Source: Candidatus Uhrbacteria bacterium (GTDB lineage: Bacteria > Patescibacteriota > Patescibacteriia > UBA9934 > GWF2-40-263). Taken from it: DNA of 64,000 nucleotides. The DNA lies in the NCBI GenBank assembly GCA_016188425.1, contig JACPHX010000006.1, forward strand, positions 28,585-92,584. Reading direction: 5' to 3'. Made by a program: the position numbers and the translations under genes. The notes beneath the pieces are model-generated. The model had not been told where the DNA came from. It was given only the letters and a program-made list of their open reading frames with translations, and did not search any database. Positions 1 through 64,000 of the stretch are shown here, one piece after another (position 1 is the stretch's first letter; every line of letters starts with the position of its first letter).

Positions 1-932
1 CGCGTCCAAATCCGCGTCACGGCAGCAGTGAATCTGCACGCCGTCGTCGATCACGCCGTCGCCGTCATTGTCCCGCCCGTCACAAATCTCGTGAGCGTTT
101 GGATGAACAGAGGAGTCGAAATCCGTGCTGACTCCGTCGATGTCGTCGCCATCCTCCAAGGACCAACCGTCGACCTCTTGGGGCAACTCTCCGTCTCGTG
201 TCAGACAGAACTTGTGTCCGTCCGTTTCCGAATTCGGGTCGTTGTATCCGAAGGTGTCCCCATCGTAGTCTGGATACGCGATCACCCCACCCTGAAGGTT
301 GGGGTCGGCGTTGTCGATAAGGTAGTCGCAGTCGTTATCCACGCCGTCGCACACTTCTGGCTGGTTCGGCGCACGATCGGTCCGAAGATCGTCGCAATCC
401 GAATGGTTATCCACGACAGGGACTCCTTCCGGAACCTCTTGCCCGCACCCGAGCGGATACTCGATGTTTCCACCGAATCCGTCGTGATCCGCGTCCACGT
501 AATAGACGTGTGCGGCCGCGGCTTCGGTCGTCGATGGATCGCAGTCGTTGTCGACCCCGTCGCAGAGCTCTTCAGCCCCTGGATGCGTGGCATCGTTGTC
601 GTCGTCGCAGTCGTCCGGCTCGTCGCTTTCTTGATCCTCCCGAAGAACATATCCTCGACGAGGACAGCCGTTGCGGCAATAGTCGCCGCCGAATCCGTCC
701 TTGTCGAGATCGAGGCAATAGAGTCCTCTCTCCTCGTCCGGACAGTCGACCTCATGACCGGCGTCGGTCTGAACCTCGCTCGCGTCCGTCGTTCCTGCGT
801 CTGCAGACGACGGCTGGGCATCGGTCTCGCCCGCGTCCGTCTCTTCTTCCTCTGGGGCTCGCCCGGTTGAGAGCGCGCACGCGCTCATGAGTGAAAGCGT
901 GGCCAGCATGGCCAACGTTGGGATTCTCATCG
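1..932 (-). CDS. Secreted lipoprotein, partial (C-terminus beyond window start), with 4 repeats of a C-x-D-G-V-D-N-D-C-D motif
   Basis: Minus-strand frame, not in the ORF table because it runs off the window edge. ATG at 930-932 (rc). N-terminus MRIPTLAMLATLSLMSAC is a signal peptide with a lipobox. Repeated CDGVDNDCD / CDGRDNDGDG motifs resemble the putative metal-binding Cys repeat of myxobacterial-type secreted proteins. Confidence 0.55.
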
Positions 933-1227
933 TTCCTTGTCTCCTTGGACACTTCCGTGCCCTTTTCTTCACTGGGATCGAAACATGAACCAAACACTGA
1001 AAACAAACGAAAGTACATCGATTGTAAACAACGTTTTTCCGAGGTCGTTTTGACCTCATCTCGTGGCAAACGGCCGCAAAATGAGCCCAAAATGACTCTT
1101 GTTTATATCAGTTTTTGGCCAATCTGTCAATATTTACGGTACAAAAAAGGGATCTGCGATCCGACGCGTCGCTACGGCGTCGGGGCAGACCCCTCAAGGA
1201 GGAGACGAGGGCGGGGCGGAAACAGGA

Positions 1228-2415
1228 TCATCCGTCGATGTCGATCATCGAGAGGCCGGAACGGGTCATCTCGTGCTCGGCGCCGCGGTTGACAGAGCCA
1301 TTGCTCATTCGGAACGTCCGATATCGAGGCTCCACGGGGCGGGAACTTCCTTCGTAGGTGCCGGTGACATCCATGTTTTCAGACACGGACGTTCCGGACC
1401 CGCTCCACACCGCGCCATCAATGACTTGCGATCCGGTCTCGCACTTGAAAGCGATACGGGCTCGCTCGAGCCGCTCGTTCTCACGGAGCGAGACGGTGAG
1501 CGTCCGGGCTCGACGATAGTAGCAGCTGGTGTCGACCCAACGCGTTCCCATGGGGTTCGCGTCGGTTCCGAACTCGCCGATGATGGCGTAGAGCTTGTCA
1601 CACGACCGACCAGCGTCGACCGTGAACCGAACTTCGTAGCTGCCGTTCAGGATCCCGAAGATGCCACCCGAGCAGTCCGACTCTCCCCAATTCGAGGCGC
1701 CGGGGCCGGAGGTGTTGGTTTCGGTTCCGCAGCTGGTTCCTTCCCAACCAATGTCACAACGACATCGGTTGCTGGAATCTTCATAGCCGTGGCCGTTGCA
1801 CTCCACAGTCGTGTTGATACGAGTGCTGCAGGTCGTCCCTTCCCAGCCTGAGTCGCAGTGGCAGTCGCCGTTGTTGTCTTCGTAGCCATGGCCGGAACAC
1901 TCGGCGGTGGTATCGACTCGATCGCCACAGTCGTTTCCCTCCCAATCCGAGTCGCAGTGACAGGTGCCGCTGCGATCTTCGTAGCCGTTCCCCGAGCATT
2001 CCTCGGTGACGACTTTGTGGCTACAAGAAGTGCCCTCCCAACCCGTGTCGCAGTGGCAGGTGCCATTGCGATCCTCGTAGCCGTGGCCGGTGCACTCTTC
2101 GCTGACGCACCCTTCGTCGACGTTGCCGTCGCAGTTGTTGTCGACGTTGTCACACGTATCGTCGGCCGCTCCCGGGTGAACCGACTTGTCGTCGTCCTTG
2201 CAGTCGCAACCCGTCTTGGCGCCGTCGACGCAGGCATCGTGCCCATCGTCGTCGGCGTCGACGGGTTTGCACTCGTCGTCCTTCATGGCGAGCCCGTCCT
2301 TGCAGACACACTCGCCGTCCTTGCGGACTTGGGTGTCGTCACACACCTTGTCCTTGTTTGAAACCGAGCAGCTGGCGGCCAATCCGCACAGCAGCATGAG
2401 GGTAACCAATCGCAT
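1228..2415 (-). CDS. Secreted lipoprotein with 4-5 EGF-like/tenascin-type Cys repeats (EECSGxGYEDxxGxCHCDxGWEGxxC)
   Basis: Internal start MRLVTLMLLCGLAASCS (lipobox) at 2413-2415 is preceded by GGAGGA 4 nt upstream. Regular Cys-spaced repeats; C-terminal ~130-aa domain of unknown type. Confidence 0.6.
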   Translation of the reverse strand: MRLVTLMLLCGLAASCSVSNKDKVCDDTQVRKDGECVCKDGLAMKDDECKPVDADDDGHDACVDGAKTGCDCKDDDKSVHPGAADDTCDNVDNNCDGNVDEGCVSEECTGHGYEDRNGTCHCDTGWEGTSCSHKVVTEECSGNGYEDRSGTCHCDSDWEGNDCGDRVDTTAECSGHGYEDNNGDCHCDSGWEGTTCSTRINTTVECNGHGYEDSSNRCRCDIGWEGTSCGTETNTSGPGASNWGESDCSGGIFGILNGSYEVRFTVDAGRSCDKLYAIIGEFGTDANPMGTRWVDTSCYYRRARTLTVSLRENERLERARIAFKCETGSQVIDGAVWSGSGTSVSENMDVTGTYEGSSRPVEPRYRTFRMSNGSVNRGAEHEMTRSGLSMIDIDG

Positions 2416-2609
2416 GACATCCTCCTTCGGGAACCGCGTCCCAGCACACAAAGAGATGATCTTCGTGGTTTTTGAGAACGGCGGAACCGTAACACGCAAA
2501 CAGCTCATTGTCAAGAGCAAAAACCCCGTTTGCGCGTCAAAAAGAAAAGGGTGGGCTGCCTCGAACCGAAGTCCGTGGCTGCCGCACCCGTAACGCGAGA
2601 AACATGTTG

Positions 2610-3722
2610 TCAGAACGTGATGGCCGCCGACAACTCGACCGGGACACCGTACTGGTCTTCAGGCCCCTCTTTGGCCTTTCCTGCCGGATCATTGTCGATG
2701 TCGGTGATTTCACCACCAACGAGAAGTCGAAAATTGAGCAATGGGAACGGATCCCGAATCTTCCCCTCCTTTGGCTCTCCCCCGAGTGCGATGTCCAGGC
2801 CGAGACCACCCTTGAACTGGTAGTCCACGGAGGCAGAATCTGACGGGAGCCCGTTGTTCGTGGCTCCACTGATCCCCACAAGGAAACCGCCCCAAACCGC
2901 GTCCGACATCTGCCAAAGCATGAACTCGCCCTTAAAACCGATGGCCATGCCGTTGCCGTCGTCGAAATCGTGGCTCAACCCCAGGCCGACCCGGAGATCC
3001 ATATATGAATTCGTCTCCGAGTTGAGGGTTTTGAACCAAACCCCTTGAACTTCAGGAACAAGCGTGAATCCGCCCCGTTCCACGACCTCATAGGTCGGGT
3101 GAACGAAAATACCGAGACCGAGGGCGAAATGGAGGCCGTCGAAGGCGACGACTTGCTTGAGCGTGTCGATATCCTCCAGGGCCTGCTTCCAGACGTCACT
3201 CTCGAAGATGGCGAGCTGCGCCGTCTCCGAGAAGGTTTCCCGAATGTTCTGGATCGCGCCGGGCAAGTCGTAGTCGACCTTGCGCGCGACCGCGATCGCG
3301 GCCGTGGCCGCCCGCTCGAGGTCGGCGATCTTTTCACCCTGCACCTTGTCGCTCTTCTGCAGGTTGGCAATGCTGCCGCCCTGCTTCTTGATCTGCTTGA
3401 GCGCACCCACGAGGTCATCCGCGTCCTTCTCTTCGTCCGACAGAGCCCGTCGAACCGGCTTACAGGTCGCGTCGTCCCAGGTGCAGTACCTCTCCCCCTT
3501 GCACTTGGAGTAGGAGGACTTGTACTCCTTGATCTCCTTTGCCCAGGTCGTCGTGACGGACTTTGCCAAGTCCGCGGCGCACATGTCGACGGGGTCGCTC
3601 AAGACATGACCCAGTTCCGTCAGCTTGCAGTTCGCGAAACTCGAATTGCAAGCATAGGGGTCGCCGTCGGCGTAGGCCGTCGCGGTGAACAGTGAAATGA
3701 AACCGATGATCGTGCCTCGCAT
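2610..3722 (-). CDS. Secreted protein with C-terminal beta-barrel-like region ending in Phe; candidate outer-membrane protein
   Basis: Signal peptide MRGTIIGFISLFTATAYA. Alternating hydrophobic beta-strand-like segments in the last ~200 aa. C-terminal ...SAAITF (terminal aromatic residue typical of OMP beta-barrels). AAGGGAG Shine-Dalgarno upstream. Confidence 0.5.
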   Translation of the reverse strand: MRGTIIGFISLFTATAYADGDPYACNSSFANCKLTELGHVLSDPVDMCAADLAKSVTTTWAKEIKEYKSSYSKCKGERYCTWDDATCKPVRRALSDEEKDADDLVGALKQIKKQGGSIANLQKSDKVQGEKIADLERAATAAIAVARKVDYDLPGAIQNIRETFSETAQLAIFESDVWKQALEDIDTLKQVVAFDGLHFALGLGIFVHPTYEVVERGGFTLVPEVQGVWFKTLNSETNSYMDLRVGLGLSHDFDDGNGMAIGFKGEFMLWQMSDAVWGGFLVGISGATNNGLPSDSASVDYQFKGGLGLDIALGGEPKEGKIRDPFPLLNFRLLVGGEITDIDNDPAGKAKEGPEDQYGVPVELSAAITF

Positions 3723-4086
3723 GACACTCTCCCTTCCCCGTATCGGGGGGTTGTATGCCCCGCGCGGGGCGGTTTGTTGTGTGCGTGAGCGAGTTCGGTA
3801 CTTACGATTGTTAAGGTTCGCACCTTAGAAGGACCGTCCTCGCTTCTTTTTTCGGCCTTCCGTGGTCCGGCCGCCACGCCACAAGGAGGAGATGTGACGG
3901 AACGATCGGACCGCGGAAATCCGGAAAATTGATAGCATGAACCTGCGGCTTTTTCCCTCAAAAAGAGCGAGGCCGAACCGTATCACGCTTTCCGGCCTCT
4001 GTCAACAGTAAAAACCGCGTTTGTGGAAAACCTCCGTTGACGGCAGGGCGCCCGCTGCTAAGATGCGCGCAACAAAAAAGAAGGGT

Positions 4087-4165
4087 TGTGCGGCTTGGTG
4101 CAGCGGTCAGGATGTCTCCTCCTCATCCCGATTTGCCAGACCAAGCCGTGCATTCCTTCTTTTTT
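4087..4165. terminator. Hairpin (gcggcttggt...accaagccg) flanked by A- and T-tracts on both sides; likely bidirectional rho-independent terminator after the Wzz-like gene
   Basis: ~10-bp stem with T-run (ccttcttttttt) on plus and a complementary T-run on minus; located directly 3' of the minus-strand gene ending at 4188. Confidence 0.4.
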
Positions 4166-4187
4166 TGTCTTATCTTTGACGTTTTTT

Positions 4188-4835
4188 CTACCCGACTCCT
4201 CCATGAGTGATTTGATGCCGTCGACGAATACGCTCACTTTTGAGCAAGACAAATCCCACGCCACCGAATAGGCCGATGATAAAACCAGAAAATGCGTTTA
4301 TCAGAAAATTGGGCTTCACGGGAAAACGCGAGTTGAGCGGGGCGTCAATAAGCCGCACCGTGACATTTCCTCCCGATGTGTACTGGCCGACATTCTGGAC
4401 AAAAATCTGCGAGACGGCACGGACGAGCTGTTCTGCTTGCGCCACATCCTGATGATAGGCCGTCAGGGTCAGCACCCCTGTCCCGCGCATGACGGAAGCG
4501 TCTACGGCTTTCTGCCACGCCCGGCGCCGCTCGCGATCACCAGAGGGGAATGTGTTTTGGTCGATAGAAAACCCGGCTTGCATGACTTGGTCGAAAAAGG
4601 TTGTGGTGTAAAGAAGCGTCACCAGATTATCCGCGATCCGTTCCTCGGAACGGCTCGTGGTATACGCATCAACCGAAACTCCCAACTGTTGCTGCACCAA
4701 AAGCCGCGCGGTGGAGGAATACCGCAAGGGTTGGAGAAGGGAAAGAAGCACCGCGAGCACCGCTCCGATCACGGCAAACATGCTGATCGTCGGAAGACCG
4801 CGGCGGACATCGAGAGCTTGAAATGAGGAAGGCAT
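4188..4835 (-). CDS. Wzz/CpsC-like polysaccharide chain-length determinant (short form, 2 TM)
   Basis: N-terminal TM (MFAVIGAVLAVLLSLL), LRYSSTARLLV-type Wzz motif, C-terminal TM (FSGFIIGLFGGVGFVLL). Confidence 0.5.
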   Translation of the reverse strand: MPSSFQALDVRRGLPTISMFAVIGAVLAVLLSLLQPLRYSSTARLLVQQQLGVSVDAYTTSRSEERIADNLVTLLYTTTFFDQVMQAGFSIDQNTFPSGDRERRRAWQKAVDASVMRGTGVLTLTAYHQDVAQAEQLVRAVSQIFVQNVGQYTSGGNVTVRLIDAPLNSRFPVKPNFLINAFSGFIIGLFGGVGFVLLKSERIRRRHQITHGGVG

Positions 4836-4849
4836 AGACGAAGTATAGC

Positions 4850-5917
4850 TTATTGTGTCTTTTCCGACATCAAAGAACCAAGCGTTGCCTCGGTCTCCGT
4901 GAAGACGGTTCCCCGCTTAAAGCGAATGGTTACCGTGGTAAGAGGATCATACGGAAGAAGAAGTTCATCCAAGCTTCGATCGCTTGTCATGGGGACTCCA
5001 TCCACCGACATAATAATATCTCCTGGCTGTATGCCAGCAGCGGCCGCCGCTCCAAACGGGACAACGGTTTTTACTAACGCTCCCCCCGTCTCGGACGTTT
5101 GTTCTTTTGATGACAAAGACCGACCGAGGTCGATAAACGTCAGGCCAAGAGAGGCACGATTGAGAACTCCATTTTTCAACAGTGACCGCAACGAAGGGAG
5201 AATGAAATCGATGGGTAACAATTCTATTCCTGCATCATCAGCAATCATAAGACCGAGCAGCTTCCCTTCAGAGGAAAAAACCGTCGACCCCGGGCCCATG
5301 TCCGCAGAAGAGGAAAGAAGCAAGTGACGGGTTGGCGTATCGGCAGAAAATGATAGTGCCGGCCTCCAGCGCCATCCGTATGCGGTTGAAAAGAATCCAC
5401 CTTGGCTGCTTGGCATGACAAACACTTCCTCTCCCATCGAGAGCGTAAGTGCCTCCCCAAGGGGAACAACCGACGCCTGCGCGGAGGACACCTTCGCATA
5501 CACCACAGGCAGGACATCGTCTTGCACAATCTGCTCGATCGGCAACAATGCGCCTCCAATCAAAATAGAGGCGGTGTTGTAACTCCCCGCTGCCGCCATA
5601 GACGGAAGAAGGATCCAGCCATCAGAACTCAATGCCACCCCATGGGCAAATGCCAACGCCGGAGGAAAATTCTCCCCCACCTGGTCGTTTTGATACACAT
5701 CAACCACACTCCGGCGCACGCGTTCATTCAGCAGCTGGGCTGTGAGAATTGGTGCCTTCCCCACCCCCTGGATCGTCGCCGTGTTAAAGGATGCTAGGAG
5801 CGAATCGGCATACCGATCCAACGACAAGGAAAACACGGACGCCGCGACAAAACCAGAAGCAGCCCCGACCAGCAGGGAAAAAAGAAGCCAAGTAAACGGA
5901 GGGCGAAAAGATGCCAT
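4850..5917 (-). CDS. HtrA-like trypsin-fold plus PDZ protein, probably catalytically degenerate (pseudo-protease)
   Basis: Trypsin-like fold plus C-terminal PDZ-like region (GIQPGDIIMSVDGVPM). Positions that align with the HtrA catalytic His and the GNSGG Ser motif read ILLPSM and ADMGPGS. N-terminal TM. Confidence 0.45.
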   Translation of the reverse strand: MASFRPPFTWLLFSLLVGAASGFVAASVFSLSLDRYADSLLASFNTATIQGVGKAPILTAQLLNERVRRSVVDVYQNDQVGENFPPALAFAHGVALSSDGWILLPSMAAAGSYNTASILIGGALLPIEQIVQDDVLPVVYAKVSSAQASVVPLGEALTLSMGEEVFVMPSSQGGFFSTAYGWRWRPALSFSADTPTRHLLLSSSADMGPGSTVFSSEGKLLGLMIADDAGIELLPIDFILPSLRSLLKNGVLNRASLGLTFIDLGRSLSSKEQTSETGGALVKTVVPFGAAAAAGIQPGDIIMSVDGVPMTSDRSLDELLLPYDPLTTVTIRFKRGTVFTETEATLGSLMSEKTQ

Positions 5918-5918
5918 A

Positions 5919-6683
5919 TCAGTACCACGTTGATGTAGACACAATAAGAGCGATCAAAAAAACAAACGCCGCTGTGTATCTTCTTACCACTGAACGGGAC
6001 AATTTTTCAAGAAAAAACGCGCGCGTAACCCCTAAAAACGCATACGCAATAAGCGTCACGAACAACGCGTTGGTATAAGGGCCAGAAGGGAGAAACGAAA
6101 AAACCAAAAAACTTTCTGCCAACAGGACACTCCCCCCCAAACTCACCATGCGCACCCGTTTCCCTTCCAGCTTACAAGTCCACAACGTCGCCTGCATAAG
6201 AAAATAACCACCGACCAACAAAAAAGGAAGGAACAAAAAAATGGGGGGATGAAGCACGGCCCTCAAAAAAAAGGCGATGCTTTCCATGAAAAAAACCGTC
6301 AGAAGAAGCAGGAGCGTTGAAATATTCTCAATGGCATGCATCTGGTAGCGAACCGGAAGGTGGAAAAAAGTGAAAATATGTTCCGAGAAAAAAAGGACAA
6401 ATAACGCCGCTGTCGCCGCCACCGCGATGCGCATATTTTCCTGCTCGAGCAAAAACACAAACCCAAAACTTGAAAGCAAAAAGAGGATCGGCAGGGACCA
6501 AAGATACCAAAACTCGGACTCACGGATGCGAAAACCAAGCAAACGGCCCGCAAGCAAAGCGCTCACCCCCACACTAACCGCTACCGAAAACAGCGGCGGC
6601 ATCTTTTCCGTGAGCAAAACATAAAATCCCCATGCGGTTATGCCGGCTAAGAAAAACGGAGTGACCCGATGCAATAAGATCAT
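5919..6683 (-). CDS. Polytopic integral membrane protein, unknown function
   Basis: Six or more hydrophobic segments; no recognisable motif. Confidence 0.4.
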   Translation of the reverse strand: MILLHRVTPFFLAGITAWGFYVLLTEKMPPLFSVAVSVGVSALLAGRLLGFRIRESEFWYLWSLPILFLLSSFGFVFLLEQENMRIAVAATAALFVLFFSEHIFTFFHLPVRYQMHAIENISTLLLLLTVFFMESIAFFLRAVLHPPIFLFLPFLLVGGYFLMQATLWTCKLEGKRVRMVSLGGSVLLAESFLVFSFLPSGPYTNALFVTLIAYAFLGVTRAFFLEKLSRSVVRRYTAAFVFLIALIVSTSTWY

Positions 6684-6711
6684 ACTTCCTCCCCACGGGG
6701 AACAGCAATCG

Positions 6712-7425
6712 TCATTCTATATGGATCTCGACCCCGCCCGGATGCACCTGAATATCGGTAAGGTGCGGCACTCCCGCGTTCTCCCCCGAAGGCAAGACAG
6801 AAAAAAGTTTGCGGCTCGATTCCTCTATCGTGCCAGCGAGCATCCAGTTTGGCAACGGCACAGAACCGATCTTCCACGAGACCAGATCCAACCTCCATCC
6901 ACCTCCCACCCCCCCAACCCCCCCTCCGGCAGTGGGGGCTTCCTTTCTGGGTGTCAAGACCACCTCCAGGTGTCCAGGACGGTCATGCAACGGGATGAAT
7001 AATGTGAGCTCCCCTTCCCCTGATTGGATGACCGTTTGATCACGGTCTATATACTCTGATGCGGGAATCGCTCGACGGATGGTCGTGGACAAAATCGCAT
7101 CTGTGAGCACAAACGTTCGCCCCGATGGCGCTTGCCCATTCGTCGAGGATCCGGCAAGGGAGGATCCGCGTAAAGAGGAGAGAAGATATTCCTCTATCCC
7201 ACGCTCATCTGGAATAATCTTGGGAATCGAGCCCGGTGACACAATACGAGAAAAAACCGGCACAGAAAAAACACCAGAGGCAGCAAGGAGCCATCCAGCG
7301 CCACCAGACAACAGGAGCAGAAACACGACGGGAGCCAGACAACAAAACCAACGGCGACGAGATCCAGGAGCCGATGGAGGAACGACCACGGAAACGGCGG
7401 GCACCCCTTTCTCAACGCGCGCCAT
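6712..7425 (-). CDS. Hypothetical membrane-anchored protein
   Basis: ORF with N-terminal TM (LAPVVFLLLLSGGAGWLL). Start chosen at MARVEKG to limit overlap with the upstream gene; start uncertain. Confidence 0.35.
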   Translation of the reverse strand: MARVEKGVPAVSVVVPPSAPGSRRRWFCCLAPVVFLLLLSGGAGWLLAASGVFSVPVFSRIVSPGSIPKIIPDERGIEEYLLSSLRGSSLAGSSTNGQAPSGRTFVLTDAILSTTIRRAIPASEYIDRDQTVIQSGEGELTLFIPLHDRPGHLEVVLTPRKEAPTAGGGVGGVGGGWRLDLVSWKIGSVPLPNWMLAGTIEESSRKLFSVLPSGENAGVPHLTDIQVHPGGVEIHIE

Positions 7426-7855
7426 AGGAAGGGGATGGGATGAGCCACAAAGCATCCTGCCGCACCTGCGAGAGCGCCTGTAATGCAGAAACGGTGTCGC
7501 GGGATTGTTTGAGCGCATCCATGTAGGCGGTGAGTCCGACGATCAGAGCCAAATGCGTCTCGCGATCGTCGGCGCCAACACGCAACGACAACAAGGCCTC
7601 TCGCGCTTGCTCTGTCGCGGAGAGGCGCACTATTGGATCCGACGTGCCCCCGAGCACTTGGTCGAACTGCTCCAACGTTGCATTGGCCGCCTGACGATAC
7701 TCCGAGGCATCTACCTTTTTCTCTGTGACAGGAACCACAGAAGTAGGATGCGGACGCACCTGCAAAATGACCGCAATCAACAGCACCGCGGTCAGAGCGA
7801 TTAAAATAAGCGGGAACAAAAAAGACGGACGATGGGTCGTGCGTAAGATGTTCAT
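7412..7855 (-). CDS. Hypothetical membrane-anchored protein
   Basis: N-terminal TM (FLFPLILIALTAVLLIAVIL) then a soluble domain; 4-nt overlap with upstream transporter gene, suggesting an operon. Confidence 0.4.
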   Translation of the reverse strand: MNILRTTHRPSFLFPLILIALTAVLLIAVILQVRPHPTSVVPVTEKKVDASEYRQAANATLEQFDQVLGGTSDPIVRLSATEQAREALLSLRVGADDRETHLALIVGLTAYMDALKQSRDTVSALQALSQVRQDALWLIPSPSYGAR

Positions 7856-8892
7856 ACGGGGAGAGAATCACGATGATCAATAATATCTTCTACGATAACG
7901 GCTAAGATGGTCGAGAGCGGGATCGCGAGCAATGCCCCTGTGGCCCCGCCCACGCGCGCGCCCACCAGGAGGGCGACGATGCTGACAACGGGATGAAGGC
8001 CAACGGAACGCTGCATGATCTTCGGAACAAGGATATGGTTTTCCACCTGCTGCACCAGGACGTAGAGCACACACACGGCGATCCCCTGCCAGAAACTTTC
8101 CCCAAAACCCAGGAGCGCCGCCGGTAAAAAAGCCAAGAGCGGCCCCGCGTAAGGAATAATCTCAAAGAGCCCAGCCATCAATGCCAACAGAAGGGCGTAT
8201 TCAACGCCGATAAGACGAAGGCCTATGTACACCACGATCCCCAAGGTGAGCCCAAGAAGAAGCTGCGCGCGAAGCCAAGACCCGATGCGCTGCTGCATCT
8301 GGGCAAAGAGACGAGTCACGTAGGGGTGATACTCCTCTGGAAGAAATTGTTTGAAGAATTTCCGCGCGGCGTCTTCTTCAACCACGAGATAAAACGCCAA
8401 CGAGAAGGTAATGAGGAGCGCCGCCACTCCCCCCAAGAATCCTTTCACTGTTGAAAGGAACGGCGAGATGGAATCGGCGGCGGTATTGGGCAAAGACCCA
8501 ATGGTTGCGTGCACACTTTGTGCCAACCCCGATACCCAAGGCCCTTGCAAGGTCTCGGACGACTCCAAACTCCCCAGCGTATCCGCAAGTTGGCTCAAAA
8601 ACGATGACGCTTCCGCGATGATCACCGGAAACAACTGAATAAGGAGAAACACCATGATGAGCCCAAGCACGACATATACCCCGATCGCAGCGAGCGCGCG
8701 AGGAATATGCCGCCGTGCCAGAGCGGAGGCAAACGGATCGATAAGAGCCGCGAGCACGACCGCGCACAAGACGATTGCAAGCACGCCGCGCAAGTACCAC
8801 AGGAGCCAAAATCCCAATACAAACGCCGCCGCACTAAAAAAGGTCGTGGCTGAAATCGTAATCGTTTGTGCCGGCTTGCCGCGTAGGGGCAT
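7852..8892 (-). CDS. AI-2E family transporter (UPF0118/PerM-like)
   Basis: ~345 aa, 7-8 TM, typical AI-2E topology and length. Start at MPLRGK (ATG at 8890-8892 rc). Confidence 0.55.
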   Translation of the reverse strand: MPLRGKPAQTITISATTFFSAAAFVLGFWLLWYLRGVLAIVLCAVVLAALIDPFASALARRHIPRALAAIGVYVVLGLIMVFLLIQLFPVIIAEASSFLSQLADTLGSLESSETLQGPWVSGLAQSVHATIGSLPNTAADSISPFLSTVKGFLGGVAALLITFSLAFYLVVEEDAARKFFKQFLPEEYHPYVTRLFAQMQQRIGSWLRAQLLLGLTLGIVVYIGLRLIGVEYALLLALMAGLFEIIPYAGPLLAFLPAALLGFGESFWQGIAVCVLYVLVQQVENHILVPKIMQRSVGLHPVVSIVALLVGARVGGATGALLAIPLSTILAVIVEDIIDHRDSLPV

Positions 8893-9073
8893 AGATAAAT
8901 GAAGTATAGCAGATTGGTACACAGAAAAAACAAAAGAAAAAGCCAGCTGTTTCAAGCCGACTTGTTCTGCTGGTGGACCACGTACCAAACCTGGTACCTG
9001 GACGGTTGGTGGCAGAGCAACGACGAATGTGGTTGCTCTGCGGTTTAACCAACCATGAACCAGGTTTGGTACG

Positions 9074-9478
9074 TGGTGGAGCTGGGGGGAATCGAACCCC
9101 CGTCTGGAACCGATAAACGGTAGGCACTACGCGTGTAGTCTCATTTTATACCTCCTGCACAGGGAAACGAGACAAACGCATGCAGAAGGGTCGATGAATG
9201 TCAGGACAAAGACATCAACGAGTCTTTGTCCTTAAGCTCGACGCCATATGACACACGCATTCCCCTATCGAGCAGCGCGAAATGCGGGTGGGCTATCCAC
9301 AAGGGACTAAAGTCGTTTTTAGGCGACAGCCAGAGCAAGGGAAGGAACGCGCAAAGCGCTCTTCACCTGGTTCCAAAGATTGGCATGTTTGATGTGTACC
9401 GGTGTGAGTACGAGGGTCGGTACCCCCTCGACACGCTCCTGCCGATGACCAGGCCCCATCGAAGGCCATGTCAGCCCC
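9074..9478 (-). ncRNA. ssrA: tmRNA (ssrA), ~405 nt, tag peptide ANLWNQVKSALRVPSLALAVA*
   Basis: 5' end GGGGCUGACAUGGCCUUCGAUGGGG; 3' end GACGGGGGUUCGAUUCCCCCCAGCUCCACCA. Acceptor stem GGGGCUG/CAGCUCC includes the G3:U70 alanine identity pair. In-frame tag ORF ends in ...LALAVA followed by UAA. Lies directly downstream of smpB on the same strand. Confidence 0.75.
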
Positions 9479-9626
9479 GTACCTTTCCCAAAGACGTTCG
9501 TGGGCAATCGAAAGTATGTCTGTCGACAACGCCTACGGCTTCGGTTGGTGGCGATCCTAACGGGTGGTGTTAGGAAAGGTACGGGGCAGGCCCCTCATTC
9601 GCTTGGGGAAGAGGGACAGTCATGGA

Positions 9627-10079
9627 CTATTCGTCGCGGACGGAACCTTTCATGCGTTCGCGGAGCGTGCGGTTTATTTCTTTTTTCTTGAGCGTGTCGC
9701 GTTTTTCAAATGCCTTCTTCCCGCGGCCGAGCCCGATCTTTATCTTGATGAAAGGCCCCTTACTATAGACCGAAATTGGAACAATTGTCAATCGATCCTG
9801 CTGCTTTTTTGCGGCAAGACGAAGGATTTCATTCTGGTGAAGAAGCAGCTTGCGCTCGCGGATCGGATCTTGTTCGCCGTCGGCCGGCTTGTAGGGAGAA
9901 ATGTGAGCGTTCTTCAAGCAGAGCTCTCCCCTCCTCACGTGGACAAACGCGCCCTGAAGTTTCATTTGCTTCGCGCGGACCGATTTCACCTCGGCGCCTG
10001 TCAACACCAAACCCGCCTCGTACTCTTCGAGGATCTCAAAATCGAGATACGCGGTTTTATTGACGGAGAGGTCGGACAT
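9627..10079 (-). CDS. smpB: SsrA-binding protein SmpB
   Basis: MSDLSVNKTAYLDFEILEEYEAGLVLTGAEVKSVR... is the conserved SmpB N-terminus. ATG at 10077-10079 (rc). Adjacent to tmRNA. Confidence 0.85.
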   Translation of the reverse strand: MSDLSVNKTAYLDFEILEEYEAGLVLTGAEVKSVRAKQMKLQGAFVHVRRGELCLKNAHISPYKPADGEQDPIRERKLLLHQNEILRLAAKKQQDRLTIVPISVYSKGPFIKIKIGLGRGKKAFEKRDTLKKKEINRTLRERMKGSVRDE

Positions 10080-10178
10080 AGGGAAGAGTCGCAAAAGGCG
10101 CAAGGGGCACAGGAGGCGCAAGGGAACGAATGTTTATCTTGCTTTTTTGGCTGATTCCTTTATCATCCAGGACAAGCT

Positions 10179-10730
10179 ATGCGCATTCATCGACATCGAC
10201 AACGTAAACCTAAGTATAACGTCCAAGAGTACCGAGTCAACCAAACCATCACCGCGCCGCAGGTACGGGTCGTCGATGAGGATGGAACGGCCTACGGCGT
10301 TTTGGATATCGCCTCGGCATTGACCCTCGCCGCCCAGAAGGAAAAGGATCTGGTCGAGGTCTCCCCCAAGGGTGATCCGCCGGTCTGCCGTCTCTTGAAC
10401 TACGGTCACTTCCGCTACCAGAAGGAAAAGGAAGCGCGCAAAGCCAAAACGCAGTCCCATGAAGTGGAAGTCAAAGGCGTGCGCCTCACGGTTCGCATGG
10501 GTGAAGGCGACTGGGCCGTTCGGCTAGGCCAGGCAAAAAAATTCCTCGAGCGCGGAGACAAAGTCCGACTCGAACTCATCCTTCGTGGGCGTGAAAAAGC
10601 TCACAAAGAGGTCGGTCAGGATCGCATCAACGAATTCATGGTAGACCTCAAAGGTTTTTTCCCGTTGCGAGTCGAACAGACCGTTACCTTCCAAGCTGGT
10701 CGTTTCATTGCAATTCTAGCTCGGGAATAA
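10179..10730 (+). CDS. infC: Translation initiation factor IF-3
   Basis: ...ITAPQVRVVDEDGTAYGVLDIASALTLAAQKEKDLVEVSPKGDPPVCRLLNYGHFRYQKEKEARKAK... is a classic IF-3 sequence; true start codon may be non-AUG. Confidence 0.8.
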   Translation: MRIHRHRQRKPKYNVQEYRVNQTITAPQVRVVDEDGTAYGVLDIASALTLAAQKEKDLVEVSPKGDPPVCRLLNYGHFRYQKEKEARKAKTQSHEVEVKGVRLTVRMGEGDWAVRLGQAKKFLERGDKVRLELILRGREKAHKEVGQDRINEFMVDLKGFFPLRVEQTVTFQAGRFIAILARE

Positions 10731-10863
10731 AGGGGACAGACGGTTTGACAGGTTCCCTTCGCTCCCCTATGCTTGCAGCGACATACGGATGAATCCACAG
10801 GCGAATGTTTGCGGGCAGTCCGTGGGAGGGTTGCAGACCCGCCCCAACCTCACATTATTTTGT

Positions 10864-11025
10864 ATGAAATTGAAGACACACAAGGCACTGAAACGCCGGG
10901 TTCGGGTGACCAAAACCGGGAAAACCATGAAGCGATACGTTGGGCAGAACCATTTCAACGCCCGCGATACTGGAAAAGCCAGCCGCAAAAAACGCCGCGA
11001 CGTCCAATTCGCGCACAACCACTAA
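10864..11025 (+). CDS. rpmI: Ribosomal protein L35
   Basis: MKLKTHKALKRRVRVTKTGKTMKRYVGQNHFNARDTGK... L35 signature; infC-rpmI-rplT gene order. Confidence 0.8.
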   Translation: MKLKTHKALKRRVRVTKTGKTMKRYVGQNHFNARDTGKASRKKRRDVQFAHNH

Positions 11026-11192
11026 GAGGCTATCTCAAAAATCCTTTTCGACCGGCTCGGGCCAAAACGGCCTGCAATCGGTTCAGGATTCGTCGAAATA
11101 GTCCACACTATTCCTCCTCACCCTTCACCGATTTCGGCTCGTTTTGACCTCGACCCGGTTCGAAAATTATTTTTGAAATAACCTCTTCTATG

Positions 11193-11608
11193 CCACGTGT
11201 AAAACGCGGGATGCTTCACCTGAAGAAGCGCCGCACCATCCTCTCCCGCACCAAAGGGATGAAGTGGGGCCGCAAGTCCAAACTGCGCCTCGCCCGTATC
11301 GCGGCCTCTCCCGCACCAAAGGGATGAAGTGGGGCCGCAAGTCCAAACTGCGCCTCGCCCGTATCGCGGCCATCAAAGCCGGGGTATACGCCCATCGCGA
11401 CCGCCGCAACAACAAACGCAACTTCCGCCGTCTGTGGCAGGTTCGCATCAATGCCGCCGTTCGCCCACACGGGACAACCTATAGCAAATTCATCCACGAA
11501 TTGAGCACGAAAGGCATCATAGTGGATCGCAAAATCCTCGCCCTCCTTGCCAAGGATTACCCAGCCGCTTTTGAGGGAATCGTGAAGCAAGTCATGGCGA
11601 CCAAGTAA
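11193..11608 (+). pseudogene. rplT: Ribosomal protein L20 gene, frameshifted by a perfect 65-bp tandem duplication (intact L20 is restored if one copy is removed)
   Basis: ATG at 11193 gives MPRVKRGMLHLKKRRTILSRTKGMKWGRKSKLRLARIAA, then the duplicated 65 nt shifts frame to a TGA. Second copy continues in another frame as ...IKAGVYAHRDRRNNKRNFRRLWQVRINAAVRPHGTTYSKFIHEL..., the L20 consensus. Confidence 0.75.
11242..11371 (+). repeat. Perfect 2 x 65-bp tandem duplication inside rplT
   Basis: 11242-11306 and 11307-11371 are identical (tctcccgcaccaaagggatgaagtggggccgcaagtccaaactgcgcctcgcccgtatcgcggcc). Confidence 0.9.
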
Positions 11609-11619
11609 ATTTTGGAAAG

Positions 11620-11650
11620 AAAAACCCGTGAAAACGGGTTTTTTGTTTGG
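11620..11650 (+). terminator. Rho-independent terminator after rplT
   Basis: aaacccgtgaaaacgggttttttgttt hairpin plus T-run. Confidence 0.6.
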
Positions 11651-11667
11651 CAATGTTGACTTTTCGT

Positions 11668-11696
11668 AAATTTTCAGCTATATTTACTGGTCCCAA
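11668..11696 (+). promoter_or_regulatory. Sigma70-like promoter (TTGACT-N17-TATATT)
   Basis: ttgacttttcgtaaattttcagctatatt upstream of the gene starting at 11755. Confidence 0.45.
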
Positions 11697-11754
11697 TCCA
11701 CGGCCGTGCCTAAATCCGCGGCAACGATCACAACCAACAGAGGAGGATACTGGG

Positions 11755-12978
11755 ATGGAAATCAGACGATACTCGGGCAAAAACCAGTTCTGGCTCATGA
11801 TCAGGAGCCCGGACATCATCACTGTGGAGATCACAGTGTTCGGAGAAAACGGAAAGGTTATTCAGTCGCCGACGCCGAAGACCCCGCTCCGAGTGGGTCC
11901 CGTCGGCCCCTCGTTCTCGGATCAACACCCCGGCAAAATGGGGTACACCTTCTCCGTTCAGCAGACGAAGAACAACATGACGGTAGGGCCGAACATGACC
12001 TTCTCCTTCAAAAAAGAAGAGGTAGTGAAAGGGGATCAACAATGGCTCGATGATCCGACGCTTCAAGCGCCGGCTCCGATCGCACCCGCGGCTCCGACCA
12101 CCGCGGCCGCAGGATCAGCTCCAACGACCACGGTGTCTCCGCTTCTCACGGGAGCAGCGGTCGTCCCACCGACGGCAGGAGGATCCTCGGCTCTCCCTGA
12201 CCCATTCATCCCAAGCCAGATTTTGGCCGCCATGGGACAACCGGTAGCGGCTGCTCCGACGGAAGCAGATGATGAGGCGAAGGTCGCCGCGGAGGTCGCC
12301 AGGCAAGCGGAAGAGGCGGCATCGTCGCGACCGAAGGTCCCAATGGGGAATCTCTTTCCCAAGAAAGAGCCAGTGGGAACGAAGAAGAAACAAGAGGAAA
12401 AAACAAAAAAAGGAGCAACCGAAACGAACTGGCCCTTCTGGGCTCTTCTCCTTGTGGGAATCTGCATCGGTGGAAAATGGATCTGGGACTCGCAACAGGA
12501 ATCCAAGACACAGGGAACCTTGTTGCTTGGAACCAAGGATGCGGGGACGAACGAAGGGCATGTTCTCACCTTCGAGGACCAGCCAATCAAAGATGCCTCG
12601 CCGCCCCCCGCGCCCGCAGTCGAGTCCCACTCCCCAGACGCTTCCGTCACACCGGAACAACTACGACGGTGCGGGTCGGGGCTTCATCCGACCAACCAAG
12701 GGGTCTCCTGCGAGCCAAGAGGAGAAGGAGCGATCCGTTCGCTTCAACTGGACCAGGGAAACTTCAAGATGGTCTGCCAGAAGGACGGCAAAAAGAGAGC
12801 CGTCCTGATGAGAGACACGGATTTCACGGAAGCGACGGGGATTTACCTCTCCTGCTTCCGAGAGACCTGGCAGTGCGATCCGCAGACCGATGCGGATTGC
12901 CAGAAACGCAAGGATGAGCTGACCAACGGGGGCTGGAAACGTCTCCAGGACTACGCCACCGACCCAGACAAACTGTAA
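11755..12978 (+). CDS. Hypothetical single-pass membrane protein with C-terminal Cys-rich extracytoplasmic domain (VSCEPxGxGxIRS...)
   Basis: Start MEIRRYSGKNQFW with GAGGAGGA 8 nt upstream. Pro/Ala-rich linker, TM (WPFWALLLVGICIGGKWIW), C-terminal Cys domain paralogous to the C-terminus of the next gene. Confidence 0.5.
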   Translation: MEIRRYSGKNQFWLMIRSPDIITVEITVFGENGKVIQSPTPKTPLRVGPVGPSFSDQHPGKMGYTFSVQQTKNNMTVGPNMTFSFKKEEVVKGDQQWLDDPTLQAPAPIAPAAPTTAAAGSAPTTTVSPLLTGAAVVPPTAGGSSALPDPFIPSQILAAMGQPVAAAPTEADDEAKVAAEVARQAEEAASSRPKVPMGNLFPKKEPVGTKKKQEEKTKKGATETNWPFWALLLVGICIGGKWIWDSQQESKTQGTLLLGTKDAGTNEGHVLTFEDQPIKDASPPPAPAVESHSPDASVTPEQLRRCGSGLHPTNQGVSCEPRGEGAIRSLQLDQGNFKMVCQKDGKKRAVLMRDTDFTEATGIYLSCFRETWQCDPQTDADCQKRKDELTNGGWKRLQDYATDPDKL

Positions 12979-13129
12979 CCCGCAGGCGGGTACATGCAGA
13001 CCCGCCATCATCGCAGGGACGATCCGGACATCACGGATCGCCCCTTTTTCATTCTTGGGCTTGACTTTTCCATAAAAATTGGCATGATAAGGGCGGTCCA
13101 CAGAACAAAAACAGGAGAAAAATACGAAA

Positions 13130-15316
13130 ATGGCCAGTAAAGGACCTCTGGACTTCGATCCGGAAGAACAAACCTTGCCGCAAGGGGCTTTCGTTCCCTT
13201 GCTTAAACCCGAAAAGGGAGAAATCGGAGCACGCTACATGTCCGAACCGCCACCGCCCCCACACCCATCCGTTGCTCCCGACCTGTTGGGAGCAGCACCA
13301 CACGATTCCGACGATATCTCCACCGAGTTCGAGAGAGCATTCGCGCAGGATCCGGCGGGAGAGGAGTCGACACAGGAGTTGACAGACCAGGGAATCCTGG
13401 GACCGGCCGGCACGCACGATTCGGTTCCGCCGACGGCAGAGGCGGTCACCAGCGTGGCACAGCGCCTCGTGACCACTACGCTCATGGGAGACAGGGGGAA
13501 GGGGAAATCCTCGATCCCCGACGCGGCCACGGAAGTTGACCCGTCATTGGGTCAGCGAGCGATCCCTCCCTCCAGAACGGGAGCGACGCCGTCCTCCGAA
13601 TTCGCCAAGCTCGAGGAAGCGCGGGCGCAGACGAGCCGCGAACGCAAGAGGTTCGAGGAACTCTACAAACAAGCGACCGAACTGCGCGGAGAGGTCAACG
13701 ACCTGCGAGTGAAGGTGGAGCCGCTCAAAGCGGAACTGCCGGGGCTCGAGGCGCGCGCGAAGGCGGCAAAAGAGGCCGAGGCGAACGCCCGGGCGGAAGT
13801 GGCCCAACTCACCGACCAAGTCGGCCAGCTGGACACCCGGAAGGCGAGGCTCGAGGCCGAGATCGAAGAGATGTCGGTGGTCCTGTCGACCAGTAACAAC
13901 GAACTCAAGGACATCGATTCCACGATCGAGATACGACGCCACGATCTCGGAACCCTCGAGGAGAAGATCGAGACGGGCGCAGACGTGCTCGAGGCGATGG
14001 GCAGGGAAACGGACGCAAGTCTGAAGAAGATGGCGGAGGCGAAGAGCGCCACGGCGGGGGCGGAGACGTATCTCTTGGACCTGTCCAGCCAAATCGAGAA
14101 TCGGGAAGGAAAACGAGATGAGCTTGGCATCGAAATCAGCAAGCTCATTGCTGATCGCAAAGCCGCCGCCTCCAACCTGACGCAGCTCGAAGCGAACCTC
14201 GAGGGTGTGCGCACGGAGCTGAACGCGCAGACAAAGCAGTTGGAAGGGATCGTCGCGAAGAAGGAGGCGGCTCTCGCGGAGCTCTCGGACAAGGTGACGC
14301 AGAAAGAGGCGGCGCTTGCGGCCGCAGAGGAAGGACAAAGGAGAGTGATGGAAGAAACGAAAAAACAGCAAGAAGCCCTGGCGGCAATCAATGCCGAGAT
14401 CGGTGTGATCGAGAAGGACCTGACGGCCAAGAAAGCCCAACGGGACGCCATAGCACAGCAAGTCCAAGAGCAGACGAATGCGTTGGAGTCGCTCAAGTCA
14501 CGTGCCGAGGCCGCGGCACAGAACCCCGTCGCCGTCACCCACGGAAATCTCCTGGATCCGAGCGGAATCCCGAATTTCCCCTTGGGGAAGGACAGCAAGC
14601 CGGCCCCCGCCACGGATCCGAAGCCATCCCAGACCATTGGGACGGCATCGAACCATGGCGGAACGATGGATCAGCGGACGCATCCCGAGCCGCAGCCCTC
14701 GTCGCCGCAGTATTCGTCCGTGACCCGCAACAAGACCGATAAGGAAAACAAGGACATTGAAACCGCGAGCGGCGCCTCGCGTGGCGTTCTGGGCATCGCC
14801 TTCATCCTCGTGATCCTCGGCCTGTTGGGATGGGGTGCCTACTCCATTGCCAAGGATCCGCTCACCGCCTGGTTCAACAAGCCGGCGGCAGTCGTGGTAC
14901 CCCCACCGAGCGAGGCATCCGAAGAGGAGGAGACGGCCACGGAGGAAGCATCGGAGGATTCGGCGCCAGAGGTCATTCCCGCGGCACCGACGAAGGACAG
15001 ACGGCCCATCATTCCGACCCAAGCCCCGACGACGCCATCGGCGACGTCCGCGGTCAGCTGTGAGCCCTACGGGGCGGGCGAGATACGGTCGTTTGACATC
15101 AAAGACGGCCGCGTGCTCCTGCAATGCGGGACGGATTGCTACCGCGCGACGTTCGCGGCGATCGAGAAGCAAACCGGCTCCAAGATCTACGAAGCGCGCA
15201 GGGCGTACCAGTGCACAGAGAATTCCTGTGCCGACGCGCGGAAGCAATTCCGAGAAGCCGGCTGGGATCCCTCGGCCAGCAAAGAAGCATTCAGTTCCTC
15301 GACTGAGTGCAAGTGA
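13130..15316 (+). CDS. Long coiled-coil membrane protein (728 aa) with the same C-terminal Cys-rich domain
   Basis: ~300-aa heptad-like Ala/Glu/Lys/Leu-rich segment (LEARAKAAKEAEANARAEVAQL...), TM (VLGIAFILVILGLLGWGAY), C-terminus VSCEPYGAGEIRSFD.... Confidence 0.55.
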   Translation: MASKGPLDFDPEEQTLPQGAFVPLLKPEKGEIGARYMSEPPPPPHPSVAPDLLGAAPHDSDDISTEFERAFAQDPAGEESTQELTDQGILGPAGTHDSVPPTAEAVTSVAQRLVTTTLMGDRGKGKSSIPDAATEVDPSLGQRAIPPSRTGATPSSEFAKLEEARAQTSRERKRFEELYKQATELRGEVNDLRVKVEPLKAELPGLEARAKAAKEAEANARAEVAQLTDQVGQLDTRKARLEAEIEEMSVVLSTSNNELKDIDSTIEIRRHDLGTLEEKIETGADVLEAMGRETDASLKKMAEAKSATAGAETYLLDLSSQIENREGKRDELGIEISKLIADRKAAASNLTQLEANLEGVRTELNAQTKQLEGIVAKKEAALAELSDKVTQKEAALAAAEEGQRRVMEETKKQQEALAAINAEIGVIEKDLTAKKAQRDAIAQQVQEQTNALESLKSRAEAAAQNPVAVTHGNLLDPSGIPNFPLGKDSKPAPATDPKPSQTIGTASNHGGTMDQRTHPEPQPSSPQYSSVTRNKTDKENKDIETASGASRGVLGIAFILVILGLLGWGAYSIAKDPLTAWFNKPAAVVVPPPSEASEEEETATEEASEDSAPEVIPAAPTKDRRPIIPTQAPTTPSATSAVSCEPYGAGEIRSFDIKDGRVLLQCGTDCYRATFAAIEKQTGSKIYEARRAYQCTENSCADARKQFREAGWDPSASKEAFSSSTECK

Positions 15317-15385
15317 TCCACGGCAGTGTCTGCGCGAAACGAGCCCTTGCTCGTTTCCCAGGCACTGTGTTTTTTATACAGAGGA

Positions 15386-15437
15386 TACAAAAAATCACCT
15401 TTTCAGGTGATTTTTTGGCGGACCGGACGGGATTCCT
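15386..15437 (-). repeat. Duplicate of the tRNA-Asp 3' end (22 nt) plus its terminator hairpin (~48 nt, 1 mismatch)
   Basis: caaaaaatcaccttttcaggtgattttttggcggaccggacgggattc matches 15567-15614 (terminator plus 3' end of the intact tRNA-Asp). Confidence 0.7.
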
Positions 15438-15592
15438 CCTCATCCGTCGTTCGCGGTGCCGGGGCGGCACATGCTCACTCCTCCTTCGGAGCCTGGGGCG
15501 TCCAAAACGTGAAGCAGTTCACGTTTTGGCCGTCCCCTTCGAATCCCGTCCGATCCGCCACACACAAAAAACCACCTTTTCAGGTGATTTTT

Positions 15593-15670
15593 TGGCGGAC
15601 CGGACGGGATTCGAACCCGCGATCTTCTCCGTGACAGGGAGACGTGTTAACCGGGCTACACCACCGATCC
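15593..15670 (-). tRNA. tRNA-Asp (GTC), CCA encoded
   Basis: rc GGATCGGTGGTGTAGCCCGGTTAACACGTCTCCCTGTCACGGAGAAGATCGCGGGTTCGAATCCCGTCCGGTCCGCCA; cloverleaf with anticodon loop CTGTCAC; terminator hairpin caccttttcaggtg plus T-run directly 3'. Confidence 0.85.
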
Positions 15671-15744
15671 ATGTATTTTGGTGGCGGCATGGTAACACGC
15701 GTCTTTTTTCTCTGCAACCAGTGCTTCAATCTCTTTCCACAGCC

Positions 15745-17106
15745 CTAAATCTCCCTCACCTCCAGCTTCCCTCCCGCATATGTTGCCACTTCCATGCTGA
15801 CATCCAGCACCTTCAACCGTTTCAGCTGGGCGATCGCTTCTTTGATAGGATCCCCTTCCCCGGGCTTTACCACGAGAGGGCGCACGCCCCAGCGGAGCAT
15901 GTTCTGGCGGGCGACGACGAGGGAGGGGCAGACGAGGTACAGGGGTACTTCGGGATGTTCACGGAACAAGGTTTCTTCTGTCGTTAGGATCAAATCAACC
16001 TCATCATTTTCCGCCAATGATTTTACGACGTCGACCGGATTTCCTTTCAAACCGTTGGTGCTTCCCCCTTTTACTTCCACGTCGTCGTACATAGATTTCT
16101 CCGCGACTTGGATGATCGTAGACATGGTTTCCACGGCGAGGAGTGGATACTTCCCCGCGGCGGTCTCGCCTGAAAGCATGACCGCGTCGGTGTGATCGAA
16201 GACGGCATTGGCGACATCGGAAACCTCCGCGCGCGTGGGGCGCGACTGGCGTATCATGGAATCGAGCATTTGGGTGGCGACAATGACGGGTTTCCCTGCG
16301 TCCCGACAGATGTCGACGATTTGTTTCTGGCGCACCGGAACTTCCGCGGCCGGAATCTCGATTGCCAAATCTCCCCGCGCCACCATGATGCCATCCGCCA
16401 CCTCCAGGAGCTCGGCGAAGCGGTCGATCGCCTCACGCCGCTCGATCTTGAGCAGGATACGCGGCGGCGTATTTTTCCCCGCGGCGGTTTGGGAGATGCG
16501 CCGCAAGAGCTTCACATCCTTTGGATCGACGACAAAAGAAAGCGCCAGCCAATCGACCCCGAGTTTTGTTAAAAACACCGCATCATCTTTGTCCTTGTCT
16601 GTGAGCGCAGACAGCCCAAGTTTGGTGTCAGGGACATTCATCCCTTTGTGCGAAAGCAGCGTGCCCCCATGTACCACCCGCGCCATCAATTCCCCATTCC
16701 CGACCTTGGTGACCACAAGCTCCAACAACCCATCATCGATAAAAATGCGTTCCCTTTTTTTCATCTCCTGGGACAATTTCTCGTAACTCAAAGGGATCGC
16801 ACTTTCTTTTCCCATGTGCAAAGAAGAAACAAAACGAACCTCCTTCCCTTCCTCCAACATGAGCCCCTCCGCCGGAAGCTCGCCCACACGCAAGCGCGGC
16901 CCCTGAAGATCGCCAAGGATCGCGATCGGCTGGTTCGTTTTTTTCTCTGCCGCTCGGATAGAGCGGACGCGTTCCTCATGATACGCATGCGTACTGTGCG
17001 ACAAATTCAACCGAGCGACCCGCATCCCAGCGCCTATGAGCGATTGGAGTATCTCTGGGCTTTGGCTCGCAGGGCCGATCGTACAAACGATTTTTGTGCG
17101 GGTCAT
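15745..17106 (-). CDS. pyk: Pyruvate kinase
   Basis: MTRTKIVCTIGPAS...MRVARLNLSHS... canonical PK N-terminus and full length. Confidence 0.85.
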   Translation of the reverse strand: MTRTKIVCTIGPASQSPEILQSLIGAGMRVARLNLSHSTHAYHEERVRSIRAAEKKTNQPIAILGDLQGPRLRVGELPAEGLMLEEGKEVRFVSSLHMGKESAIPLSYEKLSQEMKKRERIFIDDGLLELVVTKVGNGELMARVVHGGTLLSHKGMNVPDTKLGLSALTDKDKDDAVFLTKLGVDWLALSFVVDPKDVKLLRRISQTAAGKNTPPRILLKIERREAIDRFAELLEVADGIMVARGDLAIEIPAAEVPVRQKQIVDICRDAGKPVIVATQMLDSMIRQSRPTRAEVSDVANAVFDHTDAVMLSGETAAGKYPLLAVETMSTIIQVAEKSMYDDVEVKGGSTNGLKGNPVDVVKSLAENDEVDLILTTEETLFREHPEVPLYLVCPSLVVARQNMLRWGVRPLVVKPGEGDPIKEAIAQLKRLKVLDVSMEVATYAGGKLEVREI

Positions 17107-17127
17107 AGGGCGCAATAGAACCGAACG

Positions 17128-18306
17128 TTATTTGAAATACTTAGGATCTGCTTCCTGAAGCACGACGGAAATGGCGATGTCCGCTCCCCCACGACGCACA
17201 AGCAGTTCAACGTGATCCGCGGGATGAAACGGAGCCAATGACTGGCTCAAGGTCTTGGCAAACGAAAGCGCTTGGCCGTTTATAGAAACAATAATATCAC
17301 CATCTTTGACTCCTGCCTGCTCCGCCGGAGATCCCGCGAGTACCGCGGCGCCTTCCCCGCCGGAAATCCACGCCCCATGGTCGATATCCAACCCAGCCTG
17401 TGAGGCGATATCCGGGGTGAGCATGATGTAGCGCACGCCAAGCCATGGACGAACGATGCGCCCGAATTGTCGGATATCGGAAACGACGCGGGCGACATCG
17501 TTGGAAGGGATGGCAAACCCGATGGCCTCCCCTTCGTTGTTCACCGCCGTGTTAACGCCAATCACGTTGCCGGACAAATTGATGAGCGGACCGCCCGAAT
17601 TCCCAGGATTAATCGCCGCGTCCGTTTGGATGGCTTGTTCGATAATTTCAGATCGTCCCATCCACATCCCGGCCGCTACGCGACGATTGAGGCCAGAAAT
17701 GACTCCTTTGGTCACGGTGTTTTGATATTCGGACAACGTGTTCCCGATCGCGATCACCGTCTGACCGACCTGCAGGCCGTCTGAATCTCCTAAGGAAACC
17801 ATTGGAAACGGCCCCCCATCTACTTTCAACACTGCCAGGTCGAGAATTGGATCGGTGGCAATGAGCGTGGCGGAGAGTTCCCGCCCTGAATCGGTAATAA
17901 CGACAAATACCTGGTTCTCCTCATCAACGACATGTCGGTTGGTGACGACATACCCATCCCCCGTGACAAAGAACCCCGTGCCGCCCCCTACTTGAATGAG
18001 CGTGTCTGCCCCCGACCCTTCGCTGGACATGTTTCTTCCAAGAACCCGTCGCGGCCGTTTCACCGCAATACTCACCACCGCAGGGGAAACATGTTCAACC
18101 ACAGAAATCGTCGCCCGCTCTTCCTCCGCAAGCAAGGGATCCGTGAGGGAAGAAATACGGGGATCCGCCGTCTTGGGGACAGAAGAAACCCACAACGTCA
18201 CGCCGGTGGCGAACGCCGCGACCAAAGCGCATAAGGCGAGCTGGAACAGAATCCAAGAAACGGGGGGACGCGAAGACATAGGAGAAGATGGGGATAACGA
18301 ATCCAC
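17128..18306 (-). CDS. htrA: HtrA/DegP-family serine protease with PDZ domain (catalytically intact)
   Basis: TGFFVTGDGYVVTNRHVV (His), GNSGGPLINLSGNVIGVNTAV (Ser), N-terminal TM, C-terminal PDZ. GTG start immediately after the nrdR stop. Confidence 0.8.
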   Translation of the reverse strand: MDSLSPSSPMSSRPPVSWILFQLALCALVAAFATGVTLWVSSVPKTADPRISSLTDPLLAEEERATISVVEHVSPAVVSIAVKRPRRVLGRNMSSEGSGADTLIQVGGGTGFFVTGDGYVVTNRHVVDEENQVFVVITDSGRELSATLIATDPILDLAVLKVDGGPFPMVSLGDSDGLQVGQTVIAIGNTLSEYQNTVTKGVISGLNRRVAAGMWMGRSEIIEQAIQTDAAINPGNSGGPLINLSGNVIGVNTAVNNEGEAIGFAIPSNDVARVVSDIRQFGRIVRPWLGVRYIMLTPDIASQAGLDIDHGAWISGGEGAAVLAGSPAEQAGVKDGDIIVSINGQALSFAKTLSQSLAPFHPADHVELLVRRGGADIAISVVLQEADPKYFK

Positions 18307-18780
18307 TTATGAACGTACCTTTTTTTGCCGGCGCCGCTTGCTCAACTCGCGCAGCGCCCGTTCGAACATCTCGACATCCTCGAACGATTGGTAAACGGAG
18401 GCGAAGCGGATGTACGCTACTTTATCAAACTGCCGCAAACGCTTCATGAGCAACTCGCCGATCTGCGCGCTCGTAATTTCCCCTTGGGATTTTTTCTGGA
18501 TGTCGCGCTCCACGCTCTTTACGAGTTGATTGAACTGCTCTTCCGTGTACGGCCGCTTCTCCAGGGCTTTTTTCAACCCATGGACCACCTTCTCACGGGA
18601 ATACTGTTCCCGCCGGCCGTCCCGCTTCACCACGGACAATCCCAAAAGTTCCACTTCTTCCAACGTAGAAAAACGGAACGCGCATTTCAAACACTCGCGG
18701 CGGCGGCGGATGCTGGCGCCATCGCTAGAGAGGCGCGAGTCTACCACCTTCGTTTCGGCGTGGCCGCAGAGGACGCATTG
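18307..18780 (-). CDS. nrdR: Transcriptional repressor NrdR
   Basis: MQCVLCGHAETKVVDSRL... zinc ribbon plus ATP-cone. Confidence 0.85.
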   Translation of the reverse strand, partial: QCVLCGHAETKVVDSRLSSDGASIRRRRECLKCAFRFSTLEEVELLGLSVVKRDGRREQYSREKVVHGLKKALEKRPYTEEQFNQLVKSVERDIQKKSQGEITSAQIGELLMKRLRQFDKVAYIRFASVYQSFEDVEMFERALRELSKRRRQKKVRS

Positions 18781-18798
18781 CATAAAATACAAAGGGGG

Positions 18799-18975
18799 GG
18801 TGAACAAGAGAAACCAAGGGCGAACAAGAGTGAACAGGAGAGATGGAAGAAAACTATCCTAATTGGAACAAACGAACGAAGACGGAGTTCAAAAATCAAA
18901 AATTATCAATGTCTCTTTCCTTCTCCCTTGTTCTCACTTGTTCACCCTTGTCATCCCTTGTTCACCTTCCTCCCC
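18799..18975. repeat. CAAGG-type short-tandem-repeat element, inverted pair (10-mer units GGTGAACAAG) flanking a 65-bp AT-rich spacer
   Basis: Left arm ggtgaacaagagaaaccaagggcgaacaagagtgaacagg; right arm is the imperfect reverse complement (cttgttctcacttgttcacccttgtcatcccttgttcacc). Between the ftsZ stop and nrdR start. Confidence 0.6.
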
Positions 18976-20279
18976 TACATCATTTTCTTCCTAATAAACG
19001 CCGGGATCTCCATGTCTTCTTCTTCGGAATGCGCGGGGGGATTGCTCATGGGCGAGCGAGGAGCATTCGGCCGATCCATGGGAGGGAGAGGTTTTGGACG
19101 AGGCGGTTCCGGGGCGCGCATCGGAGGAGGATCTATTCGGTATTCATTGGGTTTCATCCGTACAGGCATCTGCTTTGGTTGATACGGAGGGATGGAGGGG
19201 GGAGGAGAGGGGGGGGAGGCGGAGGGAGAACGGCGTTCTGGTTCCCTGGGACGCAATAAATTCCCCGGGGTCCAGACGCCTTGGGAAGGAACTTCAACGG
19301 CATCTGGCGTGACCCGACGGCGCTCACGGCTATCGAACCCCGTCGCCACGACAGAGATCCGAATTTCGTCTTTCAAATTCGGGTCAACGTTCGCGCCAAA
19401 AATAACCTTTGCATCTTCATCGGCTGAACCAGTGATGACCTTCGCCGCCTCGGCTACCTCGTGCATACCCATATCTTCCCCACCGGTAATCGTAAACAGG
19501 ATGCCTTTGGCCCCGTCGATGGAAAGCTCCAGCAGTGGACTGGCGACGGCCTGCTTGGCCGCATCCACCGCCCTATTCTCTCCGCTTGCCTTTCCGATAC
19601 CCATAAGGGCGGAACCGGAATTTTCCATAATCGCCTTCACGTCGGCAAAGTCGACATTGATAAGACCCGGGATGGTGATGAGTTCAGAAATGCCTTGCAC
19701 CCCCTGCCGAAGGACATCGTCCACTACGCGGAAGGCGTCTAGGAGCGACGTCTTCTTATCGATAATTTGCAGCACCCGGTCATTGGGGATGGTGATGATC
19801 GCGTCTACATACTGGCTTAACCGCTCATAGGCCTCGTCCGCGATACGGCGCCGCTGCGCCCCTTCAAACCCAAAAGGCTTGGTGACAACCGCCACCGTGA
19901 GCGCCCCGAGGTCTTTGGCGATCTTCGCCACCTCTGGGCCGCCGCCTGAACCAGTGCCACCACCCAGGCCACAGGTGAGGAACACCATGTCTGCTCCGGT
20001 GAGTGCCTCTCGCAACTCGTTCTGATTCTCCTCCGCCGCCCGCTTGCCCACTTCCGGATTCATGCCCGCTCCCAAACCTCGCGTGAGCGTTTTCCCGATG
20101 GCAATCTTCTGCATGGCTAAATTTTGGTTCAAGGCCTGAACATCGGTGTTCACGGCAATGAACTGCACCCCCTTTATTTCGTCACGGATCATGCGATTGA
20201 GCGCGGCTCCCCCACCCCCGCCAATGCCAACAACCTTTATTTTCGCGAAGGTTTCGATATCCGGTTTCACTTCACCCAT
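18975..20279 (-). CDS. ftsZ: Cell division protein FtsZ with Pro-rich C-terminal linker
   Basis: KIKVVGIGGGGGAALNRM...GLGGGTGSGGGP tubulin signature. Confidence 0.9.
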   Translation of the reverse strand: MGEVKPDIETFAKIKVVGIGGGGGAALNRMIRDEIKGVQFIAVNTDVQALNQNLAMQKIAIGKTLTRGLGAGMNPEVGKRAAEENQNELREALTGADMVFLTCGLGGGTGSGGGPEVAKIAKDLGALTVAVVTKPFGFEGAQRRRIADEAYERLSQYVDAIITIPNDRVLQIIDKKTSLLDAFRVVDDVLRQGVQGISELITIPGLINVDFADVKAIMENSGSALMGIGKASGENRAVDAAKQAVASPLLELSIDGAKGILFTITGGEDMGMHEVAEAAKVITGSADEDAKVIFGANVDPNLKDEIRISVVATGFDSRERRRVTPDAVEVPSQGVWTPGNLLRPREPERRSPSASPPSPPPSIPPYQPKQMPVRMKPNEYRIDPPPMRAPEPPRPKPLPPMDRPNAPRSPMSNPPAHSEEEDMEIPAFIRKKMM

Positions 20280-20414
20280 AGTGAGGATCTGATGAACAAT
20301 TCAAGTATTCAAAATGGGAAATTTCTCCCACGAAATCCAGCTAACTGTACCGCCCTGGTGTTCAGAATGTCAAACAAAAATATCCCCGCTGATCTGCGGG
20401 GATATTTTTGTGTC

Positions 20415-21683
20415 TCACGGTTTCATGCCGCGAAAAATTCGTTTCAAGCCGTCTGTCAATTTCCCCCACAACCCACCGATCCCTCGCAACACCCCCCCGC
20501 CTCCCGCTTTCCCGCCTCCCGCCCCTGTCCCCGATTGGTTCCCCCAAAGAGCAAGTCCGACGGCCGTGCTGAATGCAGGATCGGAAATTCGGTCGATAAC
20601 CGATGTTACCAGCTGGGGAGCGGCGATCGCGCAAGGAAGCCGAAGAGATGTCTTGGCGCAATCCAACGCCCCTGTAAGTTTGGACCCGCCCCCTGTGAGA
20701 AGTACTCCGGAGGGAAGCATGCCAGACCGGTCAACCTTACGGAGCTCTTTGTCGACCAAATCGAACATTTCTGAAAGCCGAGCCTCGGTGATATCGGCTA
20801 TGAAGCGCCTTCCCACGATCTCTGGTTCAGAAGAACCGAAATCTGCCAGGTTTATTTCTTCTTCGCGAGCGACGTCATCCGGCCGACACGTCGCCGTCTG
20901 CAACTTTATGGATTCGGCTGTTTCCAAGCTTGTACGAAGCCCGATGGCAATGTCGGAAGTGATGTGATCGCCGCCCACCGGCAAGACGGCCGTATGCAGC
21001 ACGTCGCCTTCCTCGTAGACAACGAGACTGGTTGTGGACGCGCCAATATTCAGTACCGCAACCCCCAACTCACGCTGGCGCGGGGTCGCCACTGCCTCCC
21101 CTGTCGCTAAAATAGAAAATACCAAATCGTTAATATCTATCCCCGTTCTATACACGCACTTGCTCAGGTTTTTTATCTGAGAAGAAAGCCCCTGAATAAT
21201 AAGGGCGTCCACCTCAAGGCGTATCCCGTTCATGCCGATCGGATCCTTGATACCCCGCTGGCCGTCGACAATAAAGCTTTTTGGAAGGACATGGATGATT
21301 TCGTAATTGGTGGGGGTTGCTACGGTTCGAGCTGCCTCCAACGCCCGATCGACATCTTCCTCGCGGATTTCACCGTCGGACCGGCCAACGCCAATGACCC
21401 CGCGGCTTTCCTGGGCGATGATGTGGCTGCCATTGATGCCGACCCAGGCATCGTTTATGGGAACACCCGTGATTCGCTCTGCTTGTTCTATCGCTCGAGA
21501 CACCGAGGACACGGCCTCCTCGAGATTGCTGATGGTTCCTTTTGCAATCCCAGAAGAGGCGACCTCGATCGCGCCGATGATATGCATGAGATCGCGCCCT
21601 TCTTCGGACGGCACTAATTTCCCGACCGCCACGCGGACCGCCGAAGAACCTATATCGATACCTGTATAAATTTCCTCCCGCAT
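20415..21683 (-). CDS. ftsA: Cell division protein FtsA
   Basis: MREEIYTGIDIGSSAVRVAVG... actin-like ATPase; Gly-rich linker plus C-terminal amphipathic helix. Confidence 0.85.
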   Translation of the reverse strand: MREEIYTGIDIGSSAVRVAVGKLVPSEEGRDLMHIIGAIEVASSGIAKGTISNLEEAVSSVSRAIEQAERITGVPINDAWVGINGSHIIAQESRGVIGVGRSDGEIREEDVDRALEAARTVATPTNYEIIHVLPKSFIVDGQRGIKDPIGMNGIRLEVDALIIQGLSSQIKNLSKCVYRTGIDINDLVFSILATGEAVATPRQRELGVAVLNIGASTTSLVVYEEGDVLHTAVLPVGGDHITSDIAIGLRTSLETAESIKLQTATCRPDDVAREEEINLADFGSSEPEIVGRRFIADITEARLSEMFDLVDKELRKVDRSGMLPSGVLLTGGGSKLTGALDCAKTSLRLPCAIAAPQLVTSVIDRISDPAFSTAVGLALWGNQSGTGAGGGKAGGGGVLRGIGGLWGKLTDGLKRIFRGMKP

Positions 21684-21775
21684 AAGACCTGAACGAAGAA
21701 AATAGCTAAGGGGAATAATGGGCACCCCTCACCGTGTTCCCCCTAGTATAAAGGAAGCGGCGTCTGCCGGCAAAA

Positions 21776-22150
21776 TCAACCCGAGACAAAGAGCCCCCAG
21801 AGCCGAGGCAAAAAGATGTTCAACCCGATTATAGCAGCGGCAACGGAAGCGATCAGCACCGCGCCCGCCATAATATCCTTCAATTCTCCCACGATCGGAT
21901 GAATACGCGATTTGAACGTATCGGCAATCCGCTCCAGGGTGCTATTGATAAGCTCCAGCACCAGCACCGAAGGAATCAGCAATAGAATGACAATTCGTTC
22001 CGCCCGGGACAACTCCAAAAGGAAGGAGAAAATGAACGCCAGAACACCGACAAAACATTGAATACGAAAATTCTGTTCACCTCGAAAGACAATGGCAACC
22101 CCATGCAGAGCATGACGAACGCTGCGGACAAACTTTGGAAAATTGATCAT
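21776..22150 (-). CDS. dgkA: Diacylglycerol kinase family membrane protein
   Basis: ~124 aa, 3 TM, DAGK_prokar-like; ybeY-dgkA arrangement. Confidence 0.7.
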   Translation of the reverse strand: MINFPKFVRSVRHALHGVAIVFRGEQNFRIQCFVGVLAFIFSFLLELSRAERIVILLLIPSVLVLELINSTLERIADTFKSRIHPIVGELKDIMAGAVLIASVAAAIIGLNIFLPRLWGLFVSG

Positions 22151-22662
22151 AGACGTGAGTCGATGGAGAGCGATTTCAGAATCCGTTCTTGGAGCGGGAA
22201 CATCTGTTTGGCATCGACGGGACGTTCATGGTCGAATCCGAACAAATGAAGCAGGCCGTGAACAAGGAGGAAGACGACCTCGTCGCGGGTAGCGTGGCCG
22301 CGCTCAAGCGCCTGGCGGCGAGCTTGATCGTAGGAGATGAGGACTTCGCCCACGACCCCCCTGCCCCCCTGCCCCCATTCCGCGGCACCCCCCCTGCCCC
22401 CCTTGGCAGGGGGGTTCTGCAGGGGGAAGGACAGGACGTCGGTGAGGCGGTCCTTTCCGCGGTAGTGGCGATTGATGGATTGCATCTGTTTGGGGCCGAC
22501 GAAGGCGACGGAGACGAGCCAAACCCCCCTGCCCCCCTTTGGAGGGGGGTTCTTCGAAAGGGCAAGGGCGACGGCGTCTGTGGTACGGTGCGCCAAAGCC
22601 AAAGGGAGGCGTTGCCCCCCTTTGAGTATCGACTGGTTTAGGTCCAGATGTATGGTCGGCAT
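22147..22662 (-). CDS. ybeY: Endoribonuclease YbeY (with two in-frame Gly/Pro-rich insertions)
   Basis: HGLLHLFGFDH zinc motif, YRGKDRLTDVLSFP. Two extra NPPxKGGRG segments are encoded by G-run/C-run DNA. Confidence 0.8.
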   Translation of the reverse strand: MPTIHLDLNQSILKGGQRLPLALAHRTTDAVALALSKNPPPKGGRGVWLVSVAFVGPKQMQSINRHYRGKDRLTDVLSFPLQNPPAKGGRGGAAEWGQGGRGVVGEVLISYDQARRQALERGHATRDEVVFLLVHGLLHLFGFDHERPVDAKQMFPLQERILKSLSIDSRL

Positions 22663-22762
22663 AAGGCAGGACGCAAGGGGCGCAAGAGGTCCAAGAGGCG
22701 CAAGGGGAGGAATCTTTGGGTGAGATTTAAACCAACCCGCAGGACGGTTTGGAAACCTGCCG

Positions 22763-23752
22763 TTACGGGATGATTTCGATACTGTTGATCATCATCTGGA
22801 ATGTCTGCAAATAATCGATGGTGGATTTGCCGTCTCCGTCGTAGACCAGGGAATAGGAGCTATTCCCGATGACAACCCAGGCCTTGAGCTGATCCTCGGA
22901 CATGAGCATTGGGTAGCCGTTCTTGGTTTTCGTTTCAAAGATCTTCTCTTGCGGGAATTGCTCATCGTGCCATTTCCGCAAAGAAACGATGTCGTCCTGA
23001 ACGCCCCCCGTGTTTACCGACACGCTCTCTGCGCTTGGGACGACAAATTTTAGCAGAGGTTCCTTCTCGCTTTTCCCATCCACTTTCGTCCAGATCGCGG
23101 GATAGAGCAAACGAATCCCACCCTTTCCAAACGGAACCAGGTCGACGGACTTCACAAGCCCCGTCTGCAACAAAGTGGCGGGGGCGGTCCCGTTGGGATT
23201 GTAGCGGTGGAATACTTCGTTCCCATCCAGGAATCCGTCCTTATCCGTGTCTGGTAACCGAGGATCGGTCTTGTAGATATTATTTTCCTCAACGTCCGTC
23301 AGCCCATCGCTATCGGAATCAATCCCCGGCGTCTTTACCGCGGAGACAGGGGGTTTCACCTCTGGGGGTTTCGGCGGCTCGACGATAGGAGGAACAACAG
23401 GGGGCTTAGGTTGAACGATCGGTGCTGGCTCCGGAGCGAGCCACTTAGGAATAAGAAAAAAGGCGGCGATCCCCCCAGCCACAAGGAACAGAAACAAAAA
23501 CACGACGAAGATCATTTTCTTGGAAGAACCTTTACGAGAAAGCGCAAGGGGCGCAGGAGGCACAGGGGGCGCAAGGGGTTTGGGCGAAGGATGAGGGACT
23601 GGGACGGACGTTTTTGCAGCGGGCTCGACGAGCTTTACCTCGGCTCCGTGGCGGTAAGCGACTGGCATCGTGAAAAGACGCATGCCACCATTGGAAGATG
23701 CGACGGTTTCAGATGCGGGGATTTGAAAGGCCATGGCGCCAGCCCCAGGCAT
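22763..23752 (-). CDS. Membrane protein with Pro-rich N-terminal tail, TM, TSP3-like Ca-binding repeats and C-terminal domain
   Basis: IDSDSDGLTDVEENNIYKTDPRLPDTDKDGFLDGNEVFHRYNP thrombospondin-type-3-like DxDxDG repeats. TM (MIFVVFLFLFLVAGGIAAFFL). N-terminal ...PKPLAPPVPPAPLAL is encoded by a GCGCAAGGG-type DNA repeat. Confidence 0.5.
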   Translation of the reverse strand: MPGAGAMAFQIPASETVASSNGGMRLFTMPVAYRHGAEVKLVEPAAKTSVPVPHPSPKPLAPPVPPAPLALSRKGSSKKMIFVVFLFLFLVAGGIAAFFLIPKWLAPEPAPIVQPKPPVVPPIVEPPKPPEVKPPVSAVKTPGIDSDSDGLTDVEENNIYKTDPRLPDTDKDGFLDGNEVFHRYNPNGTAPATLLQTGLVKSVDLVPFGKGGIRLLYPAIWTKVDGKSEKEPLLKFVVPSAESVSVNTGGVQDDIVSLRKWHDEQFPQEKIFETKTKNGYPMLMSEDQLKAWVVIGNSSYSLVYDGDGKSTIDYLQTFQMMINSIEIIP

Positions 23753-23755
23753 AGG

Positions 23756-24442
23756 TTATGGGGTTACAGGTGCAACAGGAGCCGGAAGAAGCTTCCCTTC
23801 CCCCGCGGGGTTATAGCCGTTTTTTACTTCTGTGCCATCCGCAAACCCATCGCCATCGGAATCGGCATTTTTTGGATTAGTTTTGTATTTCATGATTTCC
23901 TCCCGGTCGGACAACCCGTCTCCGTCGGTATCCGCCACGCTTGGATTCGTCCCGTAAAACGCTTCTTCTTGGTCTGTCAGGCCATCGCCATCCGTATCCG
24001 TAGCGGCCACAGGTGCTGGAGTTGGGGTGGTTATTGGAGCAACTGGAGGAGCTTCTGTCGTCGGTTCCACAACAGGCGGAGTGACTGGCTCTGTGGGAGG
24101 CGCTTGGGTGTTCGGCGGCGCTTGTGGAGCAGGTTGTGGCGTCTGATCGAGAAACGGAATCCCCTTTGACTGTTGTGCCAGCAATGTAAACGCCACGTAT
24201 GCCGCGGCGACAATGACGACTAAAACGCCGACGACAATGAGAATTGCCTTCCATGGGAAACCGCCACGGGAGGACTCTTCCAGGGGCGCAGGGGGCGCAA
24301 GAGGCACAAGGGGCGCAGGGGGTTCGGAAGGGAGGGGGACGGGAGACGGGAGGCGGGGAGCGGAGGGCGTTGGCAAAGCGGGAGGGGCTTCTGTGGTGTC
24401 CGCGAACATATCTTCGGGCTCTGGGGTGAGTTGGTCGGGCAT
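23756..24442 (-). CDS. Membrane protein with TM and three TSP3-like repeats; ends ...NGYNPAGEGKLLP...
   Basis: Paralogue of the downstream gene; DTDGDGLTDQEE..DTDGDGLSDREE..DSDGDGFADGTE. Start uncertain: the ORF extends to 24490 through a repeat arm. Confidence 0.5.
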   Translation of the reverse strand: MPDQLTPEPEDMFADTTEAPPALPTPSAPRLPSPVPLPSEPPAPLVPLAPPAPLEESSRGGFPWKAILIVVGVLVVIVAAAYVAFTLLAQQSKGIPFLDQTPQPAPQAPPNTQAPPTEPVTPPVVEPTTEAPPVAPITTPTPAPVAATDTDGDGLTDQEEAFYGTNPSVADTDGDGLSDREEIMKYKTNPKNADSDGDGFADGTEVKNGYNPAGEGKLLPAPVAPVTP

Positions 24443-24443
24443 A

Positions 24444-24601
24444 GGGGGAAGGGTGACCAAGGGTGAACAAGAGAGAACAAGGGTGAACAAGGGGGGGAAT
24501 TAGTAGGACGTTAACAATCAGAACAAATGAAACAAATCATTTTCATGTTTTTATAAAACTATTCGCTTCCTCCCCTCTTGTTCTATCTTGTTCACCCTCC
24601 T
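24444..24601. repeat. CAAGG-type short-tandem-repeat element, inverted pair (GGTGAACAAG units) flanking a 69-bp AT-rich spacer
   Basis: gggtgaccaagggtgaacaagagagaacaagggtgaacaagg ... cctcttgttctatcttgttcaccctcc. Confidence 0.6.
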
Positions 24602-24607
24602 ATTCTA

Positions 24608-25450
24608 TCACAACCTCCCCGGCCCGGCAGGGCTGTAGCCGCTGCGGACTTCGTCGGCATCTTGGTACCCGTCGCCGTCGGAGTCGACATTCGTGTCGCT
24701 GGAGCCGTATTTTGCTTCGGTATAGGCGTCCAGACCATCACCGTCGCGGTCGCCAGAGCCGACGATGTCCAGACAATCAATACGAATCAGCTCCAGGGCA
24801 ATCTCTTTGCAAAAGTCTGGATTGCGCGCCGCGATGGCCGCCTGTTTCTTGGACAAGCCATCACACACGTCTGCCGGACGGTTCATCTGGTTGCATTGAT
24901 CGATGGTAAGCCCCGTAAAGAAAAACGACTCGCAAGAGACACGACTCGCCTCATCTTTGATGTTCGCGCAGGCATCAATCTTCAACCCATTCGTCGCTTG
25001 GGCGCGATATTGCAGATCGGCACACGCATCTTTCGATTCCTGGGTCGAAAGCCCTTCGCAGGCCGACGCATCCATAGACGCATTCGCCGCTTGCCAAAGG
25101 CACGCATCCTTGAGGTCCGCCGCCAAGTCCTTGCAGGCCCCCACCTTCCCCTGCCCGCCCATGGCTTCCGCTTTCAAACGATCGAGGCAGGCCTGGCGGT
25201 CTATGGCAGCATCACATTCCTGTCCCGATACCTGAGACGCCGCTTGCTGTGCCGCTTCTTTCACGGAGCGCTGCGTGGCGCGCCGGGAGAAGAAGAAAAT
25301 CATCCCAACGACGAGAAGGGCAACAACAAACACCGCCACGCCTACAAGCACAAACGTGCGGCGTCGGGGACCCCCCCAGGCCCCCCCTTTAGGAAGGGGG
25401 GGACTAAGGGGGGGTTCCCAGGCATTGTCGTAGAGCGGTTGGTTGTCCAT
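24608..25450 (-). CDS. Single-pass membrane protein with Cys-rich ectodomain and C-terminal TSP3-like repeats (ends SGYSPAGPGRL)
   Basis: TM VLVGVAVFVVALLVVGMIFFF; many Cys; DRDGDGLDAYTE..DSDGDGYQDADE. Stop lies 3 nt downstream of the giant gene's stop, read in the direction of transcription. Confidence 0.5.
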   Translation of the reverse strand: MDNQPLYDNAWEPPLSPPLPKGGAWGGPRRRTFVLVGVAVFVVALLVVGMIFFFSRRATQRSVKEAAQQAASQVSGQECDAAIDRQACLDRLKAEAMGGQGKVGACKDLAADLKDACLWQAANASMDASACEGLSTQESKDACADLQYRAQATNGLKIDACANIKDEASRVSCESFFFTGLTIDQCNQMNRPADVCDGLSKKQAAIAARNPDFCKEIALELIRIDCLDIVGSGDRDGDGLDAYTEAKYGSSDTNVDSDGDGYQDADEVRSGYSPAGPGRL

Positions 25451-25453
25451 AGA

Positions 25454-28400
25454 TTAGCGGGCCGGGCATGCCGCGGCGCTGACGTTGGAGATGGTGCATC
25501 CGGTGGGACAATCGGCCCGGATATTTATAGGAATCGATGAAACGCCGTCACAGCCCAGAAGTCCCGCAGGAATCGGAATGATTTGTCCGACCCCTTGCGT
25601 CAGGATCCCAACCGATTGCACCGTGTTCCCATCCCTATCCTTCCCTGTCACCGTGACGCTAAACGGCGAGAAAGAGTCGACAATGAACCTGGCGGCGGAG
25701 ATGAATACGCTCTGCGTCCAGGCGGTGTAGGCGTATTCCACGCCGGTGTTTGGCCCGCAGACGCGCGGCGAAGAAAGATCTGTCGATGTGCGGTAGTGCT
25801 GCAGCTGGGTTTGGGTCGGAGTGGTAGGCGACGCGTTCCCCCAAGCGCACAGGTCATTGGTGACGGAAGCCATGACGCCCGCTCGCTCGACTCCCGCCGT
25901 ATCCACCAAAGGATCCATTGTATTCGTGATCGTGAGGGAATACACGCGACGGGCAGGGTTCTTGAGACTGCCGTCGGGATTCTTCACGATGTTCACCAGG
26001 TTCCAGGCAGGAGAGTCTACCGGATCTGAATCGGAGACGATAATCATGACCTGATCCGCCGAACCCGAGAACATGCCATTGGCCACACTCACCCCCGCGT
26101 TGACAAGCGCACTTCCCGCCGCATCTGCCCCGGTGAGGTTCACGACTTTGTTTCTTGCCAGATTGGTATCCGCATCGAGCGCCTGACCGACCGCGGCTCT
26201 GTCACCAAATACCGCCAACCCCACTCGCAAGATTTTCCCAGACCCCTGCCATCGATTCCGCATCAAGTCGATTTGCGCCGCCACCGCATCTCCCGCCTCC
26301 TGCAGACGGGTAGAGCCCCCGAACGCCCTGGACATGCTCGCGGTCTTATCCAGCACGAACACGACATCCGTGTCATGGGGCGCGGGGGCGCCCGGGATGC
26401 GAACGTCCATGGTGAGGGTACTCAACACGGAACACACGGGGAGAAACACTTTCGCATCGTTGGGGAATTGCCCCGAGGCCTGGCTGAAGAGCGTCACGGA
26501 ATCGACCAAGGTGGAGTTTACGATTTCTGGGAGCATCCGAGCTTTTTGGGAAGTGAACACGGGTGGGCAGGTAGACGCGCAATCACCGGCGCATTTGGCA
26601 ACGACGCAGACTCCTCCGCCTCCTACGCAACTCGGGTCCAGCAGGGCGTCGACGCTCGCATCGCGCACACAACGCATCCCCACATTCGTTCCTCCATCAC
26701 AATAGCCGATTTCTTTACAACTTGTGCCGACCGTCGAACATGCTCCGCCTGGGAACGTACAGGCCCCTCCCATCAAAACACCGGGGGACGGAAAAGTAAT
26801 GATCCCGGAACAAATCCCGGCGCTATTCGCCGCCATCAATCCGTCGCAAAGTTCGGTCCCTTCAATGACATTGTTTCCACAAAACGCCCCCGTCACCGTT
26901 TCAAAGCGGCAGTCTCGGGTACAGCCCGTACACACGCCGCCGTAGGGGGCGTTGCAGCCGTTCCCGTTTTGGCTGCCGTTGTCGCAGGATTCGACTCCTA
27001 AATTCACGACATTGTCGCCGCAGACGGCTGTTTTACAGCTATTAGTACATCCATCGTTGTCGTTTCGATTTCCGTCATCGCATTCTTCGGTGCCGGTCTT
27101 CCGCCCGTCGCCGCAATACTGACCGCCGCCGTTTGGTGAACCAACACGATCATATCCTTTGCAGGCATTCGCTCCAGAGGTCGAACAAGTCAATGAATAC
27201 TGGATTGGATACGTTTGAGCGGAACACGATCCTCTCACATAATCGGCATCTCCCGGAACACCCTTGTCGCAATTTTGCGGGATGGAACAGATCCCTCCTA
27301 TCTTCACTGGATCCCCCTGATCACAGACATTTGAAAGGACAGGAAACACGCAGGGTGTTGTGTCGACAGGACAATCGGCCACGCCATCACCTGTACAATA
27401 ATTCGTCGGATCCAGTTCACAATATCCCACCGGCTCTTTTGCATATCGTGTTGCCGGATCATTCGGATCGCAAATTTCATTGTTCGCCGTCTGCACCAGC
27501 CCGTCCCCGCACGACGGACCGACGCCGCGGCAGTCCGCGGCGCACGCAGAACCATACTCGCCGTTTCGCAATGTCCCGCAATGCGCCGCCGTTGCCCAGC
27601 CGCCCAGCGCGGTACTGAACAGGCCGCCGCAGTCACAACTCTCACCAGCGTCCAAAGTTCCATCTCCACAGATGTTCCGCTGTGTCCCCGTCGCGATCTG
27701 ACAATCGGAGGGGCAGTGGCCGTAGGTGCCGTTGAGGAAACCTTCGTCGCAATCCTCGTCTTCATCCGGCACGCCGTTGCCGCATTGGTAGGCGACACAG
27801 GTGGCGGAGGAACCGGTATCCGTTGTGAAGGCGCAGACATTCTGGGTCATGGGGGTACAGGCGGCGCCGGAGACGCCACAGGTGCCGCTTCCCAAACAAT
27901 TGGAGTCGGACACGCAATGCAACCCATCTCGAATTCCACCCGAACAAATCTTGCAATTGGCAGCGACAGCACACGCTCCAAAACTCGGATCTCCTCCACA
28001 GAACAATGTTGCACAATAGAGCGACGCGCTTTCGCAGTCAGCCGTTGTTGTACAGGAACGTTGGTAGGGTAATTGACCAGGAGCGAACGTGACGGCGCAC
28101 AATCCCGCCGTGGGTGCACACGGGACGAGTTTGTGTCCGTCCTTTTCGACCGACCGATCACAGGTAATGCTTGGACAATCGGTCGCCTGCGTCGCCACCG
28201 TACATGTCGTGTTCGCAGCAGCCGTCCCCCCGACGCATTTCAAGGTCGCCGGATCACAGCTTCCTCCAGGCGTCGTCGCGCAATCTGTTGCCTCGGAACA
28301 ATACGACCCGTCGCGCGTCCCTCCTTTGCAATACCCAAGCTTACAATCTACCGGTTTAATCTGCCCGACTTCACAAAACTCATTCGCCCCTTGGATGCCG

Positions 28401-31400
28401 TCGCCGCAGATCGCCGAGGCGCCAACCACCGTTCCTTGACAGAAGGAGTTGGGATAGAAACCGTCAGGGACAGAGGCGGGGGGATCATCTACACAGGCCG
28501 CATTGCCGCCCACCGTACAATCCTCCCCCCCTCGATTCCCTCCCACGCAGGTGGCTCCATTGCAATACCCATGCAGCACGTTGTATTCCGCGCGCAATGA
28601 AGAGTAATCGTTGGTATCCTGGTCGATATTTTCACTCCAAGGATAGTCCCCGTATTCCAGCATCCCTACGAGGTGATAGGCCGTGCTGCCGACGCCCTGG
28701 TACGCATAGATATGCGATCCTGGCGCGCACGCGAACTTCCCCGCCGTCGAATCGAAACAAGTCTCCGGGTCCGGATTGAACCCGCCCGAGCTGTCACAAG
28801 AGGAGAAACGGTTAATCGAATCGATAGGCAGCGTCCCTCCGACCAAGTTCCCGAGTTGCGCCTGCCAGCTGGGCCAGCGGCTGACGCTTTGCGCGCGGAT
28901 GAACGTCCCTTCGGAAAGCGCGGGGATGGAGGGGAGGCAGGCCTCGCCGATCGGACATTCGAAATCGAACCGGCAGGCGATGTCGGAACGAACCTCACAA
29001 TGGCCGTTACGCTGGGCCACGGTGCGTATGGCATCCTCCATCTTCAACAACTCTGTGAGGCGCACGGTATCGCGTCGTAATTTTGGCTTGTCCGCGCCGC
29101 AATACTGCCGGTCGCCGCAATCGCCGTCCCAGCTGCAACCAACCGGCTTGCCATCCGCATCCGTAGCGATCGCCGCCGTCCCCATGCCCACGCACACGTT
29201 AAACGATTCAACATTGGTGTTGAACTTCCAGTTCGCGATCGCTTGGTTGAAAATCTGCACTGCCACGTCGCCCGCATTTGGGTTGGTCGTCACCACGAAA
29301 ATGTTCGGATGCAGCTTGTTGTCGTCCCCCAACGTCGGCGCCGCGATATAAGCGGTATTTCCATCGCGCACCGCATCGTATCCGTCGATCTTGATGGGCT
29401 GCGGGCTCCCTTGGAAATTCTGGACGCGATACCAGTCCATGGCCGACAAATAGCCCGGGTTGCCGAGCACTTTCACGCCCAACGCATCCGTTTTAACGAC
29501 ATGGCTTACGTTCATCTCATCCACGAAAGTCTGGTTGGCAATGTACAAGCTTTCTTTGAACACTCCACGCGCCGTGACAGGCGTCGCGACATGCACGTAC
29601 TCCAAACGGGGCAAATCGTCCGCCGTGCTTGCCGGATCCCCCACATCCGCACAATAGAAGAACTGGTAATAGGTGGGGTCGCTCTCGCCAGGGTCGAACG
29701 TGGTGCCGTCATCGAGTGCGGAGTCGGTATCGCGGAAATAGTAGGGTTGCTCACACAGTGGAGCAAACAAATCCACGGATCCGTTCACGACCTTGGAGGG
29801 GGTCGTGTCGGTTCCCTCAAAGATGCTCGCACTGGCCATCGCCGTGCCCTCGCCCGTCTTTCCAAGGGCTGTATATCGCCGATACTGATCGTTGGTCGCA
29901 TAATCTGGATCCGCATCATTTCCAAAGACGGCTGATGAATCGGAAGGGAGGATAGTCCAGGCGTAGGTCCACGCGTACACGCCCGTGATGGATTGCAACG
30001 GCTGCGTTTGGTTCAACGTAAACGCCGTTGAGAGAAGCCGATGCTCCTCATTCGTTTTTCGGAAGACTTGCGAGTGGAGCGGGAGCCTTGGGTTCCCGGC
30101 GGCCGGAAGCGCGGCTCGATCCCCCAAATCTTGCACCACCACTTGCTCTACTTTGCAAAGTTCCGAAGTGGTCGTGAACGGAATCACATGCACCCCACCC
30201 GCCTCCTTTGGCAAACCAACGCCATGCTCGCTCAAAAGGCCGATCTTCGTGGCAGGATCGCCATCATCGGTATTGATGACGAGCTGGTAGGTTTGGCCTG
30301 CTGCGGTGGGCTCTAATGCTTGGGAAAGTTTTATGTGCATCTGCGCCTTTTCATAAATGGCATCCGGGTCGGGAAGCGTGTCCACCCAGTCCACCACCTC
30401 AAATGTGATGGGCAGGTAGCAGACTGAGCTCTGGGCGGAAACAGAATAGCCAAACAGCCACCGGAAACTAGAAACGATATGATGCCAGGCCTTGGCATAC
30501 CAGGTATTGGGAACGGCCTCCGCTGTGAGATAGCCGGCCGGACACGTCCCTCCAACCAGTTCCAAATGGACATTCTCATCCAACAAGTCTTCCGCCATCG
30601 GCTGATCGAAGTTCACGAAGATATCGGCATTGCGGCAAATCTGCGGAGTGCCAGATAAAGGCGGGAAGGAACTGACAATGGTCGGACGCGGGTAACAGCA
30701 TCCGGTCTCGGCACACGCGTACACCGGTGGAAGCGACGGATCCGGATCGATGCATTGGGTGTCATCCGTACACGTGCAGGAAACACTGTATTTTGCGGTT
30801 CCCTTCACGGTGTTTGCTTCTGCGGTAATCGTGGACGTGGCAATTTTTGTGAGCGGATCCAATTCCACTGCGGCATTCAGATCGATTTTGGCGAGCGTAA
30901 ACGCGGGTGTAAAGACAGCAGTGCCCGCGTACTCGCATTCCTCACCGATCCCCGTGGCCTTGTCGCCGCAGAACGAAGGGGTCGTGTACGTACTCGACGA
31001 CCCTTCTGCCAAGCAGTTCATGGAACAGCCGTCGCCGCTCGTATAGTTGCCATCATCGCAATCTTCTCCAGGATCCACCACCGCCACTCCCGCGCCAGGA
31101 GGATCGCCACAGCAATTCGTCAAATGCGTCGCGTCACAGATACGCAATCCCTCATTGAGACACAAGGAAGAACATCCATCGCCATCCACAGCATTGTTGT
31201 CATCGCAATCTTCTCCTGGTTCTTGCGTCCCATTCCCACAAATCCCGATCAAGGCCGCGGCCGACATGGCGATCGTGCCTTCATGAAGACAAATGGAGGA
31301 ACATCCATCGCCGTTGAACCGGTTCCCATCATCGCACTCTTCCCCGCCAACAGCCGCACTGTAAGCCACGTGGCCATCGCCGCAAGTCGTACGCGCGGCG

Positions 31401-34400
31401 GCCGATCCTTCATTGAGGCAGCGAGAAGAACATCCGTCGCCATTGATGACATTCCCATCATCGCACTCTTCCGGCGCATCTAAAGATCCGTTCCCGCAGG
31501 CGGCGTTTTCTATGCCTATATGGATACACGTAGGTCCGCAGCCAAACGGCAGCGGCCCGCCCGAAAAGGCCGCATCGCAATCTTCCCCCGCTTCAACCAC
31601 GCCGTTTCCGCAATGCGGATCGGTTATTTTAATAAGACTTCCTGTGTGTAAACAGCTTCCCGCACACCCGGCCGGGAGCGAAGCACCTATGGTCAATGTC
31701 GAATCGACCGTAGCAACATCCACGTTCGCATCTGCGGGCGGCACATCGACGTCCGCGCTGCTCCAAGGGGACCACGCCACGTTTGTTTGGAGATATTGCC
31801 CGGTAGGAGAACAGGCATCCGGTGCGCTCTTGGGGAGGCCGATGAATAGCTGCGTATCCCCTATCGATGTGGTTTGCGCCGCCTCCGGCCGCACTTCAAC
31901 GCTCGCCACGTCGCAGCGATCCCCTGTTCCGCTGGTCTTGAACACCCAGGAATAGTCATTGGTATAGCCGTGATTCTGATCGTCGTTGGATCCGTCAATG
32001 GATAAGGCAACGCCGCCGCTGGCATCCGTGATGTTGCCAGAGACGACCACGCGGTAGAACGTATCGGCAATCAGGGAACTGTTGAGGTTGATCCCCACTT
32101 CGCGGCAACCGCTCGCCGCCGGCGAGGTATCCAGACAGACGGGAGTCACGAGATACGCATTGCGATTAATGCGCGCCGCATCGCCATCGACGCACAATTC
32201 ATTCGGACATTGCCACAGGGAGTAATTCCCGGTGGTAAGGGCCTGGGTCGAGTTCATCTCCGTATTGAAACGGACGCCCGCGCTCGCATTGATGCAGGCC
32301 TCGCCGCAATCCGGCCACACATGCTCAACCTGCGGGTTGGGAAACTCCACCGTGATATCTGCCTGGCCGCCGACGGGGGTCGTGATCCCTGTGAGCAAGG
32401 CCACGATATGGGCAGGATCGGGATTGGTTTCCGCAAGAGCGGTGGCGGTGTTATCAAAATTGGTATCAGCCGTGACGACGGAAACGGATCCGGATTGGGT
32501 GCTGGACCAGGCAAATGAATAGGCCGCCGGATTCAGAACCAGACAGCGACCTGCCATGGGCAGTGCGTCATAATCCTGTGTCTTCGCTACAGAAGCAAGC
32601 GTTGTATCTGCGGGAGACACAAGTACGCCGCTGACGTCGCAATCTGTCCCGGCACGAACTTTGAAACGGAAAATGTAATCGCTTCCCAGTTTTTCCCCAA
32701 GCTGCGGGGGAACATCGATAGCCTTAAACAAGTTGCCTCTGAGAGTCACCCTGTAGGTGCTTCCAGCCGCAAACGGAGTCGCGGGCGTCCATAAAAAGAC
32801 TTTCGGTTTTGGATCAGAAGGAGGCGAGACAGCAAATGTCCCCGTCACGGGCGAAACCGTGTCACAGGGGTCATCCCCCGTATCCGTACACGTATCCACC
32901 GCGACGGCCGCGCCGTTAAAGGTGGTCAAATCCATCTTGGTTGTGAACTCCACCCGGATGATCGACGTGGTACAAGCATCCTCTCCCCACGCATCCCACG
33001 GGGAAGGCGATACAACCCGCTTGTCATCCGATGGATTGAGGGTACCGCGCGTGTCGATGGAACACTCTTCCAAGACGCGAGGAATGACAGGCAAGGGCCC
33101 CGTTGCAAACTGATACACAAAACTCGCGGCCACGGGTTGTTTGCACACATCCGCACAACTCCCGTCCGCACAGCACAAGTAGCCGATGCCAAACCCATGG
33201 CAATAATCCGCACTCTCTTCCCGGCAGTCGCTCACCGAAAACGGCAAAGGGTTGCTCGTATAACCGGCTCCCGCCGTTGTCGCCGTGACGGCACCCGTTG
33301 TCGCGCCGACCGGAACTTGCGCCCCGCTGATTTCATCGTTATCCCACGCCGCCACCACGGCAGGAACTCCATTGAAAAAATCCACCGTCCCCGTCGTCGT
33401 CCCAAGATTCTCGCCGTCCAGTTTAACAACGCTACGATTCGCCGCCGTCCATTCAGGCCCCGAAACGGGTGTCAATTTGCACAAAGCCGGCCCAGGTTGG
33501 TCATCGATGACCGTGAATGGCGCCGGGCCAGAACTCTGCGCGTCGGAAGATCGTTGCACGAAAATGTTATGGGTAAGGTATTCGATGGGATCCGGCGGAG
33601 CCACATACGTCGTCGGCACCTTCACAAGAATGGTGCTGTCGTTCCAAAGAGCCGCCCCGCACGCCGGTGGAAAATCTGTATCAGCCAAGGCGAAGACGCC
33701 CCCCCCTTTGTCAAAAGTAACCGTTCCTCCGAATCCGAAATGCGATCCAAGAATGGTGACATACTGCCCTGGTGGCCCCCAATCATTCACTTCCGCGCAA
33801 GAAATGGACGCCCCGCAATCCGCCACGGCATTGGCGACGGAGCAATGCGCTCCATCATTCGCTCCACCTGCACACGCATGCCAGCCAGAGACGACTTCAT
33901 TGATGACCGGCGGGTTGGCATCGGCATCCTGGGTAAAGACAAGTGGGTTGGATCCTTGTCGGAGCGGAAGGCAGACCCCGTCCGCAGGCGCGCACCGGTC
34001 GGTCGCCGAACAAAGTTCTGCCGTATTGATAGAACAGGCGTCCTCCCCAATAAACATCCTCACGTAATGCGATCCGGAACTCAAGAGCGGAGCCGTGGCG
34101 GTGGCGGACGTGCTGGACCATGTGGCTGTGTTGTAGGAAGTCGCTCTTGATGCATCGAAATAGACGGTCGAAGAAGCCGTATACGTCGAACCGAAATTCT
34201 TTCCAGAAAGCGTGACGCTGGACTGCCGCGGCCCGGTGGAAGGACTGATGGAACAAAGCCCGGGACGGACAATCGTGTTCACGTCAAAATCCGCAATGTG
34301 CGGGCCGTAGGTATCATCCGTCTGATCCGTTTTTGTCGGGTCGTCCCCCCGAAGGACTTCGATGGGGCCATCAACCGCTCCCACGGGAACCTCCACGACG

Positions 34401-35911
34401 ATCAACCGGTCCCCCCATTGCGGAGAGCCGCTGCAGACCGCGGCTGATACGGTCTTCTCGTCACCAGAAACAGGTGATCCTAAGAAAACCACTGTGCCCG
34501 CGCTCGCGGTTGGGCCGAAATTGCGGCCGATGATGCTGATGAGGTTTCCGACGGCTCCGTCTCCAGGCGTCACCTGGTCGATCCGCGGCCGCGTGTCTGC
34601 GGCACAGACGCCGGCGACGCACACTTCGTCCGTGCCGCAATCCGTATCGACGGAACAGGCGCCTCCTACGCATGCGCCGCAGTAATACTGGCTGGTCGTG
34701 CTTCCGCCGCAGTTCAGCTCGGTCTCGCCCAAATCCGTATCGATGGCGAGGTTGTTGCAATTGGCCGCGCGCAGGAACACCCTCGACGTCGTACTCGTCT
34801 CATTCGCCGCACAATCAAACCCCTTCATCCCGATCGTATACTGGCGGTTGGTCATGTACCCCGCCGCATCCCACTCCGATCCGTCATCGAAAAACAAACG
34901 CTCCGTGGTCGGGAACGGCTGCCCCGCAACGGGGAATGAATCGCTCGTCGAAAGGTCGGAGGAGGGGGTGAACAAGGTTCCATTGACGGAAAAATCGACG
35001 GCGTCTACCCCGACATCATCTTTGGTATAGGCCTGCAGGTCGATCGGGAACCCCCCCGCAAACACCACCGTGCCGTCCGCGGGCGCGTCGGCATGAACCG
35101 TGGATGGCGGAGCCGTGTCTATCGTTGCCAATGGGTCTATGGCAAACGAATACGTGCAGGGATGGGTCACGTCGCACACCAATGCCCAGCCGTTAGTTGA
35201 ACGGAGGATGGAAGGATCTGCCTTCACCGTATAACTCGTATCCGCCGGCAGACACGGAACCCCGGAACAGGTATTGGCGGGGGTAAACGTTACCCTCGAC
35301 CCAACGAGAGAAAACGTTCCTGGAACATCGTCCGACGTTGCGTCATCAATCACCCGCAACCCGCCGACAAGGGTGCTGTCTGGCAGCTGGATCCTGCTCA
35401 TCTCCGGGGGTCTCGTAAAAGAAAACTGGAGCAGCGTATTGGAAACGAATTCAAAACAATCTACGTTGAGCGGATTAAGCTGGAAGGAACGGCCCGGGGA
35501 CGGAGGGAATACCGGGTCTCTAGCCGGCTCCGATGAAGTCGTTCCCCCGCTGATCGCCGATGACAGGCGGCTGATGACAAAACTCGCAATCCCGTAGGCC
35601 CCCAAAATGAGAACGAGCCCGATCAGTCCGTTTCGAAGGATATCCCTCCCCTTCTTGACCCGCTTCTGATCACCGGCGGAGGTAAGGAACACCCATCCGC
35701 CCCACAGCACGATGAGCACTGCCAAAACTCCCAGGAAACCCAACAGGACGCTGATCAGTTTTGCGACGATCAATGGCACGCTGTCATTCACCCCCAGCCC
35801 CGCGATGTTCGCGAACGTGCCGGTAAGGCCGAAATTCGTTTGCGCCAACGCCACTTGCGGCATAAGCAGCAGAAGGAGTGGGAACAGACGAATGAGAAGG
35901 CGCTTGATCAC
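25454..35911 (-). CDS. Giant (3485 aa) surface protein: signal peptide plus TrbC/VirB2-like pilin membrane module, Ig/IPT-like regions, Myxococcus-type Cys-rich repeats (CGxGxxExGEECDDGN..GDGCS..C), C-terminal vWA domain with MIDAS
   Basis: N-terminus MIKRLLIRLFPLLLLLMPQVALA|QT...VLIVLWGGWVFLTSAGDQKRVKKGRDILRNGLIGLVLILGAYGIASFV. Cys repeats lie in roughly the second quarter of the protein plus a second cluster nearer the C-terminus. vWA DVVFVLDKTASMS...IIVSDSD at ~25860-26370. Confidence 0.7.
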   Translation of the reverse strand: MIKRLLIRLFPLLLLLMPQVALAQTNFGLTGTFANIAGLGVNDSVPLIVAKLISVLLGFLGVLAVLIVLWGGWVFLTSAGDQKRVKKGRDILRNGLIGLVLILGAYGIASFVISRLSSAISGGTTSSEPARDPVFPPSPGRSFQLNPLNVDCFEFVSNTLLQFSFTRPPEMSRIQLPDSTLVGGLRVIDDATSDDVPGTFSLVGSRVTFTPANTCSGVPCLPADTSYTVKADPSILRSTNGWALVCDVTHPCTYSFAIDPLATIDTAPPSTVHADAPADGTVVFAGGFPIDLQAYTKDDVGVDAVDFSVNGTLFTPSSDLSTSDSFPVAGQPFPTTERLFFDDGSEWDAAGYMTNRQYTIGMKGFDCAANETSTTSRVFLRAANCNNLAIDTDLGETELNCGGSTTSQYYCGACVGGACSVDTDCGTDEVCVAGVCAADTRPRIDQVTPGDGAVGNLISIIGRNFGPTASAGTVVFLGSPVSGDEKTVSAAVCSGSPQWGDRLIVVEVPVGAVDGPIEVLRGDDPTKTDQTDDTYGPHIADFDVNTIVRPGLCSISPSTGPRQSSVTLSGKNFGSTYTASSTVYFDASRATSYNTATWSSTSATATAPLLSSGSHYVRMFIGEDACSINTAELCSATDRCAPADGVCLPLRQGSNPLVFTQDADANPPVINEVVSGWHACAGGANDGAHCSVANAVADCGASISCAEVNDWGPPGQYVTILGSHFGFGGTVTFDKGGGVFALADTDFPPACGAALWNDSTILVKVPTTYVAPPDPIEYLTHNIFVQRSSDAQSSGPAPFTVIDDQPGPALCKLTPVSGPEWTAANRSVVKLDGENLGTTTGTVDFFNGVPAVVAAWDNDEISGAQVPVGATTGAVTATTAGAGYTSNPLPFSVSDCREESADYCHGFGIGYLCCADGSCADVCKQPVAASFVYQFATGPLPVIPRVLEECSIDTRGTLNPSDDKRVVSPSPWDAWGEDACTTSIIRVEFTTKMDLTTFNGAAVAVDTCTDTGDDPCDTVSPVTGTFAVSPPSDPKPKVFLWTPATPFAAGSTYRVTLRGNLFKAIDVPPQLGEKLGSDYIFRFKVRAGTDCDVSGVLVSPADTTLASVAKTQDYDALPMAGRCLVLNPAAYSFAWSSTQSGSVSVVTADTNFDNTATALAETNPDPAHIVALLTGITTPVGGQADITVEFPNPQVEHVWPDCGEACINASAGVRFNTEMNSTQALTTGNYSLWQCPNELCVDGDAARINRNAYLVTPVCLDTSPAASGCREVGINLNSSLIADTFYRVVVSGNITDASGGVALSIDGSNDDQNHGYTNDYSWVFKTSGTGDRCDVASVEVRPEAAQTTSIGDTQLFIGLPKSAPDACSPTGQYLQTNVAWSPWSSADVDVPPADANVDVATVDSTLTIGASLPAGCAGSCLHTGSLIKITDPHCGNGVVEAGEDCDAAFSGGPLPFGCGPTCIHIGIENAACGNGSLDAPEECDDGNVINGDGCSSRCLNEGSAAARTTCGDGHVAYSAAVGGEECDDGNRFNGDGCSSICLHEGTIAMSAAALIGICGNGTQEPGEDCDDNNAVDGDGCSSLCLNEGLRICDATHLTNCCGDPPGAGVAVVDPGEDCDDGNYTSGDGCSMNCLAEGSSSTYTTPSFCGDKATGIGEECEYAGTAVFTPAFTLAKIDLNAAVELDPLTKIATSTITAEANTVKGTAKYSVSCTCTDDTQCIDPDPSLPPVYACAETGCCYPRPTIVSSFPPLSGTPQICRNADIFVNFDQPMAEDLLDENVHLELVGGTCPAGYLTAEAVPNTWYAKAWHHIVSSFRWLFGYSVSAQSSVCYLPITFEVVDWVDTLPDPDAIYEKAQMHIKLSQALEPTAAGQTYQLVINTDDGDPATKIGLLSEHGVGLPKEAGGVHVIPFTTTSELCKVEQVVVQDLGDRAALPAAGNPRLPLHSQVFRKTNEEHRLLSTAFTLNQTQPLQSITGVYAWTYAWTILPSDSSAVFGNDADPDYATNDQYRRYTALGKTGEGTAMASASIFEGTDTTPSKVVNGSVDLFAPLCEQPYYFRDTDSALDDGTTFDPGESDPTYYQFFYCADVGDPASTADDLPRLEYVHVATPVTARGVFKESLYIANQTFVDEMNVSHVVKTDALGVKVLGNPGYLSAMDWYRVQNFQGSPQPIKIDGYDAVRDGNTAYIAAPTLGDDNKLHPNIFVVTTNPNAGDVAVQIFNQAIANWKFNTNVESFNVCVGMGTAAIATDADGKPVGCSWDGDCGDRQYCGADKPKLRRDTVRLTELLKMEDAIRTVAQRNGHCEVRSDIACRFDFECPIGEACLPSIPALSEGTFIRAQSVSRWPSWQAQLGNLVGGTLPIDSINRFSSCDSSGGFNPDPETCFDSTAGKFACAPGSHIYAYQGVGSTAYHLVGMLEYGDYPWSENIDQDTNDYSSLRAEYNVLHGYCNGATCVGGNRGGEDCTVGGNAACVDDPPASVPDGFYPNSFCQGTVVGASAICGDGIQGANEFCEVGQIKPVDCKLGYCKGGTRDGSYCSEATDCATTPGGSCDPATLKCVGGTAAANTTCTVATQATDCPSITCDRSVEKDGHKLVPCAPTAGLCAVTFAPGQLPYQRSCTTTADCESASLYCATLFCGGDPSFGACAVAANCKICSGGIRDGLHCVSDSNCLGSGTCGVSGAACTPMTQNVCAFTTDTGSSATCVAYQCGNGVPDEDEDCDEGFLNGTYGHCPSDCQIATGTQRNICGDGTLDAGESCDCGGLFSTALGGWATAAHCGTLRNGEYGSACAADCRGVGPSCGDGLVQTANNEICDPNDPATRYAKEPVGYCELDPTNYCTGDGVADCPVDTTPCVFPVLSNVCDQGDPVKIGGICSIPQNCDKGVPGDADYVRGSCSAQTYPIQYSLTCSTSGANACKGYDRVGSPNGGGQYCGDGRKTGTEECDDGNRNDNDGCTNSCKTAVCGDNVVNLGVESCDNGSQNGNGCNAPYGGVCTGCTRDCRFETVTGAFCGNNVIEGTELCDGLMAANSAGICSGIITFPSPGVLMGGACTFPGGACSTVGTSCKEIGYCDGGTNVGMRCVRDASVDALLDPSCVGGGGVCVVAKCAGDCASTCPPVFTSQKARMLPEIVNSTLVDSVTLFSQASGQFPNDAKVFLPVCSVLSTLTMDVRIPGAPAPHDTDVVFVLDKTASMSRAFGGSTRLQEAGDAVAAQIDLMRNRWQGSGKILRVGLAVFGDRAAVGQALDADTNLARNKVVNLTGADAAGSALVNAGVSVANGMFSGSADQVMIIVSDSDPVDSPAWNLVNIVKNPDGSLKNPARRVYSLTITNTMDPLVDTAGVERAGVMASVTNDLCAWGNASPTTPTQTQLQHYRTSTDLSSPRVCGPNTGVEYAYTAWTQSVFISAARFIVDSFSPFSVTVTGKDRDGNTVQSVGILTQGVGQIIPIPAGLLGCDGVSSIPINIRADCPTGCTISNVSAAACPAR

Positions 35912-35923
35912 AAACGATGAAGG

Positions 35924-37726
35924 TTAGTAAGGCAGTCCGCCACCCAAAGGAGCCGCCGCATTGCAGGCACCGGAACGAGCCGTCAAAAGAGGTGACGGCT
36001 CGGTTCCCTCGCTGCAACAGTTCGGGTTGGTCGAATCGCTGGCGCACACAGGAAGCGTTCCTCCGCTCAAAGCCGGATACATACAAAACTGATTGGATCC
36101 TTTCAATCCATGGGTGATTTCCTGGAAATACGCCAATCCTCCATCCATATCTGAAATAAGGGGAGGATGTTCAATGAGAGCAATGTTGGGAGTGATGCCA
36201 AGCGCTCCGGTAAACCAGACCGAGTAATCTGGAAGAGAGGTGGAGGGATGGAAAATCAGGTTTGAATTACTTACGGTGGAAGGTTGCAGATTTCGATTAA
36301 ACGTAATCGTGATGGGATCATTCAGACTGGCAAATGACTTGTTGATGGCCGGGCTCAATCCGACCACCGCTGGCGTGGCTGTATCGATGAAGTTTGTTGT
36401 TGTAAATGACCAAGGAAAATCGTCACCAGCAGTTCCATCCCCTCCAATGACACCGCCATCAAGCGAGTTTCCTGCCGCATCCACGACCCCGTCATAGGGG
36501 ACGACGGACTGAACGGTATTGGTGGGATCAATCGACGTATCGATGGTCGCCGCGGTCGCGAGACCCGAGATGGTTGCCGCCCCTGGAAGGCAATAGACCG
36601 TGTTCCCGCACGGATCCGTCGCACATCCCTGGGCAGGGATAAACTCGACCGTGCGATACCCGTTGCTGATTTGCCAAACCCCCACCACGGGCGTGCCTCC
36701 GTTGTCTAACACAAGGTTTGTAAACGGAAGCGTGTGTCCTGTCGTTGCCACCGGATTCATGGCCTCGTTGAACGTGATCGACGCAATGGTATTTTTATCG
36801 ACCGCAGGCGACGACGGCGCCGGGACCCGCGACACCACATACGGAGGAGTCAGGTCGACCGTGGTTCCAACCTCGAAGGTCCAAGAGTAGCCAGCTGGGT
36901 ACCCAGCAAACGCATCCGCCGTATCGTCTTTTTTGATATCCGAAGTTAGATGCACGGTATAGTTGGTGTCCTGCACACCATCACCCAGCCAATTCACCGG
37001 ATCAAACGTATACACTTTGTGATCCTTCGTGACGAACACCTTGACGTCCGCGGGAAGAAACTTAGAAGTGATGTCGGCTGATTTGAAAAACTCCACCGAA
37101 GTATCGGCTATTTGGCCGGATCCGGATCCGTCCCCGTTATCGACGAACCCAACCATAACCGTGTTGGGGTCGACGGCCTCTTTGAAGGTGAGGAAAACGT
37201 TTGTATTCCTCGCCACATCAAGCGCGCCCCGGGGCGGATAGTGATCCTGCACGATCCCCAGCCCAAGCGGGCCGGAGAGCGGATCCGTATACCGGCCAGC
37301 CAGATCCGTCCGTGTGCCCACACCCGTCAGGACATTTACGCCCAGCAGGCGGAAGATGAATACGACGATGGCCCAGGATGCCAAAATGATGATAAGGCCG
37401 ATGACCGCATTTTTGAGCACGTTGCGGCCCTGCTCTACCCGACGTGCGTCCCCCGCCGACGTCATGATGACGTACCCGGCATACAAGATCATGACAACGG
37501 CGATGATGCCGATAATGCTCAAGAAGGCGAGAATCAACAGTTCGATGATTTCAATAAGCGGCCGCTGCCCCAAGAGCGTCGCCTGCGTGCCAACCTGTTC
37601 GAGCGCAGACGATTGGGCCAGGGCCGGAGACGCAGAAAAAAAGAAGCCAAAGATACCAAAAGCAACCGAACCAAAAAGGGAACGAAGCGTCCGTGTCCGT
37701 AAATGAAGAAAAGAAAAAACGCGCAT
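35924..37726 (-). CDS. 600-aa surface protein: signal peptide plus the same TrbC/VirB2-like pilin module, followed by bacterial Ig-like (Big_5-type) domains
   Basis: SASPALA|QSS...ILYAGYVIMTSAGDARRVEQGRNVLKNAVIGLIIILASWAIVVFIF; 12-nt gap to the giant gene. Confidence 0.65.
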   Translation of the reverse strand: MRVFSFLHLRTRTLRSLFGSVAFGIFGFFFSASPALAQSSALEQVGTQATLLGQRPLIEIIELLILAFLSIIGIIAVVMILYAGYVIMTSAGDARRVEQGRNVLKNAVIGLIIILASWAIVVFIFRLLGVNVLTGVGTRTDLAGRYTDPLSGPLGLGIVQDHYPPRGALDVARNTNVFLTFKEAVDPNTVMVGFVDNGDGSGSGQIADTSVEFFKSADITSKFLPADVKVFVTKDHKVYTFDPVNWLGDGVQDTNYTVHLTSDIKKDDTADAFAGYPAGYSWTFEVGTTVDLTPPYVVSRVPAPSSPAVDKNTIASITFNEAMNPVATTGHTLPFTNLVLDNGGTPVVGVWQISNGYRTVEFIPAQGCATDPCGNTVYCLPGAATISGLATAATIDTSIDPTNTVQSVVPYDGVVDAAGNSLDGGVIGGDGTAGDDFPWSFTTTNFIDTATPAVVGLSPAINKSFASLNDPITITFNRNLQPSTVSNSNLIFHPSTSLPDYSVWFTGALGITPNIALIEHPPLISDMDGGLAYFQEITHGLKGSNQFCMYPALSGGTLPVCASDSTNPNCCSEGTEPSPLLTARSGACNAAAPLGGGLPY

Positions 37727-37803
37727 GGGATATCTTCATTTTACAACATCTCGGCGCGCAGGGCGAGGAGAGACCCCATGTGGACAAGATTGTTACGACC
37801 CCC

Positions 37804-38547
37804 CTACATCATCTCCATGATCCGCGCGGACACCACGACAAACACCGCCATCACAAGCACGCTTCCCAAGATTCCCATAAAGACCTGTTTTTTAGCTTTT
37901 GTATACGTCTCATCCGCTCCACTTGCCACCATCCAATTGAAAGACCCCAGAAGGACCAGGTTCGCACAGACAATTCCCATCATAAGAACAAGCACCCGCG
38001 CGCTCCGAAGGAGCATGAGCCCGCTTTCTTTCCCAGCGGAGACCGCGGAAGCGGCAAACGTTTGATCGGCAAAAGCGAGCGCTCCGACTGATACAAGAAC
38101 GAACAAAGGAAGCAACGACTGCACGAGGTCACGCACCCGTCCGCCATCCGCCCTGCCCGCGACCGCCTTCATGGCGATCCCCATCGCCTTTCCAAAATCC
38201 GCCTTGCTGCTCGCCCCAGAGGCCGCAAGCGATTCTTGCACGATCGCGCGCAATTCATCTTCCGGAAGTTGGGCGGGGAGATACGCCTCCAACAGCAAAA
38301 TTTCCCCTTCTGCCTTGGTGACCAATTCTGCGCGGCCTGCGCCGCGGGCGATCTCCAACGCTTCCTGCAGCTGCTTGAGCTGCCCCTTGACGATCGCCAA
38401 CGTTTCCTCGTCTGTGAGCGGATGCATCAGTTCGATTTGGCGGTTCTTGAGCGCCGATTTCAACAACCGCAGGGTAGAAACCCGCTCTGCCTGCTGTGCC
38501 TTATAGGCCGTCTTAAAATCGGCATCGATGCGCTCAAGGATAGTCAT
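37804..38547 (-). CDS. YqeY (GatB/YqeY domain) protein fused in-frame to a C-terminal TrbC/VirB2-like pilin module
   Basis: Residues 1-~150 match B. subtilis YqeY (...GASSKADFGKAMGIAMKAVAGRADGGRVRDLVQSLL). No stop follows; reading continues into PLFVLVSVGALAFA|DQT...LLGSFNWMVASGADETYTKAKKQVFMGILGSVLVMAVFVVV. Confidence 0.55.
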   Translation of the reverse strand: MTILERIDADFKTAYKAQQAERVSTLRLLKSALKNRQIELMHPLTDEETLAIVKGQLKQLQEALEIARGAGRAELVTKAEGEILLLEAYLPAQLPEDELRAIVQESLAASGASSKADFGKAMGIAMKAVAGRADGGRVRDLVQSLLPLFVLVSVGALAFADQTFAASAVSAGKESGLMLLRSARVLVLMMGIVCANLVLLGSFNWMVASGADETYTKAKKQVFMGILGSVLVMAVFVVVSARIMEMM

Positions 38548-38608
38548 AAAAGAAAAAGATTCATCTACAGGATAGGACAACTGGGCAAGGAAGACAACGG
38601 ACAAACGT

Positions 38609-38709
38609 AAAGGTCGAAGGTCAAAGTTCGAAGGCCGAAGGAAGGTTTTGTCTTTTTTAAAACAATGCCTTCTTCCAACCTTCGACCTTCAGAATTCGAC
38701 CTTCGACCT
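38609..38709. repeat. GAAGG-type short-tandem-repeat element, inverted pair (GTCGAAG 7-mer units) flanking ttttgtcttttttaaaacaatg
   Basis: aaggtcgaaggtcaaagttcgaaggccgaaggaagg ... ccttcttccaaccttcgaccttcagaattcgaccttcgacctt. Confidence 0.65.
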
Positions 38710-38733
38710 TATTTCTCAGCGATGTCTTCCCTT

Positions 38734-38988
38734 TTATCGCCGTCCTGGTTTCTTTTTCACCGCCAAATCCGCTTCGCTGACCCGTCCGCTCTTGATAAGC
38801 CACTCTCGCTGGGTTCCCTTCTTGATGCGGCGCAAGGCGCTTTTACGGGCGGCGTTTTTGGTTGGGGATCCGCCATGGAAACGGCGTTTCCGCGCCTCCA
38901 ACAACCGTCCGCTTTCCGAAATACGGCGGCTAAAGCGTCGCAGCACTCCTTCAAAACTTTCATTTCTACGTCGTTTTACTTCTGCCAC
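38734..38988 (-). CDS. rpsU: Ribosomal protein S21
   Basis: GTG start with AAGGAT upstream. ...AEVKRRRNESFEGVLRRFSRRISESGRLLEARKRRFHGGSPTKNAARKSALRR matches the S21 consensus. Confidence 0.7.
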   Translation of the reverse strand: MAEVKRRRNESFEGVLRRFSRRISESGRLLEARKRRFHGGSPTKNAARKSALRRIKKGTQREWLIKSGRVSEADLAVKKKPGRR

Positions 38989-39043
38989 AGAGATGATTTT
39001 TATCCTTAATATGGCGTTAGAATGCCCGTCCCTCTGGAACCTG

Positions 39044-40414
39044 TCAACTCTCCGCCTCCACAGAGCCACCGGAAAGCTTCTTCTCCATCATGGGAACGAT
39101 TTTGAGGATATCAACGGTTTCCTGCGCCCCGGATTCCATATCGCGCACAAGTATCGTGCCGTCCAGCACTTCCTTCTGACCCAAGATGAGCGCATACGCA
39201 ACGCCAAGCTTATTGGCGGCCTCAAGTTGAGACTTGAGGGCGTTCTTCCCCGAGGCCTCGGCGATCAGCACATGGGCCTTGCGGAACTCTTCAAACACGC
39301 GCAAGCCGACCCGGCGCGCGGCATCGCCCAGCTGGGCAAAAAAAATCTTGGGGCGGTTGCGGAGCTCGGGCGCGGAACCGGATTCTGTCATGGCGCGCAC
39401 GGCACGCTCTATCCCAAAGGCAAACCCGCAGGCTGGAGCCGGCCGCTCCCCTCCCATCACCTCCACCAGACGGTCGTACCGGCCGCCGCCGCACAGCGAG
39501 TTCTGCGCGCGGTCACCCGCGTCCCCTTCCTGCCAGATTTCAAAAACCGTGTGGGTATAGTAATCGAGCCCGCGAACCAGGTGCGGGTTCAGGACATACG
39601 GAACTTGCACTTCATCTAGGTACTCAATCACCTTCATGAAATGATTTTTGGAATCTTCATCCAGCCAATCCAAAATTTGCGGGGCCGCCGCCAACAGCTC
39701 GATCGTTTGCGGATCCTTGCTATCCAAGAGGCGCAACGGATTTTTTTGCAGACGATGCTTGTCTTCTTCGCTCAACTTCGCGCGATGCGTACGGAAGTAC
39801 GCCGTCAGCTGGGTGAGATACGCCTGGCGGCTCTCGGGCGTCCCGATCGAGTTCAGCTGGACGCTTACTTTTATCCCCAAATCCTGAAAGAGACGCGTGG
39901 CGATCAGGATAAGCTGCGCGTCTACCACGGGGTCTTGCACCCCAAGCACCTCAAACCCGATCTGCTGGTGCTGGCGATACCGGCCCGCCTGCGGCCGATC
40001 GTGGCGGAACATGGGCAAGTCGTACCAAAGCTTCACGGGCTGGGGCAGGTTCCACATGCCGTGGTTGATATAGGCGCGCGCAATGGAAGCCGTCCCTTCC
40101 GGCCGCAGGGCGACTTGCGTCTCGGAAGGGTCGATGAAGGTATACATCTCTTTTTCAACGACGTCCGTATGTTTCCCCAGCGTACGCGTCCACAAATCGG
40201 CCCGTTCCAGCACGGGGAGTTCGATACGGCCAAAACTGTAGGCATCTGCCATGCCGCGCGCTTGGTCGCGCACGGCATCCCACTTCGCTTGCTCCTCCGG
40301 CAATACGTCGCGGAACCCGCGCAGCAATTCAGGAGGGGCTTTTTTCTTTTTTCCATCGAGGGACAGTTTCTTTTCCTCCTTCACCACTGGTTTTTTGTTG
40401 AACATAGGAATCAA
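39044..40414 (-). CDS. hisS: Histidyl-tRNA synthetase
   Basis: Class II aaRS motifs (GFRDVLPEE..., ...RYDRLVEVMGG...). 4-nt overlap with lepB. Confidence 0.85.
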   Translation of the reverse strand: MIPMFNKKPVVKEEKKLSLDGKKKKAPPELLRGFRDVLPEEQAKWDAVRDQARGMADAYSFGRIELPVLERADLWTRTLGKHTDVVEKEMYTFIDPSETQVALRPEGTASIARAYINHGMWNLPQPVKLWYDLPMFRHDRPQAGRYRQHQQIGFEVLGVQDPVVDAQLILIATRLFQDLGIKVSVQLNSIGTPESRQAYLTQLTAYFRTHRAKLSEEDKHRLQKNPLRLLDSKDPQTIELLAAAPQILDWLDEDSKNHFMKVIEYLDEVQVPYVLNPHLVRGLDYYTHTVFEIWQEGDAGDRAQNSLCGGGRYDRLVEVMGGERPAPACGFAFGIERAVRAMTESGSAPELRNRPKIFFAQLGDAARRVGLRVFEEFRKAHVLIAEASGKNALKSQLEAANKLGVAYALILGQKEVLDGTILVRDMESGAQETVDILKIVPMMEKKLSGGSVEAES

Positions 40415-41031
40415 TCTAAAAATTGGTAAACGGGTCCCTCAAAGACGCGAAGGCGGGAGATGGGAAGGCCTCGTACCCATACCCGGCCGACGATATCGGA
40501 ACGGCGAATGGGACCGAAGCTGCGTGAATCGAGACTTTCATCACGATTATCTCCGAGCACATAATATTCGTCTTCCGCGAGCGTTTCCCGACGTTTCCCG
40601 AATGTCTCGACGCTGTCCAGATACGTCTCTGACAGAACTATTCCGTTAGGGTAATCCGTATTGGAAATCGTCACCTTTCCTTCACTTACCTCTATCGTTT
40701 CCCCTGGAAGCGCAATCACCCGCTTGATGAAATATTGCTTGGAATCCGTTGGCGGCCGGAACACCACGATCTCCCCCCGGTCCGGATGGCGGAACCGGTA
40801 GGAAAGCTCGTCGATGATGAGGTATTCGTGGTCATAAAAATTGGGCTCCATAGACGCCCCCTTCACATAAAACGGCTGGATCAAGAAGTACCGGATGGGC
40901 AAGATGATGGCAACCGCGATAATCAGGATCTCGACAATCTGGATGAAAAACAAACTGACCGCTCCGAGGGTGGGCCCAAAACGCTCAAACAAAAACGAAC
41001 GGTTCGGGGGTTTCTCGATGCCCTCATGCAT
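40411..41031 (-). CDS. lepB: Signal peptidase I
   Basis: VKGASMEPNF (Ser box), YFIKRVIALPGE, YYVLGDNRDESLDSR boxes. Confidence 0.8.
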   Translation of the reverse strand: MHEGIEKPPNRSFLFERFGPTLGAVSLFFIQIVEILIIAVAIILPIRYFLIQPFYVKGASMEPNFYDHEYLIIDELSYRFRHPDRGEIVVFRPPTDSKQYFIKRVIALPGETIEVSEGKVTISNTDYPNGIVLSETYLDSVETFGKRRETLAEDEYYVLGDNRDESLDSRSFGPIRRSDIVGRVWVRGLPISRLRVFEGPVYQFLD

Positions 41032-41129
41032 AGTGGTTGCTAGCGTATCACTCGGAAAGGGAAAAATCAAAAGGTGACGGATTCCCTGGAATCCTGCTAA
41101 ACTATTTTACAAATAAACCCCTCTTTCCT

Positions 41130-41399
41130 ATGGACCAGAGTTTTGTGTGGATCAGCATCCTTTTTTCCATCGTCATGTTCGTGGTAGGCATCGCCGCCTT
41201 CGTCTTCTGGGTGTACACCCTCATTCACGCGATCAAGCACGATAATAAGGACAAGGCGCTCTGGATCGTCCTCATCGTCTTCACGGGTGTCGTAGGCTCG
41301 CTCATCTACTACTTCGTCGTGATGCGCGCGACCACAAGCACGCCAACAGGAATGTCCGGGCATCATATGCCCCCGACGTCGATGCCGCCTTCGGCGTAG
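41130..41399 (+). CDS. Small membrane protein, PLD-nuclease N-terminal (PLDc_N)-like
   Basis: MDQSFVWISILFSIVMFVVGIAAFVFWVYTLIHAIKHDNKDKALWIVLIVFTGVVGSLIYYFV. Confidence 0.5.
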   Translation: MDQSFVWISILFSIVMFVVGIAAFVFWVYTLIHAIKHDNKDKALWIVLIVFTGVVGSLIYYFVVMRATTSTPTGMSGHHMPPTSMPPSA

Positions 41400-41421
41400 A
41401 CACAAAAGAAATACATAAAAA

Positions 41422-41457
41422 ATACCCAACTCATCGGTTGGGTATTTTTTATGGTGG
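41422..41457. terminator. Bidirectional terminator hairpin (aaaaaatacccaactcatcggttgggtatttttt)
   Basis: Perfect stem flanked by A-run and T-run, between the convergent PLDc_N gene and tRNA-Val. Confidence 0.6.
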
Positions 41458-41528
41458 GCGTGAGAGGATTCGAACCTCTGACTTCTGTCGTGTGAGGACA
41501 GCGCTCTAACCAGCTGAGCTACACGCCC
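41453..41528 (-). tRNA. tRNA-Val (CAC), CCA encoded
   Basis: rc GGGCGTGTAGCTCAGCTGGTTAGAGCGCTGTCCTCACACGACAGAAGTCAGAGGTTCGAATCCTCTCACGCCCACCA. Confidence 0.85.
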
Positions 41529-41622
41529 GTATTTGTGGGCAGAGCATAACAAGGGGGAAGAAAAGGTTCAAGCAGCGCGGTTGAAAAAATGCGACAGGCG
41601 CGCTACACTTCTTCTTGCTATG

Positions 41623-43179
41623 GACCACCCGCAAATCGACTTTCTCAAAAAGAAATACGAACTCGATGAAGCGCGACGCCGGCCGTTTCTTTTTTTTGGG
41701 AAGGGGCTCGCGGTCCTCCTGGTCGTGGTCGCCGTCGCCGCCAGCGCCTTTTCCTACAAAATTGCAACCACGGCCGAAAGCCGCGGGTTCCTTGCTTCGA
41801 TCCCTCTGTTTCGACACATCACGAATATTGTCAGTGCGAATGAACAGAAACTGAAAGGAGAGGAAGAAGATCGCGTCAATATTCTGCTTCTGGGCATCGG
41901 GGGCGCCGGGCACGATGGCCCACAGCTTTCCGATACCAACATGCTTGTGAGTCTCCGCCCCTCCGATAAACGAGTCGCACTGCTTTCCATCCCCCGCGAC
42001 ATGGCCGTCCCGGTTCCCAACCATGGAACCGTAAAAATAAATAGCGCCAATGCCTATGGGGAAGCCCAGGAGGCCGGGGAAGGACCGGCGCTGGCAAGTG
42101 CCGTGGTGGCAGACGTATTCGCCCAACCCGTACATTATTATGTCCGTGTCGATTTCAGCGGATTCGCCGATCTGATCGATTCCTTGGGCGGCATCGATGT
42201 TGAGGTTGAACAGTCTTTCATGGATCCACAATATCCAACCCCAGGAAAAGAAGACGCCAATTGCGGTACCACCGAAACGATTCTGGATGAAAACCAACAA
42301 CCCCTCGAGGTGCCAACCTACGGATGCCGTTTCGAGGTACTCACGTTCAAAAAGGGGGAAAAGCACATGAACGGGCAGACCGCCCTCAAATTCGTACGCT
42401 CGCGCCACGGCAGCAACGGGGAGGGATCCGACTTCGCCCGCGCCCGTCGTCAACAGCTTGTGCTTGACGCCGTCAAACGAAAAATATTCTCGGCCTCCAC
42501 CCTTTTGAATCCCGCCAAAATCAGCGCGCTGCTTTCAACATTCAAAGCCAACATCAAAACCGATCTTGAACCGTGGGAAATTCTCCGCCTCGCCAACACA
42601 TTCGGAGAGGTAAAACGCGAAGAAATCATCAGCCACGTATTGGACGCCTCCCCAACGTCGCCCCTCTACGCCACCTCTTCTGCCACCGGTGCCTATATCC
42701 TCGCCCCCAAAAGCGGTGATTGGGACGCCGTGCGGGCCCTCACCGCCCAGCTGTTTGAACAAGAGCCGGACCTGTCGGCCGCCTCTTCTGTTTCGAAGGC
42801 CGCCCCCCTGCAAACACTGGCTCGCGTGTTCATTGAAAATGGAACACCGACCGTTGGGCTGGCAGGGCTCATGGAAAACGTCTTAAGCCCCGAAGGTTTC
42901 GCGGTGGAAGGGGTAGGCAATGCCCCCAGCCGTGACCACGACGCAACACTTGTGTACGTGCTCAATAACCAAAAAGCTGACGCCTTGGCCGTCTTGCGGG
43001 AACTGACAGGAACGGTCGTCATTATTGATGAAAACGGATGGTCTACCAAGGAGGACAATTTACCAACAACCATCACCAGAGACGCCGCTCGTTTCCCGGC
43101 GCTCAAGGAACAAAAGAAGGTTGACTTTGTGGTCATTTTAGGCAATGATGCGGCGAAGCGACTCTCGACCCAAGAATAA
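41623..43179 (+). CDS. LytR-CpsA-Psr (LCP) family cell-envelope phosphotransferase with C-terminal LytR_C-like domain
   Basis: N-terminal TM, VNILLLGIGGAGHDGPQLSDTNMLVSLRP...LLSIPRDMAV LCP core. Confidence 0.75.
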   Translation, partial: DHPQIDFLKKKYELDEARRRPFLFFGKGLAVLLVVVAVAASAFSYKIATTAESRGFLASIPLFRHITNIVSANEQKLKGEEEDRVNILLLGIGGAGHDGPQLSDTNMLVSLRPSDKRVALLSIPRDMAVPVPNHGTVKINSANAYGEAQEAGEGPALASAVVADVFAQPVHYYVRVDFSGFADLIDSLGGIDVEVEQSFMDPQYPTPGKEDANCGTTETILDENQQPLEVPTYGCRFEVLTFKKGEKHMNGQTALKFVRSRHGSNGEGSDFARARRQQLVLDAVKRKIFSASTLLNPAKISALLSTFKANIKTDLEPWEILRLANTFGEVKREEIISHVLDASPTSPLYATSSATGAYILAPKSGDWDAVRALTAQLFEQEPDLSAASSVSKAAPLQTLARVFIENGTPTVGLAGLMENVLSPEGFAVEGVGNAPSRDHDATLVYVLNNQKADALAVLRELTGTVVIIDENGWSTKEDNLPTTITRDAARFPALKEQKKVDFVVILGNDAAKRLSTQE

Positions 43180-43205
43180 TCGTTATCCGAAATCCGCTTC
43201 ATTGT

Positions 43206-44582
43206 ATGACCACCCAGCCGATGCCAACCGTGGCACTCGTCGGCCGCACCAATGTTGGAAAATCCACCCTCTTCAACCGCCTCACCGAAGGCCAGGATGC
43301 CATCACCAGCAAAGAACCTGGCACCACTCGCGACCGCAAGGAAGGGCGCGTGCTGTGGCGCGGCAAACTCTTGCGTCTCATCGATACCGGAGGATTGGAT
43401 GCGGGAACCGAAAACGACATTGATACGTCCGTCATCAAACAAGCCCACATCGCGATGAAAGAAGCGGATGTCGTTTTGTTTTTGGTCGACGCCAAGACCG
43501 GCCCGCTTCCCCAGGATGTCACGCTCGCGCGCACCCTCAAGCGAATGAAACTGAATGTATATCTTGTCCTAAACAAAGCAGACACGACCGGCGACCAGAT
43601 GACGATCCATAACAAGGAATGGATCAATCTTGGGCTGGGCGTCCCCATGGCCATTTCCGCCATCCGCAGCATCAGCTTGGGCGACCTGTTGGATCTGGTT
43701 CACACCGAACTGGATCGCCTGGGCAAACAACCGACGGAACCGTCAGAAGTGGAGGCGGTAAAAGTGGCCGTGCTTGGGCGCCCCAATGTCGGCAAGTCGT
43801 CTTTGCTGAACGCGATCATCGGCGGCGAGCGGTTCATCGCGACCCCGATTGCACACACCACTCGCGAGCCCAATGACACACTCATAGAGCACAACGGGAA
43901 GAACTATCTCTTTATCGACACCGCTGGTATTCGCAAGATGGGCAAAGGAGGAAAGGAACGACAGCTTGATAATGAGGGGTTGGAGAAGACAAAAGAAACC
44001 GTCCGTAACGCCGATGTCATCCTGCTCGTCCTGGATAGCTCGGAGCAACTTTCCGCATCCGACCGCCATCTGGGATCCATCATCGCGGACTCGCGCGCAG
44101 CCGTGATCGTGGTTGCCAACAAGTGGGACTTGCTGCCAGACAAAGACCCGACCACGCAAAACAAGTTCATCAAATACATCGCGGCGCACTTTACCCTCCT
44201 CACCTGGGCGCCGATCATCTTCACGAGCGCCAAGACCGGCCAACGCGTGGAGAAACTTTTTGATTTGATCGACAAGGTTGAATCTGCACGTCACCAAGTG
44301 CTGGACGAGGAACAGATGGAAAACTTCTGGCGCAAGGCGATCGTCCACCACAAGCCCGCCAAAAGCAAAGGGCCGAAACCCCCGAAGGTCCTGGGCATGC
44401 GCCAGACGCGCACCGCCCCGCCTACCTTCAACCTCCTCCTCAAAGCCAGCCGTCGGGACATGCTCCACCCCACCTACCTCCGCTACCTCGAAAACCGCAT
44501 GCGCGAGCACTTCGACCTCACCGGCACCCCGGTGCGCATCAACATCGAACTTCCGAGGGCACGCGCGAGTCAGCAGGCATAA
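43206..44582 (+). CDS. der: GTPase Der/EngA (tandem G domains plus KH-like C-terminus)
   Basis: Two GxxxxGKS P-loops (VALVGRTNVGKST; VAVLGRPNVGKSS), DTAG motifs. Confidence 0.85.
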   Translation: MTTQPMPTVALVGRTNVGKSTLFNRLTEGQDAITSKEPGTTRDRKEGRVLWRGKLLRLIDTGGLDAGTENDIDTSVIKQAHIAMKEADVVLFLVDAKTGPLPQDVTLARTLKRMKLNVYLVLNKADTTGDQMTIHNKEWINLGLGVPMAISAIRSISLGDLLDLVHTELDRLGKQPTEPSEVEAVKVAVLGRPNVGKSSLLNAIIGGERFIATPIAHTTREPNDTLIEHNGKNYLFIDTAGIRKMGKGGKERQLDNEGLEKTKETVRNADVILLVLDSSEQLSASDRHLGSIIADSRAAVIVVANKWDLLPDKDPTTQNKFIKYIAAHFTLLTWAPIIFTSAKTGQRVEKLFDLIDKVESARHQVLDEEQMENFWRKAIVHHKPAKSKGPKPPKVLGMRQTRTAPPTFNLLLKASRRDMLHPTYLRYLENRMREHFDLTGTPVRINIELPRARASQQA

Positions 44583-44687
44583 AAAAGAGACCCCCCGAGC
44601 CAAGTCGAGGGGTCTTTTTGTTTGTAAGATCTCATTTTTTTTGGTTCAATGCGCTCAATCCAACCCTAATCCGTAACGTCTGTTCCT

Positions 44688-45263
44688 ATGCACCTCATCC
44701 TCGGCCTGGGCAATCCGGAACCAAAATACGTCTCCACCCGCCACAACCTCGGGTTCCTTACGGTGGATGCGTTTGCGAAGGAACATTCGTTTTCCTTTAC
44801 ATCGAAAGACTCGATGTCTGCCGACGTAGCAGAAGGACGCATCAATGAAGAGAAGGTCGTCTTGGCAAAACCAACGACGCATATGAATTTGAGCGGCGAG
44901 GCAGTGAAGAAGCTCGTGGAGAAGTACCGCGTCGCGCCAGACCAAATCATCGTCGTCTACGACGATGCAGACCTTCCGTTTGGCATGATCCGCACCGGCG
45001 TCAACAAAAGCGCCGGCGGGCACAATGGTGTGCAATCCATCATCGAGAACCTCCCCGCCGAGGCCCCGTTCCTGCGTGTCCGCATGGGCATCGGCCGTCC
45101 GACGGATACAAGCATCCCCCTGGATGTTTGGGTGTTAAGCAAGTGGACAGATGAGGAACAAAAGGCGTTGCCGGAATTGATTGCGCGCGGAACGCAAGCC
45201 ATTGACGCGCTCCGAACATCACCTCCCCCCCCCTCTCCTCAACGAGGAGAGAAACCAAATTGA
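44688..45263 (+). CDS. pth: Peptidyl-tRNA hydrolase
   Basis: MHLILGLGNPEPKYVSTRHNLGF... canonical Pth. Confidence 0.85.
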   Translation: MHLILGLGNPEPKYVSTRHNLGFLTVDAFAKEHSFSFTSKDSMSADVAEGRINEEKVVLAKPTTHMNLSGEAVKKLVEKYRVAPDQIIVVYDDADLPFGMIRTGVNKSAGGHNGVQSIIENLPAEAPFLRVRMGIGRPTDTSIPLDVWVLSKWTDEEQKALPELIARGTQAIDALRTSPPPPSPQRGEKPN

Positions 45264-45295
45264 CGTCCCCTTCCTTTTTCTCCCCCCTCTCAGAG

Positions 45296-45413
45296 TCCTG
45301 TCCTACAGGCATATAAGTGAATATTTATTAACTCGCTTCTCGCGCGATATGAAGATGTGCGCTCGTACGCTCAAACAGAATAAATATTCACTCATATGCC
45401 TGTAGGACAGGAC
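45296..45413 (+). ncRNA. Hairpin element family, copy 1 (candidate structured RNA/cis-regulatory element): 35-bp near-perfect inverted arms around a 49-nt core
   Basis: Arms gtcctgtcctacaggcatataagtgaatatttatt / aataaatattcactcatatgcctgtaggacaggac (1 mismatch). Core AACTCGCTTCTCGC...AGATGTG...GCTCGTACGCTCAAACAG is shared with the copy at 60883-61011, whose arms are unrelated in sequence but equally self-complementary. Confidence 0.5.
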
Positions 45414-46487
45414 GACCTCCCCTTCTGGCTCGGCTTCGCCCGTTTCTCCCGCTTTGGCCCCAAGAGCATGGAGAGGATCCTCAATTCCTTCCCTTCCATG
45501 GAATCCGCATGGCGCGCGCCGGCGGATCGTCTTGTGATGATCGGCCTTCGAACGCCGACGGTAGAAAAATTTATCCTTGAGCGCGAAGGTATCAATTTGG
45601 ATCAGGAGATGGAACTTTTGCAAACCCACGGCCTTCGTATTGTGACCAGGCGGGACGCCGATTACCCGAAACCATTCACGCACCTCCATGACGCGCCCGC
45701 GTATTTCTTTTTGCGTGGCTCGCTCCCCAACCCGAAACTTCCAACCCTCGCGGTCGTCGGCTCGCGCACCGCCACAAGCTACGCCCACGCGGCGATGCGT
45801 ATCCTCGTGGAACCAGTCGCCGAAAACGGCGTCGTTATCGTGAGCGGTCTCGCGCGCGGCATAGACACGCTCGCGCATGAATGCGCGTTGCGCATGGGCG
45901 CGCCCACGATCGCTGTCATCGGCTCCGGCCTGGATCGCGCCAGCATGTATCCGGCACAAAATCGCGACCTTGCAGAGAGGATCGTCAAAAGCGGCGGCGC
46001 CGTCATCTCGGAATACCCGGTAGGAAAAGAGGCACACCCTGAGCATTTCCCCATCCGCAACCGCCTCATCGCGGCCCTGGGGAAAGCGACGCTTGTTGTA
46101 GAGGGCGCTATCAAATCCGGCTCGCTCATCACCGCCAAAGAGACGCTCGACGTCGGCCGTGACGTCCTTGCGGTCCCCGGCCCCATCACCTCCCCGCTCT
46201 CGGAAGGACCAAACGCCCTCATTCGCGCCGGCGCCGTCCCCGCCACCAAACCGGAAGACATCTACCACTCGCTTGGCGTCACGCCCCTGGAAGAAAAGAC
46301 AACTGCCGTCGCCGAGAACCCAACCGAAGAGGCCATCCTTGCCTCTCTCTCGCAGGTCGCGATTCATGTAGACGACCTCATCCGACAAACAAAACTACCT
46401 GCGATGACCGTTTTGAGCACGCTCACGATATTGGAAATGAGGGGAGCGGCGAGGTCGCTGTTGGGGAAAATGTATACGCGTGGGTAA
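45396..46487 (+). CDS. dprA: DNA processing protein DprA (Smf)
   Basis: ...FWLGFARFSRFGPKSMERILNSF... N-terminal SAM-like region; Rossmann-like core LAVVGSRTATSYAH...VVISGLARGIDT. Start codon lies inside the right arm of the upstream hairpin element. Confidence 0.8.
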   Translation: MPVGQDDLPFWLGFARFSRFGPKSMERILNSFPSMESAWRAPADRLVMIGLRTPTVEKFILEREGINLDQEMELLQTHGLRIVTRRDADYPKPFTHLHDAPAYFFLRGSLPNPKLPTLAVVGSRTATSYAHAAMRILVEPVAENGVVIVSGLARGIDTLAHECALRMGAPTIAVIGSGLDRASMYPAQNRDLAERIVKSGGAVISEYPVGKEAHPEHFPIRNRLIAALGKATLVVEGAIKSGSLITAKETLDVGRDVLAVPGPITSPLSEGPNALIRAGAVPATKPEDIYHSLGVTPLEEKTTAVAENPTEEAILASLSQVAIHVDDLIRQTKLPAMTVLSTLTILEMRGAARSLLGKMYTRG

Positions 46488-46578
46488 CAAGTTTCAAGGG
46501 TCGCAAGGGCGACAAGGGTTTCAAGAGCAAATGATTTAAGACAAACGCCCTTGCGACCCTTATAACACTTGAAACCCT
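46481..46578. repeat. CAAGG-type short-tandem-repeat element, inverted pair (9-mers GTTTCAAGG/GTCGCAAGG/GCGACAAGG)
   Basis: tttcaagggtcgcaagggcgacaagggtttcaagag ... gcccttgcgacccttataacacttgaaacccttgcaacccc; between convergent dprA and ABC exporter genes. Confidence 0.65.
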
Positions 46579-46592
46579 TGCAACCCCTCTCT

Positions 46593-48365
46593 TTATTCCA
46601 AGAACCCTCCCGACTGTATCTCCCACAACTTCCGATACGTCCCTCCTTTTGCAAGCAACTCCTGATGCGATCCTGATTCCACGACTTGGCCTTGGTCTAC
46701 GACGATGACTCGGTCCATCTTGAGGATCGTCGACAGGCGGTGCGCGATGACGACCGCGGTTTTGTTTTCCATGAGCTCGATGAAGGCCTCTTGGATAAGG
46801 TGTTCGGATTCGGAGTCCAGGGATGACGTCGCTTCATCGAGAACAAGAATGGGCGCGTCTTTGAGGATCGCGCGGGCGATGGCGACGCGCTGGCGTTCAC
46901 CGCCGGAGAGTTTTATGCCACGCTCGCCCACCGGCGTGTTATATCCGTCGGGCATGTCCGTGATGAAGTCGTGGCAACGCGCTTCCTTGGCCGCCTGGAT
47001 GACTTCCTCGTCGGTCGCGTCGCGGCGGCCGTAGCGGATATTTTCCATGAGGGTGCGGTGGAACAAGATCGACTCTTGCGGGACGAGCGCGACTTGTTGA
47101 CGGAGACTCTCTTGTGTGACGCGCGCGATGTTCTGGCCGTCGATGAGGATGCGACCCTTCTGTAGGTCATGGAAACGCATCAGCAACTTCACAATGGTTG
47201 ATTTGCCCGCTCCAGACGAACCCACGATCGCCACCTTTTCCTTGGGACGGATGCTCAAATTGAACTGGTCGAGGACCTTCCGTTTGTTGGTATAAGCGAA
47301 GACGACATCCTGGAAATCGATGCGGGCGTTTTTCACCTTCAAAACATCCGCCCCGCGACGGTCGCGGATCTCCTGGGGCATCTTGATGATCTCCACCATC
47401 TCTTTGGACTGGGCCACTGCCTCGTACAAGCGACGCACCATCTTTCCCAGGTCGCCGCTGCGCCAGAAGAGAACCGTGAGATACCCTTGGAACAGCGCGA
47501 AGTCCCCGACCGTCAGCAGCCCCTTCTGCCAGAGGCCAACCGCGTAGTACAGCATGAAAAACTCGATCATGATGATGAGCCCCCATTGGATGGTTTGGTT
47601 CACCTCCGCGATGTTCCAGCTCAAGGTCTGCAGGCGGCGCAGGTCGTCGGTGCGATCCGCGAAGAGACGGCGCTCGTATCCTTGCCCGCCGAAAATCTTC
47701 ACGTTGAGGATGTTCGTCACGGCATCCGACGCGAGGCCGGTGACATCCGCGTCCGCCTTGGCGCTTGCTTCGTCGAATTTCGATTTGTACTTGAATACGT
47801 AGTGGTTCAGCACGGTGAGGACGACGAGCCACGCCAGCACCGCGCCGGAGATGAGCGCGCTCCTAGACCACATGACCACGATGGAACCAGTGACGAAGAT
47901 GAACAGCGGCCAGAGGTTCCAGATGATTTCCTCGGTAACGTCTTCGTAGGAGCGCGAGAGGCGGCGCAGCTTGCGGATCAGGGAACCGACGAACGTGTTG
48001 GCGAAAAACTTTGTCGAGTGGCCAAGGAGGGAGCTGAACCCCGTCCGTTCCAGGTCACGCATGACAAGCGGGGTCGTGTAATTCCAGAGCACGGTCGCGA
48101 CGCGGATGACGAGCCAGCCACCCACGTGGAAGACGAAGATAATGAGCAAGGAATGGATGAGCGCCTGCGCGACATCAGGCGTGGCTGCCGGCGCATCGTA
48201 GAGCGTATCGAAAAACTTCTTGTAATAAATGGGCGCGAACAAGCTCAACGCCTCCCCGATCCCTACCGCCGCGATGATGGCAAATTCCAACCAGAACACC
48301 TCGGCACGGTGCTTCAAAAAAAGCCGCCAGACATCTTGTGCTCTCACGCGGGGTTTCATGCGCAC
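46593..48365 (-). CDS. ABC exporter, fused permease plus ATPase (MsbA/lipid-multidrug type)
   Basis: 6 TM N-terminal domain; Walker A GSSGAGKST, signature LSGGERQRVAIARA, Walker B ILVLDEATS. Confidence 0.8.
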   Translation of the reverse strand: MRMKPRVRAQDVWRLFLKHRAEVFWLEFAIIAAVGIGEALSLFAPIYYKKFFDTLYDAPAATPDVAQALIHSLLIIFVFHVGGWLVIRVATVLWNYTTPLVMRDLERTGFSSLLGHSTKFFANTFVGSLIRKLRRLSRSYEDVTEEIIWNLWPLFIFVTGSIVVMWSRSALISGAVLAWLVVLTVLNHYVFKYKSKFDEASAKADADVTGLASDAVTNILNVKIFGGQGYERRLFADRTDDLRRLQTLSWNIAEVNQTIQWGLIIMIEFFMLYYAVGLWQKGLLTVGDFALFQGYLTVLFWRSGDLGKMVRRLYEAVAQSKEMVEIIKMPQEIRDRRGADVLKVKNARIDFQDVVFAYTNKRKVLDQFNLSIRPKEKVAIVGSSGAGKSTIVKLLMRFHDLQKGRILIDGQNIARVTQESLRQQVALVPQESILFHRTLMENIRYGRRDATDEEVIQAAKEARCHDFITDMPDGYNTPVGERGIKLSGGERQRVAIARAILKDAPILVLDEATSSLDSESEHLIQEAFIELMENKTAVVIAHRLSTILKMDRVIVVDQGQVVESGSHQELLAKGGTYRKLWEIQSGGFLE

Positions 48366-48397
48366 ATTTTATCACGGAACAAAACAAAAATCCCTTT

Positions 48398-49252
48398 TTA
48401 TCGCTGACGTTTCCGTCTCTGTTCATATCGCAACAACGCCTCTGGCGTAGAAACCCAATCCCTCCCCTCTTTGTGCGCTTCCAACTTTCCGGAGCGGGCA
48501 AGCAAATTCAAATATTTTGCCGAGTAGTCACTCTGCCTGCTGAGCGCCTCCAATGCAATGTATCGCTCGCTCTTTTTTGAAGTGGGGCTCAAAGCCCGCA
48601 GATACATATCCAAGGAGCGTTCCGCGCATTGCGCTATGAATCGAACAAGGGGTTCCTTTTTCCCCTCATCCGCTTGCGCAAGCACGCGATCATATTTCTT
48701 TCGATCGTTTTTTAACACGATCGTCAGCGGAAAACCCTCTCGAAGCAACAGTACGTTCATGAGCAGGCGAGAGGTGCGCCCGTTTCCATCAAAAAATGGA
48801 TGGATGGCGGTAAGTTGATGGTGCACCAGCGCGGCGAGCTCGATCGGGTGCAATTCGGTTTGCTGTTTGGTAATCCAGCGAACCAGCTCATGCATCATGC
48901 CGGAAACATCGGTCGCCTCAGGAGGGCGATGCTTCGCACCCGTGATCGCCACCGGGCCATTCCGATACACCCCCGCCCATTCCGGATCGTTCTTTTGCAG
49001 CACCAATTGATGCAACTGCCGAATCAACCGCTCGGAGACCGTCGCGCGATGATCTTTCGCGATCAGCTCATATAAAAACTCCAAAGCGAGCTGATGATCC
49101 TTCGCCTCCAAATGATCTTTCAACGGTTTCCCCTTAATTGTGATCCCCTCCTGGATAACCAGGAACGTCTCATGGAGCGTAAGACTGTTCCCCTCGATGC
49201 CATTTGAATTGTAGGTCATTTCAATTTGAAATTGCTCCTGCAATTTCTTCAC
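48398..49252 (-). CDS. fic: Fic-family protein (class II, intramolecular inhibitory helix), probable AMPylase
   Basis: HPFFDGNGRTSR Fic motif; N-terminal SNGIEGN matches the (S/T)xxxE(G/N) inhibitory motif; C-terminal wHTH-like region. Confidence 0.8.
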   Translation of the reverse strand: MKKLQEQFQIEMTYNSNGIEGNSLTLHETFLVIQEGITIKGKPLKDHLEAKDHQLALEFLYELIAKDHRATVSERLIRQLHQLVLQKNDPEWAGVYRNGPVAITGAKHRPPEATDVSGMMHELVRWITKQQTELHPIELAALVHHQLTAIHPFFDGNGRTSRLLMNVLLLREGFPLTIVLKNDRKKYDRVLAQADEGKKEPLVRFIAQCAERSLDMYLRALSPTSKKSERYIALEALSRQSDYSAKYLNLLARSGKLEAHKEGRDWVSTPEALLRYEQRRKRQR

Positions 49253-49698
49253 GGCCGAGGAAGAAGCGGCCGAAGCGTATTCAATCGTTTCAGCTTTTCA
49301 TCGATCCTCTCTCGTAATTGCTCTGAGATAAGTGCCATAATCCTTAATATGGTTTACTTGCTTTTTGACACTATACCATATTAAGGAAAACAGCTCAATA
49401 CTCGCGATAACTCGTTCATCTTCACACAAAACAAAAATCCCTTCCGCGCACATCACCAAAGTGACGAGCGAGGAAGGGATCCCGACCGGCGCGTTCAAGA
49501 CGATGAGCGTGTGGTGCCAATCGGGAACGAGATGGTAATTGAAGAATGCAGGAGTACCTCGTCACTGCCATGTGGCAGACAGCTATTGGGGAAAATGCCC
49601 AGCAAAATGAAGAAAGGATGGCTTTTCCTCCTTCAGCGGGATTCCCCAATAAGCTAGTAAAATAGCATAAAATGGGGGGTTTATCAATCGGCGGGGAT

Positions 49699-49784
49699 GG
49701 TTCGCAAGGGTTTCAAGGGTGACAAGAGTCTCAAGGGCATGTTTTTCCAAGTGCGCTTGCAACCCTTGAAACCCTTCCCCCTCC
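49699..49784. repeat. CAAGG-type short-tandem-repeat element, inverted pair, immediately upstream of the topA promoter
   Basis: ggttcgcaagggtttcaagggtgacaagagtctcaagggc ... gcgcttgcaacccttgaaacccttccccctcc; followed by TTGACT-N16-TAGAAT. Confidence 0.65.
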
Positions 49785-49857
49785 TTCCTTGACTTCCCCT
49801 CTCCTCTACGTAGAATCTCCTCCCATCGGGTACAATGTCCTCCAATAACCGCTCCAC

Positions 49858-52158
49858 ATGTACAAACTTCTCATCGTCGAGTCTCCGACAAAAGCCAAAA
49901 CGATTTCCAAATACCTCGGGAAGGACTACAGGGTCCTTTCTTCCTTTGGCCATGTCCGTGACTTGCCAAAAAACGAAACCGGGGTCGATACAGAGCATGG
50001 ATTCACGCCCACCTATATCGTCCCGGACAAGAGCAAAGGACATGTTGCAGAACTCAAAGCCGCTGCCAAGAACGCGAGCGAAATCCTCCTGGCGACCGAC
50101 GAAGACCGCGAAGGGGAAGCGATTGCCTGGCATATAGCCAGTATTCTGGATGTTCCCACCTCCAAAATGAAACGCATCACGTTCCATGAAATCACCAAGG
50201 CCGCGGTGGACAAGGCCGTGGAGCATCCGCGCGCCATCGATGAGAATCTGGTGAACGCCCAGCAGGCGCGTCGCATCGTCGACCGCCTGGTTGGCTACGA
50301 GCTCTCCCCTCTTTTATGGACCTTCGTGCAACGCGGGCTTTCCGCCGGACGCGTGCAATCCGTCGCGATGCGCATCATCGTGGAACGCGAGCGCGAACGC
50401 AATGCGTTTAAGAAAGATGAGTACTGGACGATCGATGCGATGTTTGCAAAAGACGCGCAGGAGTTTGAAGGAAAGCTTCAGTCCATCGATGGGAAGGCGC
50501 TGGAGAAACTGACGATCGGGAATGAGATAGACGCGAAAAAAATCGAGTCCGACCTTCAGGGGGCGACATACTCGGTCGCCAACATTGAAAAGAAGGAGGT
50601 AAAAAAATCCCCGGTTCCTCCGTTCACCACTTCCACGCTCCAAATCGAAGGCAACAACAAGCTTGGCTTCTCCGCGAAGCAGACGATGATGTACGCGCAG
50701 CACCTCTACGAAACCGGCCGCATCACCTACATGCGTACCGATTCGGTGAACATGTCCGATGCGTTCATCGACGCGACGCAAACGTACGCGAAAAAACATT
50801 TCGGTGAGGCGTATGTCACGGGGGGTCAACGGTACAAGACCAACAAGAAGGGCGCCCAGGAAGCCCACGAAGCGATCCGTCCTTCCAACGTCGAGGACTC
50901 CCCGCTCTCGCTCAAGAGTTCTTTGGTTGGCAATGAATGGAAACTCTACGACCTCATCTGGCGCCGCGCCGTGGGTTCCCAGCTTCCGCCGGCCGTCATG
51001 GAACGCACCGCGGTCGACATCAAAGCCAGGCAATACAACTTCCGCGCCAACGGCAATACCGTCGTCTTCGACGGCTTTACGAAAGTCTACCGCGCCGGAA
51101 AAGAAACCTTCCTCCCTCCGCTCGCGCTCGGCGACGCGGTCGATTTGAGGTCCCTCAAGCCAGAGCAGCATTTCACCGAACCTCCTCCGCGATACTCTGA
51201 CGCTTCCCTCGTCAAACTCCTTGAAGAGCATGGGGTCGGCCGTCCGTCGACCTACGCGCCGACCATCAGCACCGTGATCGACCGCGGATACGTCGAACGC
51301 GATGAACAGAAGAAGCTGTTCCCGACCGACACCGCCTTTGTGGTGAACGACCTCCTTGTTGCCCACTTCCCCTCAATCGTCGATATCGGCTTCACCTCCA
51401 AGCTGGAAGGCCAGCTCGACGAAGTCGCCGACGGCGAGCTCGCGTGGGTGCCGATGCTTGAGGCGTTCTACACTCCCTTCCATCAACAGATCGAAACGAA
51501 AAAAACCAATCTCAAACGCACGGACGCCATGAAGGAAAAAACGCTCGGCGATGACCCGGCAACGAAGCTCCCCATCTACGTGAAGACCGGCAAGTTTGGA
51601 ACGTACCTTCAAATCGGTGAGGCCGTGAAGGGACAACCGAAACCCAAATCCATCACGCTCCCTAAACCTTACTCCTACGAGACCGTCACCTTTTCCGATG
51701 CGATCACCTTCCTCTCCCTCCCGCGCGCGCTTGGGAACACAACCGAAGGCGAACCTATGGAAGCAACGATTGGCCGCTTTGGCCCTTACATCAAAGCAGG
51801 AAAAGTGAATGCGTCGATCCCGCCCGAGAAGGATCTCTTTGCGCTCACCCACGAGGAAGCGCTCCAAATCCTCAAAGACGCGATCGAGCTCAAGCGCCAG
51901 CAGACCACCCCCATGAATACGCTCGGCACAGACCCCGCCGGCGCCACTATCCTGGTCAAGAACGGCCGCTTCGGCCCGTATGTGACGGATGGGACGACGA
52001 ACTGCTCCGTGCCCAAGGCGATAGACCCGATGTCAATCACGCTCGAGAAAGCGCTGGACATGCTCCAAAAGAAGCGGGAGAAAGGGCCAAGCCGATGGGG
52101 GAACCGAGGAGGAGCGAAGAAGAAAGCGGAAGCGACAAAGAAGAGAAAGAAGGAATAA
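49858..52158 (+). CDS. topA: DNA topoisomerase I (no C-terminal zinc-ribbon cluster; Lys-rich tail)
   Basis: MYKLLIVESPTKAKTISKYLG...Toprim plus catalytic Tyr region; ends KKKAEATKKRKKE. Confidence 0.9.
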   Translation: MYKLLIVESPTKAKTISKYLGKDYRVLSSFGHVRDLPKNETGVDTEHGFTPTYIVPDKSKGHVAELKAAAKNASEILLATDEDREGEAIAWHIASILDVPTSKMKRITFHEITKAAVDKAVEHPRAIDENLVNAQQARRIVDRLVGYELSPLLWTFVQRGLSAGRVQSVAMRIIVERERERNAFKKDEYWTIDAMFAKDAQEFEGKLQSIDGKALEKLTIGNEIDAKKIESDLQGATYSVANIEKKEVKKSPVPPFTTSTLQIEGNNKLGFSAKQTMMYAQHLYETGRITYMRTDSVNMSDAFIDATQTYAKKHFGEAYVTGGQRYKTNKKGAQEAHEAIRPSNVEDSPLSLKSSLVGNEWKLYDLIWRRAVGSQLPPAVMERTAVDIKARQYNFRANGNTVVFDGFTKVYRAGKETFLPPLALGDAVDLRSLKPEQHFTEPPPRYSDASLVKLLEEHGVGRPSTYAPTISTVIDRGYVERDEQKKLFPTDTAFVVNDLLVAHFPSIVDIGFTSKLEGQLDEVADGELAWVPMLEAFYTPFHQQIETKKTNLKRTDAMKEKTLGDDPATKLPIYVKTGKFGTYLQIGEAVKGQPKPKSITLPKPYSYETVTFSDAITFLSLPRALGNTTEGEPMEATIGRFGPYIKAGKVNASIPPEKDLFALTHEEALQILKDAIELKRQQTTPMNTLGTDPAGATILVKNGRFGPYVTDGTTNCSVPKAIDPMSITLEKALDMLQKKREKGPSRWGNRGGAKKKAEATKKRKKE

Positions 52159-52176
52159 AATCTTCTCTTCATCAAA

Positions 52177-52210
52177 TAGGCGGGGTCCCCAGACCCCGCC
52201 TATTTTTTGT
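52177..52210 (+). terminator. Rho-independent terminator after topA
   Basis: aataggcggggtccccagaccccgcctattttttgtg. Confidence 0.7.
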
Positions 52211-52471
52211 GCATCGTTTTCGCAATACTCAGATCACTATAAACCACCACCCAATCCATCTTGCACACCACACCGAGAGCCGGTAGGTAATGGCTCCAAA
52301 TGACGTGTACGCCGGATCCGCATTCGTCACGAGCACCTCCGCCTCAAGCCCCCCCAGACCTTGTCCTTATCGCCAGGACTTTGTATGTTGGATGTATTGC
52401 TGTGGTTTTATTTTTCCCAAACCAACATTTCAACCCTTTCTCCCCTTTCCGCCCTTTCAGCCCTTGCTTTT

Positions 52472-53992
52472 ATGTCCGAAATCCTCCGCACCTACCCAGA
52501 ACTCGCGGCCCTCATCGAAAAACGGTACAAACAACCGGACCTTGATTTGGTTGCGCGCGCGTACCAGCTGGCCGCCAAGGCGCACGGGGACGAAAAACGG
52601 TCGTCTGGGACGCCCTACATCATCCATCCGCTCGCAGTGGCATACAAATTGGCAGATATGGGCATCCACCTCAATGTGGTCGCCGCAGGACTCTTACACG
52701 ATGTCGTGGAGGACACCGGCGTCACGCTCGAGGACGTACGAAGGGAGTTCGGAGATGACATCGCGATGCTGGTGGACAGCGTCACCAAGCTCAAGCATGT
52801 CCGCTACCAAGGGGTAGAGCGCTATGTCGAGAACATGCGCAAGATGTTCCTCGCCATGGCCAGCGACGTGCGCGTGGTGTTCATCAAGTTCGCCGACCGC
52901 CTCCACAACATGCAGACGCTCTACGCGATGCCCAAGCACACCCAGCAACGCACCGCGGCCGAGACGATGGAAATATACGCCCCGATCGCCGGACGTCTCG
53001 GCATGGGTGAATTCAAGGGGGAAATGGAGGACCTGTCGTTTGCGTATCTGCATCCAAAAGAATACGAACGGATGCAACGCATCATGCAGACGCGGGTCCG
53101 CGAAAAAGGGGTGTATGTAAGCCGCATCATCGACCATACGGAAAAACTCCTCGAAGGGTCCGGGGTCGTGGATGCGCAAGTGCATGGCCGCATCAAACGC
53201 CTGTGGAGCTTATACAAAAAACTGAATAAATATCACGACGAAATCTCCAAGGTCTACGATATCATCGCGGTGCGCGTCATCGTGAAGGATGTGGAGGAAT
53301 GCTATATCGTCCTTGGGATCATCCATCAAAAATGGCGTCCCGTCCCCGGCCGTATCAAAGACTATATCTCCCAGCCCAAACCCAACGGCTACCAATCGCT
53401 CCACACCACTGTCTTTGCCAGCGACGGGGAAATCGTCGAGTTCCAGATACGCACGACGGAAATGCACGACCAGGCCGAATACGGTATTGCGTCCCACTGG
53501 AGCTACAAAGAAGATGAAAAATCCCCCAAGCGCCTCAAATGGATGCAGGAACTCGCCTCATTGCAAAAGGCGCTCGATAACAAGAAAGAATTCCTCGACC
53601 AGCTCGAGCATATGAAAATTGACGTGTTCCGCGACCGTATCTTCGTCTTCACGCCCGGCGGCGACGTCATCGACCTCCCGGAAGGGGCCACGCCGGTGGA
53701 TTTCGCCTATGCGATCCACACCGATATCGGCAACGCATGCACGGCCGTCAAGATAAACACCGTCGTGAAAAACCTCGATACGCCGCTGCGTTCAAGCGAC
53801 ATGGTGGAAATCATCACGGACAAAAATCGCAAAAGCCCGAATGCGGATTGGTTGAAATTCGTCAAAACGCGCCATGCAGCCAAAAAAATCCAGGAGGCGA
53901 CAAAAATAGGCGTCAAACGGTGGTTTGTGAATGTCCTGCGCCGAGGAAAAAGGACGTCGGAAAAACAGCCGCCTGCTCATCAAACGCCATGA
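52472..53992 (+). CDS. rel: Bifunctional (p)ppGpp synthetase/hydrolase, RSH family (HD plus synthetase plus TGS; no ACT domain)
   Basis: HD motif HPLAVAYKLADMGIHLNVVAAGLLHDVVED; synthetase RVKDYISQPKPNGYQSLHTTV; TGS DRIFVFTPGGDVIDLPEGATPVDFAY. Confidence 0.85.
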   Translation: MSEILRTYPELAALIEKRYKQPDLDLVARAYQLAAKAHGDEKRSSGTPYIIHPLAVAYKLADMGIHLNVVAAGLLHDVVEDTGVTLEDVRREFGDDIAMLVDSVTKLKHVRYQGVERYVENMRKMFLAMASDVRVVFIKFADRLHNMQTLYAMPKHTQQRTAAETMEIYAPIAGRLGMGEFKGEMEDLSFAYLHPKEYERMQRIMQTRVREKGVYVSRIIDHTEKLLEGSGVVDAQVHGRIKRLWSLYKKLNKYHDEISKVYDIIAVRVIVKDVEECYIVLGIIHQKWRPVPGRIKDYISQPKPNGYQSLHTTVFASDGEIVEFQIRTTEMHDQAEYGIASHWSYKEDEKSPKRLKWMQELASLQKALDNKKEFLDQLEHMKIDVFRDRIFVFTPGGDVIDLPEGATPVDFAYAIHTDIGNACTAVKINTVVKNLDTPLRSSDMVEIITDKNRKSPNADWLKFVKTRHAAKKIQEATKIGVKRWFVNVLRRGKRTSEKQPPAHQTP

Positions 53993-54837
53993 AGCGTCCG
54001 CAACAGCTCCACGAGCTCCTCGGGCGAATAATATTCGATTTCCACTTTCCCTTTCCCCCCCTTATCTGCAATCGTCACTTTTGTGCCGTATTTTTCACGT
54101 AACTGCTGTTCGTGCGCCAGGATGTTCGCACCTTTCTCTTGGATGAGGCGTGGATTCTTCCGATTCCCTGGAGACGAAGCAACCTTCGCCGCCATCGATT
54201 GCACCGTCATACCGCCATCAAGAAGACAGGCAAAGAGATGGTTCCGCTTGTCCGCATCAAGTTCCGAGAGCAGCGTGCGCCCCTGGGATTTGCTGATGCG
54301 CCCGTCGCGCACGGCCTCAACCATCTCGGGCGGGAGATCCAGAAGGCGCATCGTATTGGCGATGACCGGACGGCTCTTTCCCACCCGCGACGCGACTTGA
54401 TCTTGTGTGAGGTTGAATTCGTCGATGAGGGCGCGATAAGCGATCGCTTCTTCGATGGCATTCAAATCCTGCCGCTGGATGTTTTCGATAAGCGCCAGCT
54501 CCAATTTATCCTGCTCCCCCGCCTCACGCACGATTACCGGAATCGTCTTCTGCTGCGCGAGCTTGGAGGAACGCAAACGCCGTTCACCCGCGATCAGCTC
54601 GTACCGGCCGTCCATCTTTTTCGTCACGATGATCGGCTGCAACACTCCATGCTCTTTGATGGAGGCGACGAGGTTCTCCAAATCCTCCGGCGCAAAATCG
54701 TGCCGCGGCTGGCGCGGGTTAGGGTCGATCAGCATCGGGTCAACCTCAAGGATCTCCCGCCGCGACTGCGGGAGCACCTGTTCCGTCATCGTCTGCTTTT
54801 GCGGGATCAAGGAACCGAGGCCACGACCGAGAGCCAT
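53980..54837 (-). CDS. parB: Chromosome partitioning protein ParB
   Basis: MALGRGLGSLIP... canonical ParB start; ParB-box region GERRLRSSKLAQ; HTH. The ORF upstream extension runs through a repeat arm. Confidence 0.8.
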   Translation of the reverse strand: MALGRGLGSLIPQKQTMTEQVLPQSRREILEVDPMLIDPNPRQPRHDFAPEDLENLVASIKEHGVLQPIIVTKKMDGRYELIAGERRLRSSKLAQQKTIPVIVREAGEQDKLELALIENIQRQDLNAIEEAIAYRALIDEFNLTQDQVASRVGKSRPVIANTMRLLDLPPEMVEAVRDGRISKSQGRTLLSELDADKRNHLFACLLDGGMTVQSMAAKVASSPGNRKNPRLIQEKGANILAHEQQLREKYGTKVTIADKGGKGKVEIEYYSPEELVELLRTLHGV

Positions 54838-54847
54838 ATGGGTGAAA

Positions 54848-54986
54848 ATTAAGGGCGCAAAGGGCGCAGGAGGTCCAAGGGGCGCAAGGGGAGGGATGAG
54901 AAACACGAAGTCGAAAGTGTAATGCGCGCTTGCTCGCCTATATTCCTGCGCCCCTTGGACCCCTTGCGCCTCTTGCGCCTTCCTTA
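54848..54986. repeat. CAAGG-type short-tandem-repeat element, inverted pair (GGGCGCAAG 9-mers) between parA and parB
   Basis: aagggcgcaaagggcgcaggaggtccaaggggcgcaagggg ... cctgcgccccttggaccccttgcgcctcttgcgcc. Confidence 0.65.
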
Positions 54987-55751
54987 TCCTCCATCCTTCA
55001 TCAAAAACTCCTGCGCCAACCGTTCGTACGCGCGCGCGGCTTTTGAGTACTTATCATACCCCAAAATCGTCTTTCCAAACGAGGGGGCCTCGGCGAGACG
55101 GACGCTTCTTGGGATGACAGAGCGAAAGATGCGATTGGGAAAATACTTGTAGAGCTCTTCCAGGACTTCTTTGGAAAGCCGTGTACGCGAGTCGTACATG
55201 GTAATGACCGCCCCCATAACCACGAGTTCCGGGCGTAATCCACCCTGGATAAGACCGATTGTCTCCATCAGTTGTCCAAGCCCCTCAAGGGCGTAGTATT
55301 CCGCTTGAACCGGGATGAGAACGGAATCGGATGCAACGAACCCATTGAGCGTGATGAGACCCAGGGAAGGAGGCAGGTCGATGAAAATGTAATCGTAGTT
55401 GTTACGGATCTCCCGCAGGGCGTTACGGACGTACTGTTCTCGGTTCTCCGCCGTGACCAATTCGACCGCAGCCGCAGCGAGAGCCGCTGTAGAGGGGAGA
55501 ATGTGCAGACCTTCATGTGGTGTCTCATGGATGATATCCGCGGCCTTGCAACTCCCCGAGAGACATTCGTAAATCCCCTGCGTGAGCGCCTTATGGTCTA
55601 TCCCCAGCCCCGAAGATGCATTCGCCTGCGGATCCAAATCGACGACCAATACGAACTTCCCCAGTTCAGCCAAAAAAGCCGCCAAATTCACCGTGGTGGT
55701 AGTTTTCCCCACCCCCCCCTTCTGGTTCGCAACCGCAATCACATGTGCCAT
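54984..55751 (-). CDS. parA: Chromosome partitioning ATPase ParA/Soj
   Basis: IAVANQKGGVGKTTTTVNLAAFLA deviant Walker A; full-length ParA. Confidence 0.85.
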   Translation of the reverse strand: MAHVIAVANQKGGVGKTTTTVNLAAFLAELGKFVLVVDLDPQANASSGLGIDHKALTQGIYECLSGSCKAADIIHETPHEGLHILPSTAALAAAAVELVTAENREQYVRNALREIRNNYDYIFIDLPPSLGLITLNGFVASDSVLIPVQAEYYALEGLGQLMETIGLIQGGLRPELVVMGAVITMYDSRTRLSKEVLEELYKYFPNRIFRSVIPRSVRLAEAPSFGKTILGYDKYSKAARAYERLAQEFLMKDGG

Positions 55752-55815
55752 ACGGGGGCATTATAGGAGAGAGGGAGGGAAAAGGGAATACAAAAACATT
55801 CTTCGTTGAAGAAGA

Positions 55816-55836
55816 ATGTTTTTGGTAGCTGGGGTG
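55816..55836 (-). repeat. 21-nt duplicate of the tRNA-Met 3' end (CGATTCCCACCCCAGCTACCA)
   Basis: tggtagctggggtgggaatcg identical to 55926-55946; flanked by two terminator-like perfect hairpins (55792-55824 and 55882-55915). Confidence 0.7.
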
Positions 55837-55925
55837 GGAATCGCCAGGCGAAGCCTGGTCCGGCTCCGCCGGAAACCCACGACATGGACATAATAAAACC
55901 CCTGTCATAAGACAGAGGTTTTATT

Positions 55926-56002
55926 TGGTAGCTGGGGTGGGAATCGAACCCACGACCTCGGGCTTATGAGTCCCGCGCTCTAACCGATTGAGCTACCCAG
56001 CC
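55926..56002 (-). tRNA. tRNA-Met (CAT), elongator-type, CCA encoded
   Basis: rc GGCTGGGTAGCTCAATCGGTTAGAGCGCGGGACTCATAAGCCCGAGGTCGTGGGTTCGATTCCCACCCCAGCTACCA; resembles E. coli elongator tRNA-Met. Confidence 0.8.
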
Positions 56003-56088
56003 GCGCATCATGTAGGGTGCACGGCAAGCCGTGGACCCGGTGGGGAGTACAACTGTTACATGGCGTGCCATGGACCCTACGTGGTCCG

Positions 56089-56176
56089 TGGTGCCGGAAG
56101 AGGGAATCGAACCCTCATGATGTTGCCATCGCAGGATTTTGAGTCCTGTGCGTCTACCAATTCCGCCATCCCGGCA
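56089..56176 (-). tRNA. tRNA-Leu (CAA), long variable arm, CCA encoded
   Basis: rc GCCGGGATGGCGGAATTGGTAGACGCACAGGACTCAAAATCCTGCGATGGCAACATCATGAGGGTTCGATTCCCTCTTCCGGCACCA. Confidence 0.85.
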
Positions 56177-56228
56177 TGGTGACAGGATACTAACAAAATA
56201 TGAGGATCCGTGTCCAGGTGTTTTTCCT

Positions 56229-56257
56229 TGACATCCCCCCCTTCTTCCCCGATACTA
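56229..56257 (+). promoter_or_regulatory. Sigma70-like promoter TTGACA-N17-GATACT for initiator tRNA
   Basis: cttgacatcccccccttcttccccgatact, about 5 nt upstream of the tRNA 5' end. Confidence 0.5.
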
Positions 56258-56261
56258 CCGG

Positions 56262-56338
56262 CGCGGGGTAGAGCAGCCTGGCAGCTCGTTTGGCTCATAA
56301 CCAAAAGGTCGTCGGTTCAAATCCGACCCCCGCAACCA
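56262..56338 (+). tRNA. Initiator tRNA-fMet (CAT), CCA encoded
   Basis: CGCGGGGTAGAGCAGCCTGGCAGCTCGTTTGGCTCATAACCAAAAGGTCGTCGGTTCAAATCCGACCCCCGCAACCA; C1 opposite A72 (unpaired) is the initiator hallmark; terminator hairpin follows. Confidence 0.8.
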
Positions 56339-56572
56339 AAAATACCCATCCGAAAGGACGGGTATTTTTGTTTTACGCCATCACATTCAATAATCTTTCT
56401 CTCTTCCCATCGCCCTGCCTGGAACCGGGACGTTGCAGGCAACGTCCCTACATTCTTTCCAGTCCTTTCTCGTCATCTCTACTCCTTCCCAATCCTTTTC
56501 CCACATCCCTTTCTAGCCCTTCCCTCACCCCCTTCTCATCCTCCTCATTTTCCCCTACAATCCCCTTTGAAT

Positions 56573-57037
56573 ATGACCCTCACCACCCACGCCGTCATGG
56601 GAGCCGTTATCGGCCAGGCCGTCGGCCACCCCGTGTTAGGATTCACGCTGGCCTTCGCGACCCATCTGCTCATCGACATGATCCCGCATGGGGATTCGAA
56701 GATGGCAGAGAATTTCCATGTCCATAAAGTCAAACAAAAACAAGCGATCGCCTACGTCATGGTTGATGCGATCACGGCAATTTTTATCGTGCTCATCCTC
56801 GCAAATACCAAGGACGTAGAAAGTCTGCGCGCCTACACCTGGGGCATCGCGGGTGGCATCCTTCCCGATCTCATGGTCGGGGCAGCGGATATCTTCAAAA
56901 CTCCCTTCTTAGACAAGTTCCACAAATTTCATTTCTTCTTCCACAACTTCTTCACCAAGCGCTTCGGCGACGTGCCGCTCGCCCATGCCCTCTTGGCACA
57001 GATTGTTTTCATCGTGATCCTGCAGCGCGTCCTCTAA
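56573..57037 (+). CDS. Membrane-bound metal-dependent hydrolase, YdjM/DUF457-like
   Basis: MTLTTHAVMGAVIG...ATHLLIDMIPHGD motifs; 3-4 TM; preceded by a ~190-nt C/T-rich leader. Confidence 0.5.
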   Translation: MTLTTHAVMGAVIGQAVGHPVLGFTLAFATHLLIDMIPHGDSKMAENFHVHKVKQKQAIAYVMVDAITAIFIVLILANTKDVESLRAYTWGIAGGILPDLMVGAADIFKTPFLDKFHKFHFFFHNFFTKRFGDVPLAHALLAQIVFIVILQRVL

Positions 57038-57051
57038 GGGACACGCTTTTT

Positions 57052-58023
57052 TTATTGGGCATCCGACCACGCGTACGCATCAAACGACCACGCCGCGAGA
57101 GCTTCGGCATCAAAGAAACGGTCGTCTTTTCCCGGCGCGCCCAGGACGACCACGATAAGATCACCACCGTTCTCTTCTCTCACGGCCGCGGCGAGACAAT
57201 ACCCTGCCGTTGGAAGATATCCCGTTTTCCCAGAAAGGATCTGGTAGGGTTCCTCGTCCAAAAAACTACTGAAAAGCTCGTTGGTATTCGCAAGCTTGAT
57301 CGTCCTTCCTCGAGACGTCGTAAGCGTCAATTCCCGTTTGGTGACGAACTCCGTGATCTGGGGCTGCTCCATGGCGGCATTGAGAAGGAGAGCGACATCA
57401 AACGCCGACGAACGGTTCTCGGGAAGGATCCCGGAAGGATCAGCGAACGTCGTCTGGTCCATGTGGAGTTCTTGCGCTTTGGCGTTCATCTTCTCGATGA
57501 ACTGTTCGGGCGAAAGCCCGCTCGCGCGCGCCAAGGCCGCGGTCGCGGAATTATCCGACGCGATGAGGCTCGAAGCCAGCAGGTCGCGCACGCGTACCGG
57601 ATCGTTGGGAGGGATATGTTCCAATCCGCCGTAGATGACATCCTCTGAATAAATCTGATCCTGTCCCGCCAAATCCATGCCACTCTCAAGCGCCACCAGC
57701 GCGGTCATGAGCTTCGTAATACTGCCGATCGACCGCACGTCCCCCCCGCCTTTTTCATAGAGGACGGCCTGGGTGCGCCGATCCATCACCAGCACGCTGC
57801 GAGCCGCGGTTTCTATCCCCAAACGGGACGGATCGATTTTGAGAGGCGCGTGTTCTGGGAGACGCAACGCAAGGTCGCGTCCAAGACGCGTTTGAGTCTG
57901 AACGATACCAACAGGAACAAACATAGAGGCAGGCGGATGCTCGAGCGCCCGGCCGTCCATGGGGACAACGACAAAACTCAACGAGAGAAGCCACGTGTGG
58001 AAAAGGGAGGCGAAGGCATTCAT
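57052..58023 (-). CDS. D-alanyl-D-alanine carboxypeptidase (S11, PBP5/6-like)
   Basis: Signal anchor; SITKLMT (SxxK), SDNSAT (SxN), KTG-like motif in order. Confidence 0.75.
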   Translation of the reverse strand: MNAFASLFHTWLLSLSFVVVPMDGRALEHPPASMFVPVGIVQTQTRLGRDLALRLPEHAPLKIDPSRLGIETAARSVLVMDRRTQAVLYEKGGGDVRSIGSITKLMTALVALESGMDLAGQDQIYSEDVIYGGLEHIPPNDPVRVRDLLASSLIASDNSATAALARASGLSPEQFIEKMNAKAQELHMDQTTFADPSGILPENRSSAFDVALLLNAAMEQPQITEFVTKRELTLTTSRGRTIKLANTNELFSSFLDEEPYQILSGKTGYLPTAGYCLAAAVREENGGDLIVVVLGAPGKDDRFFDAEALAAWSFDAYAWSDAQ

Positions 58024-58595
58024 ACGGTTGGTTCCTCGTGTGCCCGTACCAGCATGTCGGTTATCTTTTTATGGTCATTGAAACGCGTGAAGTCGGGCAA
58101 TTCCTGGATAGAATGCAGGCCCATATGACGGAGAAAGTCTGCAGAAACGGAATAAACCGCCTGCAACTTCGTGGCATCATCACGTTCCTCGATGAGGCCC
58201 CGCATCAGAAGGTTCCGCAAAATGAGGGAGCAATTGACTCCACGGATCTCTTCAATTTCTGGCCGCGTCACCGGGCCCCGGTACGCGATGATCGTCAGCG
58301 TCTCAAGCGATGGCCGTGTCAGCTCCCCCGCCACTTCCTGCCGGAACGCATCTTGAAGAAACGCAGACGCCGCCGGATTCGTCACCAGCTGGACCTGGTC
58401 CTGCGTCTCCAGCACATGGATGCCCGACTCTGGTGCATTCATCGTCTTCGCCCAAGCCCCGACCTCTCCCCTCACCTCCCCCTCCTCCACCCCCAGCGCC
58501 CGCGCCAATGCCAAAAATCCCACCGGTTTTCCAGCGGCAAACAAATACGATTGTAGGTGCATCTTATTCATAGTGTTTGTCTTCTTCCCTCCCAT
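58020..58595 (-). CDS. scpB: Segregation and condensation protein B
   Basis: Tandem wHTH; ...TRPSLETLTIIAYRGPVTRPEIEEIRGVNCSLILRNLLMRGLIEE. Confidence 0.8.
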   Translation of the reverse strand: MGGKKTNTMNKMHLQSYLFAAGKPVGFLALARALGVEEGEVRGEVGAWAKTMNAPESGIHVLETQDQVQLVTNPAASAFLQDAFRQEVAGELTRPSLETLTIIAYRGPVTRPEIEEIRGVNCSLILRNLLMRGLIEERDDATKLQAVYSVSADFLRHMGLHSIQELPDFTRFNDHKKITDMLVRAHEEPTV

Positions 58596-58630
58596 TGCGC
58601 CCCTTGGACCCCCTGCGCCCCTTGCGCCCT
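58590..58630. repeat. GGGGCGCAAG-type short-tandem-repeat element, single arm (4 units)
   Basis: cccattgcgccccttggaccccctgcgccccttgcgccc between scpA stop and scpB start. Confidence 0.6.
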
Positions 58631-59333
58631 TAGTCTACCCTCTTTATCTCAATCTCCCCAAACGCTCCCGCTTGTACTGCCTGCACTGATCGAGAACGCA
58701 ATAGCTCCAAGAGAGCCAAGAAACTGACGACTACGTCAACTTTTCTCGACGCCCCTTTCACGACGTCCGAGAACAACATCCACGCCTTCCCCAAGATCGC
58801 TCCCCGCAGCGCCTCCATCCGTTCCTGTACCGTTGCCACCCGCGCAACCAGTCTCGTTTCCAGAGCAAAAAATGGTTCAAGCCGTTTGAGGATATCTTGG
58901 AAGCAAGAAGAGAGCTTGGAGGGATTCACGGAAGGAGGAGGGAAAAAACCGGAGAGCTTGGGGAGGGACATTCGGTCTCTGGCAAACATCGTCTGCGAGT
59001 GCGCGCCGAAGAGATTCTCGATATTCTTTGATGCCTCGATATACTGCTCATACAAACGCAGGCGTGCCGCGAGATCACCTTCTGGCTCATCTTCCATGAC
59101 GACAGACGGCATGAGCGCCCGCGCTTTTATGAGAAGGAGGGCGCAGGCCACCGTAAGAAAGTCTGCAATCTCCGTCGACGGGACTTCGTGAGCGTCCAGG
59201 TAACGCAGATACTCCTCTGTGACTTGGGAGAGGGAGACGTCGGTGATTGGCAGTCTGTTCTCACGGACAATCTCAAGCAAGAGGTGAAGGGGGCCGGAGA
59301 ATTGTTCGGTCGAAATTTCAAATGGCACAAGTG
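58630..59333 (-). CDS. scpA: Segregation and condensation protein A
   Basis: ...PFEISTEQFSGPLHLLLEIVRENRLPITDVSLSQVTEEYLRYL... ScpA N-terminus; probable GTG start ~59333. The ORF upstream extension is encoded by a repeat element. Confidence 0.7.
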
Positions 59334-59444
59334 AAGGGTTGAAAGGGCGGAAAGGCCTGAAAGGGCGGAAAGGTTCGATCAAAGCGAGACGACAGACCCG
59401 TTTCCTTTCCGCCGTCTCCGCCCTTTCAGGCCTTTCCGCCTTCG
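59332..59444. repeat. GAAAGG-type short-tandem-repeat element, near-perfect inverted pair (GCGGAAAGG 9-mers)
   Basis: gaagggttgaaagggcggaaaggcctgaaagggcggaaagg / tcctttccgccgtctccgccctttcaggcctttccgccttcgc around a 29-nt spacer; between aspS stop and scpA start. Confidence 0.7.
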
Positions 59445-59446
59445 CA

Positions 59447-60856
59447 TTAGTTCTCTTCCGGCTTGCGGACAAGGATATTCGCCTCCTTAAGCGATTTCTC
59501 CGAGAGGACGCTGGGCGCGTCCATGACGGCCGTGTGACCCGATCCCGTCATGGGGAATGCCTGCACTTCGCGCAGGTACGACTCGCCCGTGAGGTTCATG
59601 ATGTTGCGCTCAATGCCCAACCCAATGCCGCCATGCGGGGGCGCGCCGTACTTGAACGCCTCAAGCATGTGGCCGACCGATTCTTTCACTTCTTCCTGTG
59701 TGTACCCCATCGTCTTGTACGTAGCTCCCAACACGGCCGGATCATGGGCGCGAATGCTTCCCCCACCGCTCTCGTAGCCGTTGCAGACCAAGTCGTACTG
59801 GGTCGTAAGAATGTGCTCGATATTACGGCCCGCGAGATGGTCTTCCAGGAATTCTGGTTTTGGCTGGGAGAATGGGTTGTGCGTAAACGTCCAGCCACCC
59901 TCCTCTGTTTTCTCAAAGAAAGGAAAGTCAACAACCCAAGCGTAAGCGAGGACTCCTTTTTGCTTATCCTCCTCTGTGCGCAAGTCGAACTTATCGGCTC
60001 CGTACTTCGCCATCGATTCCTGGTACGTTACACGCGGGAATGGCTTTTGTTTGATTGTATACCCCATGGATTCGACGGTATGCGTGATCATCAATTCAAC
60101 CATGTGCATCACGTCCTCGCGCTCCACAAAACTCATCTCGATATCAATTTGTGTGTGCTCGAATCCGCGATCCGCACGCGGATCCTCGTCTCGGAAACAA
60201 CGCGCGGTCTGGAAATATCGTTCAACACCCGCGACCATCAATAGCTGTTTGTACTGCTGCGGGCTCTGCGGGAGTGCAAAGAACTTCCCTGGCTGCAGAC
60301 GCGAAGGAACGATAAAATCACGGGATCCTTCTGGCGTCGCTTTGGTGAGGTACGGCGTCTCGATTTCCGTGAAGCGATTTCCAAGAAGGAATTGGCGGCA
60401 GTTCTGGATAAACGTATTGCGCACCGTCAGGTTGCGGTACAGACGGTCGCTGCGTAAGTCGAGATATCGATGCTTGAGACGCAACTCTTCGTTGATGCCG
60501 CTTGTGTCCTTGTCGATCTCAAACGGCAGCGGTTCACATCGGTTCAAGATGACAACCCGTTTGGCCGCCAGCTCGATTGTTCCTGTCGGCTGGTCGGCGC
60601 GAACTTGCTTCGCGCCGCGCGTTTTTATTTCCCCCTCGATCTCCAGGACGTACTCCGTCTTAATTTCCCCCACCAGCGCCGCGATCTCTCCCGAGAGATC
60701 GGGTTTATAGCAGACAACCTGCAAGACGCCAGATGCATCCCGCAAATCGATAAACGCAAGTTTGTCCCCCATCACCCTCACCGTCCTCACCCATCCTTTG
60801 ACGATGACGTTCTTCCCCGTCATCGTCGGCGTCTCACTAATCCATGTTCGTTGCAT
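59447..60856 (-). CDS. aspS: Aspartyl-tRNA synthetase, bacterial-type motifs but short (no GAD insertion)
   Basis: OB-fold N-terminus, ALPQSPQQYKQLLMVAGVERYFQTARCFRDEDPRADRGFEHTQIDIEMSF motif 2, GGGSIRAHD..GLGIERN motif 3; ~470 aa. Confidence 0.85.
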   Translation of the reverse strand: MQRTWISETPTMTGKNVIVKGWVRTVRVMGDKLAFIDLRDASGVLQVVCYKPDLSGEIAALVGEIKTEYVLEIEGEIKTRGAKQVRADQPTGTIELAAKRVVILNRCEPLPFEIDKDTSGINEELRLKHRYLDLRSDRLYRNLTVRNTFIQNCRQFLLGNRFTEIETPYLTKATPEGSRDFIVPSRLQPGKFFALPQSPQQYKQLLMVAGVERYFQTARCFRDEDPRADRGFEHTQIDIEMSFVEREDVMHMVELMITHTVESMGYTIKQKPFPRVTYQESMAKYGADKFDLRTEEDKQKGVLAYAWVVDFPFFEKTEEGGWTFTHNPFSQPKPEFLEDHLAGRNIEHILTTQYDLVCNGYESGGGSIRAHDPAVLGATYKTMGYTQEEVKESVGHMLEAFKYGAPPHGGIGLGIERNIMNLTGESYLREVQAFPMTGSGHTAVMDAPSVLSEKSLKEANILVRKPEEN

Positions 60857-60882
60857 ATGTTGAAGCGCGTAGAGGGCGTGGC

Positions 60883-61011
60883 CTGTTCTGCCGGAGGATT
60901 GTTTATTCGTGTTCGAGCGTACGAGCCGAGCCCACATCTCTACGCAGGGCGACAGCGAGAAGCGAGTTAATAAACAATCCGGAGGCAGAACAGGCCACGC
61001 CCGTAGCTATG
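60883..61011 (-). ncRNA. Hairpin element family, copy 2 (opposite orientation): 34-bp inverted arms around a 61-nt core
   Basis: Arms gggcgtggcctgttctgccggaggattgtttatt / aataaacaatccggaggcagaacaggccacgccc. Core rc = AACTCGCTTCTCGC...GAGATGTG...GCTCGTACGCTCGAACACG, matching copy 1's conserved blocks. Lies in the asnS-aspS intergenic region, in the sense orientation of both genes. Confidence 0.5.
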
Positions 61012-62305
61012 GCGTAATTCGATTAATCAATCGTGGGAACGGAATCGTCTCGCGGATATGTTCGAGGCCGCAGATCCAAGCAGTGATGCGTTCCAAACCA
61101 TACCCGAAACCCGAGTGCGGGACCGATCCGTATTTGCGCAGATCCAAATACCAGTTGAACGGCTCGACCGGAAGGTTGTGCTCCTTGATCCGGGCGAGCA
61201 ACATATCGTAATCGTCCTCGCGTTGGCTTCCGCCGATAATTTCGCCGTAGCCCTCTGGAGCGAGCAGATCCGCATTCAGCACGCGCGTGGCGTCCTGCGG
61301 GTCGCGCTTCATGTAGAACGCTTTGACGACGGCTGGATACTTCTCCACAAATATGGGACGGTCGTAGAGCTTTGTGAGCATCGTCTCATCATCCGCACCC
61401 AGGTCATCGATATCTTTGATGTCGGATCCCATCCCGCGCAACTTCGCGACCGCTTCCGCGTGCGTCATGCGCACAAAAGGGGCCTGAACCTTCTCGAGCG
61501 CCTCGATGTTCCTCTCGAGAATCGCGAGTTCCTTCCGGTTCTGCGTGAGGACGTCTTTGACAATCCGGAGGATTAGTCCTTCCTGAATAGCAAGGTTCCC
61601 TTCGTGCTCAACAAATGCCGCCTCTGCATCCATCATCCAGAATTCCGTGAGATGGCGGCGGGTCTTGGATTTCTCGGCGCGGAAAACAGGACCGAAGTCG
61701 AAACAACGGCCGAGGCTCATGACCGCGGCTTCCAGATACAGCTGGCCGGATTGGGAGAGATACGCCTTCGTCCATTCAAAGTAGTCGATCTCAAAAAGCT
61801 CGGTCGTCCCTTCGCAGGCATTGGGTGTGAGGATCGGGGAGTCGATCTTGATGAAACCGATCTCGTTTAGGTACGCGAACGTCGCGTTGATGATCGTATT
61901 GCGTACGCGCTGTATCGCCCATTGCTTTTCGCTGCGCAACCACAAATGACGGTTGTCCAAGAGGAAATCGGGGCCATGCTCCTTCTTCCCAATCGGATAA
62001 TCGTCTGGAGCGAGTTGGATGACTCGCAGCGACATCCCGTCGAGCTCAAACCCGGAGGGCGAACGGCTGTCCTCTTTGACCTTGCCGGCCAAGACGACCG
62101 ATGACTCGATGCGGAGCGACTGGAGGGCATTCCACACCTCCTCCGAGGTACCTGCTTTGGAAAAGACCGCCTGGATACGCCCCGTGCCGTCACGGAATTG
62201 CAGGAAAAAAATCTTCCCGCTGGAGCGGAAATTGTAGACCCACCCCTTCAACTCAATTTCCTGGCCAACATGTTCCGACACCCTAGAAATAAAGGAGGAA
62301 ATCAT
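61007..62305 (-). CDS. asnS: Asparaginyl-tRNA synthetase
   Basis: FRAEKSKTRRHLTEFWMMDAE (AsnRS motif 2), GGSQRED, GFGYGLERI motif 3. Confidence 0.85.
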   Translation of the reverse strand: MISSFISRVSEHVGQEIELKGWVYNFRSSGKIFFLQFRDGTGRIQAVFSKAGTSEEVWNALQSLRIESSVVLAGKVKEDSRSPSGFELDGMSLRVIQLAPDDYPIGKKEHGPDFLLDNRHLWLRSEKQWAIQRVRNTIINATFAYLNEIGFIKIDSPILTPNACEGTTELFEIDYFEWTKAYLSQSGQLYLEAAVMSLGRCFDFGPVFRAEKSKTRRHLTEFWMMDAEAAFVEHEGNLAIQEGLILRIVKDVLTQNRKELAILERNIEALEKVQAPFVRMTHAEAVAKLRGMGSDIKDIDDLGADDETMLTKLYDRPIFVEKYPAVVKAFYMKRDPQDATRVLNADLLAPEGYGEIIGGSQREDDYDMLLARIKEHNLPVEPFNWYLDLRKYGSVPHSGFGYGLERITAWICGLEHIRETIPFPRLINRITP

Positions 62306-62350
62306 AGTGGAAGTAGTGTATCCAAGGGGGAATCGGTTGGCAAACCATGC

Positions 62351-63127
62351 TTAATCCTTGAGGCACGCCTCCCGCATCGAGTTGAGCGGCACGGTTGGGA
62401 AATGCGAGACGATTAATGATTCGACGGCCTCATGGAACTGTCCCAAGGACTCTCCAGGAAGATGCGGGCGCAGCTGGTTTTCGAATGTCTCTCCCAGAGC
62501 GAACCGGAGGAGTTTCGCGATGCGATCCTCCATTGGCCGGGCCGCAAACCAAGTCTCCTGGTCCGCGATGGAACAGGGATCGCAGACCACCCCACCTTTG
62601 AGCGCATGCCAACGAAAAGTCTTGGAAGCGATGGGGTCTTTGCATTGCAGACAGAAAAACAACTCGGGGCGGTAGCCGGACATCGCGAGGAGCTTGAGAG
62701 CGAAAGAAGCGAGAAGATATCCGCTCCGCTCGGCGGTGAGTGGCGGGGAGGCGTCGACGAAGATGAGGAACTTTTTGAGCTCGTAATACAAAACGGGATC
62801 CGGCTCCGCCTCGCGCGTGCCAATGTCGATAAGATGCAGGGCGCTTTGGGCCAGCACCGACCGGCGATGGTCCTGATACAAATTCGGGAACGTGTGCCAT
62901 CGCTCCACGCCCGCCAGCGTGTACATGCTGCGCCCCCGCACGATCATGAGATCGGCTTCGCAGACAAATTCCAAATGCGGCGACAGCTTGGCCAAGGGCT
63001 TGTTGCCGCCCCGGCCAACGACCTGTACCTTCCCTTCTTCCTTGGTGAGGATCGTGTACAAACGATCAACTTCCCTCCAATGTTTCTGACGAAGCGGAAT
63101 GCCCCGTGTCTGAAAGACGACTGACAT
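62351..63127 (-). CDS. recO: DNA repair protein RecO
   Basis: N-terminal OB fold; C-terminal CLQC...CDPC zinc finger. Confidence 0.8.
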   Translation of the reverse strand: MSVVFQTRGIPLRQKHWREVDRLYTILTKEEGKVQVVGRGGNKPLAKLSPHLEFVCEADLMIVRGRSMYTLAGVERWHTFPNLYQDHRRSVLAQSALHLIDIGTREAEPDPVLYYELKKFLIFVDASPPLTAERSGYLLASFALKLLAMSGYRPELFFCLQCKDPIASKTFRWHALKGGVVCDPCSIADQETWFAARPMEDRIAKLLRFALGETFENQLRPHLPGESLGQFHEAVESLIVSHFPTVPLNSMREACLKD

Positions 63128-63503
63128 AGGATTGAACCATAATCATGGCAGCCAGCGCATCCTCGTCCGCCTCCGCCCCCTCTTCCCGCTGGAGACGAAT
63201 GCTGTCCTTGGTGGTAAACGATTCGTCTTCCTCATCGACGGGGACGGAAACGACCTTTCGCAGCGCCTCGATGAACGCACGGGTCTTTTGAAGTTGTTCG
63301 GGGCCGAACCGTCCACCAGTCGGCAATGGGACACCGACGACGATCCGATCAATCTGTTCCGATTCGACCCGTCGCGCCAATGCCTTCAACGTGAATGCTC
63401 CGTCGTTTCTGATGACATCCAAAGGCAGCGCCACCTGGGAACCAAAATCCCCAAACGCAAGCCCTATTTTTTTATCTCCATAGTCGATGCCTAAAATCCT
63501 CAT
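63066..63503 (-). CDS. ruvX: Holliday-junction resolvase-like RuvX/YqgF
   Basis: MRILGIDYGDKKIGLAFGD... RNase H fold start; 62-nt overlap with recO. Confidence 0.8.
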   Translation of the reverse strand: MRILGIDYGDKKIGLAFGDFGSQVALPLDVIRNDGAFTLKALARRVESEQIDRIVVGVPLPTGGRFGPEQLQKTRAFIEALRKVVSVPVDEEDESFTTKDSIRLQREEGAEADEDALAAMIMVQSYVSRLSDTGHSASSETLEGS

Positions 63504-63509
63504 ACGTTT

Positions 63510-64000
63510 CTACACAGGCAACGGTGTCAAAATATCCGCCCCTTCTTGCGTCACCCCTACGGTCACTTCGAAATGCGCGCTTGGCTTCCCGTCCGCCATC
63601 GCCACCGTCCAGCCGTCATCGAGCGTGCTAACTTTGTGCGTCCCCATGCCAATCATCGGTTCGATCGCGAGACACATCCCAACTTCCATTTTAATATCCT
63701 CAAACTTCGCATCGTAATAATTCGGCACATGCGGGGCTTCATGGACCTTGTGGCCGACCCCGTGGCCGACGAGCGCCCGCACGATTCCGTATCCATGAGG
63801 TTTAATAACCGATTCGACTGCCTTCCCCACCTCCGCAATCGTCGCCCCCGCCTTCACGATGGCCACGGCCGCCAGCAGAGACTTCTTCGTCGCCTCCATC
63901 AGTTCCAAGCGGTCGTGGGAGACGCGGCCGACCGGTACTGTCGCGGCCATGTCCGTGCACAATCCTTTCAACCAAAGGCCGATGTCCAAACCAACAATGT
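63510..64000 (-). CDS. map: Methionine aminopeptidase type I, partial (N-terminus beyond window end)
   Basis: ...VGHGVGHKVHEAPHVPNYYD... MetAP metal-binding motifs; ORF open to the window edge. Confidence 0.8.
   Translation of the reverse strand, partial: IVGLDIGLWLKGLCTDMAATVPVGRVSHDRLELMEATKKSLLAAVAIVKAGATIAEVGKAVESVIKPHGYGIVRALVGHGVGHKVHEAPHVPNYYDAKFEDIKMEVGMCLAIEPMIGMGTHKVSTLDDGWTVAMADGKPSAHFEVTVGVTQEGADILTPLPV

What the first reader, a model, noticed from the sequence alone, without database searches (positions are those of the whole stretch)
25454..35911. 3485-aa giant protein combining a pilin-like anchor, Myxococcus-type Cys-rich repeats and a C-terminal vWA/MIDAS domain
Domain order read from the translation: signal peptide and pilin-like module (aa 1-125), then long beta-rich Ig/IPT-like stretches (e.g. 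PRIDQVTPGDGAVGNLISIIGRNFG). There are at least 8 tandem CGxGxxExGEECDDGNxxxGDGCSxxC repeats of the kind known from myxobacterial secreted proteins; most sit in roughly the second quarter of the protein, with a second cluster nearer the C-terminus. A vWA domain with a DxTxS MIDAS (DKTASMS...SDSD) lies ~300 aa from the C-terminus. The same Cys-repeat flavour occurs in the unrelated lipoprotein at 1-932, so this repeat class is part of the organism's secretome. The combination suggests a Ca/Mg-dependent adhesin.
Basis: partly seen in the sequence, partly recalled or inferred. Interest (0 to 1): 0.6.

Follow-up and report, generated by a model that had tools for sequence, protein, structure and literature searches.

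The report
Giant pilin-anchored surface fibre, Uhrbacteria
This is a real 3485-residue cell-surface protein of an ultra-small Candidatus Uhrbacteria (Patescibacteria) bacterium, rooted in the membrane by a conjugative-pilus-type (VirB2-like) pilin module; it belongs to a large, undescribed family encoded in a conserved gene cluster next to the cell-division genes, and is most likely a fibre for contacting other cells.

Summary
The ORF is real: 25454-35911 on the minus strand, 3485 aa.
- a Sec signal peptide followed by a VirB2/TrbC-type T4SS pilin module (not a type IV pilin);
- Big_7, TIG and Big_5 Ig-like domains;
- 13 DUF4215/TIGR02232 Cys-rich acidic repeats, 6 tandem and 7 dispersed;
- a C-terminal vWA domain.

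Three corrections. The MIDAS is degenerate here (DKTAS is kept, the Thr is replaced by Val). The protein at 1-933 carries MopE-type motifs, not this repeat. About half of the repeats, not most, lie in the first cluster.

Assembly collapse is excluded. No repeat copy exceeds 79% DNA identity to its reference, the same protein appears in an independent assembly, and orthologues are collinear in at least 25 genomes.

New context: the protein (NCBI MBI2551005.1, "DUF4215 domain-containing protein") belongs to a family of over 1,200 representative clusters, mostly 3,000-3,600 aa. The gene order HisRS, YqeY, small pilin, pilin-Big_5, giant, three TSP3 membrane proteins, YbeY, DAGK, FtsA, FtsZ is conserved. 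In other lineages the gene is split into adjacent genes, each downstream part with its own signal peptide. A conserved 290-aa central module has no known fold match.

Best reading: a pilin-anchored, multi-part host- or surface-contact fibre. I rate it a new variant of a known kind, of moderate interest.

The parts
25454..35911 (-). Whole gene: 3485-aa giant surface protein (NCBI MBI2551005.1, Candidatus Uhrbacteria bacterium)
   Evidence: ORF list and translation. Exact protein found on an independent Logan contig. NCBI name.
35843..35911 (-). Sec signal peptide, aa 1-23 (MIKRLLIRLFPLLLLLMPQVALA/Q)
   Evidence: Read from the sequence. Hydrophobic segment at aa 4-24. The same SP...ALAQ pattern opens most of the family members listed.
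35537..35842 (-). VirB2/TrbC-like T4SS pilin module, aa 24-125: two hydrophobic helices (aa 41-81 and 94-117) joined by a basic loop TSAGDQKRVKKGRD
   Evidence: PF18895 scores 25.2 bits in the whole protein and 28.1 bits as a segment. All 14 aligned family members match it. A profile of the three local modules retrieves 78 free-standing PF18895 pilins of 98-230 aa, with E-values down to 5e-24. Mean pairwise identity is 0.41, among the best-conserved regions.
33227..35461 (-). Membrane-proximal stalk, aa 151-895: an Ig-like domain, Big_7, a Cys-knot linker and about four TIG/IPT domains
   Evidence: Pfam Big_7 at aa 271-320; TIG at 554-627, 711-800 and a further stretch. Invariant Cys and Gly columns across the family. 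Domain boundaries are approximate.
31622..33106 (-). Big_5 / Ig-like domains, aa 936-1430
   Evidence: Pfam Big_5 at aa 1193-1326 (47 bits) and a weak match at 978-1060. Big_5 matches in 14 of 14 family members.
30917..31621 (-). Cys-rich acidic repeat cluster I, aa 1431-1665: six tandem DUF4215/TIGR02232 units
   Evidence: TIGR02232 130.5 bits and DUF4215 80.7 bits. Regex cores at aa 1434, 1472, 1510, 1558, 1600 and 1648. DNA copies of the repeat unit are only 61-75% identical to their reference copy.
29762..30691 (-). Two further Ig-like domains, aa 1741-2050 (Big_5-like with an inserted Trp-rich segment, then an Ig-like domain)
   Evidence: Weak Big_5 match at aa 1743-1784 and the family alignment. 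The domain assignment is an inference.
28637..29761 (-). Family-defining central module, aa 2051-2425 (CENPWP... / DAIGVRV..DGYxAVRDG..NWxFNxN / KLRRD..SxWPSW..LPxDPxN..YxY..LEY); fold unknown
   Evidence: phmmer of aa 1690-2440 gives 1258 representative clusters at E<=1e-3. The AlphaFold model of aa 2136-2425 has pLDDT 86.5 and pTM 0.79. There is no Foldseek match at E<=1e-3 in PDB or BFVD, no Pfam hit and no PDB sequence-profile hit. The module also occurs in separate secreted proteins such as P0001.
26582..28636 (-). Cys-rich region II, aa 2426-3110, with seven dispersed, degenerate DUF4215-type units
   Evidence: Regex cores at aa 2502, 2710, 2748, 2801, 2933, 2964 and 3011. DUF4215 best stretch at 2932-2960. 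Invariant Cys columns across the family.
25727..26581 (-). Pre-vWA beta strands and the vWA domain, aa 3111-3395, with a degenerate MIDAS (D3188-K-T-A-S; Thr replaced by Val; SDSD)
   Evidence: VWA_2 28.5 and 32.8 bits. Family alignment. AlphaFold model with pLDDT 64.8. Foldseek top hit is SpaC at 7.6e-8, followed by integrin, LapA vWFA, BatB, Mfa5 and PilB.
25457..25726 (-). C-terminal beta domain, aa 3396-3485, ending ...CPAR; no LPXTG motif and no transmembrane segment
   Evidence: The model shows beta strands with pLDDT of about 80. The family consensus ends ...TYCPxx. No sorting motif and no hydrophobic tail.
35924..37726 (-). Upstream partner: 600-aa protein with a signal peptide, a VirB2-like pilin module and three Big_5 domains. 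Its stop codon lies 13 nt before the giant's start codon.
   Evidence: PF18895 38.7 bits and Big_5 70 bits. Its pilin module is 34% identical to the giant's. A homologue was found in 40 of 78 loci held, directly upstream of the giant gene wherever the full cluster is present.
37804..38109 (-). Small VirB2-like pilin module (about 100 aa), here in frame with the C-terminus of the YqeY ORF (37804-38604)
   Evidence: PF18895 22.7 bits at aa 205-259 of the ORF. It is a separate 116-137-aa gene in L010, L012 and L013, with a matching unannotated reading frame in L009.
24608..25450 (-). Downstream partner 1: 280-aa single-pass membrane protein with a Cys-containing ectodomain and a C-terminal TSP3-like motif. 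It starts 4 nt after the giant's stop codon.
   Evidence: Translation. TSP3_bac weak match at 17.3 bits. Conserved directly downstream of the giant gene.
23756..24490 (-). Downstream partner 2: 244-aa single-pass membrane protein with Pro-rich linkers and three TSP3 Ca-binding repeats
   Evidence: TSP3_bac 76 bits. Syntenic; a homologue was found in 52 loci.
22763..23752 (-). Downstream partner 3: 329-aa single-pass membrane protein with a TSP3 motif and a C-terminal globular domain
   Evidence: TSP3_bac weak match. Syntenic; a homologue was found in 47 loci.

Best explanation
The gene encodes the main component of a long, disulfide-stabilised cell-surface fibre of a Candidatus Uhrbacteria (Patescibacteria) cell.

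**Proposed mechanism**
1. The protein is exported by the Sec pathway.
2. After signal-peptide cleavage it stays rooted in the cytoplasmic membrane by an N-terminal VirB2/TrbC-type pilin hairpin: helix, basic cytoplasmic loop, helix, with the C-terminus outside.
3. About 3,360 extracellular residues follow. First comes a stalk of roughly ten Ig-like domains (Big_7, TIG, Big_5) and six tandem Cys-rich acidic repeats.
4. Next come a conserved module of unknown fold and a second Cys-rich region.
5. At the free distal end sits a fast-evolving vWA domain on a beta-sandwich.
6. It most likely works as a contact or adhesion fibre towards a host cell or a surface. It would act together with the co-transcribed small pilin, the 600-aa pilin-Ig protein and the three membrane-anchored Ca-binding TSP3 proteins.

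**Shown**
- The domain content, the topology signals and the homology of the anchor to free-standing pilins.
- The size of the family, the conserved synteny, and the gene fission and fusion.
- The gradient of conservation, with the base conserved and the tip variable.

**Inferred**
- Surface exposure, a fibre shape of the order of 100 nm, an adhesive function, and cooperation with the neighbouring proteins.
- Whether the pilin module is only a membrane anchor or is built into a VirB2-type pilus remains open.
For: **Architecture**
- Signal peptide, PF18895, Big_7, TIG, Big_5, TIGR02232/DUF4215 and VWA_2 are all detected.
- The only hydrophobic segments are the signal peptide and the two pilin helices, and there is no C-terminal anchor.

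**The anchor is a real pilin homologue**
- A profile of the three local modules finds 78 stand-alone PF18895 pilins, with E-values down to 5e-24. One is named VirB2 pilin by JGI.
- The gene is the third member of a tandem array: small pilin, pilin-Big_5, giant.

**The gene is real and conserved**
- The identical protein is found in an independent assembly.
- 1258 representative clusters match at E<=1e-3 and 338 at <=1e-30. Most are 3,000-3,600 aa with the match at the same position.
- 14 members are collinear at 30-37% identity, and all carry T4SS_pilin, TIG and Big_5.

**Organism**
- NCBI names it Candidatus Uhrbacteria.
- Relatives are in Uhrbacteria, Falkowbacteria and Parcubacteria/Patescibacteria MAGs.

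**Synteny and fission**
- The order HisRS, YqeY, (small pilin), pilin-Big_5, giant, three TSP3 proteins, YbeY, DAGK, FtsA, FtsZ is kept in at least 25 loci.
- In L059, L062 and L070 the stalk and the module part are adjacent genes. In L003 and L007 the vWA part is a separate gene. In each case the downstream gene has its own signal peptide.

**Surface-protein-like evolution**
- Against the nearest genome (L002), FtsZ is 72%, FtsA 71% and HisRS 70% identical, while the giant is 36% identical over its full length.
- The pilin module has a mean pairwise identity of 0.41, against 0.24 for the vWA domain and 0.25 for the C-terminal domain.

**Adhesin-like tip**
- The vWA model's best PDB matches include SpaC, the LapA vWFA domain, Mfa5 and PilB.

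**Literature context**
- Arrays of VirB2-like pilins are common in Patescibacteria (PMC12102498).
- A pilin array, the T4SS and several adhesins are essential for epibiotic growth in a cultivated relative (PMC10633639).
Against: - There is no experimental or expression evidence.
- The MIDAS of this particular vWA domain has lost its Thr ligand, so its binding mode is uncertain. Some family members replace the vWA domain with a CarboxypepD_reg-type domain.
- No T4SS machinery gene (VirB4, VirB6, VirD4) was found in the 64-kb window.
- The strict conservation, the apparent single copy per genome and the position next to ftsA/ftsZ are unusual for an adhesin. They would also fit a structural envelope role.
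- The central conserved module has no known fold or function.
- No host or ligand is known for Uhrbacteria.
Confidence: 0.6

Rival explanations
1. The protein is a modular minor pilin of a VirB2-type pilus. The small pilin encoded two genes upstream would polymerise into a T4SS-dependent filament. The 600-aa and 3485-aa proteins would be incorporated through their pilin modules, sparsely or at one end. The filament would then display the Ig stalk and the vWA tip, much as modular type IV pilins display grafted modules.
For: - Three consecutive genes carry homologous VirB2-like modules, in a conserved order from small to giant.
- The pilin module, including its basic inter-helix loop, is among the best-conserved parts of the protein (0.41 mean pairwise identity). 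That is more than a plain anchor would seem to need.
- Its relatives are bona fide small pilins.
- VirB2-like pilin arrays, and a T4SS able to build pili, are reported as typical of Patescibacteria and essential in one cultivated species (PMC12102498, PMC10633639, PMC12857230).
- The vWA model matches PilB, a modular pilin.
Against: - No T4SS gene lies in the 64-kb window.
- A 3,360-residue C-terminal extension cannot be packed in a homopolymeric shaft, so incorporation would have to be rare or terminal. That has no precedent for VirB2-type pili that I know of (my own knowledge).
- A basic loop between two transmembrane helices is also what the positive-inside rule predicts for a simple anchor.
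Confidence: 0.25
2. The protein is a core structural envelope component rather than a host adhesin. It could be a cell-surface scaffold, part of an S-layer-like coat, or a division-associated surface structure.
For: - The architecture is collinear over more than 3,000 residues, and each genome appears once in the locus list with a full-length form.
- The chromosomal position is fixed, in a block of housekeeping genes directly upstream of ybeY, dagK, ftsA and ftsZ.
- The three co-conserved membrane proteins with Ca-binding TSP3 repeats could cross-link a surface layer.
Against: - The sequence diverges about twice as fast as the neighbouring housekeeping proteins.
- The distal vWA and C-terminal domains are the most variable parts and are even replaced in some members. 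This is the pattern expected of a ligand-facing tip.
- The vWA domain's nearest structural relatives are adhesins.
- Gene order in the small Patescibacteria genomes is generally conserved, so the neighbourhood of ftsAZ need not be functional (inference).
Confidence: 0.12
3. The ORF is an assembly artefact: a chimera or a collapse of repeated segments in a metagenome assembly.
For: The gene is 10.5 kb long, comes from a metagenome-assembled genome and encodes 13 copies of one repeat type.
Against: - Tandem Repeats Finder finds nothing, and no direct-repeat copy exceeds 79% identity to its reference copy, over at most 76 nt.
- The identical 3485-aa protein occurs on an independently assembled Logan contig seen in two samples.
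- Dozens of orthologues of the same length and domain order exist, including on a 1.0-Mb chromosome-level record.
Confidence: 0.02

Closest known systems
VirB2/TrbC-type T4SS pilins and the VirB2-like pilin arrays of Patescibacteria (Pfam PF18895; PMC12102498, PMC10633639)
   Same: The N-terminal 125 residues have a signal peptide and two hydrophobic helices joined by a basic loop. They match PF18895, and a profile of them retrieves stand-alone pilins. The gene sits in a tandem array of three pilin-module genes.
   Different: Known members are about 100-230 aa, whereas this one carries a 3,360-residue C-terminal ectodomain. The array is not next to T4SS genes in this window. It lies in a housekeeping block beside ftsA/ftsZ. 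The papers read here describe small pilins only and mention no such fusions.
Modular type IV pilins, for example PilB of Streptococcus sanguinis (pilin module plus vWA; PMC8179133; PDB 7ba2)
   Same: The design principle is shared: a pilin module carries a grafted functional module that includes a vWA domain. PilB is among the structural matches of the vWA model.
   Different: The pilin class is different (type IV pilin with a prepilin-peptidase motif, against VirB2-like with a Sec signal peptide). No G-FTLIE motif occurs here. The module is attached at the C-terminus of a two-helix hairpin, and the protein is about eight times larger.
Pilus-tip adhesins with vWA domains: SpaC/RrgA (Gram-positive sortase pili) and Mfa5 (type V pili)
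   Same: The vWA domain is distal and flanked by beta-sandwich strands. SpaC is the best structural match (E 7.6e-8) and Mfa5 is also listed.
   Different: There is no LPXTG sorting signal or C-terminal membrane anchor. Anchoring is N-terminal. The MIDAS is incomplete.
Giant repeat adhesins of Gram-negative bacteria (LapA, SiiE, MpIBP; type I secretion)
   Same: These are also multi-thousand-residue surface proteins made of Ig-like repeats with ligand-binding modules, including vWA, near the distal end. The LapA vWFA domain is among the structural matches.
   Different: The signal is Sec rather than a C-terminal RTX/T1SS signal, and there are no RTX nonapeptides. The host is monoderm. The domains are diverse and diverged rather than near-identical tandem copies.
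Myxobacterial Cys-rich acidic repeat proteins (TIGR02232 / DUF4215)
   Same: The repeat family is the same and scores far above threshold.
   Different: The organism is a Patescibacterium, not a myxobacterium. The repeats are one element of a conserved giant architecture.

Membership tests
VirB2/TrbC-like T4SS pilin (PF18895 T4SS_pilin) | Profile HMM match at or above the curated threshold | tested here: inconclusive
   The whole protein scores 25.2 bits against a cut-off of 26.6. The N-terminal 400-aa segment scores 28.1 bits. NF045849 scores 29.6 bits against a cut-off of 40. All 14 aligned family members match at E<=1e-3, the best at 3.1e-10.
VirB2/TrbC-like T4SS pilin (PF18895 T4SS_pilin) | Signal peptide followed by two hydrophobic helices separated by a short basic loop | tested here: met
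   Signal peptide at aa 4-24, helices at aa 41-81 and 94-117, loop TSAGDQKRVKKGRD.
VirB2/TrbC-like T4SS pilin (PF18895 T4SS_pilin) | Homology to free-standing pilins | tested here: met
   A profile of the three local modules finds 78 proteins of 98-230 aa. All carry PF18895 and some also carry PF04956 TrbC/VirB2. E-values reach 5e-24.
VirB2/TrbC-like T4SS pilin (PF18895 T4SS_pilin) | Small protein (about 100-150 aa mature) encoded with T4SS machinery (VirB4, VirB6 and others) | tested here: not met
   The protein is 3485 aa. No VirB4, VirB6 or VirD4 family was found among the window ORFs scanned. The rest of the genome could not be searched.
VirB2/TrbC-like T4SS pilin (PF18895 T4SS_pilin) | Polymerises into an extracellular pilus | not testable with these tools
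   This needs imaging or biochemistry.
TIGR02232 / DUF4215 cysteine-rich acidic repeat | Repeat HMM above threshold, in multiple copies | tested here: met
   TIGR02232 scores 130.5 bits (cut-off 20.8) and DUF4215 scores 80.7 bits (cut-off 27). There are 13 CG[DN]G..E.C[DE] cores.
von Willebrand factor A domain with MIDAS | vWA profile match and Rossmann-like vWA fold | tested here: met
   VWA_2 scores 28.5 bits in the whole protein and 32.8 bits as a segment, against a cut-off of 27. The model (pLDDT 64.8) gives 251 PDB matches at E<=1e-3, and the top-listed ones are vWA-domain structures.
von Willebrand factor A domain with MIDAS | Complete MIDAS: D-x-S-x-S, a Thr, and an Asp | tested here: not met
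   The first motif is D3188-K-T-A-S (Ser to Thr). At the position of the family's GG-TPT motif this protein has AG-VSV, so the Thr ligand is replaced by Val. The Asp is kept (SDSD). Most other family members have the full D.SGSM / GG.TPT / SDG.P set.
Sortase-anchored Gram-positive pilins (SpaC/RrgA type) | C-terminal LPXTG sorting motif followed by a hydrophobic segment and a basic tail | tested here: not met
   There is no LPXTG-type motif near the C-terminus and no C-terminal hydrophobic segment.
RTX / type I secreted giant adhesins (LapA, SiiE type) | C-terminal RTX nonapeptide repeats and a T1SS signal, with no Sec signal peptide | tested here: not met
   No GGxGxDxUx motifs and no HemolysinCabind hit in Pfam. 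A Sec signal peptide is present.
Type IV pilins / pseudopilins (for the anchor and for the central module) | Prepilin-peptidase motif G/FTLxE plus a hydrophobic alpha1 helix; pilin alpha-beta head fold | tested here: not met
   The motif occurs nowhere in the window. For the central module: the model has no pilin match in PDB, T2SSG matches 1 of 15 members at E=0.14, and hhalign against four locus pilins gives probability 0.1.

The most novel reading that the evidence does not exclude
The conserved cluster (small VirB2-like pilin, pilin-Ig protein, giant pilin fusion, three Ca-binding TSP3 membrane proteins) may encode a previously unrecognised surface organelle of Uhrbacteria and related Patescibacteria.

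In this reading, a conjugative-pilin fold has been recruited as the base, or the polymerising unit, of a multi-subunit contact fibre about 100 nm long. Its distal modules, the unknown-fold module and the vWA tip, would recognise the host. It could correspond to pilus-like appendages on ultra-small bacteria, and it could be as essential for their symbiotic life as the pilin array of cultivated Saccharibacteria.
Probability: 0.25. Interest if true: 0.8.

Novelty: new variant of a known kind. Interest (0 to 1): 0.5.

Why it matters
Patescibacteria make up a large share of bacterial diversity. They are thought to live attached to other cells, yet outside the cultivated Saccharibacteria almost nothing is known about how they make contact.

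This gene takes up 10.5 kb in a lineage where a chromosome-level relative is only about 1 Mb. It is kept collinear across many species and sits in a fixed operon with two other pilin-module proteins and three Ca-binding membrane proteins. That makes the cluster a concrete, testable candidate for the contact apparatus of this lineage.

The work also yields three reusable results:
- A VirB2-type pilin fold can carry a very large ectodomain.
- A conserved 290-residue module has no fold match in the solved-structure or viral-model libraries searched.
- Gene fission and fusion show which parts work together.

If the protein is merely a membrane-anchored adhesin, the result is an ordinary but well-documented annotation upgrade from "DUF4215 domain-containing protein".

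Tried and rejected
1. A whole-protein search with the search for homologous proteins timed out. Word-index searches with the central region found only 1 hit, and a search with its 4-sequence profile found only 6. The full HMMER scan was what revealed the family.
2. I thought the second half of the central module (KLRRD..L....G.YP...SxWPSW...LPxDPxN...YxY...LEY) might be a type IV pilin or GspG-like head domain. This was not supported:
   - the confident model has no pilin hit in PDB;
   - a PDB sequence-profile search found nothing;
   - Pfam T2SSG matched 1 of 15 members at E=0.14;
   - hhalign against the four prepilin-like ORFs found in related loci gave probability 0.1.
3. The BFVD viral structure search of the module found nothing significant.
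It worked with 4 sequences.
6. The promoter and terminator scan of 22000-39200 gave counts no higher than in shuffled sequence, so it does not define the operon boundaries.
7. Assembly collapse, sortase anchoring, RTX/T1SS secretion and type IV pilin identity were each considered and rejected.

Full report

The window has one uninterrupted ORF at 25454..35911 on the minus strand. It is 3485 codons long and starts with GTG, 13 nt after the stop codon of the upstream gene.

Pfam and NCBIfam scans of the whole protein, and of ten overlapping 400-aa segments, give the following map:

| Residues | Feature | Evidence |
|---|---|---|
| 1-23 | Signal peptide | sequence |
| 47-112 | PF18895 T4SS_pilin | 25.2 bits whole, 28.1 bits as a segment, cut-off 26.6; NF045849 29.6 bits, below its cut-off of 40 |
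| 271-320 | Big_7 | Pfam |
| about 441-530, 554-627, 711-800 | TIG | Pfam; a fourth TIG-like domain follows |
| 978-1060 (weak), 1193-1326 | Big_5 | Pfam; a weak Big_5 start at 1743 |
| 1434-1660, 2502-3023 | DUF4215 / TIGR02232 repeats | 80.7 and 130.5 bits, far above cut-off |
| 1750-2450 | No Pfam or NCBIfam hit | - |
| 3183-3295 | VWA_2 | 28.5 bits whole, 32.8 bits as a segment, cut-off 27 |

A regex counts 13 CG[DN]G...E.C[DE] repeat cores: six in tandem at aa 1434-1660 and seven dispersed at aa 2502-3023. The only hydrophobic segments are the signal peptide and the two helices of the pilin module. There is no LPXTG motif, no C-terminal anchor and no RTX motif.

Four corrections apply:
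- About half of the repeats, not most, are in the first cluster.
- The pilin-like module is of the VirB2/TrbC (type IV secretion) class, not a type IV pilin. No prepilin motif occurs in the window.
- The MIDAS is incomplete (see section 4).
- The truncated protein at 1-933 (minus strand) carries three PF11617 MopE-type motifs and does not match TIGR02232. Its neighbour at 1228-2520 has teneurin-type EGF repeats. The "same repeat flavour" argument therefore fails.

**2. Is it an assembly artefact?**

No.
- Tandem Repeats Finder reports nothing in the gene. No direct-repeat copy exceeds 79% identity to its reference copy, over at most 76 nt, and the repeat-unit families D1-D3 are 61-75% identical. 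That is too diverged to collapse.
- The identical 3485-aa protein is encoded on an independently assembled 17-kb Logan contig (SRR12113421, seen in two samples) with the same neighbours.
- Full-length collinear orthologues exist in many genomes (section 3).

**3. What is it? Organism and family**

An exact look-up identifies the protein as NCBI MBI2551005.1, [quoted passage not shown], on a 112-kb contig.

The rest of the window is a typical small-genome housekeeping set: FtsA, FtsZ, HisRS, signal peptidase, TopA, RelA/SpoT, DprA, EngA, ParAB, ScpAB, two class II aminoacyl-tRNA synthetases, RecO, IF3, pyruvate kinase, HtrA, an LCP protein, tmRNA and five tRNAs.

A full HMMER scan with the unannotated central region (aa 1690-2440) against 1.84 billion representatives found 1258 clusters at E<=1e-3 and 338 at <=1e-30. 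Most of the top hits are 3,000-3,600 aa long, with the match at the same relative position. Their N-termini show the same signal peptide and pilin pattern.

Fourteen full-length members align collinearly at 30-37% identity, with many invariant Cys, Gly and Trp columns. All 14 contain T4SS_pilin, TIG and Big_5. Eight score for DUF4215. Four match VWA and three match VWA_2. Two have a CarboxypepD_reg-type domain, and in the alignment three members (P0105, P0124, P0127) carry a different C-terminal region in place of the vWA domain.

Sources name members only "hypothetical", "IPT/TIG domain-containing" or "VWFA domain-containing". I found no description of the family in the searchable literature.

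A scan of one genome per species found 156 relatives of the central module. They lie in Candidatus Uhrbacteria (best 44% identity), Falkowbacteria, Parcubacteria and "Patescibacteria group" MAGs. Some records are titled "uncultured Gammaproteobacteria" but carry the same Patescibacteria-type gene cluster, one of them a 1.0-Mb chromosome, so these titles look like mislabels. The window's own species is not among those representatives.

**4. Anatomy in more detail**

*N-terminal anchor.* The three consecutive genes 37804-38604, 35924-37726 and the giant all carry homologous VirB2-like modules. A profile of the three retrieves 78 proteins. All are small (98-230 aa) stand-alone PF18895 pilins from Patescibacteria, with E-values down to 5e-24, and some also match PF04956 TrbC/VirB2. 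The anchor is therefore a genuine pilin homologue, and what is unusual is the 3,360-residue C-terminal extension. With the known VirB2 topology (both ends outside, loop inside; established knowledge of the family), the extension is extracellular.

*Central module.* An AlphaFold model of aa 2136-2425, built from a 15-sequence alignment, is confident (pLDDT 86.5, pTM 0.79). It has no Foldseek match at E<=1e-3 in PDB or in BFVD, no PDB sequence-profile match and no Pfam match. I suspected a type IV pilin or GspG-like head from sequence motifs, but none of the tests supported this. The module also occurs in separate secreted proteins of 800-1300 aa, together with the Cys-rich repeats and TSP3 repeats.

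*C-terminus.* The family consensus has a canonical MIDAS (D.SGSM ... GG-TPT ... SDG.P). The window protein has DKTASM ... AG-VSV ... SDSD, so the Thr ligand is lost, and it lacks an insertion present in the others. A model of aa 3150-3485 is of moderate quality (pLDDT 64.8). It shows a vWA alpha/beta core flanked by beta strands before and after. Foldseek returns 251 PDB matches at E<=1e-3. The top-listed ones are vWA domains, led by the pilus-tip adhesin SpaC (7.6e-8) and including the LapA vWFA domain, BatB, Mfa5, PilB and integrin I-domains.

**5. Genomic context**

In at least 25 related loci the order is HisRS, YqeY, (small VirB2-like pilin), pilin-Big_5 of about 600-650 aa, the giant, three single-pass membrane proteins with TSP3 Ca-binding repeats, YbeY, DAGK, FtsA, FtsZ.

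The giant is tightly spaced with its neighbours, 13 nt upstream and 4 nt downstream, which suggests co-transcription. The consensus promoter and terminator scan is uninformative.

The small pilin is a separate 116-137-aa gene in L010, L012 and L013. A matching reading frame, not picked up in the map, is also visible in L009. In the window and its closest relatives it is in frame with YqeY.

No T4SS machinery gene was found in the window.

**6. Fission and fusion**

In L059, L062 and L070 (and, by ORF layout, about seven more loci) the gene is two adjacent genes. The first is a 1,940-2,190-aa protein made of signal peptide, pilin module and Ig stalk. The second is a 1,000-1,060-aa protein with its own signal peptide that begins with the central module.

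In L003 and L007 the split falls after the module: 2,380 aa, followed by 1,500-1,750 aa with its own signal peptide and ending in the vWA and ...YCP tail.

The window protein is thus a fusion of parts that elsewhere are separately secreted, adjacent subunits. This argues that they act together in one extracellular assembly.

**7. Evolutionary pattern**

Against the nearest genome (L002), FtsZ is 72%, FtsA 71% and HisRS 70% identical, but the giant is only 36% identical over its full length and the pilin-Big_5 protein 39%.

Within the family, the pilin module (mean pairwise identity 0.41), the first repeat cluster (0.47) and the module core (0.40) are the best conserved. The vWA domain (0.24) and the C-terminal domain (0.25) are the least conserved. 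The base is conserved and the tip is variable.

**8. Mechanism**

The best-supported reading is a Sec-exported fibre that is anchored at its N-terminus by the pilin hairpin and stabilised by disulfides (178 Cys, 5.1%). It would reach well beyond the wall, of the order of 100 nm if extended, which is an inference from the domain count. It presents the unknown module and a fast-evolving vWA tip for contact with a host cell or a surface. It would work together with the small pilin, the pilin-Ig protein and the three Ca-binding TSP3 proteins. Confidence is about 0.6.

A specific sub-hypothesis is that the pilin modules co-assemble into a VirB2-type filament that displays these extensions, about 0.25. 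It is suggested by three things:
- the tandem array of pilin-module genes;
- the conservation of the module;
- published evidence that VirB2-like pilin arrays are widespread in Patescibacteria (PMC12102498) and essential in a cultivated species (PMC10633639).

It lacks any local T4SS genes and any precedent for so large an extension.

A purely structural envelope role, about 0.12, is suggested by the strict synteny beside ftsAZ, but it fits the variable tip less well. An assembly artefact is excluded.

**9. Comparison with the known, and novelty**

The protein works like a giant modular adhesin or a pilus-tip adhesin. It is not a member of the sortase-pilin, RTX-adhesin or type IV pilin families, because defining features were tested and not met.

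Its anchor is homologous to VirB2-like pilins, but the protein fails the size and context criteria of that family. Its repeats are bona fide TIGR02232/DUF4215. Its vWA domain is real but has a degenerate MIDAS.

The protein itself is already deposited and trivially named. What is not described in the papers I could read is the family as such, its pilin-fusion design, its conserved operon, the fission and fusion, and the central module with no fold match. I rate it a new variant of a known kind, with interest of about 0.5.

Noticed in passing
window 37804-38604 (-): The YqeY ORF (266 aa) continues in frame into a VirB2-like pilin module (aa 205-259, PF18895 22.7 bits). The pilin's signal-peptide-like segment follows the cytoplasmic YqeY domain directly. 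In L010, L012 and L013 the pilin is a separate gene right after YqeY, with a matching reading frame in L009. In L002, L005 and other close relatives the ORF is fused as here. It could be a real fusion or an internal translation start.
   Followed up: partly
window 1-933 (-), 1228-2520 (-), 2610-3722 (-): The left end of the window holds three secreted or lipoprotein-like proteins of a different flavour. The first is truncated and has three MopE-type metal-binding motifs (PF11617). The second is a 430-aa protein with teneurin-type EGF repeats plus one MopE motif. The third is a 370-aa protein with a signal peptide and no family hit. GC here is 59%.
   Followed up: partly
window 22763-25450 (-): Three consecutive single-pass membrane proteins carry thrombospondin type 3 Ca-binding repeats (weak similarity to Myxococcus CglD and MtsD repeat regions) and Pro-rich linkers. 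They are conserved directly downstream of the giant gene in dozens of genomes.
   Followed up: partly
L059, L062, L070 (split before the module); L003, L007 (split after the module): The orthologous giant gene is split into two adjacent genes at two different positions in different lineages. In each case the downstream gene has acquired its own signal peptide.
   Followed up: partly
L004, L005, L008, L014 and many other loci: Many MAG records titled "uncultured Gammaproteobacteria bacterium" carry this Patescibacteria-type cluster with the same synteny. One of them, OZ246408.1, is a 1.0-Mb chromosome. The titles look like taxonomic mislabels.
   Followed up: no
window 13130-15316 (+): A 728-aa protein whose only hits are weak coiled-coil matches (SMC/Rad50-like, DUF4763). 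The adjacent 443-aa ORF at 11647-12978 has no family hit.
   Followed up: no
window 9074-9478 (-); 55926-56338: A tmRNA gene (115.6 bits), and a small tRNA cluster (Met, Leu, Met) that lies between parA and a D-Ala-D-Ala carboxypeptidase gene.
   Followed up: no
window 48398-49252 (-): A Fic/DOC family protein (81 bits) sits next to an ABC exporter (46593-48365).
   Followed up: no
giant protein aa 1790-1825 (window about 30437-30544, -): A Trp-rich amphipathic insertion (NTWYAKAWHHIVSSFRWLFGYSVSA) lies inside a Big_5-like domain. It is conserved in character (W..W....LFG) across the family, and its role is unknown.
   Followed up: no

What the first reader, a model, noticed from the sequence alone, without database searches (positions are those of the whole stretch)
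37804..38547. YqeY (GatB/YqeY domain) reads straight into a pilin-like module with no stop codon: an unusual fusion or a missing stop
Residues 1-~150 align end-to-end with B. subtilis YqeY, including the terminal ...GKADGGxVxxLVxxLL. Where YqeY normally stops, the frame continues for ~110 aa through a signal-peptide-like segment (LLPLFVLVSVGALAFA) and the two-helix pilin module. A cytosolic tRNA-metabolism-associated domain fused to an export/membrane module is odd. A GTG (Val of RVRD) could start an independent small pilin, but it would share YqeY's frame, so the two could not coexist as separate products without a stop.
Basis: seen in the sequence. Interest (0 to 1): 0.55.

Follow-up and report, generated by a model that had tools for sequence, protein, structure and literature searches.

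The report
Conserved YqeY–pilin-like fusion protein
In one clade of the tiny Uhrbacteria, a small cytoplasmic protein of unknown function (YqeY) is genuinely fused, through what looks like a cleavable internal export signal, to a two-helix pilin-like membrane protein. It is a real evolutionary gene fusion, not a sequencing error, and it is a modest curiosity.

Summary
A 247-codon ORF on the minus strand (38547→37807, stop 37804-37806) encodes a full-length YqeY domain (res 5-146, E 2e-41). It runs without a stop into a hydrophobic segment, an Ala-x-Ala site and two long hydrophobic helices.

It is not a missed stop. About 58 non-redundant homologues (241-272 aa, 37-57% identity) from independent assemblies have the same architecture, and the pilin part is under purifying selection (dN/dS 0.13-0.17).

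The C-terminal module scores just below Pfam's T4SS_pilin cut-off. Its profile matches the bona fide pilin module of the next gene (hhalign 97.9%, E 3.5e-13).

The cluster lepB–hisS–rpsU–yqeY–(small pilin)–pilin-anchored Ig protein–giant surface protein is conserved in about 45 Patescibacteria loci. The small pilin occurs in three forms:
- separate, with its own signal peptide;
- fused to YqeY;
- separate, without a signal peptide (two secondary fissions, one in a close relative of the window's genome, nested in the fused clade).

Most likely mechanism (inferred, not shown): the old signal peptide now acts as an internal signal sequence. Signal peptidase I cuts after invariant Ala165, giving a membrane-tethered YqeY and an ~82-aa pilin-like protein.

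An internal GTG start is not conserved. No T4SS machinery was found among the window ORFs scanned.

The parts
37804..38547 (-). Complete yqeY::pilin-like CDS (247 codons plus TAG stop at 37804-37806).
   Evidence: The identical protein is in NCBI as 'GatB/YqeY domain-containing protein [Candidatus Uhrbacteria bacterium]'.
38110..38535 (-). YqeY domain, residues 5-146.
   Evidence: Pfam PF09424, E 2.4e-41, model positions 2-143 of 143. All 35 aligned homologues match it. AF2 pLDDT is about 85-97.
38053..38139 (-). Internal signal-peptide-like segment, residues 137-165. It has an n-region (RVR/RVK), an h-region (~145-159, LLPLFVLVSVGALAF) and a c-region ending in T-F-A165.
   Evidence: The longest uncharged run in residues 143-165 has a median of 13 residues, and the distance from L146 to the site is 14-20 residues. 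AF2 shows one continuous helix over 135-159. The segment aligns with the N-terminal signal peptides of the separate small pilins of L020 and L021.
38050..38055 (-). Predicted signal peptidase I site between Ala165 (38053-38055) and Ala166 (38050-38052).
   Evidence: Position -1 is Ala in 35/35. Position -3 is A19, V10, T4, S1, I1. Position -2 is mostly H/L/F/Y. Position +1 is A/E/R/S and never Pro. The site lies in the only low-confidence loop of the AF2 model (pLDDT <50 at 163-168). Cleavage itself is not shown.
37807..38052 (-). Predicted mature pilin-like module, residues 166-247 (82 aa). Helix 1 spans 171-207 (37927-38037), a short loop follows, and helix 2 spans 213-246 (37810-37911).
   Evidence: AF2. 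The Pfam T4SS_pilin match covers residues 186-240 (37828-37992; 22.8-26.0 bits). hhalign to the pilin module of the Pil600 family gives 97.9%, E 3.5e-13 over 79 columns. dN/dS is 0.13-0.17.
38134..38136 (-).
   Evidence: It is a start-type codon in only 9 of 18 fused genes. Not supported as a conserved start.
38734..39069 (-). Upstream rpsU-like ORF (ribosomal protein bS21). The true start is probably internal to this ORF.
   Evidence: Pfam Ribosomal_S21, E 6e-5, 23.1 bits, below the 27-bit cut-off. An S21 gene is also called upstream of the fused gene in L082. The rpsU-yqeY pairing is known elsewhere (PMC13374519).
39044..40414 (-). hisS (histidyl-tRNA synthetase).
   Evidence: Pfam tRNA-synt_His E 3.8e-40. 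Syntenic in about 40 loci.
40411..41070 (-). lepB (signal peptidase I), first gene of the apparent transcription unit.
   Evidence: Pfam Peptidase_S26 E 2.9e-45. Syntenic in about 38 loci. A tRNA (41455-41528) and a 17-bp terminator hairpin (41414-41453) lie just upstream.
35924..37726 (-). Downstream 600-aa protein ('Pil600'): signal peptide, T4SS_pilin module and Big_5 Ig-like domains.
   Evidence: Pfam T4SS_pilin 38.7 bits (above cut-off) at residues 60-124; Big_5 E 3e-19. Syntenic in about 50 loci. No terminator-like site lies in the 77-nt gap after the fused gene.
25454..35911 (-). 3485-aa giant surface protein with an N-terminal pilin-like module, plus TIG, Big_5, Big_7, DUF4215 and VWA domains.
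   Evidence: T4SS_pilin 25.2 bits at residues 48-112. Syntenic.

Best explanation
This is a genuine, evolutionarily maintained gene fusion in one clade of Candidatus Uhrbacteria (Patescibacteria/CPR).

In this lineage yqeY sits in a conserved cluster: lepB–hisS–rpsU–yqeY–[small pilin-like gene]–[pilin-anchored Ig-domain protein]–[giant pilin-anchored surface protein]. The open reading frames of yqeY and the adjacent small pre-pilin gene were joined. The pre-pilin's N-terminal signal peptide thereby became an internal signal sequence that continues directly from the last YqeY helix.

Proposed mechanism:
1. The YqeY domain folds in the cytoplasm.
2. The hydrophobic segment (residues ~145-159) inserts N-in/C-out.
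3. The two pilin helices insert as a hairpin, out-in-out. This is the same topology that the homologous module must have in the neighbouring proteins, whose Ig domains are extracellular.
4. Signal peptidase I, encoded three genes upstream, cuts after the invariant Ala165.

The products would be a YqeY carrying a single C-terminal membrane anchor and a free ~82-aa two-helix PF18895-type membrane or pilin protein. This is effectively a small polyprotein in which YqeY plays the part of an extremely long pilin leader.

Shown: the ORF, its conservation, the homology of both halves, the synteny, the fusion/fission series and the purifying selection.

Inferred: the topology, the cleavage and the roles of the products. 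If cleavage does not occur, the same protein is a YqeY anchored by three transmembrane helices (see rival 1).
For: Reality and conservation:
- About 58 full-length homologues are found.
- In the 35-sequence alignment all members carry a YqeY domain, and R184 and G225 are invariant and G191 and G201 nearly invariant in the C-terminal module.
- Eighteen species-representative genomes have intact fused ORFs.
- In unsaturated pairs dN/dS is 0.13-0.17 for the pilin module and 0.03-0.39 for YqeY.

Homology of the C-terminal module:
- hhalign against the pilin module of the Pil600 family gives 97.9%, E 3.5e-13.
- An HMM search of 1.84 billion representatives finds 4828 relatives, including stand-alone small forms.

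Signal-peptide character:
- Positive n-region (RVK/RVR), short h-region (median longest uncharged run 13 residues), and a c-region with Ala at -1 in 35/35 and A/V/T/S/I at -3.
- The site falls in the only disordered loop of a pLDDT-88 model.
- The segment aligns with the true N-terminal signal peptides of the separate small pilins in L020 and L021 (...LVLA|RSE...VALA|ATS). The leaderless separate forms (L018, L022, P0136, P0140) start just before helix 1, about where the cleaved product would start.

Phylogeny (HisS NJ tree, 200 bootstraps):
- All small-pilin genomes form one clade (200/200).
- L018, which has the split form, is nested inside the fused clade and often pairs with the window genome.

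Enzyme and precedent:
- lepB is present in the same gene run.
- F-pilin TraA has a 51-aa leader cut by LepB between Ala51 and Ala52, leaving a 70-aa pilin (PMC7555446).
Against: - Cleavage has not been observed, and no dedicated signal-peptide predictor was available.
- Finding some (-3,-1) motif in this Ala-rich stretch is expected by chance (shuffle control 0.88 per sequence). The argument therefore rests on positional invariance and on homology to real signal peptides. The invariant column could also be partly an alignment effect.
- K+R counts do not discriminate the hairpin orientation.
- Only 3 of 35 members reach E<=0.01 against Pfam T4SS_pilin.
- The fold search returned only generic helical hairpins and no pilin structures.
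- No VirB4-like or other T4SS gene was found among the window ORFs scanned, so 'pilin' may be a misnomer for a membrane-anchor module.
- No adaptive advantage of the fusion has been shown. Two lineages have undone it, so it may be nearly neutral.
Confidence: 0.6

Rival explanations
1. The fusion is real but is not cleaved. The protein is a YqeY domain permanently anchored in the membrane by three transmembrane helices, and the pilin-like hairpin serves only as an anchor.
For: AF2 models residues 135-159 as one continuous helix leading into the hairpin. PF18895-like modules clearly act as N-terminal membrane anchors in the two downstream surface proteins. The chance control for the AxA motif is weak.
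Against: The hydrophobic run is short for a stable anchor (median 13 residues) and is followed by a polar or Pro-containing c-region with invariant Ala. The segment is homologous to real cleavable N-terminal signal peptides. Related genomes encode the hairpin alone, without YqeY (L018, L022, P0136, P0140), so the hairpin has a role of its own.
Confidence: 0.28
2. One ORF gives two products by internal translation initiation. Full-length YqeY-pilin is made together with a separate pre-pilin started at Val138 (GTG) or at Met122/Met126, with its own N-terminal signal peptide.
For: The window has GTG at Val138. Met122 is conserved. G-rich codons upstream give some anti-SD complementarity (about -5 kcal/mol).
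Against: Val138 is a start-type codon in only 9 of 18 fused genes. Met126 is absent in 3 fused genes, and the SD-like complementarity upstream of the internal Met codons is the same in unfused yqeY genes, so it reflects coding constraint. True yqeY starts in these genomes show no SD at all. Apparent short proteins starting at an internal Met are contig-edge fragments.
Confidence: 0.06
3. Artefact: a sequencing, assembly or gene-calling error (lost stop codon or indel) has merged two separate genes in this assembly.
For: Separate yqeY and small pilin genes do exist in some relatives (L018, L020-L022). Metagenome-assembled genomes can carry indels.
Against: The same uninterrupted architecture appears in dozens of independent assemblies from different studies at 37-57% identity. 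The linker length is conserved and selection is purifying on both sides of the junction.
Confidence: 0.02

Closest known systems
Stand-alone YqeY (Pfam PF09424; e.g. B. subtilis YqeY; GatB C-terminal-like domain)
   Same: The N-terminal 146 residues are a full-length YqeY domain ending in ...GRADGxRVxxxVxxLL. The gene follows an rpsU-like gene, as it does in Bacillus and Francisella.
   Different: Ordinary YqeY stops at ~145-150 aa and is soluble, as in the unfused loci. Here it continues into a membrane segment. The function of YqeY is still unknown.
CPR 'T4SS_pilin' proteins (Pfam PF18895), treated as VirB2-like pilins in Patescibacteria (bioRxiv 10.1101/2025.01.22.634366)
   Same: A signal-peptide-like segment followed by two long hydrophobic helices with a short SGRD-type loop. 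There is profile-level homology to a bona fide member encoded next door. It occurs in a run of three consecutive genes carrying the module, reminiscent of the reported pilin arrays.
   Different: It scores below Pfam's cut-off. The signal peptide is internal, behind a folded cytoplasmic domain. No virB4 or other T4SS gene was found among the window ORFs scanned. The neighbouring members use the module as an anchor for large surface proteins.
F-pilin TraA propilin and other conjugative pilins with long leaders
   Same: A small two-helix membrane pilin is made with an unusually long N-terminal leader, which LepB removes at an Ala|Ala bond (TraA: 121 aa, cut at Ala51|Ala52, 70-aa product; PMC7555446). 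Here the predicted cut is Ala165|Ala166 and the product is 82 aa.
   Different: The 'leader' here is 165 aa and contains a complete, independently conserved protein domain. No sequence or fold match to TraA or VirB2 was obtained.
Deinococcus radiodurans GlnRS with an appended YqeY-like domain (PMC1865053)
   Same: A YqeY-type domain fused to another protein in one polypeptide.
   Different: There the YqeY-like domain is C-terminal, on a tRNA synthetase. Here YqeY is N-terminal and its partner is a membrane module with no evident link to tRNA.
Polyproteins split at an internal signal peptide (e.g. flavivirus/HCV capsid–envelope junctions; Bradyrhizobium FbcH cytochrome b–c1), recalled from general knowledge and not retrieved in the paper search
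   Same: A cytoplasmic or membrane domain, then an internal signal sequence, then signal peptidase cleavage. The upstream part is left anchored by the signal peptide.
   Different: No experimental evidence of processing exists here, and the components are unrelated.

Membership tests
YqeY (PF09424) | Full-length match to the family model above the curated cut-off. | tested here: met
   141.6 bits against a 27-bit cut-off; model positions 2-143 of 143. 35/35 homologues match.
YqeY (PF09424) | Typical genomic pairing with rpsU (bS21). | tested here: inconclusive
   The upstream ORF matches Ribosomal_S21 at 23.1 bits, below the 27-bit cut-off. An S21 gene is called upstream of the fused homologue in L082, with a weak match.
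YqeY (PF09424) | Small soluble single-domain protein of ~145-150 aa. | tested here: not met
   The protein is 247 aa with three predicted hydrophobic helices after the domain.
T4SS_pilin (PF18895) / VirB2-like pilins | Match to the Pfam model at the gathering score. | tested here: not met
   22.8 bits (whole protein) and 26.0 bits (C-terminal part alone) against 26.6. Only 3 of 35 homologues reach E<=0.01.
T4SS_pilin (PF18895) / VirB2-like pilins | Homology to bona fide members by profile-profile comparison. | tested here: met
   hhalign of A2 against A3 (the pilin module of the Pil600 family, whose window member scores 38.7 bits on PF18895) gives probability 97.9%, E 3.5e-13 over 79 columns.
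T4SS_pilin (PF18895) / VirB2-like pilins | Signal peptide followed by two hydrophobic helices joined by a short polar loop. | tested here: met
   The signal peptide is internal rather than N-terminal.
T4SS_pilin (PF18895) / VirB2-like pilins | Structural similarity to solved VirB2/TraA-type pilins. | tested here: inconclusive
   Foldseek against the PDB gave no hit at E<=0.001 and only generic helical hairpins. There was no sequence hit to PDB chains.
T4SS_pilin (PF18895) / VirB2-like pilins | Genomic association with T4SS machinery (VirB4, VirB6, etc.). | tested here: not met
   About 33 of ~53 window ORFs were scanned, including all ORFs of 360 aa or more. They are housekeeping or surface proteins, with no T4SS family. 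Only the 64-kb window could be examined.
T4SS_pilin (PF18895) / VirB2-like pilins | Polymerises into a pilus. | not testable with these tools
   Needs microscopy or biochemistry.
Signal peptidase I substrates | n/h/c-region organisation with small residues at -3 and -1 and no Pro at +1. | tested here: met
   Position -1 is Ala in 35/35; -3 is A/V/T/S/I in 35/35; +1 is never Pro; median longest uncharged run (h-region) 13 residues. Caveat: mere presence of the motif is expected by chance in this Ala-rich stretch (0.88).
Signal peptidase I substrates | Actual cleavage by the enzyme. | not testable with these tools
   lepB is present at 40411-41070, but processing has not been observed.

The most novel reading that the evidence does not exclude
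The fusion is functional rather than neutral. YqeY, a widespread translation-associated protein of unknown function that is co-expressed with ribosomal protein bS21, is deliberately delivered to and held at the membrane by an internal signal sequence. There it, or the ribosomes or tRNAs it binds, would support local synthesis and insertion of the pilin-anchored giant surface proteins encoded immediately downstream. On this reading the YqeY-leader/pilin polyprotein is a dedicated biogenesis device of the Uhrbacteria cell surface, and it would give the first functional handle on YqeY.
Probability: 0.1. Interest if true: 0.7.

Novelty: new variant of a known kind. Interest (0 to 1): 0.4.

Why it matters
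- YqeY is one of the widely conserved bacterial proteins that still has no known function. A clade in which it is obligatorily membrane-linked, next to relatives where it is free, is a natural experiment on where it can work.
- The locus is a clean, datable example of gene fusion and fission in reduced CPR genomes. The small pilin is separate with a signal peptide, then fused, then separate without one.
- If cleavage is confirmed, it is a rare bacterial case of a polyprotein resolved at an internal signal peptide.
- Annotation: these proteins are labelled only 'GatB/YqeY domain-containing'. The membrane half is missed because it scores below Pfam's cut-off.
- The conserved lepB–hisS–rpsU–yqeY–adhesin cluster may be useful for understanding how Uhrbacteria build their cell surface.

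Tried and rejected
- Missing stop or assembly error: rejected on conservation.
- Internal GTG start at Val138: codon not conserved.
- Internal start at Met122/126: SD-like signal equal in fused and unfused genes, and Met126 is missing in three fused genes.
- Short database proteins starting inside YqeY as evidence for a separate gene: P0122 is a contig-edge fragment with the frame open to the contig end.
- Fold search of the C-terminal model against the PDB: only generic hairpins, uninformative.
- Profile search of solved structures by sequence: nothing significant.
- Alignment-free test for the AxA motif: not discriminating, because the region is Ala-rich (shuffled expectation 0.88).
- Positive-inside count: not discriminating.
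- Search for T4SS machinery in the window: none among the ORFs scanned.
- Literature search for a described YqeY–pilin fusion: none.
- Literature search for bacterial internal-signal-peptide polyproteins: nothing useful.

Full report
**1. What is in the sequence**

The ORF is on the minus strand. The ATG is at 38547 and the stop at 37804-37806, giving 247 aa. A longer version from a TTG at 38604 is not supported, because homologues start at the ATG.

Pfam results:
- A complete YqeY domain covers residues 5-146 (PF09424, 141.6 bits, model positions 2-143 of 143).
- A sub-threshold T4SS_pilin match (PF18895) covers residues 186-240. It scores 22.8 bits in the whole protein and 26.0 bits for the C-terminal part alone, against a cut-off of 26.6.

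Between the two lies LLPLFVLVSVGALAFADQTFA|ASA.

**2. It is not a missed stop**

- The identical protein is in NCBI as a 'GatB/YqeY domain-containing protein' of a Candidatus Uhrbacteria bacterium.
- Roughly 58 of the best 120 non-redundant database hits cover 95-100% of the query at 241-272 aa and 37-57% identity. Ordinary 144-150-aa YqeY proteins only begin below them.
- A scan of one genome per GTDB species returned 80 loci. Eighteen have an uninterrupted fused ORF, and one more (L011) runs off its contig in the fused frame.
- In the 35-sequence alignment the YqeY part keeps its family-wide invariant residues. The tail has its own invariant or near-invariant positions: A165, R184, G191, G201 and G225.
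- In the codon comparisons that are not saturated (L005/L010, L003/L005, L003/L010, L012/L059), dN/dS is 0.13-0.17 for the pilin module and 0.03-0.39 for YqeY. The hydrophobic linker and the first ~15 residues after it evolve fast. That is what a signal peptide and a mature N-terminus typically do.
- Database 'proteins' of ~130 aa that begin inside YqeY are fragments. P0122 lies 43 nt from a contig end, with the frame open to the edge.

**3. What the tail is**

- Single-sequence Pfam support is weak. Only 3 of 35 members reach E<=0.01 against T4SS_pilin.
- A profile of the tails (A2) aligns with a profile of the N-terminal modules of the downstream 600-aa protein family (A3) at 97.9% probability, E 3.5e-13, over 79 columns. 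The window member of that family scores 38.7 bits on PF18895.
- An HMM search of 1.84 billion cluster representatives finds 4828 relatives at E<=1e-3. They include about a dozen fused clusters, stand-alone 76-92-aa forms, ~130-140-aa forms with their own signal peptide, and proteins with 3-8 tandem modules.
- AlphaFold2 (35-sequence alignment, mean pLDDT 88) gives the YqeY helical bundle, then one continuous helix over 135-159, which is the last YqeY helix running into the hydrophobic segment. A disordered stretch follows at 160-170 (pLDDT <50 at 163-168), and then a hairpin of two long helices at 171-207 and 213-246.
- A fold search with the tail alone found only generic helical hairpins and no pilin structure. 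A sequence-profile search of the PDB found nothing.
- The module is therefore a divergent member of the PF18895 superfamily. Whether it is a pilus subunit was not tested.

**4. Context and history**

The gene lies in a minus-strand run with these members:
- a tRNA and a strong terminator hairpin upstream;
- lepB, encoding signal peptidase I;
- hisS;
- an rpsU-like ORF;
- yqeY::pilin;
- a 600-aa protein with a signal peptide, a pilin module and Big_5 Ig domains;
- a 3485-aa protein with a pilin-like N-terminus and TIG, Big, DUF4215 and VWA domains.

No terminator-like site lies in the 77-nt gap after the fused gene. The rest of the window is housekeeping (ftsA, ftsZ, ybeY, topA, relA/spoT, der, dprA, parB, aaRS genes). 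No T4SS family was found among the roughly 33 ORFs scanned.

tblastn shows the order lepB–hisS–yqeY–Pil600–giant in about 45 Patescibacteria loci, whether or not yqeY is fused. The non-CPR loci lack it.

Four states occur between yqeY and Pil600:
- nothing, in about 30 loci;
- a separate 137-140-aa small pilin with its own N-terminal signal peptide (L020, L021);
- the fusion;
- a separate 76-80-aa small pilin with no signal peptide, starting 0-3 nt from the yqeY stop (L018, with an ATGA overlap, and L022).

A HisS neighbour-joining tree with 200 bootstraps gives this picture:
- All small-pilin genomes fall in one clade (200/200), sister to the 'nothing' clade.
- L020/L021 group with L016 (fused) and L022 (split) in a basal group (200/200).
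- All other fused genomes form the main clade (200/200).
- L018 is nested in that clade. It pairs with the window genome in 102/200 replicates, and the clade without L018 is recovered only once in 200.

So the small gene arose once, was fused once or twice, and the fusion was undone at least twice with loss of the signal-peptide segment. This is a single-protein NJ tree, and the exact number of fusion events is not resolved.

**5. How it most likely works**

The segment after YqeY has the anatomy of a signal peptide:
- a positive n-region, the conserved RVK/RVR of YqeY's own C-terminus;
- a short h-region (the longest uncharged run has a median of 13 residues);
- a polar or Pro-containing c-region;
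- 14-20 residues after L146, a column that is Ala in 35/35, with A/V/T/S/I at -3, mostly H/L/F/Y at -2, and A/E/R/S but never Pro at +1.

It aligns with the real N-terminal signal peptides of the separate small pilins in L020/L021. The leaderless forms begin just before helix 1, about where the cleaved product would begin.

The module's topology can be inferred from its homologues next door, whose Ig domains must be outside. The N-terminus is out, the loop is in, and the C-terminus is out. That is compatible with a cytoplasmic YqeY followed by an N-in/C-out first helix.

The genome encodes signal peptidase I three genes upstream. I therefore propose a polyprotein-like mechanism: membrane targeting by the internal signal sequence and cleavage after Ala165. 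The products would be a YqeY left with one C-terminal membrane helix and an 82-aa two-helix protein.

The nearest precedent is the F-pilin precursor TraA. It is 121 aa, LepB cuts it between Ala51 and Ala52, and the mature pilin is 70 aa (PMC7555446).

Caveats:
- Cleavage is inferred, not shown.
- Mere presence of an AxA-type motif is expected in this Ala-rich stretch (0.88 in shuffles).
- Charge counts do not fix the orientation.
- The uncleaved three-helix anchor remains a serious rival.

Internal initiation is unlikely. Val138 is a start-type codon in only half of the fused genes. SD-like complementarity upstream of Met122/126 is no stronger in fused than in unfused genes, while genuine yqeY starts in these genomes have none.

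**6. Comparison with what is known**

- YqeY is still of unknown function. It resembles the tRNA-binding tail of GatB, is appended to Deinococcus GlnRS, and is co-transcribed with rpsU in Bacillus-type and Francisella operons.
- PF18895 proteins are treated as VirB2-like pilins of Patescibacteria and often occur in arrays (10.1101/2025.01.22.634366).
- No paper in the searchable library mentions a YqeY–pilin fusion.
- Public annotation records only the YqeY domain.

The architecture is therefore a previously undescribed combination of two known families, with an internal signal peptide as the joint.

**7. Verdict**

This is a real, conserved fusion (confidence about 0.95). The cleavage mechanism is plausible but unproven (about 0.55-0.6 of the total). 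The functional meaning for YqeY is unknown. Two natural reversals suggest that the linkage is tolerated rather than essential. It is of moderate interest: a neat evolutionary and annotation case, with a small chance of shedding light on what YqeY does.

Noticed in passing
L023-L026, L028, L029, L033, L035, L037, L044-L046, L049, L053 (start of the Pil600 gene, e.g. L025:4472-4510): In the clade without a small pilin, the start of the big pilin–Ig gene carries a near-identical element, aaTCTTTC(T)nCCCATGCTTGAGAAAGGtt. The left arm is non-coding and the right arm codes for x-K-G. CTTTC and GAAAG could pair, with the ATG in the loop. This may be a translational control hairpin or a pyrimidine-rich initiation signal. 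The strict pattern did not match anywhere in the window sequence (both were searched).
   Followed up: partly
Proteins P0121, P0134, P0137, P0139, P0142, P0220: Some metagenomic proteins carry 3-8 tandem copies of the two-helix PF18895-like module in one polypeptide behind a single signal peptide. These are 'poly-pilin' chains, a fused version of the pilin gene arrays reported in CPR.
   Followed up: no
window 25454-41070 (-) and L002-L053, L059, L068: The gene order lepB–hisS–(rpsU)–yqeY–Pil600–giant surface protein is conserved across about 45 Patescibacteria species representatives. It ties housekeeping translation and secretion genes to two pilin-anchored surface proteins.
   Followed up: partly
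window 25454-35911 (-): A 3485-aa ORF has an N-terminal pilin-like module (25.2 bits) followed by TIG, Big_5, Big_7, DUF4215 and VWA domains. It is probably a giant membrane-anchored adhesin. The next ORFs include a TSP3-repeat protein at 23756-24490.
   Followed up: no
window 41097-41552 (-): This 151-aa ORF has no Pfam hit and overlaps a tRNA gene (41455-41528) and a 17-bp-stem terminator hairpin (41414-41453). It is probably not a gene.
   Followed up: partly
yqeY start codons in L001-L053 and the window (38548-38570): The annotated yqeY starts in these CPR genomes have essentially no Shine-Dalgarno complementarity (mean duplex energy about 0 kcal/mol). This suggests SD-independent or coupled initiation in this operon.
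   Followed up: no
window 9074-9478 (-); 15596-15670, 55929-56335: A tmRNA gene (115.6 bits) and four further tRNA genes.
   Followed up: no
window 1228-2520 (-): A 430-aa ORF matches teneurin-type EGF domains and a MopE-like metal-binding motif, which is unusual for a CPR bacterium.
   Followed up: no
window 59447-62305 (-): Two adjacent class II aminoacyl-tRNA synthetase genes of the Asp/Lys/Asn type (496 and 432 aa).
   Followed up: no
L018:4441-4671 and L022:4447-4689: The split forms encode the two-helix module with no signal peptide at all. In L018 the start overlaps the yqeY stop (ATGA). The module can therefore evidently be made and inserted without a leader.
   Followed up: partly

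What the first reader, a model, noticed from the sequence alone, without database searches (positions are those of the whole stretch)
45296..45413. Two-copy hairpin element with a conserved core and fully co-varying 30-35-bp arms: candidate novel structured RNA or cis-regulatory element
Copy 1 (45296-45413, + orientation, pth-dprA spacer) and copy 2 (60883-61011, - orientation, asnS-aspS spacer) share core blocks. The blocks are AACTCGCTTCTCGC (14/14), AGATGTG and GCTCGTACGCTC (12/12, containing palindromic CGTACG), ending (A/G)AACA(C)G. The flanking arms are completely different in sequence yet each forms a near-perfect 34-35-bp inverted repeat ending TTTATT/AATAAA at the core junction. Conservation of pairing with total sequence divergence is the signature of a selected RNA (or cruciform) structure, not of transposon terminal inverted repeats. 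Both copies lie in the sense orientation of their flanking genes, immediately 5' of a start codon. The dprA ATG is inside the downstream arm, and aspS begins ~27 nt after the arm.
Basis: seen in the sequence. Interest (0 to 1): 0.75.

Follow-up and report, generated by a model that had tools for sequence, protein, structure and literature searches.

The report
Hairpin repeat with conserved loop
Two gene junctions in this Candidatus Uhrbacteria (candidate phyla radiation) genome, and two more in a distant relative, carry an inserted ~120-base hairpin whose long stem differs in every copy while its loop sequence is identical; this looks like a new small family of dispersed DNA/RNA elements whose function is unknown.

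Summary
Copy W1 (45295-45413, +) and copy W2 (60874-61002, -) each have 34-35-nt near-perfect inverted arms. These enclose a centre with identical blocks: AACTCGCTTCTCGC, AGATGTG and GCTCGTACGCTC(A/G)AACA. Beyond the inner 11 bp the arms are unrelated.

I found two more copies (A and B) in a related MAG whose AspS is only 76% identical. They again have different arms and lie at a non-orthologous junction. The invariant part is AACTCGCT...CGCTCARACA.

In relatives the same junctions are compact: pth/dprA overlap or lie 4 nt apart, asnS-aspS are 29 nt apart, and the convergent genes at the A/B site overlap. Every copy is therefore a lineage-specific gain.

There is no Rfam family, no transposase nearby, no conserved terminal repeats, no clear target duplication and no sigma-70 promoter or U-tract terminator. 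No further copy appears in about 267 kb of held sequence.

A and B sit between convergent genes, which argues against a 5'-UTR regulator. The stems have no G·U pairs on the sense strand, so RNA-level selection is not shown; DNA-level arm homogenisation is an equal alternative.

Best reading (about 0.4): a low-copy, dispersed, MITE-like hairpin element recognised through its loop. When co-transcribed it forms a long helix that buries the dprA start codon.

The parts
45295..45329 (+). W1 5' arm (35 nt). The inner 11 nt (GAATATTTATT) are shared with W2; the outer 24 nt are specific to this copy.
45330..45343 (+). W1 conserved 5' strand of the centre, AACTCGCTTCTCGC. AACTCGCT is invariant in all four copies.
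45342..45362 (+). W1 variable middle, a possible short hairpin P2 (GCGCG / UGCGC). It contains AGATGTG, which is shared only with W2.
   Evidence: weak support
45361..45378 (+). W1 conserved 3' strand of the centre, GCTCGTACGCTCAAACAG. CGCTCARACA is invariant in all four copies.
45379..45413 (+). W1 3' arm (35 nt). It contains the only possible dprA start, ATG 45396-45398, and six non-conserved codons.
60969..61002 (-). W2 5' arm (34 nt). It starts 5 nt after the asnS stop codon.
60908..60968 (-). W2 centre (61 nt): AACTCGCTTCTCGC, a variable middle with AGATGTG, then GCTCGTACGCTCGAACACG.
60874..60907 (-). W2 3' arm (34 nt). It ends 17 nt before the aspS start. Its 3x3 mismatch with the 5' arm is a self-inverted 7-mer (CCTCCGG / CCGGAGG).
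44688..45263 (+). pth (peptidyl-tRNA hydrolase), the gene upstream of W1. Its stop codon lies 31 nt before the element.
45396..46487 (+). dprA, the gene downstream of W1. Its conserved N-terminus (DLPFW) begins at codon 7, just past the arm.
61007..62305 (-). asnS (class II aminoacyl-tRNA synthetase), the gene upstream of W2.
59447..60856 (-). aspS, the gene downstream of W2. The start at 60856 is supported by the conserved MQRTW in relatives.

Best explanation
W1 and W2 belong to a small dispersed family of hairpin elements found so far in two distant Candidatus Uhrbacteria-type genomes.

The part that defines the family is a pair of pyrimidine-rich strands. These are about AACUCGCUUCUC on the 5' side and UCGUACGCUCARACA on the 3' side. 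They flank a short variable segment and sit as a large loop on top of a long, almost perfect stem that is specific to each copy (17-35 bp).

Shown:
- The four copies are homologous in the centre only.
- They occupy non-orthologous gene junctions.
- Each is a gain relative to close or distant relatives, where the junction is compact.

Inferred:
- The element is, or was, mobile and non-autonomous. Whatever copies or keeps it recognises the loop sequence displayed on a folded single strand, not terminal repeat sequences.
- The arms stay complementary either by selection for a helix or by DNA-level template switching that homogenises and extends inverted repeats.
- Where it lies inside an operon (pth-dprA, asnS-aspS) it is co-transcribed. 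Its 34-35-bp RNA helix then acts as a barrier or double-strand-specific (RNase III-type) processing site that uncouples the two cistrons.
- In W1 the helix holds the dprA start codon, so dprA expression would depend on processing or unwinding.
For: Family membership and conserved centre: searches show AACTCGCT...CGCTCARACA in all four copies. The 14-mer and a 13-mer are identical between genomes whose AspS is only 76% identical.

Copy-specific stems.

Gain at compact junctions:
- pth/dprA overlap by 4 nt, or are 4 nt apart, in relatives.
- asnS-aspS are 29 nt apart in L013.
- The GT4 gene and the 154-aa gene overlap in L017, whose 154-aa protein is 88% identical to that of L013. L013 instead has a 624-bp composite palindrome holding A and B.

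Within that composite, the centre flanks are 19/19 and 35/36 identical between the two halves, while the surroundings are about 75-80% identical.

Orientation follows the upstream gene in 4 of 4 copies. It does not follow replication direction, because GC skew is uniform across the window.

The only dprA start lies in the helix.

The closest described precedent for a hairpin repeat with a conserved core that binds or is cut by RNase III is the Correia element (abstract of PMC2649163).
Against: - Only four copies, effectively three independent ones because A and B are an inverted duplication.
- No consistent target-site duplication. CTAC flanks W2 with a 1-nt offset, only GA flanks W1, and nothing flanks A.
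- No conserved terminal repeats.
- No transposase, recombinase or reverse transcriptase among 40 ORFs of the window scanned with Pfam.
- No further copy in about 78 kb of this organism or about 190 kb of relatives.
- In L013, terminator-like hairpins with T-runs lie between each gene end and A/B, so those copies may not be co-transcribed.
- RNAalifold finds almost no conserved fold inside the centre.
- There are no transcript data, so RNase III processing is purely inferred.
Confidence: 0.4

Rival explanations
1. It is a host-selected structured RNA and not mobile DNA. It could be a cis element at cistron boundaries (terminator, stabiliser, processing site, or translational gate for dprA/aspS) or a small family of sRNA genes. 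In this reading the long stem P1 and the short hairpin P2 evolve by compensatory change, and the internal-loop strands are the functional site.
For: - Very stable folds.
- Five double changes and no one-sided change among the 17 innermost pairs.
- Compensated differences between the arms of A and B.
- One covarying pair at the base of P2.
- The centre is identical across very divergent genomes while neutral parts are saturated, which suggests purifying selection on every copy.
- Sense orientation relative to the upstream gene in 4 of 4 copies.
- The dprA start codon is sequestered in the helix.
Against: - No G·U pair among about 105 stem pairs on the sense strand.
- The three single mismatches are A·C on the sense strand, and G·U only on the antisense strand.
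- The boundary between conserved and unrelated arm sequence is abrupt.
- The element is absent from orthologous junctions in all relatives examined.
- A and B have no downstream gene and lie beyond terminator-like sites.
- No Rfam match.
- No promoter or U-tract.
Confidence: 0.3
2. It is a DNA-level site. The centre would be a binding or recombination site read on DNA, either single-stranded and folded like an integron attC site or double-stranded. The long arms would be by-products of template switching that perfects and extends any inverted repeat. No RNA function is involved.
For: - The stems are purely Watson-Crick.
- The W2 mismatch is a self-inverted 7-mer, the kind of change spacer inversion by template switching makes (PMC8604942 abstract).
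- The W2 3' arm contains ACAATCCTC. In A and B this sequence is unpaired centre-flank sequence, as if the W2 5' arm had been copied from the 3' side.
- L013 holds a ~250-bp-armed inverted duplication.
- The spacing between the two conserved blocks differs by 11 nt between W1 and W2, about one helical turn.
Against: - A 49-71-nt spacer makes cruciform extrusion from duplex DNA unlikely.
- No recombinase gene nearby.
- attC core sites (RYYYAAC / GTTRRRY) are absent.
- Other palindromic spacers in the same window are much less perfect (74-90%), so no general homogenising force is evident.
- L013's genome is otherwise poor in such palindromes, yet A and B still have arms.
Confidence: 0.17
3. It is a classical MITE moved by a transposase that binds its terminal inverted repeats.
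For: Its size, its non-coding nature, its intergenic insertion and its gain relative to relatives. The inner 11 bp are shared by W1 and W2.
Against: The outer arms are unrelated in W1, W2 and A. There is no consistent direct target duplication. No transposase lies in the window. A and B lack the TTTATT/AATAAA junction altogether.
Confidence: 0.06
4. It is chance similarity or an assembly artefact.
For: None beyond the small number of copies.
Against: Shuffle expectations are well below the observed matches. The copies are identical in three independent assemblies of this organism and in two strains of the relative.
Confidence: 0.01

Closest known systems
Correia repeat-enclosed elements (CREE/NEMIS) of Neisseria and similar transcribed MITE-like repeats (ERIC, RUP, BOX)
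   Same: Elements of 100-150 bp at gene junctions, with inverted arms around a core. They are co-transcribed as hairpins. [quoted passage not shown] They are gained and lost between related genomes.
   Different: In those families the terminal repeats are the conserved part, copies number tens to hundreds, and a TA target duplication is seen. Here the arms are specific to each copy, only the centre is conserved, the copy number is low (2 per ~78 kb), and no target duplication is evident.
Integron attC sites
   Same: Imperfect palindromes of 57-141 bp lying 3' of genes in a fixed orientation. They are recognised as a folded single strand by structure more than by sequence, and have a variable terminal hairpin.
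   Different: attC conservation is at the outer ends (RYYYAAC...GTTRRRY), which are absent here. There is no integrase and no cassette array, and the neighbours are housekeeping genes. The conserved part here is the loop.
Quasipalindromes perfected or extended by template switching
   Same: Arms kept perfectly complementary while diverging between loci, small inverted patches, and outward growth of inverted repeats (PMC8604942 and PMC13100816 abstracts).
   Different: That is a mutational process, not an element. It does not explain why the same 14- and 13-nt blocks are conserved in two distant genomes.
TIGR stem-loop arrays of phages and candidate phyla radiation bacteria
   Same: Variable but always palindromic stems enclosing loops with short conserved motifs, in the same bacterial group (PMC12045711).
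   Different: Those are tandem arrays next to a tas gene, with box C/D motifs and two spacers per loop. Here the units are solitary, no RUGAUGA/CUGA motif is present, and no Nop-domain gene appears among the ORFs scanned.
REP/REPIN elements mobilised by RAYT transposases
   Same: Intergenic hairpin-forming repeats, sometimes arranged as inverted doublets.
   Different: REP sequences themselves form the conserved stem. No GTAG-type REP and no RAYT gene are seen here.

Membership tests
MITE (e.g. Correia/CREE) | Terminal inverted repeats conserved among copies | tested here: not met
   Only the inner 11 bp are shared, and only by W1 and W2. The outer arms of W1, W2 and A are unrelated.
MITE (e.g. 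Correia/CREE) | Direct target-site duplication flanking each copy | tested here: inconclusive
   CTAC flanks W2 with a 1-nt offset, only GA flanks W1, and nothing flanks A. The empty site in L017 is too divergent to define junctions.
MITE (e.g. Correia/CREE) | Small, non-coding, multi-copy, variably present between related genomes | tested here: met
   113-130 bp with no consistent ORF. Four copies at non-orthologous junctions, absent from syntenic junctions in relatives.
MITE (e.g. Correia/CREE) | A parent insertion sequence or transposase with matching ends | not testable with these tools
   None among 40 window ORFs. The rest of the genome could not be reached.
Integron attC | R''/R' core sites RYYYAAC ... 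GTTRRRY at the ends | tested here: not met
   The ends are GTCCTG..CAGGAC, GGGCGTGG..CCACGCCC and GCCAGAAC..GTCCTGGC.
Integron attC | Array of cassettes next to an intI integrase gene | tested here: not met
   The flanking genes are pth, dprA, asnS and aspS, and no integrase was found.
Intrinsic terminator | Short G+C-rich stem followed by a U-tract | tested here: not met
   No terminator-like site in either element region, and no T-run after any of the four copies.
Any Rfam 15 family | Covariance-model score at or above the gathering threshold | tested here: not met
   Nothing at gathering threshold. Only chance-level miRNA-hairpin hits appear at E up to 10.
TIGR stem-loop array | Tandem units with box C/D motifs and dual spacers, adjacent to a tas (Nop-domain) gene | tested here: not met
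   The units are solitary and 15 kb apart, there is no UGAUGA/CUGA motif, and Pfam found no Nop domain (definition from PMC12045711).
RNase III-processed intercistronic hairpin (functional analogy only) | At least ~20 bp of uninterrupted double-stranded RNA in a transcript, cleaved in vivo | not testable with these tools
   Helix length is sufficient at 21-35 bp. Transcription and cleavage are unknown.
Selected structured RNA (general criterion) | Covariation including G·U intermediates, in homologous positions, beyond what relatedness or DNA-level copying gives | tested here: inconclusive
   5 double changes in 17 pairs and compensated A/B differences. However there are 0 G·U pairs on the sense strand, only 2-4 sequences, and only 5 weak pairs are predicted inside the centre.

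The most novel reading that the evidence does not exclude
This could be a new class of element in candidate phyla radiation bacteria. A conserved pyrimidine-rich internal loop would be the recognition module, displayed on an arbitrary long helix. The element would spread between gene junctions as a folded single strand (RNA or ssDNA). Alternatively it could be a new structured RNA motif that gates operon genes such as dprA through a double-strand-specific nuclease. Either way, the usual logic of palindromic repeats (conserved arms, free centre) is inverted.
Probability: 0.25. Interest if true: 0.75.

Novelty: new variant of a known kind. Interest (0 to 1): 0.5.

Why it matters
Candidate phyla radiation genomes are tiny and tightly packed, and very little is known about their non-coding elements. 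Here, operon junctions that overlap in relatives have acquired ~120-bp hairpins. One of them buries the only start codon of dprA, a gene central to DNA uptake, on which these organisms are thought to depend.

If the conserved loop is a recognition site, it defines either a new way for a small element to move or a new post-transcriptional control point. In both cases the sequence-free stem would make it invisible to repeat finders that look for conserved arms.

The finding is also a caution. Perfectly co-varying long stems can arise from DNA-level processes and are not by themselves proof of RNA selection.

Tried and rejected
**Collection scans**
- The 19-mer TTATTAACTCGCTTCTCGC gave nothing in genome contigs.
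- In metagenome contigs it gave only 4 chance hits without arms or the second block. In hindsight the TTATT prefix was too specific to this organism.
- The two-block pattern found nothing in viral contigs.

**Searches for further copies**
- The search for related loci with DprA found only relatives at 35-42% identity.
- blastn-short, an nhmmer profile of four centres, and a covariance model of W1+W2 found no further copy in the window or in loci L001-L021.
- Extending the source genome by 6.8 kb to the right (L011) and 7.4 kb to the left (L020) gave no new copy.

**Interpretations rejected**
- A sigma-70 promoter inside the centre: none by consensus scan. A weak xAxAAT follows CGCTCA in three copies but has no matching -35.
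- A rut-like site or a small ORF in the centre: C is not much greater than G, and the length differences are not multiples of three.
- TIGR/box C/D, attC, REP/RAYT, 6S, SRP and ribozyme readings: defining motifs are absent or there is no Rfam hit.
- Orientation set by replication: GC skew is uniform.
- G·U strand-bias analysis of the other palindromes in the window gave no usable signal.
- The near match AACTTGCTTCGCGC inside aspS (60602-60615) is judged to be chance.
- Phage and plasmid BLAST of the L013 composite hit only an accessory hairpin module, not the centre.

Full report
**What is there**

The window comes from a Candidatus Uhrbacteria (candidate phyla radiation, Patescibacteria) metagenome-assembled genome. 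Its DprA and Der proteins carry that name in NCBI.

Copy W1 has 35-nt arms at 45295-45329 and 45379-45413, 97% complementary, around a 49-nt centre. Copy W2, read on the minus strand, has 34-nt arms at 61002-60969 and 60907-60874, 91% complementary, around a 61-nt centre.

The two centres share:
- AACTCGCTTCTCGC (14/14)
- AGATGTG
- GCTCGTACGCTC(A/G)AACA(C)G

The arm-centre junctions are TTTATT and AATAAA. Shuffled sequence gives far fewer motif matches. Both units fold far better than shuffles, with z = -10.5 and -9.1. Both are present unchanged in independent Logan assemblies of two sequencing runs.

Copy 2 lies 9 nt from the stated coordinates. aspS starts 17 nt after the arm, not about 27. 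The inner 11 bp of the arms are homologous between the copies, and both of their differences are compensated.

**Gene context**

Pfam and synteny give LytR-der-pth-[W1]-dprA and ruvX-recO-asnS-[W2]-aspS-scpA-scpB.

The conserved N-terminus of DprA starts at codon 7 (DLPFW), directly after the arm. A TAA at 45381 closes the reading frame upstream. ATG 45396 is therefore the only possible start, and it lies in the middle of the 35-bp helix.

**Each copy is a gain**

- In two relatives with the same gene order, pth and dprA overlap by 4 nt or are 4 nt apart. Here the spacer is 132 nt.
- In L013/L014 (AspS 76% identical), asnS and aspS are 29 nt apart and the aspS start ATGCAACGAAC is conserved. 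Here the spacer is about 150 nt.
- Other relatives have an extra gene between asnS and aspS, with tiny spacers.
- The closest DprA relative (55% identity) has a different, unrelated hairpin with a T-run in its pth-dprA spacer.

**More family members**

A short-word BLAST of the centre against all fetched loci found both blocks in L013/L014. They lie in a 624-bp spacer between a glycosyltransferase gene and a convergent 154-aa gene.

- Unit A (L013 15304-15416, +) has 21-nt arms GCCAGAACGCGAAAAATTGGC / GCCAATTTTTCGCGTCCTGGC. Its centre is TCGGCTGCGG-AACTCGCTTCTCGC-CTGCGG-GCTCGTACGCTC-AGACAATCCTCGCCCGTGCTGACGCACCC.
- Unit B (15579-15708, -) has arms GGACGTAAAACTTGGCC and the same centre flanks, but a different middle.

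Both fold as long hairpins. All four copies share AACTCGCT and CGCTCARACA. W1, W2 and A also share TTCTCGC and GCTCGTA.

The arms of W1, W2 and A are unrelated. The arms of B are about 80% like those of A, and the differences are compensated.

In L017, whose 154-aa protein is 88% identical to that of L013, the two convergent genes overlap. There is no spacer at all, so this is an empty site.

The L013 spacer is itself a large imperfect palindrome. Its two halves are about 75-80% identical, but the centre flanks are 19/19 and 35/36 identical. This indicates stronger constraint on the centre than on its surroundings.

**Limits of the search**

No further copy was found by profile HMM or covariance model. 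The search covered the window, 14 kb of extra sequence from the same organism, and about 190 kb from relatives.

Copy number and distribution are therefore known only from this small sample: 2 per ~78 kb here, 2 per 21 kb in L013, and 0 in five other lineages sampled at about 20 kb each.

**What it is not**

- It matches no Rfam family.
- It has no sigma-70-like promoter and no hairpin-plus-U-tract terminator.
- No transposase, recombinase, reverse transcriptase or Nop-domain gene appears among 40 ORFs scanned.
- It has no attC core sites and no box C/D motifs (definition from PMC12045711).
- There is no similarity in phage or plasmid collections, except for an accessory hairpin module in L013.
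- Orientation does not follow replication. GC skew is uniformly negative across the window, yet W1 and W2 point in opposite directions.
- Orientation does follow the gene just upstream in all four copies. However, A and B are one inverted duplication, so this amounts to about three independent observations.

**RNA or DNA?**

The evidence is weaker than that.

- Among about 105 stem pairs there is no G·U on the sense strand. The three single mismatches (W1, A, B) are all A·C on that strand, and G·U only on the antisense strand.
- No pair shows a one-sided change.
- Conservation drops abruptly, from 9/11 identical to 3/23, at 11 bp from the loop.
- The W2 mismatch is a self-inverted 7-mer.
- The W2 3' arm contains ACAATCCTC, which in A and B is unpaired centre-flank sequence. 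This looks as if the opposite arm had been copied from it.

These features are what template switching between inverted repeats produces. It homogenises arms, inverts spacers and expands repeats (abstracts of PMC8604942 and PMC13100816).

On the other hand, a 49-71-nt spacer argues against cruciforms in duplex DNA, so the hairpin can only matter in a single strand, either RNA or ssDNA. Arms are also present in the L013 genome, which is otherwise poor in palindromes. Inside the centre, RNAalifold supports only the base of a short variable hairpin.

**Most likely mechanism**

I commit, at about 0.4, to a dispersed, non-autonomous, MITE-like element. Its conserved loop is the recognition module and its stem is free in sequence.

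Shown: homology of the centres, copy-specific arms, gain at compact junctions, non-orthologous positions, and the location of the dprA start.

Inferred: mobility, recognition as a folded strand, co-transcription within the pth-dprA and asnS-aspS operons, and an RNA-level effect of the 34-35-bp helix. That effect could be a barrier to exonucleases or a substrate for a double-strand-specific nuclease. It would have to be resolved for dprA to be translated.

The closest described precedent is the Neisseria Correia element, which has a conserved core, binds IHF, and is cleaved or protected by RNase III (PMC2649163 abstract). It differs in having conserved arms.

The main rivals are a host-selected structured RNA (0.3) and a DNA-level site with template-switch-made arms (0.17). 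A classical MITE (0.06) and chance (0.01) are unlikely.

**Verdict**

This is a real and so far undescribed small family with an unusual conservation pattern. The specific reading of the first stage, a cis-regulatory 5' leader proven by covariation, is only partly supported. I rate interest at 0.5. It could rise sharply if a wide scan shows many copies with ever-different stems, or if transcripts show processing at the helix.

Noticed in passing
window 18799-18966, 24460-24598, 38610-38710, 46491-46566, 49706-49776, 54854-54979, 59329-59457: Many other gene junctions carry long palindromic spacers. Their arms are tandem 7-11-nt units (AAGGGTGAAC.., GAAAGGGCG.., AAGGTCG..), a different unit at each locus. 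Read in the sense of the flanking genes, the 5' arm is the purine-rich, AAGG-containing one in the 6 of these 7 whose flanking-gene direction could be assigned (49706-49776 could not). Two of them sit where the relative L013 has overlapping or 23-nt junctions (parA-parB and aspS-scpA). They are less perfect (74-90%) than the arms of W1 and W2.
   Followed up: partly
L013 15204-15827 (also L014): A 624-bp composite palindrome lies between convergent genes: terminator-like hairpins, a GTTACTTTCTTT..AAAGAAAGTAAC hairpin, unit A, a central hairpin, then the mirror image with unit B. It is absent in L017, where the two genes overlap.
   Followed up: partly
L013 15229-15291; L018 (Caballeronia sp. 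NK8 pNK81 1123688-1123749): The hairpin module GTTACTTTCTTTG..CAAAGAAAGTAACCAAAGAAA of the L013 composite is 82% identical over 62 nt to an unannotated intergenic repeat. That repeat is present in up to 22 places per replicon in the best-matching Caballeronia/Burkholderia chromids. This is an unexpected resemblance across phyla.
   Followed up: partly
window 15388-15615: Beside tRNA-Asp (15593-15670, -) there are extra copies of its 3' end (TGGCGGACCGGACGGGATTC) in both orientations. There are also two copies of a palindromic terminator-like sequence (AAAAAATCACCTTTTCAGGTGATTTTTT) 177 nt apart. This looks like the scar of an integration at the tRNA.
   Followed up: no
window 8977-9077 and 9074-9478: The tmRNA gene (minus strand, 115.6 bits) is followed directly at its 3' end by a hairpin with 31-nt arms that contains a second inner hairpin.
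   Followed up: no
window 46593-49252: In relatives dprA is followed directly by topA. Here an ABC transporter gene and a Fic-domain gene on the opposite strand lie between them.
   Followed up: no
window 25454-35911: A single 3485-aa ORF on the minus strand. It is flanked by genes with pilin-like and Ig-like domains.
   Followed up: no
window 60602-60615: Inside aspS, the mRNA contains GCGCGAAGCAAGUU. This could pair 12/14 with the conserved 5' strand of W2, which lies 340 nt upstream on the same transcript. It is within chance expectation (0.64 per window).
   Followed up: no
L020 11215-12495 versus L021 1627-2889 (left of window position 2610): Assemblies of the same organism from two sequencing runs differ here. 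One has a 426-aa EGF/MopE-like gene, and the other has two opposite-strand genes of 167 and 250 aa. This is a strain-level rearrangement.
   Followed up: no
L013 versus L014, whole loci: The two strains are 98.5% identical, but the differences are clustered in blocks (for example 9083-9997 and 16904-18667). This suggests mosaic recombination. The 624-bp palindromic spacer carries only one substitution and one 1-nt indel.
   Followed up: no
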